From contig NC_047075.1 of NCBI RefSeq assembly GCF_902459465.1, forward strand, positions 11,222,001-11,286,000: 64,000 bases of DNA. The letters are read 5' to 3'. Numbering within the stretch: position 1 is the stretch's first letter; each line of letters opens with the position of its first letter. Origin of the DNA: Asterias rubens. Its lineage: Eukaryota. Positions 1-64,000 of the stretch are shown in pieces. The position numbers were made by a program, and so were the translations under genes. The notes below the pieces were generated by a model. That model made no database searches. It saw only the letters and a program-made list of their open reading frames with translations, and was not told the DNA's origin.

Positions 1-432
1 TTACTATTAAAAACACTATTCGTAAGTTTCGCGCGATACTTTTCTAAAATATTCTCAACTAAGAATCAAACTGTTTAGAAAATATCATTTTCAACTACAA
101 CTTGTTCTTACTTTATTCGTAACAGCTAACGGGGTATATTTTGCAGACACCCAACATGCACATTGGCAGTTTTACGATGAAACAGATAGTCATTAACAAA
201 TAAAATAAACACGATTCACTGACACTTAATCGAGATAAATTTTTTTGGAACCGAAAACTTACCTTTTAGTACTGTATAAAAAAAGTGCAGTATAAACTTA
301 GAAAGGTTAATTAAAATAATTTCATCTTCATTCAACATTTAATAAATAAAACTATCTACAAAAAATATTACAATAATTCATTCACACTCACTGGATAATG
401 ATTTTGTTAAAACAATGGAAACCCCAACTTAC

Positions 433-502
433 ACGTCATTACGGGCACAAACAATGCAGTATACAGGTACAACATCGTCGTTTTTCGGTACAGTGGTGCC
501 AT
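433..502 (-). CDS. First coding exon (signal-peptide-like, MAPLYRKTTMLYLYTALFVPVMT) of a gene continuing off the left edge
   Basis: Acceptor ttcaag|gcaATG, basic then hydrophobic residues, phase-1 donor T|GTAAGT at 432; homologous exon at 9393-9450. Confidence 0.6.
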
Positions 503-962
503 TGCCTTGAAGTCGTTGCAAAGAGGTACCAGGATAGTTATAATAATTAATTGGACACTATACTTTTCAAAGTTTTCAAAAGTGTGTAGCTGAGTCACAA
601 TGAAGAGAAATGCGTGTAGCTAGTATTTATACGGTGAGCCTGTTTGTTTTTTTTTTCCAAGGGAAGATGGGGCCACTTAGCATACAATGGGCATGTTTAC
701 GAACTTTTGAACGAGCCGGACGCAACCTAGACTTGGCCCCTGGATTTACCCGCATAAAAGACAGGTACTTACTATTTCATTGGATACATACGATTTCATT
801 GGATACATCACAGTGACTTAAATGCAGTGACATCACGGACCAATCAAAACACAGATATGAACAGCTTACTTTCGATCATCTGCATGCTGTGACAACGTGT
901 GCATTTTGACTGCAGCGTATCAATGTGGTGTCATCTGACACATGTGCAGGACTACCAAGGGA

Positions 963-980
963 CAGCTGTTCATTGGCTCT
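963..980 (-). promoter_or_regulatory. Conserved CCAAT box (agagCCAATgaacagct) upstream of a putative 5'UTR exon
   Basis: Same motif at 10024-10040 in the paralogous block; ~100 bp (copy A) and ~65 bp (copy B) upstream of a conserved splice donor. Confidence 0.4.
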
Positions 981-2354
981 AACGTGTTCGACCGGCTGCG
1001 TAAGTCAACGTCAACAACTTGACTACTTTTTAGACGTACGCGATTTTAGCCTGGTTCATTGGGCCAATGCTTGCATGTACCGGCGTAAACCCAGCAGCAT
1101 CGATACGATAACGTAAAGTTTGATGATGATAATGAGCCAGTACTGGTTTTGTAGCGGTGCACCATTTCGGCAAAACGGCATCTCAGAAAACCTGTTCTGG
1201 GCCAATCATGCCAATACTGGTTTTGGTAAAATGCTAAAGAAAATACTGTCTAATTAGTAAACCGACTTAATAATCAAATAGGAATTACATGCAAATTAAT
1301 GAATCTGGTAGTACAGACATTTTGGAGAAACCGAATACTATTAGGTTTTCCCGGCCAATTTCATCAAATATCCATTCATTTTGACTCATGGCTCATTCAA
1401 TTTATTTTGAAAACGATTGCTGCTTTGAATCAGCATTTAACAGTCACAAAGAGGTATTCAATTTCACTAGTTTAGCATTGTTTGGTCAATTCAGATCATT
1501 CAATTTCACTAGGCCGCAAGAATCATTCAACTTCGCAAAAGCCAGCAGCAACACGTGGTCAATCACTCAATTTCATTTAAGAGCAAACATTTTTCAAAAG
1601 TTTGCATTCCAATTCAAATTATACGATAAGTGTGCTTTCTGATTCAATTAGCTGCCTTTAAATAGCAGATACTTGAAATGAAACTTATTTGGCATTATCT
1701 CCAACTAAATGCCCAAGCATTTGTGGCTAAAAAGATGGCTGCTCGAGGTTGGTCCAGAGCAGTGAATAACGTAGATATAAAAGGCGAGACTGATTAAAAT
1801 ATTCAATAATTACATAAATTTATTTATAACGACCTCTTATTGTAAGAATTTAATTTCATTTTAAACATTTGCTAAAGTCTAACTTGAAATGGTCCTGACA
1901 TTAACATAAAAATAAAGACAAAATAACCAGGAAAATAAAATAATATGGCTAAAACAAAATATTAGTTTTGCATGTCAAAGTTATCGGCTGCATATTTAAG
2001 CTAAAGGAAGAGTAACAACACAAAATGAACCTCTTTTGAGCCAATACTAGTTTTGTATTGCTTTTTCAGAAAAAAAAAAGAGTGTAAATAATGGTGTAAA
2101 ATAAAAGAAAAATCCTCTAACAAAAGAAACTTATGTGCCAGTAAAGGACTTATAATTCCCATTTTAAGCATAAAGCCAAAACTCATATTTAAGTGGAATG
2201 CAAAGAAGCTGAAATTCGTTGCACAGAAAGGAAATAGAAAACGCAAACTAGCAGAAAAATTATGTTGGCTTCGGTGAGTCTTAATTTTAATGCATCAACT
2301 GCAAATTGGTAAAACTTCAACTTGAGAATGGTAAAAGTGTACCCATGAATGCCC

Positions 2355-2738
2355 TTAAAGTCAGTGGACAATATTGGTATTTTTATACTCAAAATAAATA
2401 TTAGCATAAAACCTTTAATGGTAACGAGTAATGGGGAATGGTTGATGGTATAAAACATTGTGAGAAATGGCTCACTCTAAAGTGCCATAGTTTTCAAGCA
2501 AGAAGGAATTTGAATTTGATTTCGAGATCTCAGATTTAGAACTTGACGTCTCAAAATCAACCATCTAAACGCACACAACGTCGTGTGACAATGGCGTTTT
2601 TCTTGCATTGCTATCTCGCAAGTTCGATGACCGATTGAGCTTTTATTTTCACAGGTTTGTTATTTTATGAATATGTTGAGATACACCAGCTGTGAAGGCT
2701 AGTCTTTTACAATTACCAATAGTGTCCATTCCTTTTAA
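2355..2738. mobile_element. TTAA-flanked MITE, family A (AGGCAGTGGACAC-type TIRs, Kolobok-like ends)
   Basis: TIRs plus TTAA on both sides; relatives at 12875, 25335, 33203, 40290, 59910. Confidence 0.85.
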
Positions 2739-3574
2739 ATGAAATTGAATGCATTAAGAGCTTACAATAAACCCTAGTTCGAGGGGATTATAAGAAAATG
2801 CATGAATTTGAATGCAAGTTAATTATATTTAATTATTTTGTTTTGCTGAAATTGGCCAGGAAAACCAATGTTTAAGTTATTGTTTTATTTGGTGCTAAAA
2901 GGTCTACCTTCATTATTGTTGTATTGGTTTTTTACAAAGCATTATTAAGTTAATGCATTCATTACTGTTGTATTCTTTAATGTCTTGTCCCGTTTTTATA
3001 TACATCAGGAACAGCTAAACTTTATTGTAATGAATGTTTTTTTATTGCGAAGTAATTTCATTCAAATTTAATGTTTTTGTTGTTTGCATTTTTCAAGTCA
3101 AAATGCTGGTTGATTTTTCGTCTGACAATGAACGTTTTATCTTATGACATCTGTCTACTGCTTTTTTTGGCAGCAAACCTATTTTGCAAAATGGTGGAAA
3201 ACTCAATTGAGACAACATGGTTTTGTAGCTGCACTATATCAAATATTTTCTTTGCCAATACTGTATTGTTTTAGCGCCACGCCATTCTGACAAAATGGTA
3301 TATAAAACTGCTTGGGGCCAATACTGGTTTCGAAGCGGCACACCATTTTGGCAAATAATGGCAAGACATAGTACCTTCTCTGGGCCAATACTGATTTTGT
3401 AACGGGGCACCATTGGGCCGGCATTGAACCGATGTCGGTTGTGAACTTAAAAAAGAAAACCAAAACTGAAAAGGAGCAAAAAAGGGATAATTTGTATTTA
3501 ATTATTGTTTTGTTTTTATGCCCAAAACCAAAAAAAATAACCCCAAAATGGTAATTATTATTTGACGAGCCTTT

Positions 3575-3910
3575 GTTATAAATATTATAATTTTGGGGGC
3601 TAATCGTCCTTACTCGCTCGCAGCTAAGAGCTGAATTGCGAAGGACGCGGCTACAACGTGTTCGAGAAAAAGGCATGCAAGGGCGCATTCAGCTGCCAGC
3701 CACATCAACCCATTATGACCACGGAGCACAGCCAAGATCGAAAGTGTTTGATGTTTTCCTGAGGGAGGAAAACCGGATAGTCTGGAAAACCCTCGTGGCA
3801 CAGCAGAGAACCAACGCACAACTCAACTAACATATGGCCCCGACCGGGAATCGAACCGGGGTCACCTTGGTGAGAGGCGAGCGCTTTACGCACAAGCCAA
3901 CCGTGCCACC
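3575..3910 (-). mobile_element. tRNA-derived SINE
   Basis: Minus-strand tRNA-like head with B-box GGTTCGATTCCC, conserved core (ggttttcc..ccggttttcctccc) and AT-rich tail. Confidence 0.8.
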
Positions 3911-4080
3911 CAAAATATTGATTGTACTGTTGTAACAATTAGGAGTAACTGATAATCAATATCAGAGCCATGCGTACAAATTCAACGGAAGTTGAACTAC
4001 ATATTATTATATTACTCGGTGCTTGTTATACAACATATTAGGCTGTATGCTGTTTGTATTGTGTGTTTTACTAAGTAGTA

Positions 4081-5196
4081 AACTGCGCCAATAAAGTATC
4101 TAAACACTTACAAATGGTCAGATTCATTGGAACCTGAAATAGTATACAAACAATTAATTGTTCAGTTCTATTCACCGTTAATTTCTGCACATTTTGACAC
4201 ATCTTGTGTTGCGCTACGATGTTGTTTGGTGGATTTATGGACACTTGAGTGGCTTAAGGTCAAATTTCAAAAGTTGCAAAAGCCCCTATTCACCCCAATT
4301 CCAGAAGGGAACTCACATAAGCATCACACTCGGACAAAATCAAGACAAAAGACACAAACTCGTTTCGTTTATATGACCATGAAATTAATTGCCGTATATT
4401 GAACTTTAAAACTGCTGATATCCTGTCCCCCATTCTTGGTGTGTCCTCCATCACACTGTCCTGAACGCCAAGGAGTCGTCTTCTCATACTCTCAATGAGA
4501 CCTCTGATCTTTCCCTGGTCAATCCCCTGCCATTTACCGATCAGGATGCGTCGCAATCCCTCAAGAGTGGTGTCAGGCTTGATGGACTTGTTCACTTTCT
4601 TCTGCTGCAGAAGTCACCCTCGGACGGCCACTCCTTGGCAGGTTGCCACATTTCCCTGAGCTTGGTAGCGATTCCACCATTTACTGACCGTCTCTGGTGA
4701 CGTTGTTACCTGATGAGCTGCAGCTTGCATCAACGTAACGTCTTCTGTCAAACCAACGATCCGTCCTCTTTCATGTTTGGTCATTTGAGCCATCTTATCT
4801 TGAAACACCTTTCCTTGCTTACCATTGTTGAATGCCTCCCATCTTTTACCCCTTTGCTTGGTTACTGACAACTATTGCTGATGTTCATCGCAACTGATTT
4901 ATCCAACACGCGACCAAAAAAAATCATTTATAAAAGGCGGGCAAAAGAAACGCCGATCTTACTCGTCACAATAACGATTTAGCTCGAATAGGGGCTTTTG
5001 CAACTTTTGAAATTCGACCTTAAGCCACTCAAGTGCCCGTAAATCCACCAAACAACATCGTAGCGCAACACAAGATGTGTCAAAATGTGCAGAAATTAAC
5101 GGTGACTCGAAATGAATAATTATTTTGTGGCATACTATTTCAGGTTCCGATATATCTGACCATTTGTAAGTGTTTAGATACTTTATTGGCGCAGTT
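4081..5196 (-). mobile_element. Tc1-like internal-deletion derivative, 211-bp TIRs, TA TSD
   Basis: TIRs at 4081-4291 and 4986-5196; N-terminal HTH remnant (4614-4800) joined to C-terminal remnant (4400-4595); DDE core absent. Confidence 0.9.
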
Positions 5197-6348
5197 TATA
5201 ATCACATGCTTAAGGGTGCATTTTTTAGTTAAATATTTAATTTATTAAACGTAGTGTTAACACACTGAACAATCTGGCCAGTAAATCCAGAAGTGCCAGC
5301 ATCACCATGAACGTTATTGGGCCTGTGCTGGGTGAGTTATGGCAACTAATACTGTGCAAAAACATCTTTTGGCAAGCCTTCAACAGCTGTGACATTATCT
5401 GGTCAGTAGCTGACTAATTCTAAGGTTATTAGTGCCATGCTATAGATGCCCAAAACAGAAGTGCCAACATCGGCGCGAGCGTTGTTTTGCCTGTGCAAAG
5501 AGCACTTGGCCAACCTTCTGCCAGCAGTGGGCCATATCTAGCCAGATAACGGGCCAATAGCGACATACTGAAATAAAAAAAGCGTCACCATCGGCATGAA
5601 CGTTATTGGGCCTGTACGTGGTGAGTTTACGGCAACTGTACTGGGCCGATTAATTGTTTTATTTGGTGCTAAAAGGTCTACCTTCATTATTGTTGTATTG
5701 GTTTTTTACAAAGCATTATTAAGTTAATGCATTCATTACTGTTGTATTCTTTAATGTCTTGTCCCGTTTTTATATACATCAGGAACAGCTAAACTTTATT
5801 GTAATGAATGTTTTTTTATTGCGAAGTAATTTCATTCAAATTTAATGTTTTTGTTGTTTGCATTTTTCAAGTCAAAATGCTGGTTGATTTTTCGTCTGAC
5901 AATGAACGTTTTATCTTATGACATCTGTCTACTGCTTTTTTTGGCAGCAAACCTATGTTGCAAAATGGTGGAAAACTCAATTGAGACAACATGGTTTTGT
6001 AGCTGCACTATATCAAATATTTTCTTTGCCAATACTGTATTGTTTTAGCGCCACGCCATTCTGACAAAATGGTATATAAAACTGCTTGGGGCCAATACTG
6101 GTTTCGAAGCGGCACACCATTTTGGCAAATAATGGCAAGACATAGTACCTTCTCTGGGCCAATACTGATTTTGTAACGGGGCACCATTGGGCCGGCATTG
6201 AACCGATGTCGGTTGTGAACTTAAAAAAGAAAACCAAAACTGAAAAGGACCAAAAAGGGGATAATTTGTATTTAATTATTGTTTTGTTTTTATGCCCAAA
6301 ACCAAAAAAAATAACCCCAAAATGGTAATTATTATTTGACGAGCCTTT

Positions 6349-6684
6349 GTTATAAATATTATAATTTTGGGGGCTAATCGTCCTTACTCGCTCGCAGCTA
6401 AGAGCTGAATTGCGAAGGACGCGGCTACAACGTGTTCGAGAAAAAGGCATGCAAGGGCGCATTCAGCTGCCAGCCACATCAACCCATTATGACCACGGAG
6501 CACAGCCAAGATCGAAAGTGTTTGATGTTTTCCTGAGGGAGGAAAACCGGATAGTCTGGAAAACCCTCGTGGCACAGCAGAGAACCAACGCACAACTCAA
6601 CTAACATATGGCCCCGACCGGGAATCGAACCGGGGTCACCTTGGTGAGAGGCGAGCGCTTTACGCACAAGCCAACCGTGCCACC
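6349..6684 (-). mobile_element. tRNA-derived SINE (duplicate of 3575-3910)
   Basis: Lies inside the tandem duplication. Confidence 0.8.
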
Positions 6685-6854
6685 CAAAATATTGATTGTA
6701 CTGTTGTAACAATTAGGAGTAACTGATAATCAATATCAGAGCCATGCGTACAAATTCAACGGAAGTTGAACTACATATTATTATATTACTCGGTGCTTGT
6801 TATACAACATATTAGGCTGTATGCTGTTTGTATTGTGTGTTTTACTAAGTAGTA

Positions 6855-7970
6855 AACTGCGCCAATAAAGTATCTAAACACTTACAAATGGTCAGATTCA
6901 TTGGAACCTGAAATAGTATACAAACAATTAATTGTTCAGTTCTATTCACCGTTAATTTCTGCACATTTTGACACATCTTGTGTTGCGCTACGATGTTGTT
7001 TGGTGGATTTATGGACACTTGAGTGGCTTAAGGTCAAATTTCAAAAGTTGCAAAAGCCCCTATTCACCCCAATTCCAGAAGGGAACTCACATAAGCATCA
7101 CACTCGGACAAAATCAAAACAAAAGACACAAACTCGTTTCGTTTATATGACCATGAAATTAATTGCCGTATATTGAACTTTAAAACTGCTGATATCCTGT
7201 CCCCCATTCTTGGTGTGTCCTCCATCACACTGTCCTGAACGCCAAGGAGTCGTCTTCTCATACTCTCAATGAGACCTCTGATCTTTCCCTGGTCAATCCC
7301 CTGCCATTTACCGATCAGGATGCGTCGCAATCCCTCAAGAGTGGTGTCAGGCTTGATGGACTTGTTCACTTTCTTCTGCTGCAGAAGTCACCCTCGGACG
7401 GCCACTCCTTGGCAGGTTGCCACATTTCCCTGAGCTTGGTAGCGATTCCACCATTTACTGACCGTCTCTGGTGACGTTGTTACCTGATGAGCTGCAGCTT
7501 GCATCAACGTAACGTCTTCTGTCAAACCAACGATCCGTCCTCTTTCATGTTTGGTCATTTGAGCCATCTTATCTTGAAACACCTTTCCTTGCTTACCATT
7601 GTTGAATGCCTCCCATCTTTGACCCCTTTGCTTGGTTACTGACAACTATTGCTGATGTTCATCGCAACTGATTTATCCAACACGCGACCAAAAAAAATCA
7701 TTTATAAAAGGCGGGCAAAAGAAACGCCGATCTTACTCGTCACAATAACGATTTAGCTCGAATAGGGGCTTTTGCAACTTTTGAAATTCGACCTTAAGCC
7801 ACTCAAGTGCCCGTAAATCCACCAAACAACATCGTAGCGCAACACAAGATGTGTCAAAATGTGCAGAAATTAACGGTGACTCGAAATGAATAATTATTTT
7901 GTGGCATACTATTTCAGGTTCCGATATATCTGACCATTTGTAAGTGTTTAGATACTTTATTGGCGCAGTT
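6855..7970 (-). mobile_element. Tc1-like deletion derivative (duplicate of 4081-5196)
   Basis: Same TIRs and TA flanks at +2774. Confidence 0.9.
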
Positions 7971-8528
7971 TATAATCACATGCTTAAGGGTGCATTTTTT
8001 AGTTAAATATTTAATTTATTAAACGTAGTGTTAACACACTGAACAATCTGGCCAGTAAATCCAGAAGTGCCAGCATCACCATGAACGTTATTGGGCCTGT
8101 GCTGGGTGAGTTATGGCAACTAATACTGTGCAAAAACATCTTTTGGCAAGCCTTCAACAGCTGTGACATTATCTGGTCAGTAGCTGACTAATTCTAAGGT
8201 TATTAGTGCCATGCTATAGATGCCCAAAACAGAAGTGCCAACATCGGCGCGAGCGTTGTTTTGCCTGTGCAAAGAGCACTTGGCCAACCTTCTGCCAGCA
8301 GTGGGCCATATCTAGCCAGATAACGGGCCAATAGCGACATACTGAAATAAAAAAAGTGTCACCATCGGCATGAACGTTATTGGGCCTGTACGTGGTGAGT
8401 TTACGGCAACTGTACTGGGCCGATTAATTGTCAATGTGCAAATGCAAATGGCAGTATTTGTCCTAAACATATGTTTGCTGGACGACTCTTTGGGGATGGA
8501 GATTAGCTTTGGATAATCGTGACCCCAT

Positions 8529-8818
8529 GGGGTGTCGTGGCCGAGCGGTTAAGAGCACCAAATTCAAGCTCTATTCAAACTACTATTGCTTCTCTCCACC
8601 CAGGGGTAAATGGGGACCTGTGAGGGCAGAGATGGTTCTTGTGATTGATTTAGCCGAGTAGCGCATTTATTGCACGAGGCTGTATACTCCCCATGGAGCT
8701 GAGATGGTTTAAGAAGTGAATTAAGGCCCAGTGACCAGGGGTAATAATTTGAAGCGCTTTGAGACACCTGTAGGAAGTGAAAAAGCGCTATATAAACTCA
8801 AATAGTATAATTATTATT
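8529..8818 (+). mobile_element. tRNA-headed SINE with Deu-domain-like core, internally deleted
   Basis: A-box GTGGCCGAGCGG, ctctccacccaggggtaaatgggg core, aagcgctatataaa tail with (TTA)n. Confidence 0.75.
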
Positions 8819-9392
8819 AACTCCCCGGTCAACTGGAAGTGGGTCATAACTCAAGAAATACACAACCGAATAAAACAACAAAATCAGTTATAGGCTATTT
8901 GGGCAAAGATCAAAACTGTTATAAATATGTTATATGTTTACATGTGCACAAACACCTCTAGTTTGTTTTTTTCGGTGCGCCAAATACTGTATTTAGAATA
9001 GATATCCATCCCCCAAGTTTTTCCGCTTTGAGTAATGTTTCAAATTGTAAGTTATTTGTTTTGATTACATCAAATACTTCATGTTTGTCCCCGAGTAAAT
9101 TTATTCACCACATAAACTCCATCCCCACTAAAGTAGCTAACAGTCATTAACCATAATACAAACAAGATTCACTGACACTTACTTTAAGTTTCATTTGTTG
9201 AAACCGAAAACTGACCTTGTATTACTGCACAAAACATTGCACTTTAAACTTATAAAGGTAAATTAAAACAAATGGATCTTCTTTCAACATTTTAACAAAT
9301 AAAACCATTTAAACAAATGACATTACACAAATTCATTCACACTCACTGGATAGTTGTTTTGAAAAAAAAAAAAAGGAAAAACCCAAGCTTAC

Positions 9393-9450
9393 CCAAAAAC
9401 AATGACGTATACAGGCACAGCATCGTCGCTTTTCGGTACAATGCTGACAT
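9393..9450 (-). CDS. Paralogous first coding exon (signal-peptide-like, MSALYRKATMLCLYTSLFL)
   Basis: Acceptor ttcaag|gcaATG identical to copy A; phase-1 donor G|GTAAGC; no downstream exon found between it and copy A. Confidence 0.55.
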
Positions 9451-9536
9451 TGCCTTGAAGTCGTTGCAAAGAAGACCACGAATAGTTATAATAACAATTT
9501 AAACACTTGACTATTAAAACATGTCAAATTTGTATA

Positions 9537-9680
9537 ATGGGAGACCTTTGAACGCTAGGTGGCAGCAGACTTACCAGGTAAACTCCCATTGTTTACGTAG
9601 TTCTGAGCATGCGCACTTTGCGGAGAACAATTGATTTACCTGGTAAGTCTGCTGCCACCAGGCGTCCAGAATCCCCCATT
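9537..9680. mobile_element. Short palindromic MITE
   Basis: Arms ggtggcagcagacttaccaggtaaa / tttacctggtaagtctgctgccacc; partial relative at ~10630-10695. Confidence 0.75.
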
Positions 9681-10763
9681 GTAACTACGGAATCCGAATC
9701 CCAATGAAGGAAATGATAAAGTCTAGCTAATGTTTATACGGCGAGTGTGTTTGATTTCCAAGGGAAGATGAGACAACTTAGCATAAATGGGCGTGTTTTA
9801 CCAGATTGTGCACGGGCCGGGCGCAACCTACACTTGGCCCCTGGATTTATCCGCACGAGAGACAGGTACTTGCTAATCAAATCCAGCGATTCCGTTGGAT
9901 ACATTGGAATGACTATAAAATGCAGTGACATCACGGACCAATAAAAACACAGATATATTAAAAGCTTACTGGGTATCCTTTATGTGATCTCAACTGGCAC
10001 TTGTGCAGGACTACCCAGTGAGAGCTGTTCATTGGCTCTGACGTTTTCGACCGGCCGGTGTACGTTCAAAACATGTGGATACTTTCTGGACGTACGTGAT
10101 TTTGACATGGTTTTATCAAAATGGTGGTATTCACATTATAATGGTAACTGGCCGTTACCACATGGTTATTGGGATCTGTGCTAATAATGGGAAACTTTAG
10201 ACTATCTGCCAATCACCAAGAGAGGGCGCTCTGCACCAGATAATGTCAACAACTTAGGAATAGGAGAAGCATGAGTGACGGTCACTGACAGCAAATACCT
10301 TGTGTTGTGCGTGTTTTTGATTTTGTATTTTAGATTCAGCCAAACTGTATTTTGTTTTTCATAACACATTGCCAGCATAAACCAAACTGTTCTGGAACAG
10401 GACGTACTGGACACGAGTTCCCCAAGGATAACAAGCGGTGTGCATGAGTTTTGGGAGTGTTTTTTCTAAGGTAATTAGCAAAAATTCCAAAATGCTGACC
10501 TACCAAAAATTGAGAAGAATCTGAAGTTTAGTTGTATGACAATGTATCTGATTTAATTTTCAAGAGGCTGATTAAATATTGTTTGAGTATTTTTGAATGT
10601 TTAGCATTTACCATTGTTTGCTATAGGAGTTGTGCACCCTTACCTGGTAGGTCTGCTGCCCTCTAGTGGCAGAGCTTTCAAAAAGTCTCCCATTGGTGTG
10701 CATCAGTTGCCCATAAGGACCTGCGCGCACAGCATTTTCTGGGGGCAAAATTGCAAAGCATAA

Positions 10764-10913
10764 AGGCCGGTTTGTAGTCGGTCGCGCGATGGTCGTGCGA
10801 TGGAAATCTTGCGCGCAATCCTAAGATTGAAGCAAAAAAAACGGTGTATTTTTATGATTGCGAGGCAAGATTTATATCGCGCGACCATCGCGCGACTGGC
10901 TATAAACCAGCCT
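10764..10913. mobile_element. PIF/Harbinger-type MITE
   Basis: ~40-bp imperfect TIRs starting AGGCCGGTTT, TAA on both flanks. Confidence 0.75.
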
Positions 10914-10960
10914 TAAGGTAAAAAGGTGTTTTGGCCTGACATAAAAATACATATAATGTT

Positions 10961-11240
10961 CCCTGAGTTATCATTGACTAGATCCAGTAATGTCACGCAG
11001 TATATCATTCCCGAACTCGTTATGTAGATCACCAAACTCAGATTGATAGTCAGCCAAGGTACGGGACAAGTCAACAGAGGCTGGAGCACGATCCAGCCTC
11101 ACCCATCTGTACCCATGTCACACTAGGCAGGCAACCCATTAGTCAGACTGGGCGGGGGGTAGAGTAGAATATGTATAAGCAGTTGTCTGGGAACCAGCTT
11201 GATACAACTCATTACAACTGTTGTATCTCTTTTTATCTCC
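10961..11240 (-). pseudogene. Intronless fibrinogen-domain (FReD) pseudogene fragment
   Basis: Across frameshifts and stops reads NSCNELYQAG...GLPA*CDMGTDG*GWIVLQ...DYQSEFGDLHNEF-GNDILRDITG. Confidence 0.8.
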
Positions 11241-12583
11241 AAAGATAAGTAGCAAAGGTAAACTATTCGTCCAAAATACCGTCAGTTTGCAGCACAAATG
11301 GAAATAGGTCTTACTTCTGGTCACTCAAAGGAGAAATAGACGTACACTTTAGTTAGATAATGTGTAATGTTTATATTAAGTTTGTACATAATATTAACAA
11401 AGGAATCTTTAGTGATCCAAAAGAACAAGAAATCAACAACACTAAATGATATGTGCTCTTAAAGGACGACAAAACATAGATAACAATTAGTGTTGGCCCT
11501 TATGGCAAACAATAGAATCCCCCCCAAAAAAAAAAATAAATAAATAAATAAAAATAAAAAAATGGAAACGCAATCCAGTAAATAATTTATTATTTCCGTT
11601 CGGTTCAAAAGGGAAGTTGAAATGCAACGATTCAAACTGCATCGTTTTTACGCCCCTAATAGTTTAACTGTAAAACTTGATTGTGCGGTTCACACGACCG
11701 TCTCATTTTGAATGTCTGACCATGGAGGAAGGAAGAGAAGGAGCTCGAATAAAGGGACTTCAAAAGTCGAACCCGTGGTACCGCGGTCGTTTAACGACAC
11801 CTCGTAATCACCCACATACCTTATACAGACAATGGGCAACCTGGCATATGTGAGTTTGCGCGTGCGCACTCAACTATGGTATCGTATGTCGTACACATGT
11901 GGCCACCAAATCGAAAAACACAATTTAATACCAACCACCCTCGTGTGCTAATACTCAAATTTTGAACCACCGCTAGTGACCGGAAAGTCATAAAAAATTG
12001 TAAAAATATGCCATGATGTTTCCGTGAAACACTACAGACGGTAAATAAAAACGTGTATGTTCACAATTCTTGTCTCCAACGATTCAACTTTACACGAATG
12101 CAACGGCGCAGTCTGGCGGTGTCACACATTCTATACCAAGAGATATAATCCTGCTCGTAATCGGCCATCCAGCTGGAGGTATCCTATCTTTGTCCACTGG
12201 TCAGGCAGGGGCATTGCCAGGGTATTCTTTTGTTACTATGCGGTTTTGTGAGTTGTTCGAGCTTCTTCTCTTCATTCCTCCATGGTCTGACCATCTGATG
12301 GCGTTATTTGTTTTCTTCTTAATTAGGGCTGCTTGTCAACTCAAAGTTGTTTTTCTTACTCGTTTTGGGGAGTTTGTTAATTACCACAACGTACCCATAC
12401 ACTGACATCAAGCAGTGTGTTTACTTACTCGTTAAGTACTGTATTGTTTTAGTACTAAGTCGTCCAATCGACGATCTCGATTTACAGGTGTGGCCATTAG
12501 GGTGGTGACTACTCTGCATAATAGCAACACAAACAGGGGACACTCGTCATAGAAATTTAACTTAAAAATTTCCAAAAAGTTTG

Positions 12584-12874
12584 TTAAAGCCATTATACAC
12601 TTTCGGTAAACAGAATTGTCCAAGTCCCGCACTTCGTGTATCATAAAAAACAACAAACCTGTGAAAATTGAGGCTCAATCGGTCATCGGAGTCGGGAGAA
12701 ATTAACGGGAAAACCCACTCTTGTTTCCGCGCGTTTCGCCGTGTCATGACATGTGTTTAAAATAAATCCGTAATTGTCGATATCGGGATTTGATATTGTT
12801 TTAATGTTTTTTTTCAGAAAGTGATGCATTTCACGGAATAATATTTCAAGAGAAGTATTTCACCATTACCTTCT
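12584..12874. mobile_element. TTAA MITE family B (AGCCATTATACACTTTCGG end), truncated
   Basis: Matches copies at 49707, 58524 and 62095; abuts a family A copy. Confidence 0.75.
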
Positions 12875-13260
12875 TTAAAGCCAGTGGACACTATTGGTAA
12901 ATGTCAAAGACCAGTCTTCTCACTTACTGTATCTCAACATACGCATAAAATAACAAACCTGTGAAAATTTTAGCTCGATTGTTCGTCGGAGTTGCGAGAA
13001 CTATGAAATAAAAAAATACCTTAGTCACACGAAGTTGTGTGGTTTCAGATGCTTGATTTCGAGACCTCAAAATCTAAACTTGAGGTCTCGAAAAATAAAT
13101 TCGTTGAAAATTACTTCTTTCTCAAAAACTACTCCACTTCAGAGGGAGCCGTTTCTCACAATGTATTCTACTATCAACCTCTCCCCATTACTCGTTACTA
13201 AGTGAGGTTGTATACTGATAATTATATTGAGTCATTACCAATAGTGTCCACTGCCTTTAA
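12875..13260. mobile_element. TTAA MITE family A (reverse orientation)
   Basis: TIRs AGCCAGTGGACACTATTGG / CCAATAGTGTCCACTGCCT with TTAA flanks. Confidence 0.85.
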
Positions 13261-13802
13261 GTATACGAATAATACAATTAAGTATACAAAATTATAAATA
13301 AAATAAAACTTTCTTCAAAATGTACTTTCTTAAACACTCCGACAACAACAGATGCTTGAATTACAGTTTAACTTATGGGGTACTCGCGTCGTAAAATTTA
13401 AACTGTACTCAGTAATCAAGAATTAATCTTTGTAATACTTTATTTATATCAATCCTGTTTGTTTGCTTTGATATGTACATGCTTTTATTTTAAACATCCT
13501 TTTACACAGATAAATACGAGATTATTACAATTACATAAAATAAAAGAGAACAACCTTCTTTAAAACTTCGACAACACAAATTTTTACAAAATCAGTTCAC
13601 TTTCACTAAGAGTAATTATTATAAAACAAAATAAGTCATTAGAAAGGATTTGCTACTGCGTTGATTTTTGCATTCATTTTTTTCTGATTCATGTTTTTTC
13701 AGTGGTTGAGTACACAATACTAGTCATCAAATAAGCTTCAGCAAATTTAAACAACACGTTTGAAACTTGTTGTACAATATCATAATGTTCAAACAGTTGC
13801 AT

Positions 13803-14577
13803 TTAAAGGGTCGATGTACTTTTTCCCAACAAAAAACACAATGTCCACAGATTTACATTAAACTTAACAAGTTTAAAGATTATGATAGCAGAAAGCTTCC
13901 CTTGAAATTTTACCAACTGAGATGCTGTATTTTTTTTTTTAAATGAGTAAAAGTAATAATTTTCGTCTCAGTTTTAGCATGCAAAAACGTATTAAAGGGA
14001 AGGTACACGTTTGGTAATTGTCAAAGACCAATCTTCTCATTCGGTGTATCCCATCATATGCATAAAATAACAAACCTGTGAAAATTTGGGCTCAATCTGT
14101 CATCATAGTTGCGATGAAATGATGAAAGAAAAAAAACACCCTTGTTGAACGGATTTGTGTGCTTTAAGATAGAAATAAAAGACTTCTAGCTAGAAGTCTT
14201 TTGTTATTTAGGTTAGAAATTAACTCTTTCTCAAAAACTACATTACTTCACAGGGTGTCGTTTACCACAGTGTTTTATACTAACAACAGCTCTCCAATGC
14301 TCGTTACAAAGTCAGAGTTTTGAGGTAATATTTCTTTTGAGTAATTACCAAACGTGTACCTTCCCTTTTAAAACCAGTTATGCTATGGTTTGGGTATAAT
14401 CTCATAACTGGTTAAGGGGATTTTATTTTACATGCTAAAATTATTTCGTTCTCATGATACCAAAATTATTTTGTGACCTGTTTTACTCATTTCTCAAAAA
14501 CTATCATTATCTACAAACCCTATAAATTTAATGTAAATCTGTGGACATTTAAAAAAAAAAGTACCCGAATCCTTTAA
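13803..14577. mobile_element. TTAA MITE interrupted by a nested MITE
   Basis: TTAA-AGGGTCGATGTACTTTTT ... AAAAAGTACCCGAATCCT-TTAA; interrupted at an internal TTAA. Confidence 0.75.
13992..14371. mobile_element. Nested TTAA MITE (AGGGAAGGTACACGTTTGGTAATT TIRs; family A-related interior)
   Basis: Perfect ~24-bp TIRs with TTAA duplication. Confidence 0.85.
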
Positions 14578-15664
14578 GGAGAACAACTTTCTTCAAAACG
14601 TACTTTCTTAAACACTCCACATAACAACAAATTATGTATTTAGCAGTTCACAACTAATGCGATATCCGCTTCATGAAATGTAAACCACACTTTGAATGTT
14701 GTTATAATGGTTTGTTGCTGTTTTATTTCTTCTGACATGTTGGTTTTCCATGGTTAAGTTAATATTTTAAATGATTCAAGATAATGTGATTAACATTTGC
14801 AGTATAACTGTAAGAAAATGTTTGTTGGGTCATTTATCTCATTTTTGTTTTTTAAGTTGGAGCCTGACTTTTTTAAAGGCACTCTGTACCAAACATAAAT
14901 GGAACTTATATTTTTTTCACAGGACTCGGGAAAGTACTGAGTATACCGTGCTAAAACAACATCGTTATTCTTTATCCCCGATGCAAATTTAACATCTCTG
15001 ATGAATTAAACTGTTATCTTGTCGCTGTTGAATTTGTGTAAACTTTGCCAAGGTTTTAATTCCTGCACATAATTTGGCTTAGTCAAGAAATGTTCGTTTG
15101 TGGTTTTCCTTTTCGTAAAACCTTTGACAACAATATTATTATTATTGTTTTATCTAAGCAACTTTACAAATCAATGTTTATGTTACATGATTCACACGGG
15201 AAACCAACATGCAAACTGCAGTATCGAATCAACCAAAACATAATTATATCAGTAGGACTTGAAACTTTGCATGGTGGAAAGAAGATATAGAAGGGTTTGC
15301 GGTAATACCTTGTAATGACTATCCCTAAATGAGTTGGGGTGGTTCTGAAAAGAACCATTGGTTAACTCGACGTTTCGACATATATCGACAAAAAATGTTC
15401 ATCTTAAAATTTAACCATCTCATAGCTACGGAATTGTTTATGTATATTTGTTTAATGAACTTGATTACGATTATTAACTTTTGAAAAGTGTTTGACAATG
15501 GTTTTTGTCACATCGTGCAATATTTTGTTATTAATTACAAGCGAGCATTCATAGAGGCTACTTTAATGCGGGTTTTCTTTAATTTAAATGGAAATTCAAT
15601 ATTCAAATAAGGAAAGGCAAATAGCTTCTGTTTGTGTTTGTTAAAGATATAAAAAAAAAAGATA

Positions 15665-16165
15665 TATTTTCATGCTGCATTTCTTCTGGGGAGTATCGTC
15701 GACCTGCCAAATCAATACATTTTAAATCGGAAATGTATTACTGTGGATAGTGTCTACCGTTCAAATAAGCAAAATGGCAGAAACCGAACCACTATGCACC
15801 TTCATTAGATTGGGCACAGTCGTTATGTTGTTATCATCATTATCTTTCGTTGAAAATGTTTTGCCATTACGATATGACGTTGCTGCACCTGCTGTGCTCT
15901 TATCATCATACGAACCAACATAGTTAGTGTACATGTCTCCTGTAATAGCAAACTCACCAAAAGAAGCCCAAGCTGTGTTGGACTGCCAATCTTCTATTTT
16001 CTACTCTGAGCTCCCTTTTACCCGATCCAGTAAGTTCACGCAGAATGTCTTTCCCCAAACAGAACTCATTCTGCAGATCACCAAACCCGGTTTGGTATTC
16101 GGCCCAGGTACGGTAAAAGTCAACAAAGCCATATTGTCTCCTCTGGATCACGGTCCAGTCTCCTT
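15665..16165 (-). pseudogene. Intronless FReD pseudogene
   Basis: GDWTVIQRRQ..EYQTGFGDLQNEFCLGKDILRELTG..(frameshift)..STAG..YRNGKTFSTKDNDD..DCAQSNEGA*WF..CHFAYLNG..KKCSMKI. Confidence 0.92.
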
Positions 16166-16589
16166 AATTTGTCACCATATATGACAGTAAACATGTAACA
16201 CATCAGTCAGATTTATGGCACAGGTATTACACACAGCAAATTGCCATACACGCGTTTCGAAAATGGCGTATGCGCGTCCATAAAAATAGTCTCACAACGA
16301 AACCGCACGCACAATGAGACACTCGGCGTTCTCCGGGTTCTATTTCTATGGTTAGTTCGCAACATATAAATAAGTTTTAATGTATCTTAATAACCATTAT
16401 GCAATTCATAACAAACAGTTTCACACGCTTTTTAAAGACCAACTCGTCCGATCCAAGGCAACGTGTCAATTTAAGTGAAGACTAATGAGGGAGGTAAAGT
16501 GTTAAGCATGATCGTTTTTACTAGTAATTTGATAAAAACAAAAACTTTTCATAATACAAGCTTGTTCTCTTTAACAAAAAAAGTGCACC

Positions 16590-17430
16590 AACATTTTTCT
16601 TTCAGTGTTCCTCCTTAATGAATAGATAGAAGAGAAATCAATCTGACCCGCTGCTCACTCGAATGGTTCATTGAGTAAAAGTTGCCACTGTGTCTCTAAT
16701 GAAACTTGATTTAACAAAATGTATTTTGAGGTTAGTGTTGGCATCCCAAATACAAAAAGCCACACAAAACTGTGTGAGCTCTTATGTCATATATTCATGT
16801 TATGCTTTACTCGTTTTCCTTTTTTTTCCTATCGACACATTCCCCCAAAAATATATTTGTAAACACAACCAAATTGTCACGTTTATGTTAGATCGAGTGA
16901 GATGTGTTTGACACGGTGTGATAAATTTGAAATCTAAACACAACAATTGATATCGCGTTTTAAATAATTATATGCGTTTTGTAGATTTCCATTCTGAAGC
17001 AATTTAATTAACCTACAAAACGTTACAATATCCATTCAAAGGCACAATCATTGGCACCTCGTCGTTATTGACTTCACTGGTGTCATGGTTTTAATTAGGC
17101 TTTTAAAGTGTACTGATTAAAAAAAATATACTGACAAATGTTAACAACAAAACTGAACTTAAATTCAGGTGGAATAGAGCATGATACAAGTCATATGGTG
17201 CACGTCATTTTATTGTTTAGTTATAGCCCTAAATATTAACGCATGTTTGTGTTACTTGTGGGTATAGAATTTGTCCTTGATCAGTCCATTAACCACGGTA
17301 ATGTGTACCTGTTTAAGTCTTAGCTGAATAGATAACGAAATGAAGAACATAGCGCGCCAACATACTTGTTTGCGTTTGCTAATAATTTGACTGTCAAGGG
17401 ACATTGCACATTTCATTCTAAAACCTTGTC
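16590..17430. repeat. Old paralog of the FReD gene 3' flank (~30240-32168)
   Basis: Shared blocks such as tgacccgctgctca, ctcgaatggttca, gtttaagtct.agctgaatag. Confidence 0.75.
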
Positions 17431-17565
17431 TTAGCCACGACGTGGAGATTGGCGGCGTATTTTGATTTCAGTCTTTGCAATACGAGACCCATTCCATTCA
17501 CTAGCTCTAATAACTCGTTTGTATGAACCCATAGTATCACCAGGTCGGATATATTCAGCATTAAG
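17431..17565 (-). pseudogene. Stranded 3' half of a paralogous FReD last exon (LNAEYIRPGDTMGSYKRVIRASEWNGSRIAKTEIKIRRQSPRRG*)
   Basis: Closely matches the end of exon 32169-32452; homology stops abruptly at 17565. Confidence 0.9.
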
Positions 17566-20107
17566 GGTACTGGGCCGAATAAATAAAAACTAGCAGTTAC
17601 TTATCCTAATGGCAAAAAGATGTTACGTTTTCGAGACTCTTGCAGTAAATTACAAGAAACGTGGTTTAAATTCAGTTCAAAAGATACATAAGCTTGATAT
17701 TATAATGAAGAGTTATCGTATTCTTGTTGAATGATGCAATAAGATAACAAACTAATTCAGGTCCGGAAGTGGTGAGTCATTAAGGAACAATGGGTGCCAC
17801 TCGTTAACTGGTACTGGCAATTTTCATGGTGATTGCATTTGTATAGGATTGACCGAAATTAGTTTATGATGGCTTTTTACCTGGAATTAAATGAACGAAG
17901 CGATTAATTCCAAAGTCATTAGTCTTGACAGTATCACGCTATGGCACAATTTTATACTGAAGTTCACTCCAGTGAACCCTAGAGTAAACCTTACACACGA
18001 TAGCTGGCATGGTACCGTTTGGTCTTATTTCGCACATTGGCTTCTCACATAATATTAACTCCTTTTTTTATATATATTCGCCGCTTGCTGCTTTTTTTCA
18101 AACGTTCTCACTGTGGTTTCGGGGAGGGTACACACATCATCGTTCCCAATATGTGAGTCACTCCCAATTACCGTCTTGGAAAATTGTACCGAGATGTGCA
18201 CACATGAATTGGACCTGCCAGGGAGTGGGGGGGGGGGGGGGGGGCACGGAAAAAGGCGCCATCAACGTTGATACTCGTCTCATTTACGAGCATGCATTAC
18301 ATGCACGCAGTCATTCATGCAGGTCGCATCACACGTACGTTTGGAGGTGAAGTTTAGTTTGTGCGCGTGCTCGATCTGTACAGACACGGTTTGTCACCCT
18401 GACTGCTAGGTGTACCATACCAACACGCACAAACTCCGGACGCCGACTGATCCACACGAGAAACCGATAACTGAAGTTAGCTTTTAATTCGAACGGTACA
18501 TTTTGAAAATCATAAAAATCGATTGGGTAGAATGTTTTTTTTTTTTCACATTGTTAGAAAACTATATGTTTAAACAAGAATTTGAAAAATCTAAAGCGTA
18601 GAATGGTTAAATTTCTCACCTTCGTCGCGTTTGTGACACTGTTTTAAGGACGTCGTACCAAGCAATACTTTACCATGCCTGGCCATGCGCCTGATGTCGG
18701 AGGGACGAATGCATTTTCAAAATAGTCTTGTCTAAATATTTGTCCACTCCAAACACCTGACAAATACACTATACATATAGAATTGGTAAAATGCTGCCTT
18801 ACTTTTTTGTAATGGTACGTTCACACAGCAACTGGGAAATAATTGCGCTACCTACGACCGTTGCATGATTGTATCGCACTGCGACTGTTGCATGCACGGC
18901 AGGATGTGGGTATTGGAGATGCGTGGCACTTGTAATAGCAGACAATACCATAAGCGACTTGTCATCAAGTCCTCTCGTCCTTGAATATAACCACTATAGT
19001 CTACATATTGGTAGGGGGCCAGTCTAGTTCACACTTAAACTGATCCTATGTCTTTACCTGCGAGGATGAAGACATGTACTGGTTTTACAGAACCAGTGAT
19101 ATCATTGGATACCATGTATGGCTGTACGTACATACACATCATTTCAATGTTGTTTTATATGCATACCTGTACGTATAATTTAAATTCGAAATGAATGCCA
19201 GATCCACAGTACATATATACCATGTGACTGTCAGGATTTTAACGCAGGCTCATTGGCAAACTCTGGCGTAATTGACGAGCCTGGAAGTATGACGTGTTGC
19301 TGGCTACTATAGTGCTTACTCCATCATGCTCCGAATACCTTCATGGTTTGATTCTACTTCTGACCCCCCACCCCTACATAGTTTGGCGAAAAGATCAACA
19401 CTTTTCGTGACTCTTGCAGTAAATTATGAAACCTAAGGCTGGATATTCACGTACCTGTGCCCCACATTGTTCTACGCGCAAGCGCCCCAAACGGCCACAA
19501 ATGGCCACAACTTATTTTTTTTTTCGTTTTCACGAACAGCCACTTTGTGTATTGCTCTAAAACGCATGGAAATTTCCCTTGCACAGCAACAAAAAGTAGG
19601 ACGTCCGGCTTTTGCGTGTTCACGAACAGCAACACGACGCGCTGCACACAGACCACGTTTTGTACAGTTTTCATGAAGAGGCACTTTTGTTTATTGAATA
19701 ATTACTAATTAATTAAACCATTACGGACAAAATTGGAAACAGATTTGTACGATTTAGGATCTCTACTTTCCTGATATGTAAAAATGTCAAAGATTAAACA
19801 TCGAAAAGTCTACGAACCAGTGATTTCAAAATTAGCTTAACTTCAAACGCGATTTTCTCCAAACACATTTTTGGCTGCATGGGACATTATGTTTGTCCCT
19901 TCGTGAAGACGGTAACGATTTGGTAGATGACAAATGAACACTTAAAAGTGTGGTCCAATGAACAATTTAAGGCAATAAAGAAGTGCTACTTGTAAGACTA
20001 GCATTTTTGTGTCTTTTTTTTTTATTGATGTCCTCTTTCTACAACAATACATAACAATAGTTCGACATTTTACCAGTAGAGCTGAAAGTAATTTATTTAA
20101 TCCCCTT

Positions 20108-20502
20108 TTAAAGGAACACGTTACCTTGGATCAGTCGAGTTGGTCTTTATAAAAGCGTTTGTAACCGTTTGTTATAAAATGCGTATGGTCAGAAAGATGT
20201 TTTAAAAGTAGGATACAATGATCCACACAACAAATTTTCGTCGAAATTGCATGGTTTTCCTTTTACTTTGCGAACTAACACGGTCGGTCATTTAAGGGAG
20301 TCAAAAATTTGACTCCCATAAATGGCCGGCCGTGTTTGTCGACGAGGTAAAAGGAAAACCATGCAATGTCGAGTGATACCTGTATGGCTCATTATATTCT
20401 AGTTTTAAAACATCTTTCTAATCATATGCATTTTTATAACAAATGAATACAAACGCTTTTCAAAGACCAACTCGAGCGATCAACTGCAACGTGTTCCTTT
20501 AA
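20108..20502. mobile_element. TTAA MITE family E (AGGAACACGTTGCCTTGGATCGG ends)
   Basis: TIRs plus TTAA; absent from paralogous sites near 25915 and 62800; relatives at ~24600, 29905, 50640, 55430, 57812. Confidence 0.85.
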
Positions 20503-20709
20503 TGTTAATACATATCCATGAATAGTACTGGGTTTTTCTTATTCTAGTGACCCATCGAATAAAGCAAACATTGGGTACCAAATCCTGTTCAAAGTTGTCC
20601 TGTTCAACACGACTGTTTAGTTTTAAACAACCCAGAACTTTAACTGCATATTTACATAATTTGGGTCCTTAATACAACCAACCAGTTTATGTAAGATATT
20701 GTATAGTCA

Positions 20710-21002
20710 AATAATAAACTACAAGGGAAACTGACTGGGTACATTTTTAAATGATTTAGGATTGAACAAAGAAAAATTGACTAGAGCGGAATTTGAACCA
20801 ACGACCTCCGATTTAACGTGCCGGCGCTCTACCAACTGAGCTATCTAGCCCTATATTGGTGGTCTCCCAATTTTGTCAACATCTTTGTTCGGGGGGTGCC
20901 TGTCAGAAGCAATTAAACAGCAAACTGCCGTGTAGCCAGGGATCCGGAGGTCGTTGGTTCAAATCCCGCTCTAGTCAATTTTTCTTTGTTCAATCCTAAA
21001 TC
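20710..21002 (-). mobile_element. tRNA-derived insertion with inverted tRNA-like arms and 14-bp TSD
   Basis: TSD ATATTGTATAGTCA at 20696-20709 and 21003-21016; inverted arms ~20755-20815 and ~20944-21002; A- and B-boxes. Confidence 0.85.
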
Positions 21003-21686
21003 ATATTGTATAGTCAGTGACAGCTTGTTCTTAACAAACCGACGTTCAGAACAAAATCTCAGCGAAAAGCACGAGCAAAATATATCTGAAGGTACGATTT
21101 ATTTGGGCTTCTTAACTAGTACGTGGCACCTGATACCAAACTAACAAACCCGTTTTTGTAGGTCTATTGGATGGATTTGCAAACCTCAAAATGGTAAAGG
21201 TTGATTTAACAAAGTTCTATTACTCTTATTGTGTCCTACTTAGAAGCACGAGTGTTTTCATATCACTTTTTAAACACTACGCACACGCCTTTGATTTTGA
21301 CAAAATGCGTATCCTACATAGATTGAATTGGTAATTGTGTGGGATCTTAACGAACAGTTTGTATAATGGGAATGGACCCCAGCAATGCACAAGACCAAAG
21401 GCTGAATCTTAATTTGAACATGATAATACATACTGTACATACATTACAACTAAACATCAAAGTCTGTGTAAATCGACCTCGAGAGTTTTTGGACTTTTTT
21501 AAGCTAAAAAAAAAAAACAGCTACAGTGAGAAGCCTATCCAATTCAAAATTATTCTATAAGTTTTTAAATGTTTGAATGACATTGCTACACCTTATCTGT
21601 CTAATATGTTTCTTCTTCGCCAAACTCACCGTCCAGGACTCCGTTTTTCTTCCGAGTGTCAATTAAAAATGTTGTTGATATTAAAT

Positions 21687-24600
21687 TTACCATACACCAA
21701 AGTAGCAATTGTAACCCCTTTTGATTGATAAGTGGTATCATTTTCATCCTTTACTCGTTTTTTTACGTCAGACTTTACAGCCCCACTCCCCGGTTCATTA
21801 TCTGGTGGCCTAATACATCTGTGTCATGACCAGGATTCGAACCTACAAACCAATGCTCTTGCCACTATACTTTGAATTTAGTGCGAAAACCATTCAATCA
21901 AAACTTGCCTGTGAAATAAAATCTTACATGCTCTACATTTAAACATTGTTTTTAGAGCTTCACACAAATTTACCTTTAAAGAGGACATTTTAAAATTTAG
22001 AAACCATTCTTAAAGCTCGAAATCTTAAACATTATTATCCCAAAATATTCTATGATTTGTGCAATATTTTTGTTCGTATTTTGTTTTGTGTTTTTCAATT
22101 ACATTATTTGTTTACTCATAACAAAGACTATTAAAAATCCTTAATCATCCATATGTTATTTCCTAAATCGTATGTAGTTTATGTTTAAGATAATCCAAGC
22201 GTTTAAAAATGACTTCAACTACCATAGTAATTCCATAAATACTAAAACAGATATAATATTACATGATAACTCAAACAAAAAGTCGATATGACACTTATAA
22301 TGTAAGGTAACGTAACGAAAGGGTCATGGTTCCATATATGATTGTGTTTTTGTCATAAATCATTTTCCAAAGCAAAATATAAAACAAGTACTACAGTTGC
22401 TGATCACAGATTCATATGTATTTTCTTTTTCACGGTCATTGTTCTAGATGTTTGTCTAGATGTGTTCGAAAAAACAAAGGGAATTTTAAATCTTTGAAAA
22501 CTCTTTGATCATCACATGTTTGCTTTGACCTTCTCAAAATAATGAAACTATACAAATTCAATAAAATTTCCTTGTTTAAGTATGCTTAAAGTGGCTACGA
22601 ACCACGGAACTTGTCCCTAATATTTTGGAATTATTCTACAACATTTTCAGGGAATCAACGAATTGTTGAAGGGTTCTGATTTGTATGTACAGTATTTTGA
22701 AACTGATTACGAATAAAATTCACACAAAGCTGTTCGTAGCGAGGGGCATTTAAACCAAATCAAAAAAAGAGTATCCAGAAGAAAGAAGTTGTCTGATTGT
22801 TTCAATCATTAGTCAACATTTTCTGTAAAATGCAAAATTATTTTTTTTTTTTTTAAGTACAATGTTTTAGTGCTGTAAATACTTGATTGTAAACTAAACG
22901 GAAATAAATCGTGTAAAACATTGTGAGATAGATTGAGCCCATGGAATCCAAACGATGACTGTCCTAATAAAGGTATCTTCAATGAGGAAATCACAATAAC
23001 ATATGGAACAATTCTTAAAAGTTGTCATGATACTCGTTTATATGTTCGACTTTGCAAAAATTGTCATTAGTTTTGGGGAATTGTTGTGTATTCCCTAAAC
23101 CATCTCAGCTCCCTTGTTAGCAACCAGCCTTTGCTGTGACTTAGATCACTAACACAATTCAAATAATCACAAAGACTTATCTCTCATTTAACAATACATA
23201 CCCAGCGACCGGGATTTAAACCCACACCCCATTGCCCTAGCCACTGTCTTTGTTCATTAATTGACGCCAAGTACAACTTAATTCAAACGTATTTTCTGTG
23301 TACACATTGTTATTATTAAATTACAACACTGAAAATCAAAAACCATTCTTAAAACATAGTTTGTTATCCACAATTTTGTGGTAATTTATGGGGTTTTTTA
23401 AGGCTTTTTTGCCAGGTTTTATCTCATGAAATAATATATTAATTCTTATTTTTCTACTTATAAATCGCAACTGGAATGTTGAAAATTAAAACAACAACCT
23501 TTTTTAAAAATGGTTTCTGAGATTAAATTTTACCAATAATATATCGATACAATTAACACCAATATCATTAAAACGTATACAAAAAATAGTCAGATATTAG
23601 TGCAGATATTAGTTAAATAGGTTACAATTGAGGCACAAGTGAAAATCGAATGTGACTGAAGTTGATCGATCGAGATTAGCATATGATACTTACGATTTAA
23701 ACAGTTTTTTTTAAGTGTGGAAATATTCCCTAGTATAGGCAACTTTTTTAATTTTTTTTTTTGTTATTGCCCAATGTTGTTTACGTTTATACGAGTTTGG
23801 AAAAGTGACCAGCTGTGTTTTTTGGGGGGAGAAAGAACCGCCAAAGTAGTAAATTTGTGTAATTTTGATGAAGTCACATTGTCTACGAACAATTTAAAAA
23901 GCGGCAAACTAATTACTTTTTACTTCTACGTTGCAAATTGTGCCATACAAGTAATTATCCGTTTGTTAGATTATAGAGTACTTTTTAAATATGTAACTAA
24001 CATCAACTTCAATAAGAAACCATTCTTAAAACAGTATGTCGGTAAACTCTTTTTTCTTTCAAATCGACTACAAATGTTTTGTTTGCTTTGAATTGACCGT
24101 CACCCATTGCTGATAGATTAATATCCAGACATGCCTAACCTAACCTTTTTCCTAAACTGTAGAGTAACTTATTTCCTTTATTTCGAAAATAAATGTACTT
24201 TGGGTTTGATAACTTGTTCTGATATTTTAAAAATGGTTTCACAAGCTAAGTATCTACGAAATACAATGAGGTACATACCACGGTTACAACAATGACTAAT
24301 AAGTGTAAAAACTTAACAACTTCGAAATTAAGGCAAACCTGGTAAAAGTTAATTGTGTATAAATTATGATATATATTCATCCGAAAGAAAAATGTATTCC
24401 TTTGGGAACTTGATCTCATTGCGCTGTATATTCCCAACCCCGTATTTGTTTTCATTCACAGTGCATGGCAAATTCAATTAAGGCTGCGGTTGTCACACCA
24501 TACGTTCCCATACAGTAAAGCTTTGCATCAAATAGAAGAAACACCAAGTCACAGAGCAACTTGTCCGCTCTCATTGGACCGTGATCTTGCTTCAGTTTAC

Positions 24601-24766
24601 TAGGAACGCGTTGCCTTGGATCGGTCGAGTTGGTCTTTGAAAAGCATTTTAAAGCGCTTGTTACGAAATGCATATGGTTTAGATAGATACTTTAAAAGTA
24701 GAATATAGTGATCCACACAAACATGACTCGAAATTGCACGGTTTTCATTTTACATCGAGAACAAAC
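21687..24766. repeat. Segmental duplicate X', near-identical to 27007-30070
   Basis: ORFs recur at ~5.3-kb offset; very few differences. Confidence 0.95.
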
Positions 24767-25266
24767 NNNNNNNNNNNNNNNNNNNNNNNNNNNNNNNNNN
24801 NNNNNNNNNNNNNNNNNNNNNNNNNNNNNNNNNNNNNNNNNNNNNNNNNNNNNNNNNNNNNNNNNNNNNNNNNNNNNNNNNNNNNNNNNNNNNNNNNNNN
24901 NNNNNNNNNNNNNNNNNNNNNNNNNNNNNNNNNNNNNNNNNNNNNNNNNNNNNNNNNNNNNNNNNNNNNNNNNNNNNNNNNNNNNNNNNNNNNNNNNNNN
25001 NNNNNNNNNNNNNNNNNNNNNNNNNNNNNNNNNNNNNNNNNNNNNNNNNNNNNNNNNNNNNNNNNNNNNNNNNNNNNNNNNNNNNNNNNNNNNNNNNNNN
25101 NNNNNNNNNNNNNNNNNNNNNNNNNNNNNNNNNNNNNNNNNNNNNNNNNNNNNNNNNNNNNNNNNNNNNNNNNNNNNNNNNNNNNNNNNNNNNNNNNNNN
25201 NNNNNNNNNNNNNNNNNNNNNNNNNNNNNNNNNNNNNNNNNNNNNNNNNNNNNNNNNNNNNNNNNN
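24767..25266. other. Assembly gap (500 N)
   Basis: Run of N; ORFs spanning it are artefacts. Confidence 1.
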
Positions 25267-28200
25267 TCTTAATGGTAGTGTGCGGTGTTGGTGTTGGTGT
25301 TGGTACAGTGTTGTTACAGTCTCGCATCCATACATTTAAGGCAGTTGACACTATTGGTGCTTACTCAAAATAATTATAATCATGAAACCTTACTTGGTAA
25401 CCAGTCAGTGGGAACTGATGATAGTATAAAACAATGTAAGGAACGGGTATTACTGAAGTAACGTAGTTTTAGAGAAAGAAGTAATTTTCATCGAATTTGA
25501 TTTCAAGACCTCATAATTAGATTTTGAGGTCTCCAAATCAAGCATCTGAAAGCACAAGGGTGTTTTTCTGTCATTACTATCTCGCAACTTCGACGACAAA
25601 TTGAGCTCAAATTTTCACAGGGTTGTTTGTTATTTTGTTTGATGCGTGAGTTGTTGCTTACGATTGTGTTGCTAAGATTTGAGTAGCCTTTTCAGAATAG
25701 TTGTGACGAAGTCTGCAATAAGGGAACTGAGGAGTGAAAATGTTGTTTTAATTCTTGGTTAGATTAAAAACAACTACTTTTTCAACACGAAAAAGTACTA
25801 CTTGTAAGACTAACCCTTTTTTTATTTTTTTTTTATTGATGTCCTCTTTCTACAACAACACAACAATAGTTCGATTGTTACCAGTAGAGTTAAAAGTAAT
25901 TTACATAATCCCCTTTTTTAGACAATGTTAATACATCTTTTCTAGAGACCCCTCGAAACAAAAAAAAAAAACATCGTGTGAAAGGTTTCTGAGGTTTAAC
26001 GTTTTATTTGTAGATGATTCAACACATTTTTTTAGTTTTAAACAACCAGGAACTTTAACTGCAGGTATGTTTATTTTTAGTCATTAATAAAACCAACCGG
26101 TTCATGTAAGAAATTGTATAGTCAGTGACAACTTTTCATTTACAAACCGACGTTCAGAACATAATTATGTGAAAGTACGACTTGTTTTGTCTGTTTAACT
26201 ATTGGTACCTAATACCAAACAACCAAACGTGTCTTGTAGGTATAATGCCTGGATTTGCAAATCTTAAAATGGTGAAAGTTTGTTTGACGAAGTTAAATTA
26301 TTCTTCATGTGTCCTACTTTACAAGTACGAATGTTTTCATCTAACATTTTAAACACTATGCACACGTCATTGATTTTGACAAAATGCGTATCCTCCATAG
26401 ATTTTAGTAAAAGGTTTGACTAAATTTAGGGGAACTTAACGAGCAGTTTGTATAATAGTAATGGACTCCAGCAATGCACAAGACTAAAGCTGAACCTAAA
26501 TTTGAACAACAAACCACACACTTTACTTACAATACCCCTATACATCAATATAGTATGTGTAATTCGACCTCGAGAGCGTCTTGACTACAGCAGCTACAGC
26601 GTGTATTGTGAACTTGTTGTGTACTTGTATACATTGTATCAAATTGTATCAAATGAATATCGTAAAAACAAAAACCATTTCATCATGTCGTTGTAAGTTT
26701 GGGTCTTGAAAACAACGTTCTTTTCCGAACCACTTCAACTATTTTAGATATTTTCATAAATGGTGTTACCACAAGCCTCTTACTGTAAGATGTGACCAGA
26801 ATGAAGTTACACGAACTTGCACCCAGGTGAGTTTTTCATAATTGATGGCTTAGAGCCACAAGCTCAACTGTGATCTTGTTATCGTGGGACTTTCACGTAC
26901 TATTACTATTAGTTACTACCAACAAGTTTACGTTACTTTGCAAATCACAATCGAGGCACACAATGCAAGATTTTAAAAGTGTCAATTATAAATGTTTTTG
27001 ATATTTTTACCATACACCAAAGTAGCAATTGTAACCCCTTTTGATTGATAAGTGGTATCATTTTAATCCTTTACTCGTTTTTTTTACGTCAGACTTTACA
27101 GCCCCACTCCCCGGTTCATTATCTGGTGGCCTAATAAAGTTGTGTCATGACCAGGATTCGAACCTACAAACCAATGCTCTTGCCACTATACTTTGAATTT
27201 AGTGCGAAAACCATTCAATCAAAACTTGCCTGTGAAATAAAATCTTACATGCTCTACATTTAAACATTGTTTTTAGAGCTTCACACAAATTTACCTTTAA
27301 AGAGGACATTTTAAAATTTAGAAACCATTCTTAAAGCTCGAAATCTTAAACATTATTATCCCAAAATATTCTATGATTTGTGCAATATTTTTGTTCGTAT
27401 TTTGTTTTTGTGTTTTTCAATAACATTATTTGTTTACTCATAACAAAGACTATTAAAAATCCTTAATCATCCATATGTTATTTCCTAAATCGTATGTAGT
27501 TTATGTTTAAGATAATCCAAGCGTTTAAAAATGACTTCAACTACCATAGTAATTCCATAAATACTAAAACAGATATAATATTACATGATAACTCAACAAA
27601 AAATCAATATGACACTTATAATGTAAGGTAACGTAACGAAAGGGTCATGGTTCCATATATGATTGTGTTTTTGTCATAAATCATTTTCCAAAGCAAAATA
27701 TAAAACAAGTACTACAGTTGCTGATCACAGCTTCATATGTATTTTCCTTTTCACGGTCATTGTTCTAGATGTTTGTCTAGTTGTGTTCGAAAAAACAAAG
27801 GGAATTTTAAATCTTTGAAAACTCTTTGATCATCACATGTTTGCTTTGACCTTCTCAAAATAATGAAACTATACAAATTGAATAAAATTTCTTTGTTTAA
27901 GTATGCTTAAAGTGGCTACGAACCACGGAACTTGTCCCTAATATTTTGGAACTATTCTACAACATTTTCAGGGAATCAACGAATTGTTGAAGGGTTCTGA
28001 TTTGTATGTACAGTATTTTGAAACTGATTGCGAATAAAATTCACACAAAGCTGTTCGTAGCGAGGGGCATTTAAACCAAATCAAAAAAAGAGTATCCAGA
28101 AGAAAGAAGTTGTCTGATTGTTTCAATCATTAGTCAACATTTTCTGTAAAATGCAAAATTCATTTTTTTTTTTTAAGTACAATGTTTTAGTGCTGTAAAT

Positions 28201-30070
28201 ATTTGATTGTAAACTAAACGGAAATAAATCGTGTAAAACATTGCGAGATAGATTGAGCCCATGGAATCCAAACGATGACTGTCCTAATAAAGGTATCTTC
28301 AATGAGGAAATCACAATAACATATGGAACAATTCTTAAAAGTTGTCATGATACTCGTTTATATGTTCGACTTTGCAAAAATTGTCATTAGTTTTGGGGAA
28401 TTTTTGTGTATTCCCTAAACCATCTCAGCTCCCTTGTTAGCAACCAGCCTTTGCTGTGACTTAGATCACTAACAAAATTCAAATAATCACAAAGACTTAT
28501 CTCTCATTTAACAATACATACCCAGCGACCGGGATTTAAACCCACACCCCATTGCCCTAGCCACTGTCTTTGTTCATTAATTGACGCCAAGTACAACTTA
28601 ATTCAAACGTATTTTCTGTGTACACATTGTTATTATTAAATTACAACACTGAAAATCAAAAACCATTCTTAAAACATAGTTTGTTATCCACAATTTTGTG
28701 GTAATTTATGGGTTTTTTTAAGGCTTTTTTGCCAGGTTTTATCTCATGAAATAATATATTAATTCTTATTGTTCTACTTATAAATCGCAACTGGAATGTT
28801 GAAAATTAAAACAACAACCTTTTTTAAAAATGGTTTCTGAGATTAAATTTTACCAATAATATATCGATACAATTAACACCAATATCATTAAAACGTATAC
28901 AAAAAATAGTCAGATATTAGTGCAGATATTAGTTAAATAGGTTACAATTGAGGCACAAGTGAAAATCGAATGTGACAGAAGTTGATCGATCGAGATTAGC
29001 ATATGATACTTACGATTTAAACAGTTTTTTAAGTGTGGAAATATTCCCTAGTATAGGCAACTTTTTTTTATTTTATTGCCCAATGTTGTTTACGTTTATA
29101 TGAGTTTGGAAAAGTGACACGCTGTGTTTTTTGGGGGGAGAAAGAACCGCCAAAGTAGTAAATTTGTGTAATTTTGATGAAGTCACATTGTCTACGAACA
29201 ATTTAAAAAGCGGCAAAACTAATTACTTATTACTTCTACGTTGCAAATTGTGCCATACAAGTAATTATCCGTTTGTTAGATTATAAAACACTTTTTAAAT
29301 ATGTAACTAACATAAACTTCAATAGGAAACCATTCTTAAAACAGTATGTCGGTAAACTTTGTTTTCTTTCAAATCGACTACAAATGTTTTGTTTGCTTTG
29401 AATTGACCGTCACCCATTGCTGATATATTAATATCCAGACATGCCTAACCTAACCTTTTTCCTAAACTGTAGGGTAACTTATTTCCTTTATTTCGAAAGT
29501 AAATGTACTTTGGGTTTGATAACTTGTTCTGATTTGTTAAAAATGGTTTCAGAAGCTAAGTATCTACGAAATACAATGAGGTACATACCACGGTTACAAC
29601 AATGCCTAATAAGTGCAAAAACTTAACAACTTCGAAATTAAGGCAAACCTGGTGAAAATTAATTGTGTATTATGATTTATATTCATCCGAAAGAAAAATG
29701 TATTCCTTTGGGAACTTGATCTCATTGCGCTGTATATTCCCAACCCCGTATTTGTTTTCATCCACAGTGTGTGACAAATTCAATTAAGGCTGCGGCTGTT
29801 ACACCATACATTCCCATACAGTAAAGCTCTGCATCAAATAGAAGAAGCACCAAGTCACAGAGCAACTGGTCCGCTCTCATTGGACTGTGATCTTGCTTCA
29901 GTTTACTGGGAACACAATGCCTTGGATCGGTCGAGTTGGTCTTTGAATAGCATTTAAAAGCGCTTGTTACGAAATGCATATGGTTAGATAGATACTTTAA
30001 AAGTAGAATATAGTGATCCACACAAACATGACTCGAAATTGCACGGTTTTCATTTTACATCGAGAACAAA
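25267..30070. repeat. Segmental duplicate W+X; W (25267-27006) matches 59842-63910, X matches 21687-24766 and 63911 to the window edge
   Basis: Shared ggtgttggtgttggtgttggtac start; ORF 26448 matches ORF 63352. Confidence 0.95.
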
Positions 30071-32168
30071 CATGGTCGGGCATTCTGTGGAGTCCAAGTT
30101 TTGACTCCATAAAATGGCCGACTGTGTTAGTTCGCGACCTATAAAGTAAACCGTGCAATTTAGAGGCATGTTTTTGTGGATCATTATTATTCTACTTTAA
30201 AAGTATCTATCTAACCATATGCTTTTCATAACAAACATTTTTCATTCAGTGTTTCTCCTCAATGAATTAGATATTTATATTTATATTTATATATTTCATT
30301 TCTCGGGAATAAAAAGTACAATAATGCACATTAATTAGGTTAAAAACATTGAAAAATACAGCAGAGAGGAATTTGAAAACACTAGGTGTAGATAGAGGAG
30401 GGATCAACCTGACCCGCTGCTCATTGTAGTGATGCTTTGCGTTAGGAATCAAGCAATTTAACAAGTTGGCTAGCTTGTTACTCGAATGGTTCACTGAGTA
30501 GAAGTTGCCTCTGTGTCTCTACTGGATGTTTGCAAACTTAATCTCACAAAATGTGTTTTAGGGTTACAGTGTTTGCCTCAATAAACTCAAAGCCACACAG
30601 AACTGTGTCATACTCATCTTTAAGATTGACTCATTTTCTTATAGATACAATCCTTAAAACAAAACGGTTTAAAAACAATACCGAGTTCCTAAGTTACATT
30701 TAAACAGAGTGGGATGTGTTTGACACGGTGTGATGTGGGCGTGTAAACGCAACGTGTGATATCGCATTTTAAATGTATGCGTTTGTAGGTTTCCATTTTT
30801 GAAATTTAATTCACCCAATCAAATATTGAAATATCCAACCATGTATAGAACCACGTTGTTATCGACACGGTGCAATGGTTCAAACTTATACTATGAGAAG
30901 TTGTACAACTTAAATTTATTTTGACAAAACTGAACTTTAGTTAAATTAAATGAAAAATTTTAGGGCAGTATAAATTATTCAAAATGTTTAAATTGTCCTT
31001 GTGTAAAACAATATTAATTGTTTATTCACACACTTGTTTACATCAAACCAACCTAAATACCAGGCCACTTTCTTATGTTGTAAGGTTTTGAATGAATGTT
31101 TGTTATTAAATGTTTATAGTTTCAACATTTATTTTATTAATGAACTAACTGTTTGAAAGATGAGCTCTCATTTCTTCCTAGAAGTTTAAACCATAATCCT
31201 ACAAGTGATCAAACCTCTTGTTAAAACTGCATTGCATTTTGTTAAATAAATTTATATTAACCATTATTTCAATATTTAATCGTTTAACTTGCCTAAGTCA
31301 TTGGTTTATTTGAATTAATTATAAATAGTTTTAAGTGATACTGTCCATCAATAATTTGATCAGTACAATATGTACTGAGTCGAGTAAACTCATTAAGAAA
31401 CTCTTGCATTACAGTCGTATCCCGTCTTGTTGTAGGTGCTGTTCTACGATCATCACAATGCAATCTATTATAAGTGATTTTAAAATACATTTGTTTGTTC
31501 ATTTTATGCCGCATTATTAAGCTTGGGTGAAAGTAGGTGTACTCGGAGCCAAGTTGAAACAGCAAATATCACCAAATACTATTCCCGTCTAATTTAAAAG
31601 AATGTTGTTGTTTTGTTCGTAGTAAGGTTTACGGTAACACTATGTATCTCTAAACGGTGGTTCTAAAAAGAAAAAATGTCATTACAAGATGCAACCGCAA
31701 ACCTTACTCTTTTGTAAAGTGTCAAATCTTACTTTTTGTTTTCCTTGTAACATTTAGTTTTTCTGTCTTTCATTTTTAAACCAATGGGTGTAAATGGAAT
31801 CGAATATTTGCACCAACTCCAGTTTTATTAAAACAATTGAGTTGACATAAATTCACCTTAGTAATATTCGATGTTTTAACTGGACTGCTGAATCGAAAAA
31901 AAAAATTGCTTAACAATTTTGTGCCTCGTGAAACAGAGTAGGATACCAGTCACATGGTGCATGTGATTTTTGTTTTACTGATAGGCCTTAACAGGTACAT
32001 AGGCTTTGTTAGTTGTTCCTTTGTGCTTGATCAGTCCATATAGCAAGGTACTGTTTACTTGTTTAAGTCTGAGCTGAATAGCTAACCAAATTGATGAATA
32101 GTTGCACCACCGCGTTTGCTAAACATTCGACTATCAAGGGACATTGCAAATTTCATTCTGAAACCTTT

Positions 32169-32452
32169 TTAGCCACGAGGTGGAGAGTAACGGCGTATTT
32201 TGATTTCAGTCTTTGCAACACGAGACCCATTCCATTCACTAGCTCTAATGACTCGTTTGTATGGACCCATAGCATCACCAGGTTGTATATATTCAGCATT
32301 AAGGTTATTATCTACACCAGGTATACCAGAGCATCTATTAAACCACCATCCTCCTTCACTGTTCAGACCTGGGCAGTTTGTTGAGCCTTGGTTAATATCT
32401 TTGTGATGGCGAATGCTGAAGGCTTGATTGTTGGCAGTCTCAAGAATATTAT
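32169..32452 (-). CDS. FReD gene exon 9 (C-terminal part of the fibrinogen domain, stop)
   Basis: Acceptor ttttcag|AT; NCP..SEGGWWFNRC..NLNAEY..KTEIKIR. Confidence 0.92.
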
Positions 32453-33002
32453 CTGAAAAAACAGAGGAAAGTCTGATAATCAACATTCTTAAATACCTAA
32501 GACAGTTTGGCTATTCCTATTGGTGGAGAGCATTTCACGTGGAGTGTTTAAACAGCTGATAAAGGCACAGCTAGAGCTGTATATAACAAGTTGTTTTCGG
32601 ATAGTATTTGTGCGGGTTAGCCAAATGCTATCAGAAAACTGCCTCCAAAAAAATGCACCGCACGGTCACGACACTGCCGATTTTAAACGGCCGTTTAAGA
32701 ACTCGTCACCACTCATGTATACCCTTACTAATATTTGATGCTCATTAATTTAAAAGTTAAGTGGTTTTTTTTTCTATTAAATAACTGCACGCCTGTTATA
32801 GAATATCAGAAAATTAAAAAGTGTGAACAATTAACACGCGTCTATGGCACCACCATACACTGTTTTAAACTTGTAAACAATTTAAAGGTTTGTTTCACAC
32901 ATGTTTTTAGATCGTCTGTTTGTATGTTGTATTGCAAACAAGTAAACACCATTATCGGTTGGACTCGAAAGTTAGTAATTTAACTAAACTCGAAGAACTT
33001 AC

Positions 33003-33141
33003 TTCTGCATCCAATGAGTTCAATGCTGACAGGTTGATATTCGAAGTTTTCAGTTCGTATGATACGGATGAAGCGTGCTCGGATCGGCTGCTTCAAAATG
33101 GTGGTTAGCGGTGCGGATTCCTCCGTGTTACCATGGAATGT
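33003..33141 (-). CDS. FReD gene exon 8 (C-terminal part of discoidin module 2)
   Basis: cag|TFHGNT..QPIRARFIRI..IELIGCR|GTAAGT; 139 nt, phase 0 to 1; not in the ORF track. Confidence 0.9.
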
Positions 33142-33202
33142 CTGTAGCACAGGAGATAAACAGCATGATTACGGCCAACTTTGGTTAATTGAATAAATCG
33201 CC

Positions 33203-33543
33203 TTAAAGGCAGTGAACAAAATTGGTCATTGTCATAGATTAGCCTTCACAGTTAGTGTAACTCAACATATGCATAAAACAACAAACCTGAGAAAATTCGA
33301 GCTCAATCGGTCATCAAAGTTGCGAGATAATAATGAAAGAAGAAAACACCCTTGTCACACGAAGTTGTGTGCGTTTAGATGGTTGATTTCGTGGAAAATT
33401 ACTTCTTTCTCCAAAACTATGGCACTTCAGAGGGAGCCGTTTCTCACAATGTTTTATACCACCAACCTCTCCACATTACTTGTCACAAAGAAAGGTGTTA
33501 TGCTAATAATTATTTTGAGTATTTACCAATAGTGTCCACTGCA
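33203..33543. mobile_element. TTAA MITE family A in intron 7
   Basis: TTAA-AGGCAGTGAAC ... CCAATAGTGTCCACTGC. Confidence 0.8.
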
Positions 33544-33727
33544 TAGAAAGTAATAAAACATGAAAAGCTCATTATTGCAATGTTCCATGTACGTATGTTT
33601 TTTCTGGATTAAAGATTGTCTCTGTTTAAAACCAGTTGAGAAACAAGTCCACCAGAATCAAAATATTAATTTGAAGAACCATTTTACGTAAAGTACGTAA
33701 ACGTTGAGCAATGACACAACCATTTAC

Positions 33728-33933
33728 CTGACGTTCAGGTGCTCCATGGTGGGTTACGTTGACCCAGGTAACGTTGTCGAGACTGACATGTACTTGAAAT
33801 GACTGTGCATATTTCCCTTTAGCTATGACTCCCTCAACTAGAGTTACTAACAGTAGGTCAATCTGAAGCCGTGGTGATTCGCCAGGCATTGTATGGGCTT
33901 CCTTAAGAAGGCGTTGTGCACATACCCAGCGTA
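33728..33933 (-). CDS. FReD gene exon 7 (N-truncated discoidin module 2)
   Basis: tttacag|..LQIDL..VEGVIAKG..SFQVHVSLDNVTW..Q|GTAAAT; phase 1 to 0. Confidence 0.8.
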
Positions 33934-34258
33934 CTGTAAACAAAACATGTGACTGATTGAAAATTTGAATTGAATGCGTTGTGCTCCTGTTCTGTAAAGT
34001 TATGAGTAAATTTAGATTTTCTTAAAAAAAGGTTTATATTTAAAAAAAGAACAGTAAATGGCATCAATTAAGACATCGACTCTATAACAGGCACAGGGTC
34101 AACATTTACACAAAAATAAATCAGTTTTTAGAAAAGGAATTTTAACTGGAACAGTACTTAACTGGCATCTAAACTATGAGAGCAACTGGATTATTAATAG
34201 GCCCATTATAGAACAAATACAGCACTGGCAACCTTTAAAATTACCAACAACTTTGAGT

Positions 34259-34342
34259 AAGTATTCCGGAACTTCTGTTAAGTATTCGGGAACTTCTGTA
34301 AAGTATTCGGGAACTTCTGTAAAGTACTCGGGAACTTCTGTA
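34259..34342. repeat. Minisatellite, 4 x 21 bp (AAGTATTCGGGAACTTCTGTA)
   Basis: Direct tandem repeats; explains the KYSGTSV repeat ORF. Confidence 0.95.
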
Positions 34343-35034
34343 TTAAACAACGGTTTAACTGGTAAATTACAAACTTTTCCCCGAGCAGGACATGTAACTT
34401 ATAAACAAGCCTCAAACTTCTACCAATGTTCAATCTTTCGAGATAACGAAATTAGAAAAGTCCTACTCACTTTTATACTGCACGTACGGGGCTGGAATTA
34501 ACGGATTGATGGATGAATAATAATTTGTGATTTTAGGTGATTTTCGTGGAATTAATGGAAAACTTTGATAAAGAACATGGCGATTTATAAAGTAATTGGA
34601 ATCATGTGAAACTGGGTTGTCAATAGAGGGCGCTATAGAGGATGCATTACTACGCTCACTAATAAGAATCCGACTACTGTCTTATAATAATGCACCACAC
34701 TTACATAGGAAAGGACGTCGGAAAACCGGAAAAAGGGTTTTTACAGAGTTTCCAACTCTATTACGTCTTTGTACCAATATACTTTATTACGTGTTTTTAC
34801 CAATACCGCATGAGAGTCAAAGAGTATTGACTCGTTCTGAAGCGGCCGTTTAAAACCTTGTATGGTCGTGGCCGTACGATAAAGGCTCTCACCTTCGGCT
34901 CGGGCCTATATCGCGCGGTCACGACCCTGTCGGTTTTAAACGGCCGATTAATAACTCGTCGCTGCCCTTTTATTCCCTTTTTAAAAGTATAGTTTTTGCA
35001 AATCCAAAATTATGTCAATAGTTCTTACATATAA

Positions 35035-35180
35035 GAGATGTTTAGTCTAGTTGGTAAGATACTGCTCTAAAACTACAAGGGTCGTGGGTTCGAATTCCAC
35101 TCGAGAAACATGCCTGTGATACTTTTTTCACAAGACTCGGGAAAGTACAGTTCTAACACACATCGGTGTATGGGTAAAAA
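35035..35180 (+). mobile_element. tRNA-derived SINE
   Basis: TAGTCTAGTTGG A-box, GGTTCGAATTCC B-box; gactcgggaaagtac segment also at ~14920. Confidence 0.7.
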
Positions 35181-35388
35181 ATAAAATAATATTACTAACA
35201 TGATTATCAACAATCCAGATGAAATTATTTAATGAAATGGACTGTTTGTATTTTTGCAATGTGCTTGATTGATAATATGCACTCGTTTAAGTTTAAGATC
35301 AGAGAAAGAGACTTGTATATGAATTCAGTTTACGATTTTGTTAAATAAACGTTACATTTGAAAACGTTGTGATTTATTGAAACAATAC

Positions 35389-35527
35389 CTCTGCATCCAA
35401 TGAGTTCAATACGTAGGGATGGGTTATTAGACCATTTTGTTGGTTTGATGCGGATGTACCGTGCTTGAATAGGCTGCTGGAATATATTGGTGACTGGGGT
35501 GTATCCATCAGTGTTGCCGCTGAATGT
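35389..35527 (-). CDS. FReD gene exon 6 (C-terminal part of discoidin module 1)
   Basis: cag|TFSGNTDG..QARYIRIKPTKWSNNPSLRIELIGCR|GTATTG; 139 nt. Confidence 0.92.
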
Positions 35528-35677
35528 CTGTTAAATAATAAACCACATGTGGAGCAGTAACAAAAACAAATGGTAATTTAAACTTTGGGCCTGAATAATG
35601 GCTGTACTGCATTATTGAAGTGTTGTTTTTTAGGAATACATGTCAGGTTGGAGGGTTTATTTCCTGAGTACTCTTAC

Positions 35678-35985
35678 CTGTGGAGTAGAGGCCCCATTCA
35701 CATACATCCATGTAGTGAGTTCGATGCTGTATTGTACTTGGTAGTGTGTCACATACTGGCCTGGCCCGCCCTGTGTGATGACACCCTCAATCTGGACAGG
35801 ATTTGCACCCATATCTACTTGAAGCCACGAACCATAGAGTCGTCCCCAAGCTGGGGACCAATAACGGTCCAGGTTCAGTCGTGCATTACTCGGCGGATAC
35901 AGGTCACCCCATTTACTAGATGCTGTGATCCTATCATCGGGGATACTCCCGTCTTCCATCCCAAGTTTATGTCTACAATATACAA
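35678..35985 (-). CDS. FReD gene exon 5 (F5/8 type C/discoidin module 1)
   Basis: C..KLGMEDGSIPDDRITASS..ARLN..WLQVDMG..VITQG..YVTHYQVQYS; ttccag| acceptor, |GTAAGA donor. Confidence 0.92.
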
Positions 35986-36849
35986 CTGGAACCAAAATAT
36001 AACAAATTAAGCGATTAATTGGTGGAGTAACTATTAATGAAATAACACTAGGTTTGACATCAATGTTTGCCAGGAGGTAAATTCAACGGATGAATTTATT
36101 TTTGTCACATTTATTGCTAAATGACGGTTCTGAAACGTGTCCTTTTTAAGCAACAAAGTAACACACCCGTCAAAAAATCGCCTGTGGTAGTTTCGGTTTG
36201 TTCTTGTATTCAGGATTATATTTGTATTTATTTCACTTCTTGTTAATAAAGACAAAATACAACAATACACATTAATTATGATTAGGTTAATAACTTTTAA
36301 AAAATACAGCAAAGAGCAATTTAAATACAATAAACACAAATAAAATAAAATGTCTTTATACAAATATAAAAATATGTATGTAGTCTATATAGCGTTAGTA
36401 AAAACAAACAAGGGCATACAAGCAAGGTAAACACATAAATTATAAAACCTAAATATAAAATGAAAGCACAACAATATATAGACGATGTGACCTCTGATGT
36501 CACTCGAAAACCATAACCTGATTCCGCGCATACCAGCGGGCAAAACCTTTGTGTTTTGGCAGTCAGCTAGAAAGTGTACGCAATCTTACCATGACTACGC
36601 GTCTTTTTTGCCGGTTAAACATAACGTAAACAGTCTTTTGTCAACAGAGGGCGGTTTGAATGTAAACATAGGTCACATCGTATTATAGATAATACACATT
36701 GGCTAAACAAAGTCATGTTATGGGTGGTTTCGTGTAAAGAACTCAACGTATAGTATTTATACACCTTACTGGGGAAGTCCCTAAGCACAAGTTTTGAACA
36801 TCGGTGGAAAGTCTATCCAAAAATATTTTGAAAAAAGGTACTTAAGAGA

Positions 36850-37560
36850 GTTCGTTCTAGCAAGTCTGTGTTTGAAAACCAGTTTATCAATTGTACGTGT
36901 AATAGGTTTCGGTATAATATGAGTAGGTGTCGTTCAAGCTGACAAAAAAAAAAACATAATAGCAGAAAACGGTTGTACAAGGAGGGTAAGTGAAGTTGAG
37001 TGAGATTGTTCGTAAGTAAGGGACTCAGCAACTCTATAATGTGAAACAGGAGCGAATGAATTGTCATTGCACTGCTTCAAGGGACTGTATGTGGTGTTTC
37101 TGGTTTGGTAGCCATACATGAATACATGACGCGCTGTTTGCGCACAGAAATAAATTACTGTTCACTGAAAGAAACCATGTCGTGATCCAAAAATAATGTT
37201 GGAACTTTTAGAATGCACAATAAAATGACTAGACATAAAACGTTAAAACATCTTGCATGACCCTGAACAATAAGATATTGGACGGTAATTAGCAATATGA
37301 GAGTTATTACCTTGTTGGGGGAAGAGGAATGACATTTGCCAGCCTCCAATCTCCAGGTACTCTGCCCAATTGGATGTTGAGGTTAATAATTTTGGTAAGT
37401 ATGCCAACCAGAGACAAATCAGCAAGCAAGTATGCCATGTGAATTTTCATCTGGATGAGTTTGGATGAGTTAAGCTTACGCACCGCCTACAACACCTCAC
37501 CTTGCCTGATTTGTATAGTTTGAAGAGGGCATGGGTGCCTGGGAGATTAGAGGCTGAATC
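36850..37560 (-). mobile_element. Degenerate LINE fragments
   Basis: NYRPIS..SCKMF motif (~37250-37330) and YQTRN-type LINE 3' region. Confidence 0.55.
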
Positions 37561-38036
37561 CTGTACAGAAAAATTACTACAAAAACAAATCATTAAAAGC
37601 ATTAACAATGGAAGACGATGCGTTACATGCGTCTCATCCTGAAAACATATACAGCAGGTTAAGACTTTCTTTCAGCATTAACAAACGACCAAAAACGTTT
37701 AGGGTTACATTTCAAGTCATTGGCAACAGCTTTAAACAAATACATTTCAAGTCATTGGCAACAGCTTTAATTGAACATTTACAGCAGGTTGAGACTTCCT
37801 GCTAGCATTAACTAAACCATCAAAACCTAAACGTTTAGGGTTACATTTCAAGCCATTGGCAACAGCTTTAAACATTTGTAGATAGTTAAACTTGATTACT
37901 AAAGTTTGTCTTTAGTCAACAAATTATTGTTGTATAATAATTATATTATATGATCATATTAAATGTATGCCTTATTGTATCTGAATATAAATATAAACAG
38001 GGGAGGCCTGGTCAATACAATGCCATGTGTACATAC

Positions 38037-38298
38037 CAGATAGTTGTATCTCTGAGTTCTCCAGAAACAGTTTGTAATGGCCTGGTCCGACGTGGAACTG
38101 TTTCTTGAGAAAAGAACCCTTGGTGTTATCTTCATTAGTGAGTTCCAGACGGATTGTCCAGTTCCCCTCAGCATCAGTCAGTTTATGTAGAATCTCATTG
38201 CCAAGCCAGAACTCACCATCCATTGACCCAAAGCCATCCTTGTAATCTTCCCAACTGCGGTTGAAATTGATTGATCCATCATAACGCCGCTGGACCAC
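38037..38298 (-). CDS. FReD gene exon 4 (central fibrinogen domain)
   Basis: [37 protein letters not shown]; phase 0 to 1. Confidence 0.95.
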
Positions 38299-39098
38299 CT
38301 TGAAATAAAACAGTTACTCCATTAATTCTTTTTTTTAATCTAAAGGTGCTCAGTTTCTTAAACAAAACTCAGCTGACCTTCAAGTTTTGAAGAAAAAAAA
38401 GTGACTCAAGTTATATCAAGAACCTAGAGAAAAAAAAAATCAGTTATAAAGACTTTGGTGAAAATATTCAAATGCATATTATTTGTTTTGCATCTTTCCC
38501 ATTGTCCAGTATGATGTAACAAACGTAACAATGAATAAGATATTACAAATTATATCACAAGTGATTTTGTTTTCATTTAAACAAAAAACTAAATATTGTA
38601 TAAAATGCAGGCCACCAATAAAAAGTAGCAAGTTTGAACAACTTTTGAAATAATGTGCTTCAGCTATATGATTTAATATAATTAACAACAACAGCAATAG
38701 AATACAGATACCACATCTTTCAAAAACACACACACAAGCAATACAGAACCGAACAGGTAAGTTTTCTGGTTGGTTGTGAAGCTTCAAACAATGTTTATTA
38801 GAAGGGCATTCTACTAGAGTTATTTACTAGACATTAGTCTTTATCTGTTGCCTAGTGTAACATTAGTAAGCTTGTTTGCTGCTTGCTGCTTTGGATGCGG
38901 ATTAGCTTGGTGTTGCACGAAGGCGGGATGGTGATCGAAACGTCGAGTTGAAACCAACGGTTCTGTTCAAAACCACCCCAACTCAATTAAAGACAATCAT
39001 TACAGGTTGTTACCGCAAACCTTTCTATATCGTATTTTCACCAGGCACAGTTTCAAAATCCTACTTAATACAATCCTAATTGAGTGTGTTCTACTTAC

Positions 39099-39217
39099 AA
39101 TCCAGCCAGTATGCTTCCTCATATCACAAAACACCTCCGTTCCTTCACCTTTTTGGAAGGGATGGATAGTGTACACACCATCCTCTGTGTAACCGGCATC
39201 CAACAAGGCCTGACAGT
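39099..39217 (-). CDS. FReD gene exon 3 (start of fibrinogen domain)
   Basis: DCQALLDAGYTEDGVYTI..VFCDM..GWI|GTAAGT. Confidence 0.95.
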
Positions 39218-39819
39218 CTGGGAAATTATACATAATAATTGTGCTTAATTTAGTATAATTGAGACATTGTACGAACATTGCATCCGTGATTATTGTTCTT
39301 TTAAAACTACTATTAATCGGCGTTTTAACTTTTTGTTTTTTTGTCTCAAAGTTGTTGTAAAGAACACATTTCCGCTGAGAACAAAATCAGTAAATCAATT
39401 TCAGAAACACAGCCGTCCTTTTATCTAAATCTCATATGTGTTTATTTTCAGTTTGTTTTGTTTCAGTTTTAAACAAGTATTAGGGTCAATCCATGAACTT
39501 ATTTACTCTCTAAAGTGTTGAGTTTGATTCAACTGACGCTACGTTTGTTGTTTGTTTGTTTGTGTTTTCTCCAAATATCACAATAAAAGATCAGAGAACA
39601 TACAAGAACAAAAACAAAGGGTGATAAGAGGAGGGCCCCAGGAAAAAGCCTAGGCTTATACACATCGGTGTAATGGTAAAAAAAAAAAAAAAGTGATACT
39701 TCTAGTTCCCATTGCCAAAAAAGAATAGATTGGTTGTCTAGTGGTAATTACTATGCTCTGGCCAAGCAAAGGGCGTGAGATTGAGGCGAGTGTTTTTTTC
39801 TCATCTCAAAACCACTTAC

Positions 39820-40071
39820 CATGGAAATGGCATCCATAATGGTCATGTATCTCTTCTTGGTCATCAGTGAAGATTACTTGATCAGTGTAGATTGGTTTAG
39901 TCTTTCTTTTTGGAGCTACTTTAAACAGCCCTCCCGGTCGGATTGAGGTACATGAACACATATCCTTAAATGGTTGGATCCACCGTAGTCGGTTTCCTTC
40001 ATCTGGATCAGGTTCTTGGGTCAAGTAGCAAACTTTGGTAGAAGCTGCTTCATTGCCTTGCAGCAAATAAA
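39820..40071 (-). CDS. FReD gene exon 2 (end of signal peptide plus Cys-containing linker)
   Basis: ttgttttag| acceptor, |GTAAGT donor, 252 nt, phase 1 to 1, open frame. Confidence 0.85.
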
Positions 40072-40289
40072 CTAAAACAAGAAAAAGATACAAATAACAT
40101 TACACATTCATTGCGGTTAAATTTGAGTCATGTTCTGATATTTACAAAGTCAAGTCGATGCACAAAATGTTATAAGCTAGGAAATAATATGTCATCCTGT
40201 GATAGTTGCTTTACACCAAGATTGACAGGCTGGTGCTCTCCATCTTAGCTAACATGTCCCGTGAATTCGTGATAAAAAGAGCTCCAACT

Positions 40290-40615
40290 TTAAAGGCAGT
40301 GGACACTAATGGTAGTTACTTAAAATAATTATTAGCATAAAACCTTACTTGGCTCCCTCTGAAGTGACATAGTTTTCGAGAGAGAAGTAATTTGTCACAA
40401 ATTTGATTTTGAGACCTCAGATTTAAAATGTTTGATCTCGAAATCAACCATCTAAGTGCACCCAACTTCGTTCTGAGAAGGGCGCTTTTCTTTCATTATT
40501 ATCTTGCAACTTCGACGACCAATTTAGCTTAAATTTTCCCAGGTTTGTGATTTTATGCACACATTGAGATACACCAAGTGAGAAGACTGGTCTTTGACAA
40601 ATCCAGTGTCTTTAA
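40290..40615. mobile_element. TTAA MITE family A
   Basis: TTAA-AGGCAGTGGACAC start, family A interior, TTAA end. Confidence 0.8.
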
Positions 40616-41049
40616 TAAAGCATGTAAGGCCCTGTCACACCTTGACCTTAAGCCAGCGTATGCCGACGAATGAACATTTTGGCGAATACGCTGGTGTACG
40701 TCGAATAAGTTATGGGTAGTGGGTAGAATAAGTTAAGACCACGATGAAACACGCTGATACGTGGTTGTAAGGCGAGGTCGTCGAGAAAGTGTGTGCGTGC
40801 ATAAACATTCTCGACGTATGCCAGCGTGTGGCTCATAAGTTCCGCAGAAGTAGTAGTTAAGTTTACTATATAATCGTAGACACACGTTCACACACATTCT
40901 TGTAAGTTGATAATAATTCGACATACGCCGAGATAATGCCAAGCGTACAGAGTATTTATTTATAACCTATGAGTAACGTGCTTCGAATCTATGTCGAAAG
41001 TATTTCCATACCATACCATACAGGTCGTATAGAAGTTCCAGATCCTATG

Positions 41050-42300
41050 AAGCGAATCTCACAGTGGAAGTATAATATATGAAGGGGTACAAATGTCTGA
41101 CAGCCTGATCGATTGGTCAAGTGAAAAATACATTTTTTTGTTAAACCATGACATCTCAAGGTAACTTTAGACCAGAATATACACATCGCTCATCCTCACA
41201 CTAGCAACAACGAGCTGAATATTGGACTCTAGAAAAGGCCATCAAACAAAAACTGGCTTCTCTATAAGATGGATGCATTTATCCAAAAATGAAATTAATT
41301 ATTTGTTATTTGCGAACTTGGTCGGTTTGGGCATTTCATCAGAATGGCAGCCTTCTAAAAAGATCTCATCATACCTCGTCAAAGAGAACGCCATCCATTG
41401 CGCTGGGAGGACAAAGCCCAAGAGAATGTCAAAATTCAAGAGGACAATTTAAGAACAGCGGTCAGCAGTCTTCGTTATATTTTGGTAATTATTAAAAAGA
41501 ATTCAAAGGAGGTGAAGCTGCATTTCGGGATTGCCTTGTACTCCCATTATGAACTTTAGAATAGGTGTGACTTAATATATCTTTGTGCGAGAAACTAGAT
41601 GAGTTGCTGAGTTTTGCATTCGTTGGAGGGGAGCAATTCTGGATTGAGGAAGGTTGATGTAGAGACGGTTGCAATAATCGAGGTGAGATGTAGCGAAAGC
41701 ATGAACCAGTCATTCAGTGGTACCTTGATCCAAGTAGCGTCTAAGCTTTCCGATCATGTGAATTCCAAAAGCAGCGGAACGACATGTTTGATTTATTGTT
41801 GCAGGGTTAATTGGTGACCAAAGGTGACTCCAAGATCTCTAACCGTCTTTGATGGGGTGATCTTGTCTTGGACAACTGAGTTGTGTGCAATAGGTTGTGC
41901 TGTTCGGAACTGTGAGGTGACATGTAGTACTTCAGTCTTAGATGAGTTTAGCTGCAGTCCGTTAAAGCTTGACCATGTCTGAATATCAGCAACACAGTCT
42001 GATAGCTGCTCCGTGGACTCAGTGTGCTTACTCTGATTGAGTATGACGTAATAAAGCTATGTGTCGTCAGCGTACTGCGTGGTGAATATATTGATGTTCC
42101 AGTGCCAGTCTAGGGCCAGTGTAAAGGATGAAGTCCAGCGGTCCCATGGCCGATCCTTGTGGTACTCCAGACGATAGGGGAGATGGTCTTGAAAAGGAGT
42201 CATTCACATTTACAACTTGAGTCCATCCATCAAAATACGAGCTGAGTAGCTGGAAAGCAAGACCATCTATGCCATATGAACGCTTGAGCCTCTCCAAGGC
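41050..42300 (-). mobile_element. L2/CR1-group LINE remnant
   Basis: GVPQGSAMGPLDFILYT, YADDT-like motif, LQRMQNSA..VTPILK; many stops. Confidence 0.85.
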
Positions 42301-42429
42301 AACTGTTTTGGTTCATAGTGTTAGCGGGACCAGCGTTCAGTGTTGACTATCTTGTGCTAGGAGCTAGTTCGAAGCCACATAAGTGCTACTAACTTTGTGA
42401 TGACAAACGCTCAACTTAACAGTGGATCG

Positions 42430-42760
42430 AGGCAGACTTTGTGCTCAGGTGCATCAGGTTCATAAGCCCGACCGTGACGTTCTGCGTTTCCTGTGGTGAA
42501 CCGATCATGACATAAGTGGGGTTCCTAAGATGTTTCGTAGGACATCTCACTTGTTTGGAGGCATTTGGTTCCAAAGCTTTGAAACATTTCCTTTAAAGCG
42601 TACAAAACAATACAACGTGGAGGATGTTGACGCCAATACCATATACACCATAGACAACGATTTATACGTCGATGATTGCCTGAAGTCGGTCGCCTCAGAG
42701 CACGAAGCCTTCAGACTAGTCAGACAACTTCGTGAGGTTTTTGCGTCCGGTGGATTTCGG
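42430..42760 (+). mobile_element. BEL/Pao LTR-retrotransposon RT fragment
   Basis: DRDVLRFLW, HLFGG, LYVDDCLKSV..L..GGFR. Confidence 0.85.
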
Positions 42761-43779
42761 TCACGTGACGCGTATCCGCGACTATCGTATATTGCAGACA
42801 CGTTAGCAACGGATACGGGAGCTCATGCACGTCGTAGAAAAACGGATACTGTTTTGCAGACTTTTAGTTGTATTTTTGTCCAAGATCAAAAACATTTCCC
42901 ATGGAATTGCTTTCACTGGTATCGTGCTTGCTATAGATGGAAAATTGCTAGTCATTTGCAAGCAAAACGATGAGAACATGCACTGTATAAAACACGGGGT
43001 CTATATCGGTCATTTTTGTCAGAAAAAACACACTCTTAACACCCATGATGAATGCGAGCGCACTCAAGTGAATACCTATTAGTCCAGGCATTTCCTGCAA
43101 AACAATGAGTTAACCTCAGACAAATTGCAACATAAAGTCTGTAAACTGATTCATACCCAGAATAACATATCAAAACTCTTAAGCAATCCGAGTGGGGGAA
43201 AGTGTCATGGCGGCCATTTTTCGAAATGGCCGCCATAAACCCGATATTTCCCAATATCACCGCTTCTGTAATGACTTAGGGCTTTAATTTTAAGTGGTAA
43301 AAAAAAATTTTCACTGACAAGGAATCAAATGAAACGCATTTCGTATCGCTAAACCTGGTCAAAAAGCAAAAATTACCGCCAATTTCTCAAAATTACCACC
43401 AGTTTCCAAAATGGCCGCCATAAAACAGATGTTTCCCAAAATCTCCGCTTCTAAATGACTTAGGGCTTTAATTTTAAGTGCTAAACATACATTTTCTGCG
43501 GCCAAGAATCCAATGACACACGTTACAATAAGGTAAACCTGACAAAAAAAAGCACAACGATGACAGCCATTTTTCCAAAATGGCCGCAATAAAACAGACA
43601 TTTTCCTATTCTTTCCGCTTCTAAATAGGCCTAACATTGAGATTCAATTATAAGTGCTTTTGTGAGGATCCCTTCTTCTGCTTTCTAAATGAAGTGTTGT
43701 TTTAATGATGTTATTCTTCAGTTTGATTTTTCTCAATGATATTAAATGTTGCTCCCACACTGGCTGAGGTACGTTGTGC

Positions 43780-44990
43780 TATCAGGAAGCTTTTAGAACG
43801 GACCTGCTGCAGGACCTGATGGCATTCCTCACGAACTGCTCAAGTGTGCCGATAGCCCGATAAGCAAAGCCCTTCACAAACTCTTCCTCAAAGTATGGTT
43901 CCCAGGAAGGGTTCCTTCCGATTGGAGGAATGGTGTCATCATCTCCATATACTAAGGGAAAGGTCAGAAAAACCAACGCAGCAGCTACAGGCGTATTACT
44001 CTTCTCTCAGTTCATGGAGAGGTGTTCGGTCATGTGCTCATGTCTCGCCTAGAAGCTGTACTCACCCGTCACCGCCGACCCCAGTAGTCTGGTTTCACAA
44101 GGGGCCGTTCAACAATGGATGGAGTGCTCGCCCTTCGACTCCTGTACCTACGTTGCTTATGTCGACATTAAGGCAGCTTTTGACTTTATAGATCGGGAAG
44201 CCCTATGGAAAGCCCTGAAAGCAACAGGAGTTCCACCGTTTCTTCTTCACCTGGTTCAGGACTTACATGATGGCAGCCTCTACCGTGCGTGTTGGCAACG
44301 ACATCTCCTGTCCCTTCCTTCAGCACCTCCGCGGTGTTCGCCGAGGCTGTGCCTGGCCCAAGCCCTATTTTGCTGTGCCATTGACTGGGTACTAAATCGC
44401 CGGCGGGCTGATCTCGGCATAATGGCTGGAGAAATGTCCTTTACCGACCTAGCCCACGCTGACGATGCCGCCCTGTTCGCAAGAGAGCCTAATAAGTGAC
44501 CTACCAAGCTCCATAAGTTCGAGGAAGGAAGCTGGGACAATGGCTTTACAAGATCAAGATGAGTGGTCCTATCAAGATCCAAAACTGCGCCGCCTTAAAC
44601 CACCTTCCGCCCCAGCGTCTGTACAGGGCCAGCCTGTCGAGACCACAGATAAGTTCAGATATCTCGACTGCGAAATATGTTCTGAAGGTCAGTCTTCTCC
44701 CGACATCCATCGACGACTCGAGCTTGCCTTTTCAACCTGTACACTTTTGGTTGAAGATGGACGTAGGCTTCAAGCATTTGACGCCAGATGCCAACAGTGG
44801 ATACTCGGTGTCCGTTGGTCAGGCTTAATCTCAAACGAGTCATTTTTGGAAACCACCGGTCTTGAGGACATTCCGTGTGACCATCTCACCGCGACGCCAC
44901 TCCCTCTTTCCTCCTTGGCCACGTCCGTCGGCTTCCAGAAGACACTCCAGCACACGCCGCCCCCAAGCTGAGCGTCAATGCTCGGTTGGG
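43780..44990 (+). mobile_element. RTE-clade LINE remnant nested inside the inverted-arm element
   Basis: YR.ITLLSV, YVDIKAAFD.IDREALW, DLAHADDAAL, VE..DKFRYL; frameshifted. Confidence 0.88.
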
Positions 44991-45029
44991 GGGGGGGGGT
45001 CCTCGGTCCTGGCCAAGCCTAGAAGAGAC

Positions 45030-45530
45030 CCAGAGGGCATCCACGCAACACCTGGTTGATGAACATGCTGCCCTCTACAAGAACCAGATGGAAGGTTCTA
45101 CAGAGGAGTTCTGCCAAGCTGATGTGTTATCCAGGATCGAGGAGCTCCTCAGGGCCAAACCAAATCATTTAAGTCATTTAGGACTGCCACGCACTAACTA
45201 CAGTATATGGATATGGTGGATATACTACGGAAGTTTGTCAGAGAAGAGCGCTTTGGCAACTGGGCGTTGCACATTGACGCTGTGTCAGAAATGCTGCGCT
45301 ATCTGGCAGCTTCTGGGCACAATCCCTACACCAAATCAGCCTACCTCTGTGTGCATCGGATGAGCAAGCTCAAGGACGAACGTCAAGATGTATACCTACG
45401 ATTTGAAGAAGGGTTATATCTTTTCAGAAGAAGTGATCGCCTTTGGACTGGTCTGTCCGTAGATCTCACTATCGAAAAGGTTCTGATGAGGGAAGACCAG
45501 CGGTGGCCTGATGAGAGGGCGAGGCATATG
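45030..45530 (+). pseudogene. Transposase fragment resembling Academ-type proteins
   Basis: YMDMVDILRKFVREERFGNWALH..GHNPYTKSA..RRSDRLWTGLSVDLTIEKVLMR; family assignment from recalled motif only. Confidence 0.6.
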
Positions 45531-46078
45531 ACGAGGTGTATTAAAATGATTGACACTTCCTCAGAATATGCTTGTTGGTCAAGTTTAGCTTGTGAAAACT
45601 GGTATGATTTGATTCCTGGCCCCAGAAAATGTTTGTCTAGCACTAAAAGTTAAAGCCCAGTGTCATTTAGAAGCGGAGATAATTGGAAATATCTGTTTTA
45701 TGGCGGCCATTTTGAAAATGGCCGCCATGTATTTTTTGGCAAGGTTTAACTTTACAAAATGCGTTTCACTTGATTCCCAGTCAGTGAAAATGTATGTTTA
45801 GCACTTACAATTTAAGCCCTTAGTCATTTAGAAGCGAAGCTTTTGGAAACAATTCGGGTTTGGGCGGCCATTTTTTAAAAATTACCGCCATGACACTTTC
45901 CCCCATTCGGATTGCTTAAGAGTTTTGATATGTTATAGAGGACAAAATTCTGAGTATGAAACAGTTTACAGACTTGATGTTGCAATTTGTCCGAGGTCAT
46001 ATCAAATTATGCCTTGACTATATAGTTTGCGAAACAAAATGCAACACGCGGCTGCTGACGTGAACGGATATGGTTATC

Positions 46079-49000
46079 AGTAGTGTGTAAGGCGTATATG
46101 ACCTCCTTTTTTTTAAGGTGGATCATGATCCACAGGTCGTGTGGATCATGGCTCGAGTGGGTCGTTGTAAGTAGATTGCCAAATGGGGGTGTGACGAAGA
46201 CCCCCCCTTTTTTTGTTTTTTACCAAGACAGTAAGTGGGAAGGTCAAAGTGTAAGACTCCATAGTTAATAATATGATACGCTGTTGAGTATTAGTCTAAT
46301 TTAAAGATCAGGTAGGAATTTGATTTGTTTGTGTATAGTGGAAATAACCCCCCCCCCCCCATATCGGTCAAGAATGTACGAGTCCGATAGTTCTGTTGTC
46401 GTCTGCTACGTTTTAATCATGTTCGAACTTGCTCTCAGTTGCCGGACCGGACAACAAAGACAACCGAGTGGAAGGCCCAATTATATGTACGTAGGGTATG
46501 TTTCTGTGGAGTAATACAAGTGCACCCATACAGGTTCGACTTATTTAAAGTTTTCTGGTGGTCGGTGTACACTTTGAAGACTACATCATTCGTCTTGGAT
46601 CGTCTCACTGATATTAACATGGAGTCGAAGCGTCTTGGACCCGTACAGGTAAAGGTCTCGTGTCCGATTTGTGGGAAGAGCTTTTCGCGTAGCGACAATA
46701 TGAAACGACACCGACAGACACACAAGCACCCCAGTATCGGAAGCCAATCGAAAGCTTGTCCCAGTTGTGATAAGGTGTTTTCCACTTCCTATAATTTGAA
46801 GAAACACCTTCAAAATCATAAGGAGAATGAGGAGGAGGAGGAGGAGGGGGACCTCCACGAAGATGCTAGTGGCGAATCCACAGAAGAGGAGGATTCTGAA
46901 GACGAGGACGTGGAGTGGGAGGAGCTTCATGTAGACGATGGTGATGAACCAACAGATGATGATGATGATGATTTTGAAAATGAAGACGTGATGGAGGAGG
47001 GGGACGACCGTGAACATGATGATAGTGATGGACTTACAGATGATGATGGCCTTGAAAATGAAGGAGATGAGGAGGAGGAGGAGGAGGAGGAGGCGTTTCT
47101 TGAAGACGATAGTGATGAATCAACAGATGATAACATTTATGAAAGCGAAGAAATTGAGGAGGAGGAGGAGGAGGAGGGATTATGTGAAGACGATAGTGAC
47201 GAATCAATGGAAGATGACTATTTTGAAGATGAAGAGGAGTCGGAGAAGGAAGATGACGATAGTGATTTATTAACAGACGACAGTGCTTATGAAAATGAAG
47301 AGGAGGACAGCGGGAGACGTCCAACGAAAATACTTAATTTTTCGATAAAGAATGCTAAACTTATTATGTTTAAATGATGATTTTTTTTTTTTTTTTTTTT
47401 TTTTTCTTTCAATCCTACACGCCCAAGATTGTATTGTTTGAATAATAATACAGAACAGTATTATCAACGGAGGTTTGTTAAAGCATAATATTCTATCAAC
47501 TGTAAATACTAAGAGGGCTTGAATAAGTGAACTCGTCACACATAAAAAGAAAAAAAAAAAAAAAAAAAAAAAACATGATGAGTAAAAACATATTAATTAA
47601 CTAAATAAATTAATAAACAAATAATAAAATAAATATACTGTTAATGTCTTTCCTTAAGTTTTCAAAATAGGCGGGCGCGGGTCGCTGGGGTCTAATCAAG
47701 CACCTGCATGCGAACGAAGTTCATTCGACAGATTTCAAAGTTCTTGTCATAAATGGGGGGGGGGGTCATCATGTACAATTAATTTAAGTATTGTGGCGGT
47801 TATAAGCAGATGTTAATGGAGTGTTATATACAGAATAAATGTGTTGTTGTTGTTTTTGGGGTCAAAAAGTGATAACCTTTGTGTTTGTTTTTGTGTATAC
47901 TTGTTTTCTCTGCAGTCCCTTTTGGCAAAGGTAAACAGACCCTGTCCGAGCGATGGTGGTACATGATGTGGGCATGGAGTTATAGAAAACAAAGATAGCT
48001 CCACGGTATGGGGGAACAAGAACTGACACGTTTGGCTGGTAGACCAATCAGTTGTGACGTCATATATTGACTACCAGATGGGTTACTGATCAAGGATCAT
48101 CGCGGGTTGTGTACATGAAGTGAAGGCCACGGGCAATAATGGTTACAGATTAGGATAATATTAGATTATATTGTCACACTTTACTCCATTACTATTAATT
48201 TAACGTTTAATCTTCACATAAAACGGGGGGGGGTATGACCATTTTCAGAAACCTAGGATATACGCGGCAATTTAATTAGTCCGTACAGAGCATAATATGG
48301 TACGTACACATAATTGGGTTTTCCGCTCAGGTATTTGTTGGCCGGTCCGACAATTAAGGGCAAGTTCGAACACTATAAAAAAAAAAAAAGTGGGGAAAAA
48401 GGGACAGCGTCTAAATGTAAAACAAACTAAGCATGTCACCTTTTTTTCTCGATGCCTAACTCGGTTGTACCCACACGTTGGGGCTCTTATTTATTAAAAT
48501 TAGTGTAGATCACTGGTGTTGTCGTCAAAAGTAAAATCGTTCGATGTATACAAACAAAAAACACGACCGTGTTTATATATCGTCGGTCTTTGGTTGTGAC
48601 GCTATATTGCGTTTCGTATGTTATACTTATTTATTAGATAGGCCTAAAGTTATAACAGTATTATTTATTTGACATTTTCAAATACAGTGTAATATATGTA
48701 TACAATATCTTAACCTAAACAAACCAAGGGTTATTTTTATTATAATTATAATTATTGGTTTATTAAAAATGTAAACATATGGATGTCAAAAAGCCGAATT
48801 GCGGATGCAACGATACAAAGAGTAAACAAAACCATTATTCGACTAATACATTTGATACTCAAATAATGGTTCGTGGTGGCGTTCCTACAGAATTGTTTTT
48901 CTTCTTATCTTTTTAGAAACAAAGGATATAATTAATGCAATGCACTTGTATTACTCCACAGAAACATACCCTACGTACATATAATTGGGCCTTCCACTCG

Positions 49001-49381
49001 GTTGTCTTTGTTGTCCGGTCCGGCAACTGAGAGCAAGTTCGAACACGATTAAAACGTGGCAGACGACAACAGAACTATCGGACTCGTACATTCTTGACCG
49101 ATTGGGGGGGGGGGGGTATTTCCACTATAAACAAACAAATCAAATTCCTACCTGATCTTTAAATTAGACCAATACTCAACAGCGTATCATATTATTAACT
49201 ATGGAGTCTTACACTTTGACCTTCCCACTTACTGTCTTGGTAAAACAAAAAAAGGGGGGGTCTTCGTCACACCCCCATTTGGCAATCTACTTACAACGAC
49301 CCACTCGAGCCATGATCCACACGACCTGTGGATCATGATCCACCTTAAAAAAAGGAGGTCATATACGCCTTACACACTACT
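46079..49381. mobile_element. Miniature Polinton/Maverick-type element (3303 bp)
   Basis: AGTAGTGTG..CACACTACT ends, TIRs 46079-46524 and 48941-49381, 6-bp TSD GTTATC at 46073-46078 and 49382-49387. Confidence 0.85.
46619..47377 (+). CDS. Two-C2H2-zinc-finger protein with a long acidic tail (252 aa from the ATG at 46619)
   Basis: aacATGg start; CPICGKSFSRSDNMKRHRQTH and CPSCDKVFSTSYNLKKHLQNH; uninterrupted D/E-rich region; intronless. Confidence 0.85.
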   Translation: MESKRLGPVQVKVSCPICGKSFSRSDNMKRHRQTHKHPSIGSQSKACPSCDKVFSTSYNLKKHLQNHKENEEEEEEGDLHEDASGESTEEEDSEDEDVEWEELHVDDGDEPTDDDDDDFENEDVMEEGDDREHDDSDGLTDDDGLENEGDEEEEEEEEAFLEDDSDESTDDNIYESEEIEEEEEEEGLCEDDSDESMEDDYFEDEEESEKEDDDSDLLTDDSAYENEEEDSGRRPTKILNFSIKNAKLIMFK

Positions 49382-49706
49382 GTTATCGTATCCGTATCTG
49401 TATCTGTATCCGTACGATTGCAAAACCTCTCTAAATAATTTGTTGTCGCGACTTTAACACTAATAAAGCACACTAGTCGCCACCGCTTACTTTTGCACAA
49501 GTAAAATGCATGGTTATCCTGCGAATGCAAATCAAATTTTTAAGTCACTGTTTTCGCAGTAAAAGTTTCGCAGAAGTTGAGCACAATTCGTCAACTGATA
49601 CAAATTTGTTTATGCGAGTTGTGACGCTCAAGAACACATTCCCTGCTAAGCTATAAGTTGCTAAGCACAATTCCCTGATTATACGTAAGCGCTGCAATTA
49701 TTTTCT

Positions 49707-49972
49707 TTAAAAGCCATTGCCACATGACCAAACTAATAGCCTTTTAAACACAAAAAGCTGCTAAACGCCGTGTCATGGCATGTGTTTAAAATAAATCCGT
49801 AATTCTCGACAACGAGAATTGATAATTGTTTTAATGTTTTCTCGAAAAGTGAAGCATTTCATGGAATAATATTTCAAGAGAAGTCTTTCACGATTACCTT
49901 CTGTAAACCCTGAAAGTTATTTGTAAATCTGTGATTTTTTTTTTCTGTGCCGAAAGTGTATAATGGCTTTAA
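49707..49972. mobile_element. TTAA MITE family B (internally deleted)
   Basis: AGCCATT..AATGGCT ends with TTAA. Confidence 0.75.
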
Positions 49973-50639
49973 TTGATGCACTCAAATTAAGTCTCACCGA
50001 AGCGAACATGATGTTGCTGCTAGTTTGAGTTGTCTTGTTCATTTCAAAAATTTACTTCGCACCTTTAATTCCGCGTCACGTGACCCCGATGACGTCTTTG
50101 AACTGAAACTTCACACATATACACAGTTAACGTGTGTGTACAATTTAAAGTGACTACAACAAATTTCACCACAGACATCTTCAAAAAGTCAATTTTGAAG
50201 AGTTTTTAACCTGCCGCTAGAGGTCGCTGTTGCAATGTGTGACGTCATCAACATTGTGTTTGAACCGCCCACCCTTGCTAGACACTTACGTCATTGGAAA
50301 GCAACTTCATAACTTTTACCACTTTTGTGTTACAGATGTACAGGTGTAGCTGATGGTTTTATGCCAACATTAATCGATAGGCGTCGTTTCTGTGCTATCC
50401 CCAAATTTTGTTTTTTAAAACGGATGCTAAATCTACAAGTTTTCATATTTTTTTCTGAATTCTTTGGCATAATATAATTACTATTAAACAGACAGATTGG
50501 CTGGAAAGCGCCGTTTTATTCTTTAACATCTCCCTTTGGAAAACAACTTGTGGAAGAGTAGAATAATAACACGCTTTAGCCCTTAACTTATGAAGAAAAT
50601 ATAAAACACTTTACAAAACTTGAACAAGATAACTAAAAA

Positions 50640-51018
50640 CATTGGATCGGTCTATAGTTGGTCTTTGAAAAGCGTTTGTAACCGTTTGTTATAAAATACA
50701 TATGGGTAGAAACATGTTGTTAAAAAGTAGAATACAATGATCCACCCAACAAGCCTCGCAAAATGTGTAGTTTTCCTTTACCTTGTGTGACTAACACGGT
50801 CGGCCATTTATGGGAGTCTAATTTTTGACTCCAACAATTAATGGCCGACCGTGTTAGTTCGCAAGGTAAAAGGAAAACCACGCAATTTCGAGGCAAGTTT
50901 GTATGGATCATTGTATTATACTTTTAAAACATCTTTCTACCCATGTGCATTTTATAACAAACGGTTACAAACGCTTTTTATAGATCAACTCGTCCGATCC
51001 AAGGCAACGTGTTCCCTT
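50640..51018. mobile_element. TTAA MITE family E (5'-truncated)
   Basis: Matches 20108-20502. Confidence 0.75.
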
Positions 51019-51165
51019 ATTACAACTAATACGAGTTGCCCAACATGTTCAACATGCTCATTACGGTCATACAAAGAGTATGAAAGGGGTCGGAGACCAC
51101 GTGTGACTTTAAAAGGTTTTTAAAATACGTTTCAATTTGAATGAACATTTTTGACAAGTAGTACT

Positions 51166-51253
51166 TTAGGGCGTTATAACGCCGTAAAATTACGGCGTTA
51201 TAACGCCCTAATTTAGGGCGTTATAACGCCGTATAGGGCGTTATAACGCCCTA
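51166..51253. repeat. Array of four 14-bp palindromes GGCGTTATAACGCC
   Basis: Copies at 51170, 51194, 51217, 51237. Confidence 0.95.
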
Positions 51254-51467
51254 CTGAAAAAGTGTTTATTTGTTGGCAACAACTAATGAGAACAGGTTGT
51301 TAATAAACATTAGCATAATGAGTTTCGCCCTTAATGTTGGAAGATACAAACTAATCAAGGTGCTACTTAGAAATTACTCATGTACCGTACGAGTACCGTA
51401 CAGGTGGTACATGTACATGTACAGTACGTGTGTACATACGCAGTGTACACACGCTGTACACATTATA

Positions 51468-52589
51468 AGGTATCTAGCATGAAACGCTACCTATAGCGAA
51501 CGTATGACTTATAATATGACGTATAACGTAAGCTGCACTGAAATTGCCGTGGTAAAGTAACTGGCTCTATTAAACTCCATTCAGTGGCTCCGATGAATGA
51601 CATACGATCTGCCCATTGCATGCATTGTGCGGAGCTTTACACCGGCGATTGCTCAATTACATTGTTTGATATTACTCTAATAAAGGGAAAATTGGGCCCC
51701 AGAATGACGGCTTTACGTTAGGAGCAATCATAAAAAATGGCTGAGAGGGGTACATAGCAGGGGCTTTGCCATGACTGAGAAGAAAGAAATAATTGTTTAT
51801 TTCTGACTTAACACTTGTGTTTGAAAATACATTTTGAAAAAAACCGTCGATTTATGCAGATGTATTTTTTACCAGCACTAAGTAATAATATATGACAGGA
51901 AATAACAAAACCATAACTCGTTTGATGACACTATTTGAAGTGATAAATGTATACCTTGCCAGGGATGTGGATGTAACTTCTGTTATTAAATACATGTGCT
52001 TACTCATTTTTGGTATTTTGTTACGAAACTATTGCTTTTATAAGCAAACACTATACGTTGACCACTTTTACTTTACTATCAATTCAAGAAAGAAGCACAT
52101 TTTCTTCAAAGGCCAAGATTTAAAGATTTTTAATACCACCTTCAAGTTTGGTTTCACAGTGAACAAACTTTAAATCACTTTTGCTTCCACAATTCATATG
52201 CTAGTTGAAGTTACATTATGGCTTGTGGTCAAGTGGACAATGTGCGCCGGGCAGCAGATTGCAAGTTCCCAGCGCGCTAATATGATAGCCATTTTACCAA
52301 AAGGAGTTTATGGCCGGTCACCACTCGACAACGTCAGTGTGGTCAGTGCAACTTACGTTATACGTCATATTATAGGTCATCATAACGTTCGCTTATAAGT
52401 AGCGCCAGTGTTTAGTCAAGCGGACAATGCATGCAACGTGCGCTGGGCAGATTGTTTGTCAATCGTCAATCCCAGAACCAGTAATGAATGGGAGCTTGGG
52501 CTGGTTACTTATCAAGGCAGTTTCAGTGCAGCTTACGTTATAATTATAAGTCATACGTTCGCTTAGGTAGCGTTTCATGCTAGATACCT
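51468..52589. mobile_element. Non-autonomous DNA element with ~80-bp imperfect TIRs (AGGTATCTAGCATGAAACGCTACC)
   Basis: Inverted arms at both ends plus an internal partial arm copy ~52340-52400; TSD ambiguous. Confidence 0.7.
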
Positions 52590-54239
52590 ATATGCACGCT
52601 TTGTGTTACGTATGGGGGTGCGCTGGCGGAATTCAGTGATGGGGACTGGGATTTTGCAGGTCGCGGCTGGCTGGAGTGCCTTGATCAAGGATAGGCTCAC
52701 AAGGTAATGTAGTCCCCCCCCCCCCCCCCACTTCCTAAAACCAACTCAGGTAAACGGAATTGTTCTGCACGTGGGGTTAACTCATTCCACCAACTCCCCT
52801 TACACTACAAAATCCCTTGCCATGCACCGTAGCAAGTTTTAAAGCTCAATACAAAAACTTATGGGGCTTGTGGTGTTTTTCCTGACCGGACCAAAGTTTT
52901 GACCTTTGTCTCTATTGCATAATTTGCTTGTGGTAAAATTGTTGTGCTGTTGTGGTATATCAGTAGTGTTTATTTATATTTGGCTGTTTTGTTATTTTTA
53001 ATATTAAGTATTGTTATATAAAAAAAAAGTTTATATTAATACAATTTATAATTTGTATGGGTATGTAGTTGCTGGGCACCTCTGAAAAACAGTGTTTCAC
53101 TGAGAGGTGTCTCCAGGCCAAATAAAAAACAATGAAATATTGTAGTAGAGACACTACTATAATGGTCAGAGGTTCAATGCAAGCATACAATAATAAAACA
53201 TTTTAAAATCAACCAAAAACATCCAGAAAAAACCACATCCGACTCGATTGTTACCTCTATAAAAGGATTATTATTATTATTTTTATTTATTTTGTTTTAT
53301 ATTTTGTTTAAGAGATCAATTTTCAGAAATTAATCATAAATTTGTTCTAATTTTTTTACATTATTCTTAAGTCAAAAAGTCAATAAGATTTTGAAATTTT
53401 AAGAAAAGTACAGTTGGCCAGAATTGATTCAAAGTACGTAAAATTTATATTTCAAATTATTGTTGATGAAAATTATATGTGTACATATTAATGATGGACA
53501 ATTTGTTGTAAGGGGTTTTCGGATACGTATGAATCGATGGTCATTGTCTGAAATGTCGTTGACGTCATCATAGTCCTAAGTCGTGATTGGTCGGCAGTAG
53601 TTTTCTCTTAAACATAGGCATATCAAAGAAACAGTTTGTGATGCAAAGTGTGTTTTCATTAAGCGGTACTCATAAAGGGTGTTTGATGCTGAACAGAGTA
53701 ATATGACTGCTGACACACGCACGAATCGTTACAGGAGGTTGAGTCAAAACAGGCGGTTCTCAGAGGGGTATACAACTTCAAAATTGAATAATTTCCAAAG
53801 TCACAAAAAGTCACCACTAAATTTGGTGTTAGACTGTTCCTGAAGGTTCAGGCTACTGGAAGCAGTGGGTATTAAAGCGACATTCGGCGGCATTGTATGT
53901 TTTATATGTCTCTGATTATAAAGATTGACAATTTAAGGGACATTTTATGCGATTTATCAGGCTTTTTCAAACACTAAACATAAATTAAACTGTTGGTTGA
54001 TAACCCTAACCCATTAAGTTCAAAGGTTTGTCCGCCTAAATAAAGTCACAACCCGTGATTTAAAGATATTTGTTATATTAACTCATATGAAATACCCCTG
54101 GACCATTAGGAACAGATTTTGAAACAATCACCAGTTGCCGTTTTTGGCCTGTTTTCATATGAAACAAAAATGTAAGAGAAAATGACAACAAATTTTGTCG
54201 CAGCCAATTTGTTGTTATGATTTCATACACCTTTGGTTA

Positions 54240-54810
54240 TAGACCGGCAGCCCAGAGCACTTTAGTTAAAGGAACGAGGTACCAATATTTGAGTACAGGA
54301 ACATTTAGTGGATATTACCTGACACAGTCAAATATTATGGATGTCTGCCGGGGACCCCCCGCTGCGTGTGGCGCATGGACCCCCAACAAAGAGGCAAAAT
54401 AATGGGCTGAATCAAACATTGTAGGTACCACATGAAACCAAGTGGAAATGTACATTAACATGATGCTTATAACAAAAAACATCCAGCGCCAGACAAATTG
54501 TCTGCTGCATTAGGCCTGCCAGACACCCCCTCCCCCAAATATTTACTGCACAAACATACGGGTTGAAATTAACCAGTTGCCAAATCAGCTCAAATTTACA
54601 TGAAACTTTGTCTAACTGTGGCTAAAATGAACACACACCAAAAATTAAATCCATACTCAATATCGTTTCTGAGATACAGCCTGAAAGGGGGTCCCCGGGG
54701 GTCTCCTGCAGACCGCCATATCTGACTAAGTAAGGTTATCCACTAAATGTTACTGTACTCAAATATTGGTCCTCGTTCCTTTAACCAACGTGCTATGGGC
54801 TGCCGGTATA
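54240..54810. mobile_element. MITE with ~80-bp TIRs (CCGGCAGCCC...), TA flanks
   Basis: Inverted arms 54243-54320 and 54735-54806. Confidence 0.7.
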
Positions 54811-56162
54811 TTATTAGGATAGACAAAATGTCACGTGATATTCTCTATTTATACTTTCTTCAGAGAGATAGTCTAGTCTAAAGCAAAGAATGACAAAGTT
54901 GCAACATAAATGATTTGTTTTGCAACAGTTTGTTTTTTAAACCTTCCAGAAAAACGTATTAAACAAGAAGAAAACAAGTACGCGGGGGAAATATGCATAG
55001 TTTGCATAAATTAAAAATTGCCGTTTTCGTCTCTATTTTACACGTATGTATGTATACATTAACCCTAAATGTAGTAAACGTTATACAATTTCCACCTAAA
55101 ATGTGCATGCAAAAGTATTTTTAAACCCTCCGAAACAAAACATCAAGCTGTTAGACAAAAGGAATTGCATGAAATTAAATTGCTGTTTTCGCCTCTACTT
55201 TCATGAAAATGTGCTGTTTGATGCTATCAACTATCAGGGCGTGTGCACCCATACAAATAATTAAAATAGGGGCGAAAACGACAAAGTTTAGTTGTTTCCA
55301 AATATGCATTTTCCCATACTTTTTTTGTTTCTACTTCATTGATACGTTGTTTTAGTGGGTTTCAAGGGACTTTTGCATGCAAATTCTAGCTACAAATTAT
55401 ATTAGATTAACTACTATCAGGGCGTATTCTCGTTCCATGGCAAGCGTTTGAAACCATTGGTATGAAATTGATATGTTTGGAAACATGTTTTTAATGTGGA
55501 ATATAATGATCCACACAAAAATGCCTCCGAATTGTGTGGTTGTACTCATACATCGTGAACACGGCATTTTGTGGAGTCATGTTTTTGACCCGATAAACGG
55601 GCCGACCTTGTTAGTTCGCAAAGTAGACGAGCAGTAAACGTTTAAAATCAAGGGCTGTTTTATTAAAAAATACCTTTGTATCAGAGACCATTAGTGACGC
55701 AAGCAACTAACAAAACAAATCATGGATATTATTATTTTATACTTGGCTGACCAACTCGGATAGTGCTAAACATGCACTCACATGGCCCTCTACACATTTA
55801 GATATCTCGCTCCTTGTTTCTATCAAACTTAATCGTTGTTCAAAAGCAGTAGGCTGTTTTGTCTGGCAATAGGGAGCTATAATATACACATATAAAATAC
55901 CTCAAACTTACTGGAAAACATTAACTGTTGACCAAGTGAGCGAGCGATAGTTGTTTCATTATGTTTCACTGGACATTTTCGGTAAATCCAAATGTTTCAC
56001 GCACAATGTAAAAAAGGTCCAACATAGCGTCAAAACGTATCTGCAGTGACTTTGTATTTGTTTAAAGGAATACAGTTTTCATAAAGCTTCCTTGAATTAA
56101 CACGTGTTTTCTAAAACTGGTCAGCAGATTTAATTGAAGAAAAACAAAAAAATCGGACTTAC

Positions 56163-56196
56163 CACCAATAACCAGGAATAGCAAGTGACCCATCAT
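56163..56196 (-). CDS. FReD gene exon 1 (MMGHLLFLVIG, start of signal peptide)
   Basis: ATG, hydrophobic run, phase-1 G|GTAAGT; joins exon 2 to give MMGHLLFLVIGVYLLQGNEA|AS; linkage across a 16-kb intron is inferred. Confidence 0.7.
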
Positions 56197-57036
56197 GTCC
56201 TCTCCACTGACGAAAACTCCCTGTATCACCAGAGACAGTCAGAGTTCTTGAATAAGAGAGAAGCAGAGAGCGATCTAAAACTGAGGTGAAATTGTTATGT
56301 TGTTGATCAACAGCTCCTCTGTGTGCACTGAGTCAACGAATCTACACGCATCGTTTTGTATACGTCTACTATAGAAGTGTAGGCATACACGTATTACGCC
56401 TGCCTTGTTGTCCTTGAAGCAGCCGTCTCGGAGAAATTTCAATGTTGATCAGTATAAACATAAAAGAAGTGATACGATAAAACGAATTGCAAACTGAAAA
56501 CATCACCATTGTGTTTGTGAAGTAAATTATTCTAAACGTTGTGAATTATTGGCATACGATAACAAAGGGAACCGATTTATATTCCTAAAAGGTCGACATT
56601 AATTTTCAAAATATTGTTATGTATTAAACCTCAGTTTTTATTGACACCACATCATTTTGAAACAAAACTGCACAGTGTTGTTTAACTGTTTTTCATAAGC
56701 GCCGATGTATAAGTGGTTTTGTGATTACATGTTAAATCGTCAGTCTTGTATCAACCTTCCATTTTACCCACACGCTCGAAGGTAGCAATTTTGACATCAA
56801 TATTATCCAATGTATGCACACAAAACAATTCTGTATTTACATATTCAGTTGTTTAAGAATGTTTGAAGAAGTCTAAACATACTATCGGCACTAAGCGTCG
56901 TAGTAAGGTGGATATGTCATAGGTTCATTAACAGTTCAAAATAACCAATATCGAGTTTTCAGCCCCTACCAAAACAGCGACAACAAAACAAACATAACAA
57001 AGGACATTAACTAAGGGAACCAATGTGTGGTGAAGA

Positions 57037-57156
57037 GGTTTTCAACTAGTGGTTTAATCCCAACGAGGCCTGGTTCTTGATAATTTTACCGAGACGAAGT
57101 CGAGGTAAATTATTAAGAACCAGGCCTCGGCGGGTTTAAACCACTAGTTGAAAACC
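57037..57156. repeat. 120-bp near-perfect palindrome (foldback MITE-like)
   Basis: GGTTTTCAACTAGTGGTTTAA..GAGGCCTGGTTCTT / AAGAACCAGGCCTC..TTAAACCACTAGTTGAAAACC. Confidence 0.85.
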
Positions 57157-57811
57157 GATTCAATCAAAATACAACAACATAATGATTTCTTCATAAATCA
57201 TATTGCGGCCTTCCAAGGCAGGGAGAGCTGCGTATTCTAGTTTCCTTGGTGACAATTACAGGCAAGTGCTTGATAAACTTAAAGTTGTTTTATCACAAAT
57301 GCCAAATTTCGTGCAACTTAAGGACGAAACATCAAATTCACCTTAAATTAACAGATTCATAAACCTGTACATTGTACAAAAACTGAAACATATCAATTTT
57401 TAGCGAAATAGGAGCAAAGGATTAAGGGGAGGTATCCGGAAAAAGCGGGAAAACACATAATATATATTTTATATTCGTTTGGAACAACAGTGGTTAAAGA
57501 GGTACTAGAGTGGAAACAATTTCTAGAAAGGAAACAATTAATTTACGGTAAATTCTATACGGTCACTGGACGAACGTTAATTATCGGCTAGTGGAATAGG
57601 CCTACGTGCAGAAGCTACATGCTTATCAAGCCTAGTGGATTTAATTGAATACCAAGGTGATTGTAAAATTATCAGCGTGGCTCTGAAACACAGTTTACAA
57701 CACATACCTGGTGCAATATACGCCACCATTAACACCGAGGCACGCTTTCTTGTATTGTATATGTAAGTGTTTTTGTTGCCTTGTACTGAATACTAGGACA
57801 ATTAAACGTAT

Positions 57812-58180
57812 TTAAAGGAACACGTTGCATTGGATCGGTCGAGTTGGTCTTTGAAAAGCGCTTGAAACCGTTTTTTATAAAATGCATGTGGTTAGAAAGA
57901 TGTTTTACAAGTAGAATACAATGATCCACACACAATTGCCTCGAAATTGCATGGTTTTCCTTTTACTTTTGCGAACTAAGCACGGTCGGCCATAATGGGA
58001 GGAAGTCAACAATTTGACTCCCATAAACGGCTGACCGTGTTTGTCGACGAGGTAAAAAGAAAACGCAATTGTGAGTGATACTTGTGTGGATCATTTTACT
58101 CTACTTTTAAAATATCTGTCTAATCATATGCATTTTATAACAAACGATTACAAATGCTTTTCAAAGACCAACTCGACCAA
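57812..58180. mobile_element. TTAA MITE family E (3'-truncated)
   Basis: TTAA-AGGAACACGTTGCATTGGATCGG start. Confidence 0.8.
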
Positions 58181-58523
58181 CTGAAATCGTTACTTACATT
58201 ATACATTTTTCATTATGTTTTATACTCAAGCAGAAAAACAGTTTTAACCAATAGCCCTTCTTGTTTCTTTGATCATTTGGTCAATGGACAACAACAACCC
58301 AGTTCCATTAATGTGTTTCATGCTCCTTTGAGTTGTGTGATAAACAAGTTGCCGCGCATTCGAACAGCTGGAAATTCCCTGCAGGATTGTTGGCACCTCA
58401 ACAAACCAAAGACAGCACGGCCCTGTTATGGACGATTGGGAGCAATGGAAACCTTTTTAGTGGTAACATTGCTGAAGTAATCCAAAGGCCATGTGACCTG
58501 ATTTAAAAGTGGAGATTTATTTG

Positions 58524-59422
58524 TTAAAGCCATTATACACTTTCGGAACAGAACACAAAAATAAAAAATCACAGATTGACAAATAACTTACAGGGTTTAC
58601 AGAAGGTTAAAGTCACCTGGAAATATATTTTTTTCTTTCAAACATAAGAGTATATGCTAACGAACAATAAAACATTTTTTTTTAGTAATTGTTTGTCACG
58701 ATTTATATGTTTAAAAATATATAAAGTTGTTTAGTGGGCTGACTCCGCCTACCCCTTTTGTGATGTCAATCGAGGCAGATTTTGCCTGCAATGCGTATAG
58801 TAAACACACGTGCAAAGTACATGTACGTCCAAGTCTTGAGTTGGTACATTTCAAAAAGTGTTTTTTTTTAAACGTACAAACTCACGACTTGGTCCGTACA
58901 TGTACTTTGCAATTGTGTTTACTCTACGCATTACAGGCAAAGTCTGCATCGATTGACGTCACGAACAGCGCCCTCTCGGGTCGGGGTATACTCTTAAATT
59001 TGTAAATAACATATAACTGATTTTTTAAAACCTTAGTTAACTGTTTATTCACATTCCACTCATCAAAACACATATATTAGTGACAAAAGCTTTATTTTGA
59101 AAAAATACCACTTCCAGGTGACTTAAAGGTAAAAAAATTCTCTTGAAATATTATTCCATGAAATGCTTTACTTTTCGAGAAAACATTGAAACAATTATCA
59201 ATTCTCGACAACGAGAATTTTCGGATTTATAGTAAACACATGTCATGACATGGCGAAACGTGCGGAAACAAGGGTGGGTTTTACCGTTATTTTCTCTCGA
59301 CTCCGATGGCCGATTGAGCCTAAATTTTCACAGGTTTGTTATTTTATATATAAGTTATGATACACGAAGTGTGGAACTTGGACAATGATGTTTACCGAAA
59401 GTGTATATAATAATGGCTTTAA
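58524..59422. mobile_element. TTAA MITE family B with nested insertion
   Basis: Both family B ends present, interrupted at 58607-59126. Confidence 0.8.
58607..59126. mobile_element. Nested palindromic TTAA MITE (AGTCACCTGGAA TIR)
   Basis: TIRs plus long internal inverted repeats, TTAA both sides. Confidence 0.8.
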
Positions 59423-60757
59423 CGGAGTATTTTGCCTTATTGTTGATTAAACACCACATTACTTGTATTGTGCTTTGCTGCAAAAGCATGTTTAGCAAGA
59501 GTTGTATCGACTATAACTCTTAAAAGAGTTATAGTCGATACAGTACCCATTGCTACAGTATCGGATGAAGCTTGGTCGTAGCGGTACTGTACCATTTCAA
59601 CAAAATAATCAAATGTCTTTCTGGAAACGTAATGGTAACGTAGAAGTGGACGTCCTGTACGCATAGCTTTCACCGGTCTCTCGTTGGCCATTTTGTGGAT
59701 GAGTCAAATACATTTAAGCCGGAACCGCATCCATACTATTTCAACGTCTTTGACCTTTGCCATCGTCAATATGTCATCAATTGGAACAAGTCCATTCCAA
59801 ATGATCCTGAAATATTTGCCAGGTGACGAATTTAGACTGGTCTTAATGGTAGTGTGCGGTGTTGGTGTTGGTGTTGGTACAGTGTTGTTACAGTCTCGCA
59901 TCCATACATTTAAGGCAGTTGACACTATTGGTGCTTACTCAAAATAATTATAATCATGAAACCTTACTTGGTAACCAGTCAATGGGAACTGATGATAGTA
60001 TAAAACAATGTAAGGAACGGGTATTACTGAAGTAACGTAGTTTTAGAGAAAGAAGTAATTTTCATCGAATTTGATTTCAATACCTCATAATTAGATTTTG
60101 AGGTCTCCAAATCAAGCATCTGAAAGCACAAGGGTGTTTTTCTGTCATTACTATCTCGCAACTTCGACGACAAATTGAGCTCAAATTGTCACAGGGTTGT
60201 TTGTTATTTTGTTTGATGCGTGAGTTGTTGCTTACGATTGTGTTGCTGAGATTTGAGTAACCTTTTCAGAATAGTTGTGACGAAGTGGCAGCTGGTAGTT
60301 GAGTTCGCAGAGATATTGGATGACCCAGCGTTGATTACAGAAATTGACCGAAAGTTGACCCTTGGGGTTGACGAGTAGCCAATCATTATCAGTTGAGTAG
60401 TCTAGCTAATTTGGAGACTTGAATAGAGACACAGCAAAACAATGGGCGTGCCAGCGCGTGCACGTTGGTTGATTAACTGGCTAAATGCATACTGGATGGG
60501 TCCTGCAAAGAGTGCACTCGGGAAGACATGATTTATTATAAGAAATTTTAAAAGGCTTCGTTTAAGCATAACGAGAAGAACTGTTATTTCCACTATATAA
60601 TGAAAAAGTGAGTTGCCCAGGAGGCATTAAAGAAGATTGCACGAGGGCAATCAAAGTTCATCACGCATAACTTTGTATTTAGTCGCATTATTTATGTTCT
60701 CCCAACCCCAGTAAAAATATATCAAACCTTGTTCCCCAGTTGAAACGGTTAAAATCT

Positions 60758-61013
60758 AAGATTATAGAGCGTCGCAAGGCGCAAGATGCGGAACTGAAGC
60801 TTTATCTATCTGTTGGAACGTGAAATACGCATGGGCGCCATTTCAGCAAGTGAATATTTTGTTTCCCATTGATAGGAATGGTCATTGTCTGCACTGAACT
60901 GCACTGATCTATTGTTGTATCACACAAGAGTTACTTGCCGAAATGGCATCCAGTGGGATTTCACATTTTAGCCCGAGTTCCGCATCTTGCGCCTTGCGGC
61001 GCTCTATAATCTT
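60758..61013. mobile_element. MITE with ~38-bp TIRs (GATTATAGAGCG.CGCAAGGCGCAAGATGCGGAACT)
   Basis: Near-perfect inverted arms. Confidence 0.7.
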
Positions 61014-61649
61014 TGGTCAAAATGCTTTGGCAAAATCTACAAACGCGATGTACATGTGTCGCCTTTGTTCTCTGGGTTTTTATTTTCTTCCAACAATTGA
61101 CATGAAGTGCAATCTCCATCGACTGGGCTTTTGTCGGTTCTGTTTTCTGGCTGAAATTGTGGTTGTATTGGTTTAAGGACCCTTTGAAGGTGTTGAAGCA
61201 ATAATATGTCGACACAATATTTACAAACCACGCCCAGGAGAGAGATGCTGTAGTGAATTCCTTGGAGAATAAATAAAGCTTTCTCTGTGCACAAAAGACG
61301 CACGCTTTTGTTCCCTTCTTCTTTTAAAAACTGCTGAGGTGTTACGACTACGAGGGGCACATAGCACCGTCAGCTCTGGTCAGAGAAGGTCTCGATTATT
61401 GAGACAGTTTTATTCGCTACTATTTCATTTAGCCAATGTGGCAGGTTTGGACTTGGCTTGGTGGTGTCTGCCCCTCACAGTGAAGAATCTGCGCATTGGT
61501 TAAAGTTGAAAGTAATATATATTAATTATTATTAACTAGTAATTATCCCGCCTAGGCAGTTGCAGTCATTTTCCCACAACTTCAGGCCTCGGCATTTGCA
61601 GGCCAATCTAATTTAAGTTGGTTGTAAAGTTATAAAATTACCTAACTCT

Positions 61650-61900
61650 TACCACAAAAACACATCTGTAGTTGTCACAAAGACTTAGCTCCTTTCTTAT
61701 AGAGGATCGACATGTTTCAATTGTTGCGGTCAGCAGGGATGTTCTCCTTCAACCACATGTCATTGAATACTTAGTGTATGTGCCTAATCATGACATCTCC
61801 TCCATTCGTTAATCTTCCAGTTGCTATGCCATTTGGCACAGGGCTTCTGTTACACTTCGTCCTCTTCCGGAGCTATAATCTTCGGGTATTTTATTTGAAT
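61650..61900 (-). mobile_element. RTE-like LINE fragment
   Basis: VFNDMWLKENIPAD...SILYKKG.K...NYR, with stops. Confidence 0.6.
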
Positions 61901-62094
61901 TGTATTAAATCTGCCATGTACATTATTAATTGTTATATTGCTATAAAATAAATTACCTTTGTGCATATAATCGCTGGTTAGGTTTCACATGTCCTTGTCA
62001 TGTTTGTGTGCGTTAGTTCCTTTTCGACATTATTTTGAATTAGTCGCACGTAACAATTATGCCCAAACAATGTAACGGAAGGGTTCATTTATAT

Positions 62095-62449
62095 TTAAAG
62101 CCATTGGACCCCTTCGGTAAACAGTGTTGTCCAAGGCCCACACTTTGTGTACCACAACTTCTATGTCAAATAACAAACCTGTGAAAATTTAGGCTCAATC
62201 GGTCATCGGAGTCGGGAGAAAACAACGGAAAATCCCACCCTTGCTTTTCGCCGCGTCATGACATGTGTTTAAAATAAATCCGTCCGAGAATTTATATTGT
62301 TTTGCTGTTTTCTCAAAAAGTAAAGCATTTCATGGAATAATATTTCAAGAGAAGTCTTCCACCATTGCCTTCTGTAAACCCTGTAAGTTGTTTGTAAATC
62401 TGTGAACTTGTTTTTTGTTTTCTGAACCGAAAGGGTCCAATGGCTTTAA
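62095..62449. mobile_element. TTAA MITE family B, complete
   Basis: TIRs AGCCATTGGACCC.TTCGG, TTAA both sides. Confidence 0.9.
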
Positions 62450-64000
62450 GGTAAATGGGTTCACTACTTTGTTAAGGTTGGAAGTGCACTAGACCATGCA
62501 CTAAGTTACACTCATGTACATTTACAGCCAAATAATGTGTAATTGAATCATTCATCAGTTTGCAATAAGGGAACCGAGGAGTGAATATGTTGTTTTAGTT
62601 CTTGGTTAAGATTAAAAACAACTACTTTTGGTGTGTTCCTTTACCAATGAACAATTTTCGACACGAAAAAGTACTACTTGTAAGACTAACTTTTTTTTTT
62701 TTTTTATTTTTTTTATTGATGTCCTTTTTCTACAACAACACAACAATAGTTCGATTGTTACCAATAGAGTTAAAAGTAATTTACATAATACCCTTTTTTA
62801 GACAATGTTAATACATTTAAATGAAATGTTCTCGTTTGTTTTTTCTTTTCTAGAGACCCCTCGAATAAAACAAACATTGTGTGAAAGGTTTCTGAGGTTG
62901 AACCTTTTATTTGTAGATGATTCAACACATTTGTTTAGTTTTAAACAACCATGAACTTTAACTGCAGGTATGTTTATTTTTAGTCCTTAATAAAACCAAC
63001 CGGTTCATATAAGAAATTGTATAGTCAGTGACAACTTTTCATTAACAAACCGACGTTCAGAACATATGTGAAAGTACGACTTGTTTTGTCTTTTTAACTA
63101 TTGGTACCTAATACCAAACAACCAAACGTGTCTTGTAGGTATAATGCCTGGATTTGCAAATCTTAAAATGGTGAAAGTTTGTTTGACGAAGTTAAATTAT
63201 TCTTCATGTGTCCTACTTTACAAGTACGAATGTTTTAATCTAACATTTTAAACACTATGCACACGTCATTGATTTTGACAAAATGCGTATCCTCCATAGA
63301 TTTTAGTAAAAGGTTTGAATTAGTAAATTTTAAGGGAACTTAACGAGCAGTTTGTATAATAGAAATGGACTCCAGCAATGCACAAGACTAAAGCTAAACC
63401 TAAATTTGAACAACAAACCACACACTATACTTACAATACCCCTATACATCAATATAGTATGTGTAATTCGACCTCGAGAGCGTCTTGACTACAGCAGCTA
63501 CAGCGTGTATTGTGAACTTGTTGTGTACTTGTATACATTGTATCAAATTGTATCAAATGAATATCGTGAAAACAAAAACCATCTCATCATGTCGTTGTAA
63601 GTTTGGGTCTTGAAAACAACGTTCTTTTCCGAACCACTTCAACTATTTTAGATATTTTCATAAATGGTGTTACCACAAGCCTCTTACTGTAAGATGTTAC
63701 CAGAATGAAGTTACACGAACTTGCACCCAGGTGAGTTTTTCATAATTGATGGCTCAGAGCCACAAGCTCAATAGTGATATTGTTATCGTGGGACTTACAC
63801 ATACTATTACTATTAGTTACTACCGACAAGTTTACGTTACTTTGCAAATCACAATCGAGGCACACAATGCAAGATTTTAAAAGTGTCAATTATAAATGTT
63901 TTTGATATTTTTACCATACACCAAAGTAGCAATTGTAACCCCTTTTGATTGATAAGTGGTATCATTTTAATCCTTTACTCGTTTTTTTTTACGTCAGACT

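Follow-up and report, generated by a model that had tools for sequence, protein, structure and literature searches.

A starfish gene family with discoidin modules nested inside a fibrinogen domain

The 64,000-nucleotide stretch of Asterias rubens DNA analysed here (hereafter the window) contains a fibrinogen domain (FReD) whose exons are separated by exons for discoidin (F5/8 type C) sequence. Each of these domains is well known, but the nesting of one in the other departs from the known layout. This raises the questions of whether all of these exons belong to one gene and whether the discoidin exons are optional cassettes that generate splice isoforms, as the initial annotation proposed. The first question can be answered directly. 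Six exons lie between positions 38298 and 32169 on the minus strand, each flanked by AG...GT, and four of them are discoidin exons located between FReD exon 4 and the last FReD exon. The coordinates, splice sites, phases and open frame all agree with those initially annotated, and the nested exon layout of this gene is confirmed. With the exons further upstream (Table 1), the frame is open for approximately 570 codons across eight exons, and the splice sites are canonical throughout.

Table 1. Exons of the nested FReD/discoidin gene in the window
Feature	Coordinates	Strand	Length and phase	Content
Putative exon 1	40867..40897	-	31 nt: ATG + 10 codons + 1 nt; donor GTAAAC	Candidate first part of signal peptide (pattern scan)
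Exon 2	39820..40071	-	252 nt, phase 1 to 1	Completes the signal peptide; Cys-containing N-terminal region
Exon 3	39099..39217	-	119 nt, phase 1 to 0	A subdomain of the FReD (DCQALL...VFCDM)
Exon 4	38037..38298	-	262 nt, phase 0 to 1	B subdomain of the FReD, ending at the B/P boundary
D1 exon a	35678..35985	-	308 nt, phase 1 to 0	N-terminal two thirds of D1, a complete discoidin
D1 exon b	35389..35527	-	139 nt, phase 0 to 1	Final third of D1 (...IELIGCR at its end)
D2 exon a	33728..33933	-	206 nt, phase 1 to 0	Discoidin with an internal deletion
D2 exon b	33003..33141	-	139 nt, phase 0 to 1	Final third of D2 (...IELIGCR at its end)
Last exon	32169..32452	-	284 nt, phase 1, stop TAA	P subdomain and closing B strand of the FReD

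The Pfam Fibrinogen_C profile (PF00147, cut-off 22 bits) is matched on both sides of the discoidin exons. Exon 3 covers profile positions 4-46 (22.5 bits), exon 4 covers 46-126 (68.9 bits) and the last exon covers 146-219, scoring 21.2 bits when taken alone. Scores for the full relatives P0039 and P0001 are 119-126 bits. The window protein has the two disulfide pairs of a FReD, one in exon 3 and the other in the last exon (NCPGL...WWFNRC). Exon 2 matches A. amurensis P0038 with 93% identity and P0149 with 88%, and its acceptor is conserved in the paralogue L030. The putative exon 1 brings the total to the 580 amino acids given initially. A DNA search of paralogue loci revealed no stretch homologous to this exon, and the A. 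amurensis N-terminus, used as a protein query, found nothing corresponding to it. Elsewhere in the window, an orphan fragment of the last exon is located at 17434-17571.

There are two discoidin modules in the gene, D1 and D2, and each is encoded by a pair of exons. D1 is a complete discoidin (PF00754) with both terminal Cys residues, extending from YCRHK to IGCR, and it matches the F5_F8_type_C profile at positions 2-82 and 86-127 with 53.9 and 38.6 bits. The first exon of D2 matches profile positions 34-86 with 21.3 bits, and D2 as a whole spans only positions 53-156 of the 158-position family profile, which is less than a full-length discoidin. Alignment places the missing part, some 52 of the 158 domain positions, just after the first Cys, with both terminal Cys residues kept. 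Thus, the initial description of a tandem discoidin cassette is accurate for D1 but overstates the completeness of D2. The second exons of the two modules share 50% identity, and D2 exon a is open in all 13 loci that carry it. In a tree of modules, those of starfish group together as a single clade (support 95/99), within which four positional types are distinguished. D1 belongs to module type 1, and the window D2 clusters with the last module of P0041 and P0147, which is full-length in those genes and to which it is orthologous. D2 is the conserved last module of the family in an internally deleted form that is present at 13 loci.

There are at least 22 loci in the A. rubens genome where FReD exon 4 is followed, on a single strand, by one to four discoidin modules and then by the last FReD exon. 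The 22 loci are spread over six contigs (C15, C17, C24, C5, C7 and C32) and form a mosaic of module types, as in a large tandem family with variable recognition modules. Because at least 22 genes in this genome share the nested layout, it is real and conserved, and it defines a gene family rather than a one-off arrangement. The last exon of the window gene shares 85-97% identity with its counterparts in the paralogues, and discoidin exons lie upstream of every full-length copy of this exon within complete loci. The exceptions are four last-exon copies for which no partner exon 4 was found, three of which have upstream discoidin matches, and two short partial copies. Most A. rubens copies are apparently missing from the protein set that was searched.

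The initial annotation suggested looking for the same architecture in other echinoderms, and it is found in A. amurensis and Patiria miniata. RefSeq models with the nested layout, including A. rubens ones, agree in their intron positions and phases; they bear such names as "lactadherin-like", "coagulation factor VIII-like" or "uncharacterized", and the first two of these names conceal the FReD part of the proteins. The nested order occurs in P0039 (545 amino acids), P0001, P0002, P0041, P0021 and Patiria P0050. C15-type and C5-type genes share with Patiria miniata an identical insertion site, identical phases and the same internal intron. Close FReD-only paralogues in Patiria, for which P0161 served as the comparison gene, keep the phase-1 intron at the insertion site, where it is empty, and FReD-only proteins align to both flanks of the insert with one clean gap. 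Another Patiria candidate for this comparison, P0159, was dropped, its gene model being a fusion with a retained intron. The cassette of two-exon, phase-1-symmetric modules therefore occupies a phase-1 intron where the B and P subdomains of the FReD meet, and the earlier proposal of an exon-shuffled lectin module inside a FReD, just before the P subdomain, stands as to placement; its splice isoforms, considered below, are not supported.

The FReD of Patiria P0050 is 74-79% identical to local FReD-only genes. A single origin is nevertheless favoured over an independent insertion in Patiria, because the site, the phases, the internal intron and the module clade are all shared. In Acanthaster, the family's N-terminal region is joined directly to discoidins in P0066, whose gene model has no FReD and reflects either a real arrangement or a partial model. 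Our literature search found no paper describing a discoidin nested within a FReD.

Structure models of relatives indicate how such a protein might fold. In the model of P0021, a one-module relative (mean pLDDT 81), the whole FReD, drawn from model residues 43-416, superposes on M-ficolin 2d39_B with Z 25.7 and an rmsd of 2.1 over 197 of 200 residues, while residues 177-334 match neuropilin b1 and the factor VIII C2 domain with Z of about 25. As modelled, the full FReD fold is rebuilt around the insert and both folds are intact. P0039 is a two-module relative with the layout of the window gene. The P subdomain in its model is poorly predicted, with a pLDDT of 45-63, and only the N-terminal half matched FReD structures, in a search that was filled by discoidin matches; the discoidin region of P0039 matches factor VIII C2 and neuropilin b1 with Z of about 23. 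All rows of the P0039 search report the range 185..453, which is probably trivial.

We consider it probable that the window gene is an intact-looking member of a starfish family of nested FReD/discoidin genes, that its product is the full-inclusion form of about 580 amino acids, and that the diversity of the family is genomic rather than spliced. The stretch from 32169 to 38298 is then the 3' two thirds of a gene for a presumably secreted lectin-like protein. A module is an exon pair with phase 1 at both ends, placed in the phase-1 intron at the B/P boundary, and the FReD could close around the insert because a disulfide ties the two ends of the discoidin together. The window gene carries one complete module of type 1 and one conserved, internally deleted last module. 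Modules would have been duplicated, lost and exchanged between tandem paralogues, leaving their diversity in the genome. The sequences show the exon anatomy, the family and its conservation, and the fold is predicted for a relative; from these we infer that the window copy is expressed and secreted and that it binds a ligand. Multivalent recognition of glycans or surfaces is the function that its domains suggest, probably with a role in immunity.

Among the alternatives, the one that survives best is that the family evolves by birth and death and that the window copy, though its exons look intact, has fallen silent or is decaying and makes no protein. The window protein is absent from the database protein matches, exon 1 is only putative, and the orphan last-exon fragment lies in the same stretch of DNA. 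The tandem neighbour duplicate carries a TAA stop within its last exon, and dN/dS against this neighbour is 0.85 for D1 exon a and 2.9 for D2 exon a. Values among paralogues are high in general (0.2-0.9, some above 1), and together with the neighbour's stop they indicate that the window copy could be drifting. However, the long open frame and the uniformly canonical splice sites argue against decay, as does the 85-93% identity of exon 2 and D2 to an annotated A. amurensis gene. On balance, we regard a silent copy as unlikely.

A less probable alternative is the one originally put forward, wherein the discoidin exons are alternative cassettes and the gene yields a plain FReD of 316 amino acids, one-module forms and the 580-residue form, with differing specificity. 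The structural premise of this proposal is correct, since the frame remains open with full inclusion, with removal of all four exons (792 nt) or with removal of either module (447 or 345 nt). In addition, the Asp created at the skip junction sits where FReD-only relatives have an Asp. The junction codon, G|AT, encodes Asp only, however, so that skipping does not restore the Gly-Asp pair that had been anticipated. Moreover, phase symmetry is expected of any shuffled module and by itself is no sign of skipping. At least one module is kept at all 22 complete loci, and neither protein search returned a FReD-only protein with the last exon of this family.

Annotated isoforms of relatives in A. rubens and A. 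amurensis also always retain their modules. Within the sets P0146/P0041 and P0147/P0040/P0148, the only differences are at the N-terminus or amount to 12 amino acids at an alternative donor. The read runs on this stretch have mostly repeat-derived depth and contain no splice junction: X3 and X10 are DNA, and X1 and X2 provide, for the FReD exons, only contigs of about 92-95% similarity, together with a single contig for D2. These runs are neutral on skipping. Cassette skipping is unsupported, and the differences that the initial annotation expected between splice isoforms are found instead between paralogous genes, which carry one to four modules.

That the nesting is an artefact, produced by an assembly join or by a discoidin gene overlapping the intron of a FReD gene, is scarcely credible, given that the nested arrangement is repeated at 22 loci across six contigs and is also present in two further species, that contigs from the independent DNA run X10 match with no or one mismatch over the intron/exon edge at 35960-36110, and that the discoidin exons have phase 1 at both ends and lack a start codon, a stop codon and a signal peptide of their own.

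The subfamily to which the window gene belongs has FSIRHHKDIN where canonical FReDs have FSTxDxDND, a motif whose aspartates we take to be calcium ligands by likeness to the calcium site of fibrinogen gamma. The nested proteins of the C5 type and of Patiria retain these aspartates. Because the calcium-site aspartates seem to have been lost from the window subfamily, its FReD may be more of a scaffold for the discoidin modules.

A broader and more doubtful possibility, to which we give only tentative credence, is that starfish possess a combinatorial recognition repertoire in which discoidin modules are interchangeable within a FReD scaffold. Four ancient module types might have been mixed, lost and exchanged among some 20 or more tandem genes, with gene conversion keeping the last FReD exon nearly identical. 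The FReD of one subfamily would have lost its calcium-dependent site, and the conserved partial last discoidin may need a neighbouring domain for folding. Perhaps occasional skipping of a module in the RNA could supply extra forms.

Whatever its function, this family is an unusually clean natural case of domain insertion by exon shuffling, because living genes still display the phase-1 intron in its empty form, in its filled form and with a multiplied cassette. The family further draws attention to an unstudied and fast-evolving group of lectin-like proteins in sea stars, which is relevant to wasting disease and to invertebrate immunity.

The FReD fold is common to the starfish family and to proteins in which a single FReD is the recognition domain, such as ficolins, tachylectin-5, FIBCD1, FGL1 and angiopoietins. 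The P0021 model superposes on M-ficolin, L-ficolin, FIBCD1 and angiopoietin-2 with Z of about 25 over approximately 200 residues. However, FReDs of the ficolin type are continuous, whereas the window protein has 264 discoidin residues between the B and P subdomains. Tandem discoidins are likewise known from lactadherin (MFG-E8), EDIL3, the C1-C2 domains of factors V and VIII and the b1-b2 domains of neuropilin, and D1 is a complete discoidin like theirs. In those proteins the discoidins follow EGF, A or CUB domains end to end and are not nested, and in the tree the starfish clade is separate from the discoidins of vertebrates, corals, molluscs, flukes and brittle stars.

The same two Pfam families do occur together in single secreted proteins of amphioxus ('ryncolin-1-like' P0071 and P0055) and coral (P0079). 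There, the discoidins precede an uninterrupted FReD (Fibrinogen_C 2-221 in one stretch), which is the ordinary tandem layout. A parallel in family behaviour is offered by the snail FREPs, which combine IgSF domains with a FReD, and by other expanded invertebrate FReD families, which are also large, tandem and fast-evolving with variable modules. Compared with FREPs, the starfish family has discoidin rather than IgSF as the partner of its FReD, and this partner is nested rather than N-terminal.

The six exons named in the initial annotation of this minus-strand gene end exactly where claimed, with AG directly before and GT directly after every one of them. They are 262, 308, 139, 206, 139 and 284 nt long, and the joined frame is open as far as a TAA at 32171-32169. 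The four middle discoidin (F5/8 type C) exons total 792 nt and form pairs of 447 and 345 nt. Because each pair starts and ends in phase 1, either or both could be removed in frame, as had been proposed. The same phase-1 symmetry holds for exon 2 (252 nt) and for joined exons 3 and 4 (381 nt), and thus the gene as a whole is built as a series of phase-1 modules. The placement of the exons on the two Pfam profiles is far beyond chance. The second discoidin module (D2) is not the full domain that it had been taken for.

Features of the window gene (minus strand) and of its surroundings
Feature	Position	Strand	Observation
Putative exon 1	40897-40867	-	31 nt; total would match the 580 aa first proposed
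Exon 2	40071-39820	-	Upstream of exon 3
Exon 3	39217-39099	-	Fibrinogen_C positions 4-46 (Pfam)
Exon 4	38298-38037	-	Fibrinogen_C positions 46-126 (Pfam)
D1 exons a, b	35985-35678, 35527-35389	-	F5_F8_type_C positions 2-82 and 86-127 (Pfam)
D2 exon a (third middle exon)	33933-33728	-	F5_F8_type_C positions 34-86 (Pfam)
Last exon	32452-32169	-	Fibrinogen_C positions 146-219 (Pfam)
Tandem duplication, ~2.77 kb	3056-5700, 5830-8470		Near-identical open-frame sets; probably a repeated element
Canonical FReD gene, pieces	15764-16163	-	Separate gene; motifs GDWTVIQRR and FSTKDNDDNN
Orphan last-exon copy	17434-17571	-	46 codons, 83% identical to family last FReD exon; ~1.3 kb upstream of the preceding
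Reverse-transcriptase-like open frames	41500-45400		For example 42312-42070 (-)
Zinc-finger open frame	46391-47374	+	328 aa; C2H2 fingers and long acidic repeat
L035, neighbouring locus	G000:C15:11290225-11299268	-	Just beyond the window

Exon ends and phases are common to the window gene, a gene from A. rubens contig C5 and P0050, a 536 aa family member from a different order (Patiria miniata). In all three, exon 4 of the fibrinogen-related domain (FReD) has its phase-0 start at V(F/V)QRR and a phase-1 end, the first discoidin exon goes from phase 1 to 0 and stops directly before a (T/V)F.GN motif, the second returns from 0 to 1, and the last exon begins in phase 1. The same phase-1 intron is present at ...GDA G|DSL... 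in the Patiria FReD-only paralogue P0161, where it is empty, and therefore the cassette occupies a pre-existing intron. In a multiple alignment, FReD-only proteins match both flanks of the insert and leave one clean gap directly before the GD(S/C)L motif. The shared sites and phases, together with the empty intron, support the proposal that discoidin entered a FReD gene by exon shuffling.

Peptides from four exons (D1 exon a, D2 exon a, exon 4 and the last exon) served as queries against the whole A. rubens assembly. The search yielded 22 loci with FReD exon 4, then one to four discoidin modules, then the family last exon, lying on one strand within 1.6-24 kb: 12 on C15 (including the window gene and its tandem neighbour), two on C24, one each on C17 and C7, and a compact cluster of six on C5. 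Incomplete sets are additionally found on C32, C45 and C5. The remaining FReD genes are mostly one long open frame lacking the phase-1 cassette intron. Exon shuffling is supported beyond the window gene, for a starfish family. The neighbour L035 is a recent tandem duplicate (exon 4 95% identical, D2 exon b 100%) whose last exon is interrupted by a TAA.

In a maximum-likelihood tree of 50 discoidin domains, all starfish modules form one clade (support 95/99), with brittle-star, coral, mollusc, fluke, amphioxus and vertebrate domains outside. This clade splits into four well-supported positional types. The window D1 is type 1. D2 clusters (99/95) with the last modules of P0041 and P0147, which are full-length, and is thus a last module with an internal deletion, which spans some 52 positions after the first Cys. 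The deleted form is open at 13 A. rubens loci and is also found in A. amurensis proteins. Relative to the A. amurensis proteins, the window gene is a mosaic: the closest of them to exon 2 (93%) and D2 (85%) is P0038, which has a type-3 module in place of type 1. The SSGVPQGSAMGPLDFILYTGP motif of the reverse-transcriptase-like frames recurs as the N-terminal part of P0038; in this RefSeq model a transposon exon is probably fused to the gene, and possibly the element is syntenic.

Most exons have dN/dS values of 0.2-0.9 between paralogues, and some values are >1. For the last exon, comparisons involving loci L029, L030, L036 and L038 give a synonymous divergence of just 0.05-0.07, against a range of 0.3-0.7 for other exons of these pairs, a pattern suggestive of gene conversion limited to the last exon.

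P0021, a 417 aa "lactadherin-like" product of the C5 cluster, was modelled by AlphaFold2 from a 57-row alignment (mean pLDDT 81). Its whole FReD superimposes on M-ficolin 2d39_B (Z 25.7, rmsd 2.1 Å, 197/200 residues, model 43-416), and residues 177-334 match neuropilin b1 and factor VIII C2 (Z ~25). These superpositions indicate that, in the predicted fold of this one-module protein, the FReD halves come together around an intact discoidin. P0039, an A. amurensis protein ("coagulation factor VIII-like", 545 aa) with the window's layout and 75% identity to the window model, has a model that is good in the N-terminal FReD half, D1 and much of D2. Its P subdomain is weak (pLDDT 45-63), so the modelling supports closure in P0021 rather than in this subfamily. 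Each alignment of P0039 to a single solved discoidin covers ~185-453, a span bounded by the first Cys of D1 and the last Cys of D2. A trivial end effect is the probable reason, although D1 and the shortened D2 could conceivably exchange strands. The window P subdomain reads FSIRHHKDIN in place of the FSTxDxDND that is found in canonical FReDs, in the C5 genes and in Patiria. Judged by the calcium site of fibrinogen gamma, the window FReD thus seems to have lost the aspartates that act as ligands.

It had also been proposed that skipping the cassette may yield further isoforms. Sequencing runs matching the stretch are DNA, or carry only contigs ~92-95% alike on FReD exons, and show no splice junction. 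Where relatives have several RefSeq isoforms, these vary solely at the N-terminus or through a 12-aa alternative donor within a module and never drop a module, and protein database searches returned no FReD-only protein bearing the family last exon. For these reasons we consider skipping in the window gene unlikely. The skip junction codon G|AT would encode Asp alone rather than the Gly-Asp claimed. The most likely product is predicted to be a secreted protein of ~580 aa, with one full and one shortened discoidin on a FReD scaffold, and it is probably a recognition molecule within a fast-evolving repertoire.

The window gene's own protein is absent among the matches of the protein database searches. 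When the last exon was queried against 1.84 billion proteins, strong full-length matches were limited to A. amurensis proteins (553 and 841 aa), which carry an N-terminal FReD (profile 3-116), two to four discoidins and the last-exon match at the extreme C-terminus (Pfam). Further nested-family members are A. rubens P0041 and P0146 (591 and 603 aa). Patiria P0159 (L042) is a gene model fusing two FReD genes with an intron retained, and Acanthaster planci P0066 runs from the family N-terminal region straight into discoidins, one differently truncated, with no FReD part. A literature search found no paper describing discoidin nested in a FReD. Amphioxus and coral proteins share both domains, but theirs are in tandem and the FReD is uninterrupted.

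What the first reader, a model, noticed from the sequence alone, without database searches (positions are those of the whole stretch)
46073..49387. A 3.3-kb 'mini-Maverick' with intact ends whose cargo is a zinc-finger/acidic gene rather than replication machinery
Seen: 446- and 441-bp TIRs differing by about 4 substitutions plus homopolymer slips, 5'-AGTAGT termini, an exact 6-bp TSD (GTTATC), and no pPolB, integrase, ATPase, protease or capsid ORF. Established: Polintons/Mavericks have long TIRs, AG..CT ends with short terminal repeats and 6-bp TSDs, but are usually 15-20 kb. Inference: a recently integrated non-autonomous satellite or defective form, mobilised in trans by a full Maverick/adintovirus, that keeps one apparently intact regulatory gene. 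It could be a helper-dependent parasite or modulator rather than a random deletion product. It inserted beside a GTATCY hexamer run in intron 1 of an immune-type gene.
Basis: partly seen in the sequence, partly recalled or inferred. Interest (0 to 1): 0.88.

Follow-up and report, generated by a model that had tools for sequence, protein, structure and literature searches.

The report
Gene-poor mini element with Maverick-type ends
A 3.3-kb insertion carries the exact end signature of Maverick/Polinton virus-like transposons but none of their genes, only one intact zinc-finger/acidic ORF. It is most likely a defective derivative, and nothing here shows it to be a working helper-dependent satellite.

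Summary
The element is 46079-49381 (3303 bp). Its inverted ends are 446 and 441 bp and differ by 4 substitutions plus 5 single-base indel columns. The termini are AGTAGT/ACTACT and the target duplication is an exact 6-bp GTTATC.

Published surveys give this same triad, (AGT)2//(ACT)2 ends, 6-bp duplication and TIRs of about 400 bp, as the signature of vertebrate Mavericks. The other 6-bp-duplication superfamily has TA..TA ends. So a Maverick-type origin of the ends is well supported.

The interior has no Maverick protein remnant. It holds one intact 252-codon ORF with two C2H2 fingers and a 180-residue acidic tail.

The satellite or modulator reading is not supported:
- No second copy and no polymerase/integrase partner could be found. 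The host genome is not in any searchable collection.
- The only two relatives are short metagenome contigs. They carry the gene without this TIR, so the left TIR/cargo boundary is a sharp rearrangement junction.
- In both relatives similarity stops part-way through the ORF.
- Coding changes show no detectable constraint (13 non-synonymous to 5 synonymous, p=0.26).
- Placement in "intron 1 of an immune gene" is unconfirmed.

Whether the element moved as a mini or was deleted in place is unresolved.

The parts
46073..46078 (.). Left copy of the 6-bp target-site duplication, GTTATC
   Evidence: Read directly; identical to 49382-49387.
46079..46524 (+). Left terminal inverted repeat, 446 bp, starting AGTAGT = (AGT)2
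   Evidence: pairs with 48941-49381 with 4 substitutions and 5 indel columns. End motif as described for Mavericks in PMC8097293.
46124..46150 (.). Subterminal perfect 11-bp-stem hairpin/palindrome inside the TIR, mirrored at 49311-49337. Possible protein-binding site (inference).
   Evidence: (D8) and 61: DNA fold z = -3.25, with only 1 of 200 shuffles folding as well.
46619..47377 (+). Intact 252-codon ORF. ATG lies in the context AACATGG and the stop is TGA. The protein has two classical C2H2 fingers and then a 180-residue tail that is 54% Asp+Glu.
   Evidence: zf-C2H2 E=3e-14, two stretches; PDB hits are generic C2H2 DNA-binding fingers, residues 13-70; 97 D+E in the 180-residue tail, 10 CK2-type sites, no LxCxE.
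46655..46819 (+). The two C2H2 zinc fingers (residues 13-67). All eight Cys/His ligands are present and the inter-finger linker is atypically long.
   Evidence: CxxC at residues 15 and 47; HxxxH at 31 and 63.
46823..47307 (+). Acidic tail built from about five diverged 84-87-bp (28-29 aa) tandem units
   Evidence: families D1-D3; period 84, 77-82% matches.
47381..47409 (.). T run directly after the stop codon. It pairs as an inverted repeat with the A run at 47544-47573.
   Evidence: (I7-I11).
47544..47573 (.). A run, partner of the T run. AATAAA/ATTAAA signals follow at 47604, 47612 and 47623.
47434..47915 (.). Non-coding interior segment 'B'. In the two metagenomic relatives it lies upstream of the zinc-finger gene in the opposite orientation.
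   Evidence: L001 1-185 is the reverse complement of 47725-47915 (90.6%); L002 14-187 is the reverse complement of 47434-47616 (78%) and L002 4-35 that of 47623-47654.
48267..48381 (.). Diverged (75-82%) extra copy of the innermost ~117 bp of the TIR, in the orientation of the right TIR
   Evidence: (D5, D7, I4, I6).
48941..49381 (-). Right terminal inverted repeat, 441 bp, ending ACTACT = (ACT)2
49382..49387 (.). Right copy of the 6-bp target-site duplication, GTTATC
49388..49411 (.). Host flank: four GTATCY hexamers. Together with ACGGATA in the left flank they make the pre-insertion site a 7-nt-arm palindrome nearly centred on the duplicated hexamer.
   Evidence: megablast extends the inverted match into the flanks, 46064-46078 against 49395-49382.

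Best explanation
This is a defective, gene-poor derivative of a Maverick/Polinton virus-like transposon. Shown: it has two Maverick-type ends, namely 446/441-bp TIRs that terminate in the (AGT)2/(ACT)2 repeat, flanked by a 6-bp target duplication. Inferred from the literature: that repeat serves the 'jumping-back' step of protein-primed replication, and the 6-bp duplication is the footprint of a retrovirus-like integrase. The element encodes neither enzyme, so the polymerase and integrase that made this insertion came either from a then-complete parent or from another Maverick in the cell. Shown: the 2.4-kb interior is not a piece of Maverick coding sequence. It holds one intact ORF (two C2H2 fingers plus an acidic tail) and about 1.5 kb of non-coding DNA. 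The left TIR/cargo boundary at 46524 is a sharp rearrangement junction, because two related sequences continue leftwards into different DNA. Inferred: an internal deletion or template switch joined the TIR to a unit that already carried the zinc-finger gene. The relatives place the segment downstream of the gene (47434-47915) upstream of it in inverted orientation. This fits an ancestor with much longer inverted arms (about 1.95 kb) around a central zinc-finger gene, a 'snap-back' style mini-genome, from which this copy lost the inner left arm. Inferred: the insertion is young, with 0.9% substitution divergence between the arms. The zinc-finger ORF has the build of a DNA-binding protein with an acidic effector tail. 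There is no evidence yet that it is expressed, conserved or acts on a helper.
For: End signature: set against PMC8097293 and against the 6-bp duplication and long TIRs given for Polintons in PMC8969392, PMC3014272 and PMC10748475. The rival 6-bp-duplication superfamily is excluded by its termini. No mobility genes. No RNA genes. The ORF is real and intact. Rearrangement junction: both relatives start matching at window 46524, which is also the last paired base of the TIR, and they share about 58 bp to its left with each other but not with the window. Inverted placement of 47434-47915 in the relatives. Youth: 4 substitutions in 441 bp.
Against: No element encoding pPolB or integrase with these TIRs was found, and no second copy either. 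The Maverick assignment therefore rests on cis features only. By definition Polintons encode pPolB and integrase (PMC5499653, abstract), so this cannot be filed as a Polinton proper. The (AGT)2 motif is documented in the paper read here for vertebrates, and the host of this window is unknown. The letters also allow CAG..CTG ends with a 4-bp duplication. The long-arm ancestor rests on two short metagenome contigs (784 and 921 bp) that could be chimeric assemblies.
Confidence: 0.65

Rival explanations
1. This is a member of a multi-copy, helper-dependent non-autonomous family. It was integrated as a 3.3-kb unit, or a slightly longer long-armed one, by enzymes supplied in trans. Its zinc-finger/acidic gene is a functional regulator of helper or host.
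For: Both ends are complete and 99% alike, yet no trace of any core gene remains in a young insertion. About 1.5 kb of non-coding DNA next to a TIR is unlike a compact Maverick genome. The gene occurs in at least two further related sequences, with inverted flanking DNA that suggests a palindromic mini-element. The ORF is intact, in the start context AACATGG, with downstream AATAAA/ATTAAA signals. Adintoviruses do carry zinc-binding, CK2-site-rich accessory genes near one end.
Against: No second TIR-bearing copy was found anywhere. The relatives do not share the TIR/gene junction. Their similarity to the ORF covers only 42% and 16% of it. The 13 non-synonymous and 5 synonymous changes do not differ from neutrality (p=0.26), and the upstream non-coding DNA is at least as conserved as the coding part. 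The ORF has no LxCxE and no CR1-like motif, so it is not an 'Oncoid'. Maverick size appears constrained near 17 kb.
Confidence: 0.15
2. This is a one-off in-situ remnant. A full-length Maverick of about 15-20 kb was inserted here, and one large deletion, from the inner edge of the left TIR to just upstream of an accessory zinc-finger gene near the right end, later removed all core genes.
For: A single deletion explains the sharp left junction at 46524 with a 1-nt overlap. It also explains why relatives carry the gene with other upstream DNA. In vertebrates 96% of Maverick loci are degraded. No second copy was seen.
Against: It requires that the 2.4 kb next to the right TIR of a working Maverick be mostly non-coding. 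It does not explain why the relatives have the downstream segment inverted upstream of the gene. Absence of other copies is uninformative because the host genome could not be searched.
Confidence: 0.3
3. This is not Maverick-related at all. It is a non-autonomous cut-and-paste DNA transposon of another superfamily, or a foldback-type element, whose ends resemble the Maverick motif by chance. One possibility is CAG..CTG ends with a 4-bp TTAT duplication.
For: There is no Maverick protein or partner. The terminal letters allow a 4-bp reading. Long internally repetitive TIRs also occur in other families, such as Galileo of the P superfamily (abstract listed).
Against: The exact hexamer (AGT)2, a 6-bp duplication and a TIR of about 445 bp together match the published Maverick signature. 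IS3EU/GingerRoot ends are TA..TA or TG..CA, Ginger1 makes 4-bp and Ginger2 4-5-bp duplications, and piggyBac has 4-bp duplications with CC..GG ends. The 4-bp reading needs two extra coincidences.
Confidence: 0.1

Closest known systems
Maverick/Polinton elements (adintovirus-like endogenous viruses) of animals, as surveyed by Barreat & Katzourakis 2021 (PMC8097293)
   Same: 5'-(AGT)2//(ACT)2-3' end motif, perfect 6-bp target duplication, and TIR length (446/441 bp against a reported mean of 402 +/- 276 bp).
   Different: 3.3 kb instead of 12.7-24.6 kb. None of the eight core genes is present (pPolB, integrase, ATPase, protease, two capsid proteins, PZ, PW). The interior is mostly non-coding with one C2H2/acidic ORF.
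Internally deleted non-autonomous derivatives of DNA transposons in general, and degraded Maverick loci (96% of vertebrate loci)
   Same: It keeps the cis-acting ends and lacks the enzymes. It has a sharp internal junction consistent with a deletion or recombination.
   Different: Reported degraded Mavericks are mostly mutated full-length fossils. A young, end-perfect 3-kb form with a non-core gene is hardly described in the open literature searched: one search found one passing phrase. From my own memory, untested here, Repbase lists a few 'Polinton-N' families.
Adintovirus 'Oncoid' accessory genes (Starrett et al. 2021, PMC8502044)
   Same: A small accessory ORF with zinc-coordinating CxxC pairs and many casein-kinase-2-type acidic sites, lying close to one end of the element.
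   Different: It has no LXCXE and no CR1-like motif. The zinc sites are ordinary C2H2 fingers. There is no sequence similarity to any viral protein in the searches run.
IS3EU/GingerRoot DNA transposons
   Same: 6-bp target duplication and terminal inverted repeats.
   Different: Their termini are TA..TA (sometimes TG..CA), whereas this element has AG..CT.
Snap-back or long-inverted-arm defective genomes of protein-primed linear replicons (a comparison from general knowledge, not tested here)
   Same: The relatives suggest that one terminal region is duplicated in inverted orientation around a short unique centre.
   Different: This is only inferred from two short contigs. The window copy itself has short arms (446 bp) and an asymmetric interior.

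Membership tests
Maverick/Polinton | 6-bp target-site duplication | tested here: met
   GTTATC at 46073-46078 and 49382-49387. Criterion from PMC8969392 and PMC8097293.
Maverick/Polinton | Long terminal inverted repeats (about 50-1500 bp) | tested here: met
   446 and 441 bp, with 4 substitutions between them.
Maverick/Polinton | Conserved short tandem end motif, (AGT)2//(ACT)2 or (AG)3//(CT)3 | tested here: met
   AGTAGT...ACTACT. Motif as stated in PMC8097293.
Maverick/Polinton | [quoted passage not shown] | tested here: not met
   The 10 longest interior ORFs (49-85 aa) have no Pfam match better than E=0.13, and the only coding sequence is a C2H2 ORF. It is therefore not a Polinton proper, at most a non-autonomous derivative.
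Maverick/Polinton | Virion module (major and minor capsid proteins, packaging ATPase, adenain-like protease) and a size near 17 kb | tested here: not met
   3303 bp with no such ORFs.
Non-autonomous family mobilised in trans | Several copies of like structure at different sites with different duplications | not testable with these tools
   There is no other copy in the 64-kb window. The TIR is absent from IMG/VR and JGI metagenomes, and TIR-derived ORFs are absent from the protein collection. The host genome itself is not searchable.
Non-autonomous family mobilised in trans | An autonomous partner with matching ends in the same genome | not testable with these tools
   Same searches as in the row above. 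No Maverick gene lies in the window.
IS3EU/GingerRoot | TA..TA (or TG..CA) termini with a 6-bp duplication | tested here: not met
   The termini are AG..CT. Criterion from PMC10045372.
Adintovirus 'Oncoid' accessory proteins | LXCXE Rb-binding motif followed by a CK2 site, next to paired CXXC | tested here: not met
   0 LxCxE, 0 CR1-like motifs, 10 CK2-type sites and 2 CxxC. Criteria from PMC8502044.
Classical C2H2 zinc-finger proteins | C-x2-C ... H-x3-H fingers matching the Pfam zf-C2H2 model | tested here: met
   PF00096 at E=3e-14 with two fingers. The best PDB matches are designed and natural C2H2 DNA-binding fingers.

The most novel reading that the evidence does not exclude
This copy belongs to a family of helper-dependent mini-Mavericks. 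In this reading they are long-armed 'snap-back' mini-genomes made from one terminal region of a Maverick, with its replication and integration ends on both sides. They keep a single functional zinc-finger/acidic gene that acts on the helper's or the host's transcription. That would make them a satellite or hyperparasite of an animal virus-like transposon.
Probability: 0.12. Interest if true: 0.8.

Novelty: new variant of a known kind. Interest (0 to 1): 0.4.

Why it matters
Mavericks/Polintons are usually described as 15-20-kb elements of constrained size. Short end-perfect derivatives are barely documented in the open literature. A young 3.3-kb form shows that Maverick-type ends can persist around non-core cargo, and possibly be integrated that way. 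If a family of such forms exists, it would indicate helper-dependent parasitism within this virus-like class, and it would show that their ends alone suffice in cis. On present evidence this is one defective copy with an orphan zinc-finger ORF. That makes it useful as a marker of recent Maverick activity in this genome and as a lead, not a demonstrated new system.

Tried and rejected
1. A 24-nt terminal TIR pattern gave 0 hits in IMG/VR and 0 in JGI metagenomes.
2. Degenerate-pattern searches with the zinc-finger protein in the same two collections gave pattern hits, but none was confirmed.
3. I used the protein collection as a proxy for DNA, with two ORFs read out of the TIR (46305-46511 and 49131-49385). 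No candidates came back.
4. An exact look-up of the 252- and 312-residue ORF products found neither on record.
5. The protein search with the ORF gave only three hits. Two are close (P0001 and P0002, on contigs L001 and L002) and one is a generic zinc finger.
6. Rfam and tRNA scans of 45.0-50.5 kb found nothing meaningful.
7. I searched for a paralogous empty site for the flanks within the window. The left-flank repeat stops about 80 bp short of the insertion, so there is none.
8. I tested the left TIR against the upstream parts of L001 and L002 for remote similarity and found none. The relatives therefore do not simply carry a diverged TIR there.
9. Retrocopy idea (ORF plus A run): rejected. 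The A run pairs with a T run directly after the stop codon, and no flanking direct repeats were seen.
10. 'Oncoid' idea: rejected on motif content.
11. Kapitonov & Jurka 2006 could not be read because it is not held.
12. Not used: the representative-protein scan and structure prediction. A two-finger C2H2 plus a disordered acidic tail would return only generic matches.
Full report
OBSERVATION.
- Repeat finding and blastn show two inverted arms, 46079-46524 (446 bp) and 48941-49381 (441 bp).
- A global alignment of the arms has 4 substitutions (three transitions and one transversion) and 5 single-base indel columns, mostly in homopolymer runs.
- The element starts AGTAGT and ends ACTACT. GTTATC lies immediately outside both ends, at 46073-46078 and 49382-49387.
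- The element proper is therefore 46079-49381, 3303 bp.
- The 25-nt terminal sequence occurs nowhere else in the window, even with 3 mismatches allowed, against 0 expected from shuffles.
- Four GTATCY hexamers follow the right duplication.
- One ambiguity exists. The duplication ends in C and begins with G, so the letters can also be read as CAG..CTG ends with a 4-bp TTAT duplication. That reading needs more coincidences and matches no superfamily I could name.

INTERIOR.
- The only genuine coding sequence is an ORF from the ATG at 46619 to the stop at 47375-47377 (252 codons, start context AACATGG).
- Pfam finds two C2H2 fingers (E=3e-14). PDB sequence matches are generic C2H2 DNA-binding fingers over residues 13-70.
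- The remaining 180 residues are 54% Asp+Glu. They are built from about five diverged 84-87-bp units.
- A T run follows the stop codon directly and pairs with an A run 134 nt on. Poly(A) signals follow at 47604, 47612 and 47623.
- The rest, 47378-48940, is AT-rich. The ten longest of its 19 stop-to-stop ORFs of 38 aa or more (49-85 aa) have no Pfam hit better than E=0.13. There is no Rfam family and no tRNA.
- A diverged copy (75-82%) of the innermost ~117 bp of the TIR lies at 48267-48381, in right-TIR orientation.
- Each TIR carries a perfect 11-bp-stem hairpin about 45 nt from the end.

WHAT KIND OF ENDS.
- Barreat & Katzourakis 2021 (PMC8097293) surveyed hundreds of vertebrate genomes. [quoted passage not shown]
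- They also report perfect 6-bp duplications, TIRs of 46-1447 bp (mean 402 +/- 276) and sizes of 12.7-24.6 kb. They link the end repeats to the jumping-back step of protein-primed replication.
- Other papers give the same 6-bp duplication and long TIRs.
- The present element has the motif, the duplication length and a typical TIR length.
- Among other groups with 6-bp duplications, IS3EU/GingerRoot end in TA..TA or TG..CA. Ginger1 makes 4-bp and Ginger2 4-5-bp duplications, and piggyBac makes 4-bp duplications with CC..GG ends (PMC10045372).
- I therefore accept that the ends are of Maverick type (about 0.75).
- By definition a Polinton encodes pPolB and an integrase (PMC5499653 abstract). This element does not, so it can only be called a derivative.

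RELATIVES.
- The host genome is not in any collection I could search. The terminal TIR pattern is absent from IMG/VR and JGI metagenomes.
- The ORF protein finds nothing there either. Two ORFs read from the TIR find nothing in the 5.8-billion-protein collection. The exact ORF product is not on record.
- The ORF protein has only two close relatives, P0001 and P0002. Both are singletons on short ENA marine-metagenome contigs, L001 (784 bp) and L002 (921 bp).
- At DNA level they are 93% and 98% identical to the window.
- Both begin to match at window base 46524, which is also the last paired base of the left TIR.
- To the left of that point they share about 58 bp with each other and nothing with the window or its TIR.
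- The junction is sharp, with a 1-nt overlap. The left TIR/cargo boundary is therefore a rearrangement breakpoint specific to the window copy, and the observed TIR length may be set by that event.
- Further upstream the relatives carry, in reverse orientation, DNA that lies downstream of the gene in the window: 47725-47915 in L001, and 47434-47616 plus 47623-47654 in L002.
- The simplest reading is an ancestor in which the zinc-finger gene sat between long inverted arms. Each arm would hold the 446-bp end plus the present 47434-48940, about 1.95 kb in all. The window copy would then have lost the inner left arm.
- This is inference from two short contigs that could be mis-assembled.

IS THE GENE MAINTAINED?
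- Similarity of the relatives to the ORF covers only 42% and 16% of it, after which each continues in unrelated sequence.
- Over the shared codons there are 13 non-synonymous and 5 synonymous differences against L001 (dN/dS 0.61) and 2 to 1 against L002.
- The L001 counts do not differ from the neutral expectation (binomial p=0.26).
- The 95 bp of upstream non-coding DNA are at least as conserved as the coding part: 96% against 94% for L001, and 99% against 97.5% for L002.
- The ORF is intact here, but there is no sign of constraint.
- It lacks the LXCXE and CR1-like motifs that define adintovirus 'Oncoid' accessory genes. It does have 10 CK2-type sites and zinc-binding CxxC pairs.

CONTEXT.
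- Fibrinogen-related and F5/8-type-C exons lie on the minus strand at 32.1-40.1 kb. Paralogous fibrinogen-related exons lie at 15.3-17.6 kb. None lies above 40.1 kb.
- The element is thus at least 6 kb upstream of the signal-peptide-like first coding ORF, and 'intron 1' is unconfirmed.
- LINE reverse-transcriptase debris fills 42-45 kb.
- The pre-insertion site is a small palindrome, ACGGATA ... TATCCGT, nearly centred on the duplicated hexamer. That fits a symmetric integrase complex but could be chance.

MECHANISM.
- Shown: Maverick-type ends, a 6-bp duplication, no enzymes, one intact zinc-finger/acidic ORF, and a sharp left junction.
- Inferred: an rve-type integrase inserted a linear DNA with these ends. 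The enzymes came from a complete parent or from a helper.
- Inferred: an internal deletion or template switch produced the present interior.
- Inferred: the 0.9% arm divergence implies a recent insertion if the arms were identical at integration.
- Whether the DNA that integrated was already short cannot be told from one copy. I give about 0.3 to an in-situ deletion and about 0.15 to a true helper-dependent family with a functional gene. The remainder goes to a short but functionless defective form or to a non-Maverick transposon (0.1).

NOVELTY AND SCORE.
- Deletion derivatives are ordinary for transposons, and most Maverick loci are degraded.
- Short, end-perfect Maverick derivatives with non-core cargo are nearly absent from the open literature searched. 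From memory, untested, Repbase lists a few non-autonomous Polinton families.
- I rate this a new variant of a known kind, with interest 0.4.

DECLARED SLIP. The motif patterns used were taken from the paper read.

Noticed in passing
window 46064-46078 and 49382-49395: The pre-insertion target is a small palindrome (ACGGATA ... TATCCGT, 7-nt arms) almost centred on the duplicated GTTATC. It may reflect a symmetric integrase target preference, or it may be chance next to the GTATCY run.
   Followed up: partly
window 46124-46150 and 49311-49337: Each TIR holds a perfect 11-bp-stem hairpin, overlapping a 16-nt palindrome, about 45 nt from the terminus. It is a candidate protein-binding or origin feature.
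   Followed up: partly
window 47381-47409 and 47544-47573: A T run right after the ORF's stop codon and an A run 134 nt downstream form an inverted pair with matching flanks. The origin is unexplained; it could be a small foldback insertion or a 3'-UTR structure.
   Followed up: no
window 2879-8431: A 2.78-kb unit is repeated in tandem at 99.8% identity. Each copy holds a 149-aa ORF (3239-3688 and 6013-6462, minus strand) of unknown nature.
   Followed up: no
window 21655-24766 and 26978-30071; 25267-27095 and 59841-64000: Large direct duplications (96-99% identity) lie on both sides of the 500-N gap at 24767-25266. They suggest a segmental duplication or an assembly issue around the gap. The gap was left untouched.
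   Followed up: no
window 32169-40093 (minus strand); also 15259-17571: A host gene combines fibrinogen-related and F5/8-type-C (discoidin) domains and has a signal-peptide-like first ORF. Paralogous fibrinogen-related exons lie about 20 kb away. This looks like a lectin-type, possibly immune, gene family.
   Followed up: partly
window 42067-45653: A GC-rich (up to 54%) patch holds broken reverse-transcriptase ORFs (RVT_1, weak hit) and another transposon-like ORF, so it looks like old retroelement debris. Part of it (45572-45997) is an inverted 77% copy of 43113-43549.
   Followed up: partly
window 51166-51250: A 23-bp tandem repeat of 3.8 copies whose unit is itself palindromic.
   Followed up: no
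L002 48-563: The database protein P0002 does not translate from its contig with the standard or bacterial code, because there is a stop near its first third. Its N-terminal part is therefore a read-through artefact of gene calling, not evidence for a longer protein.
   Followed up: partly
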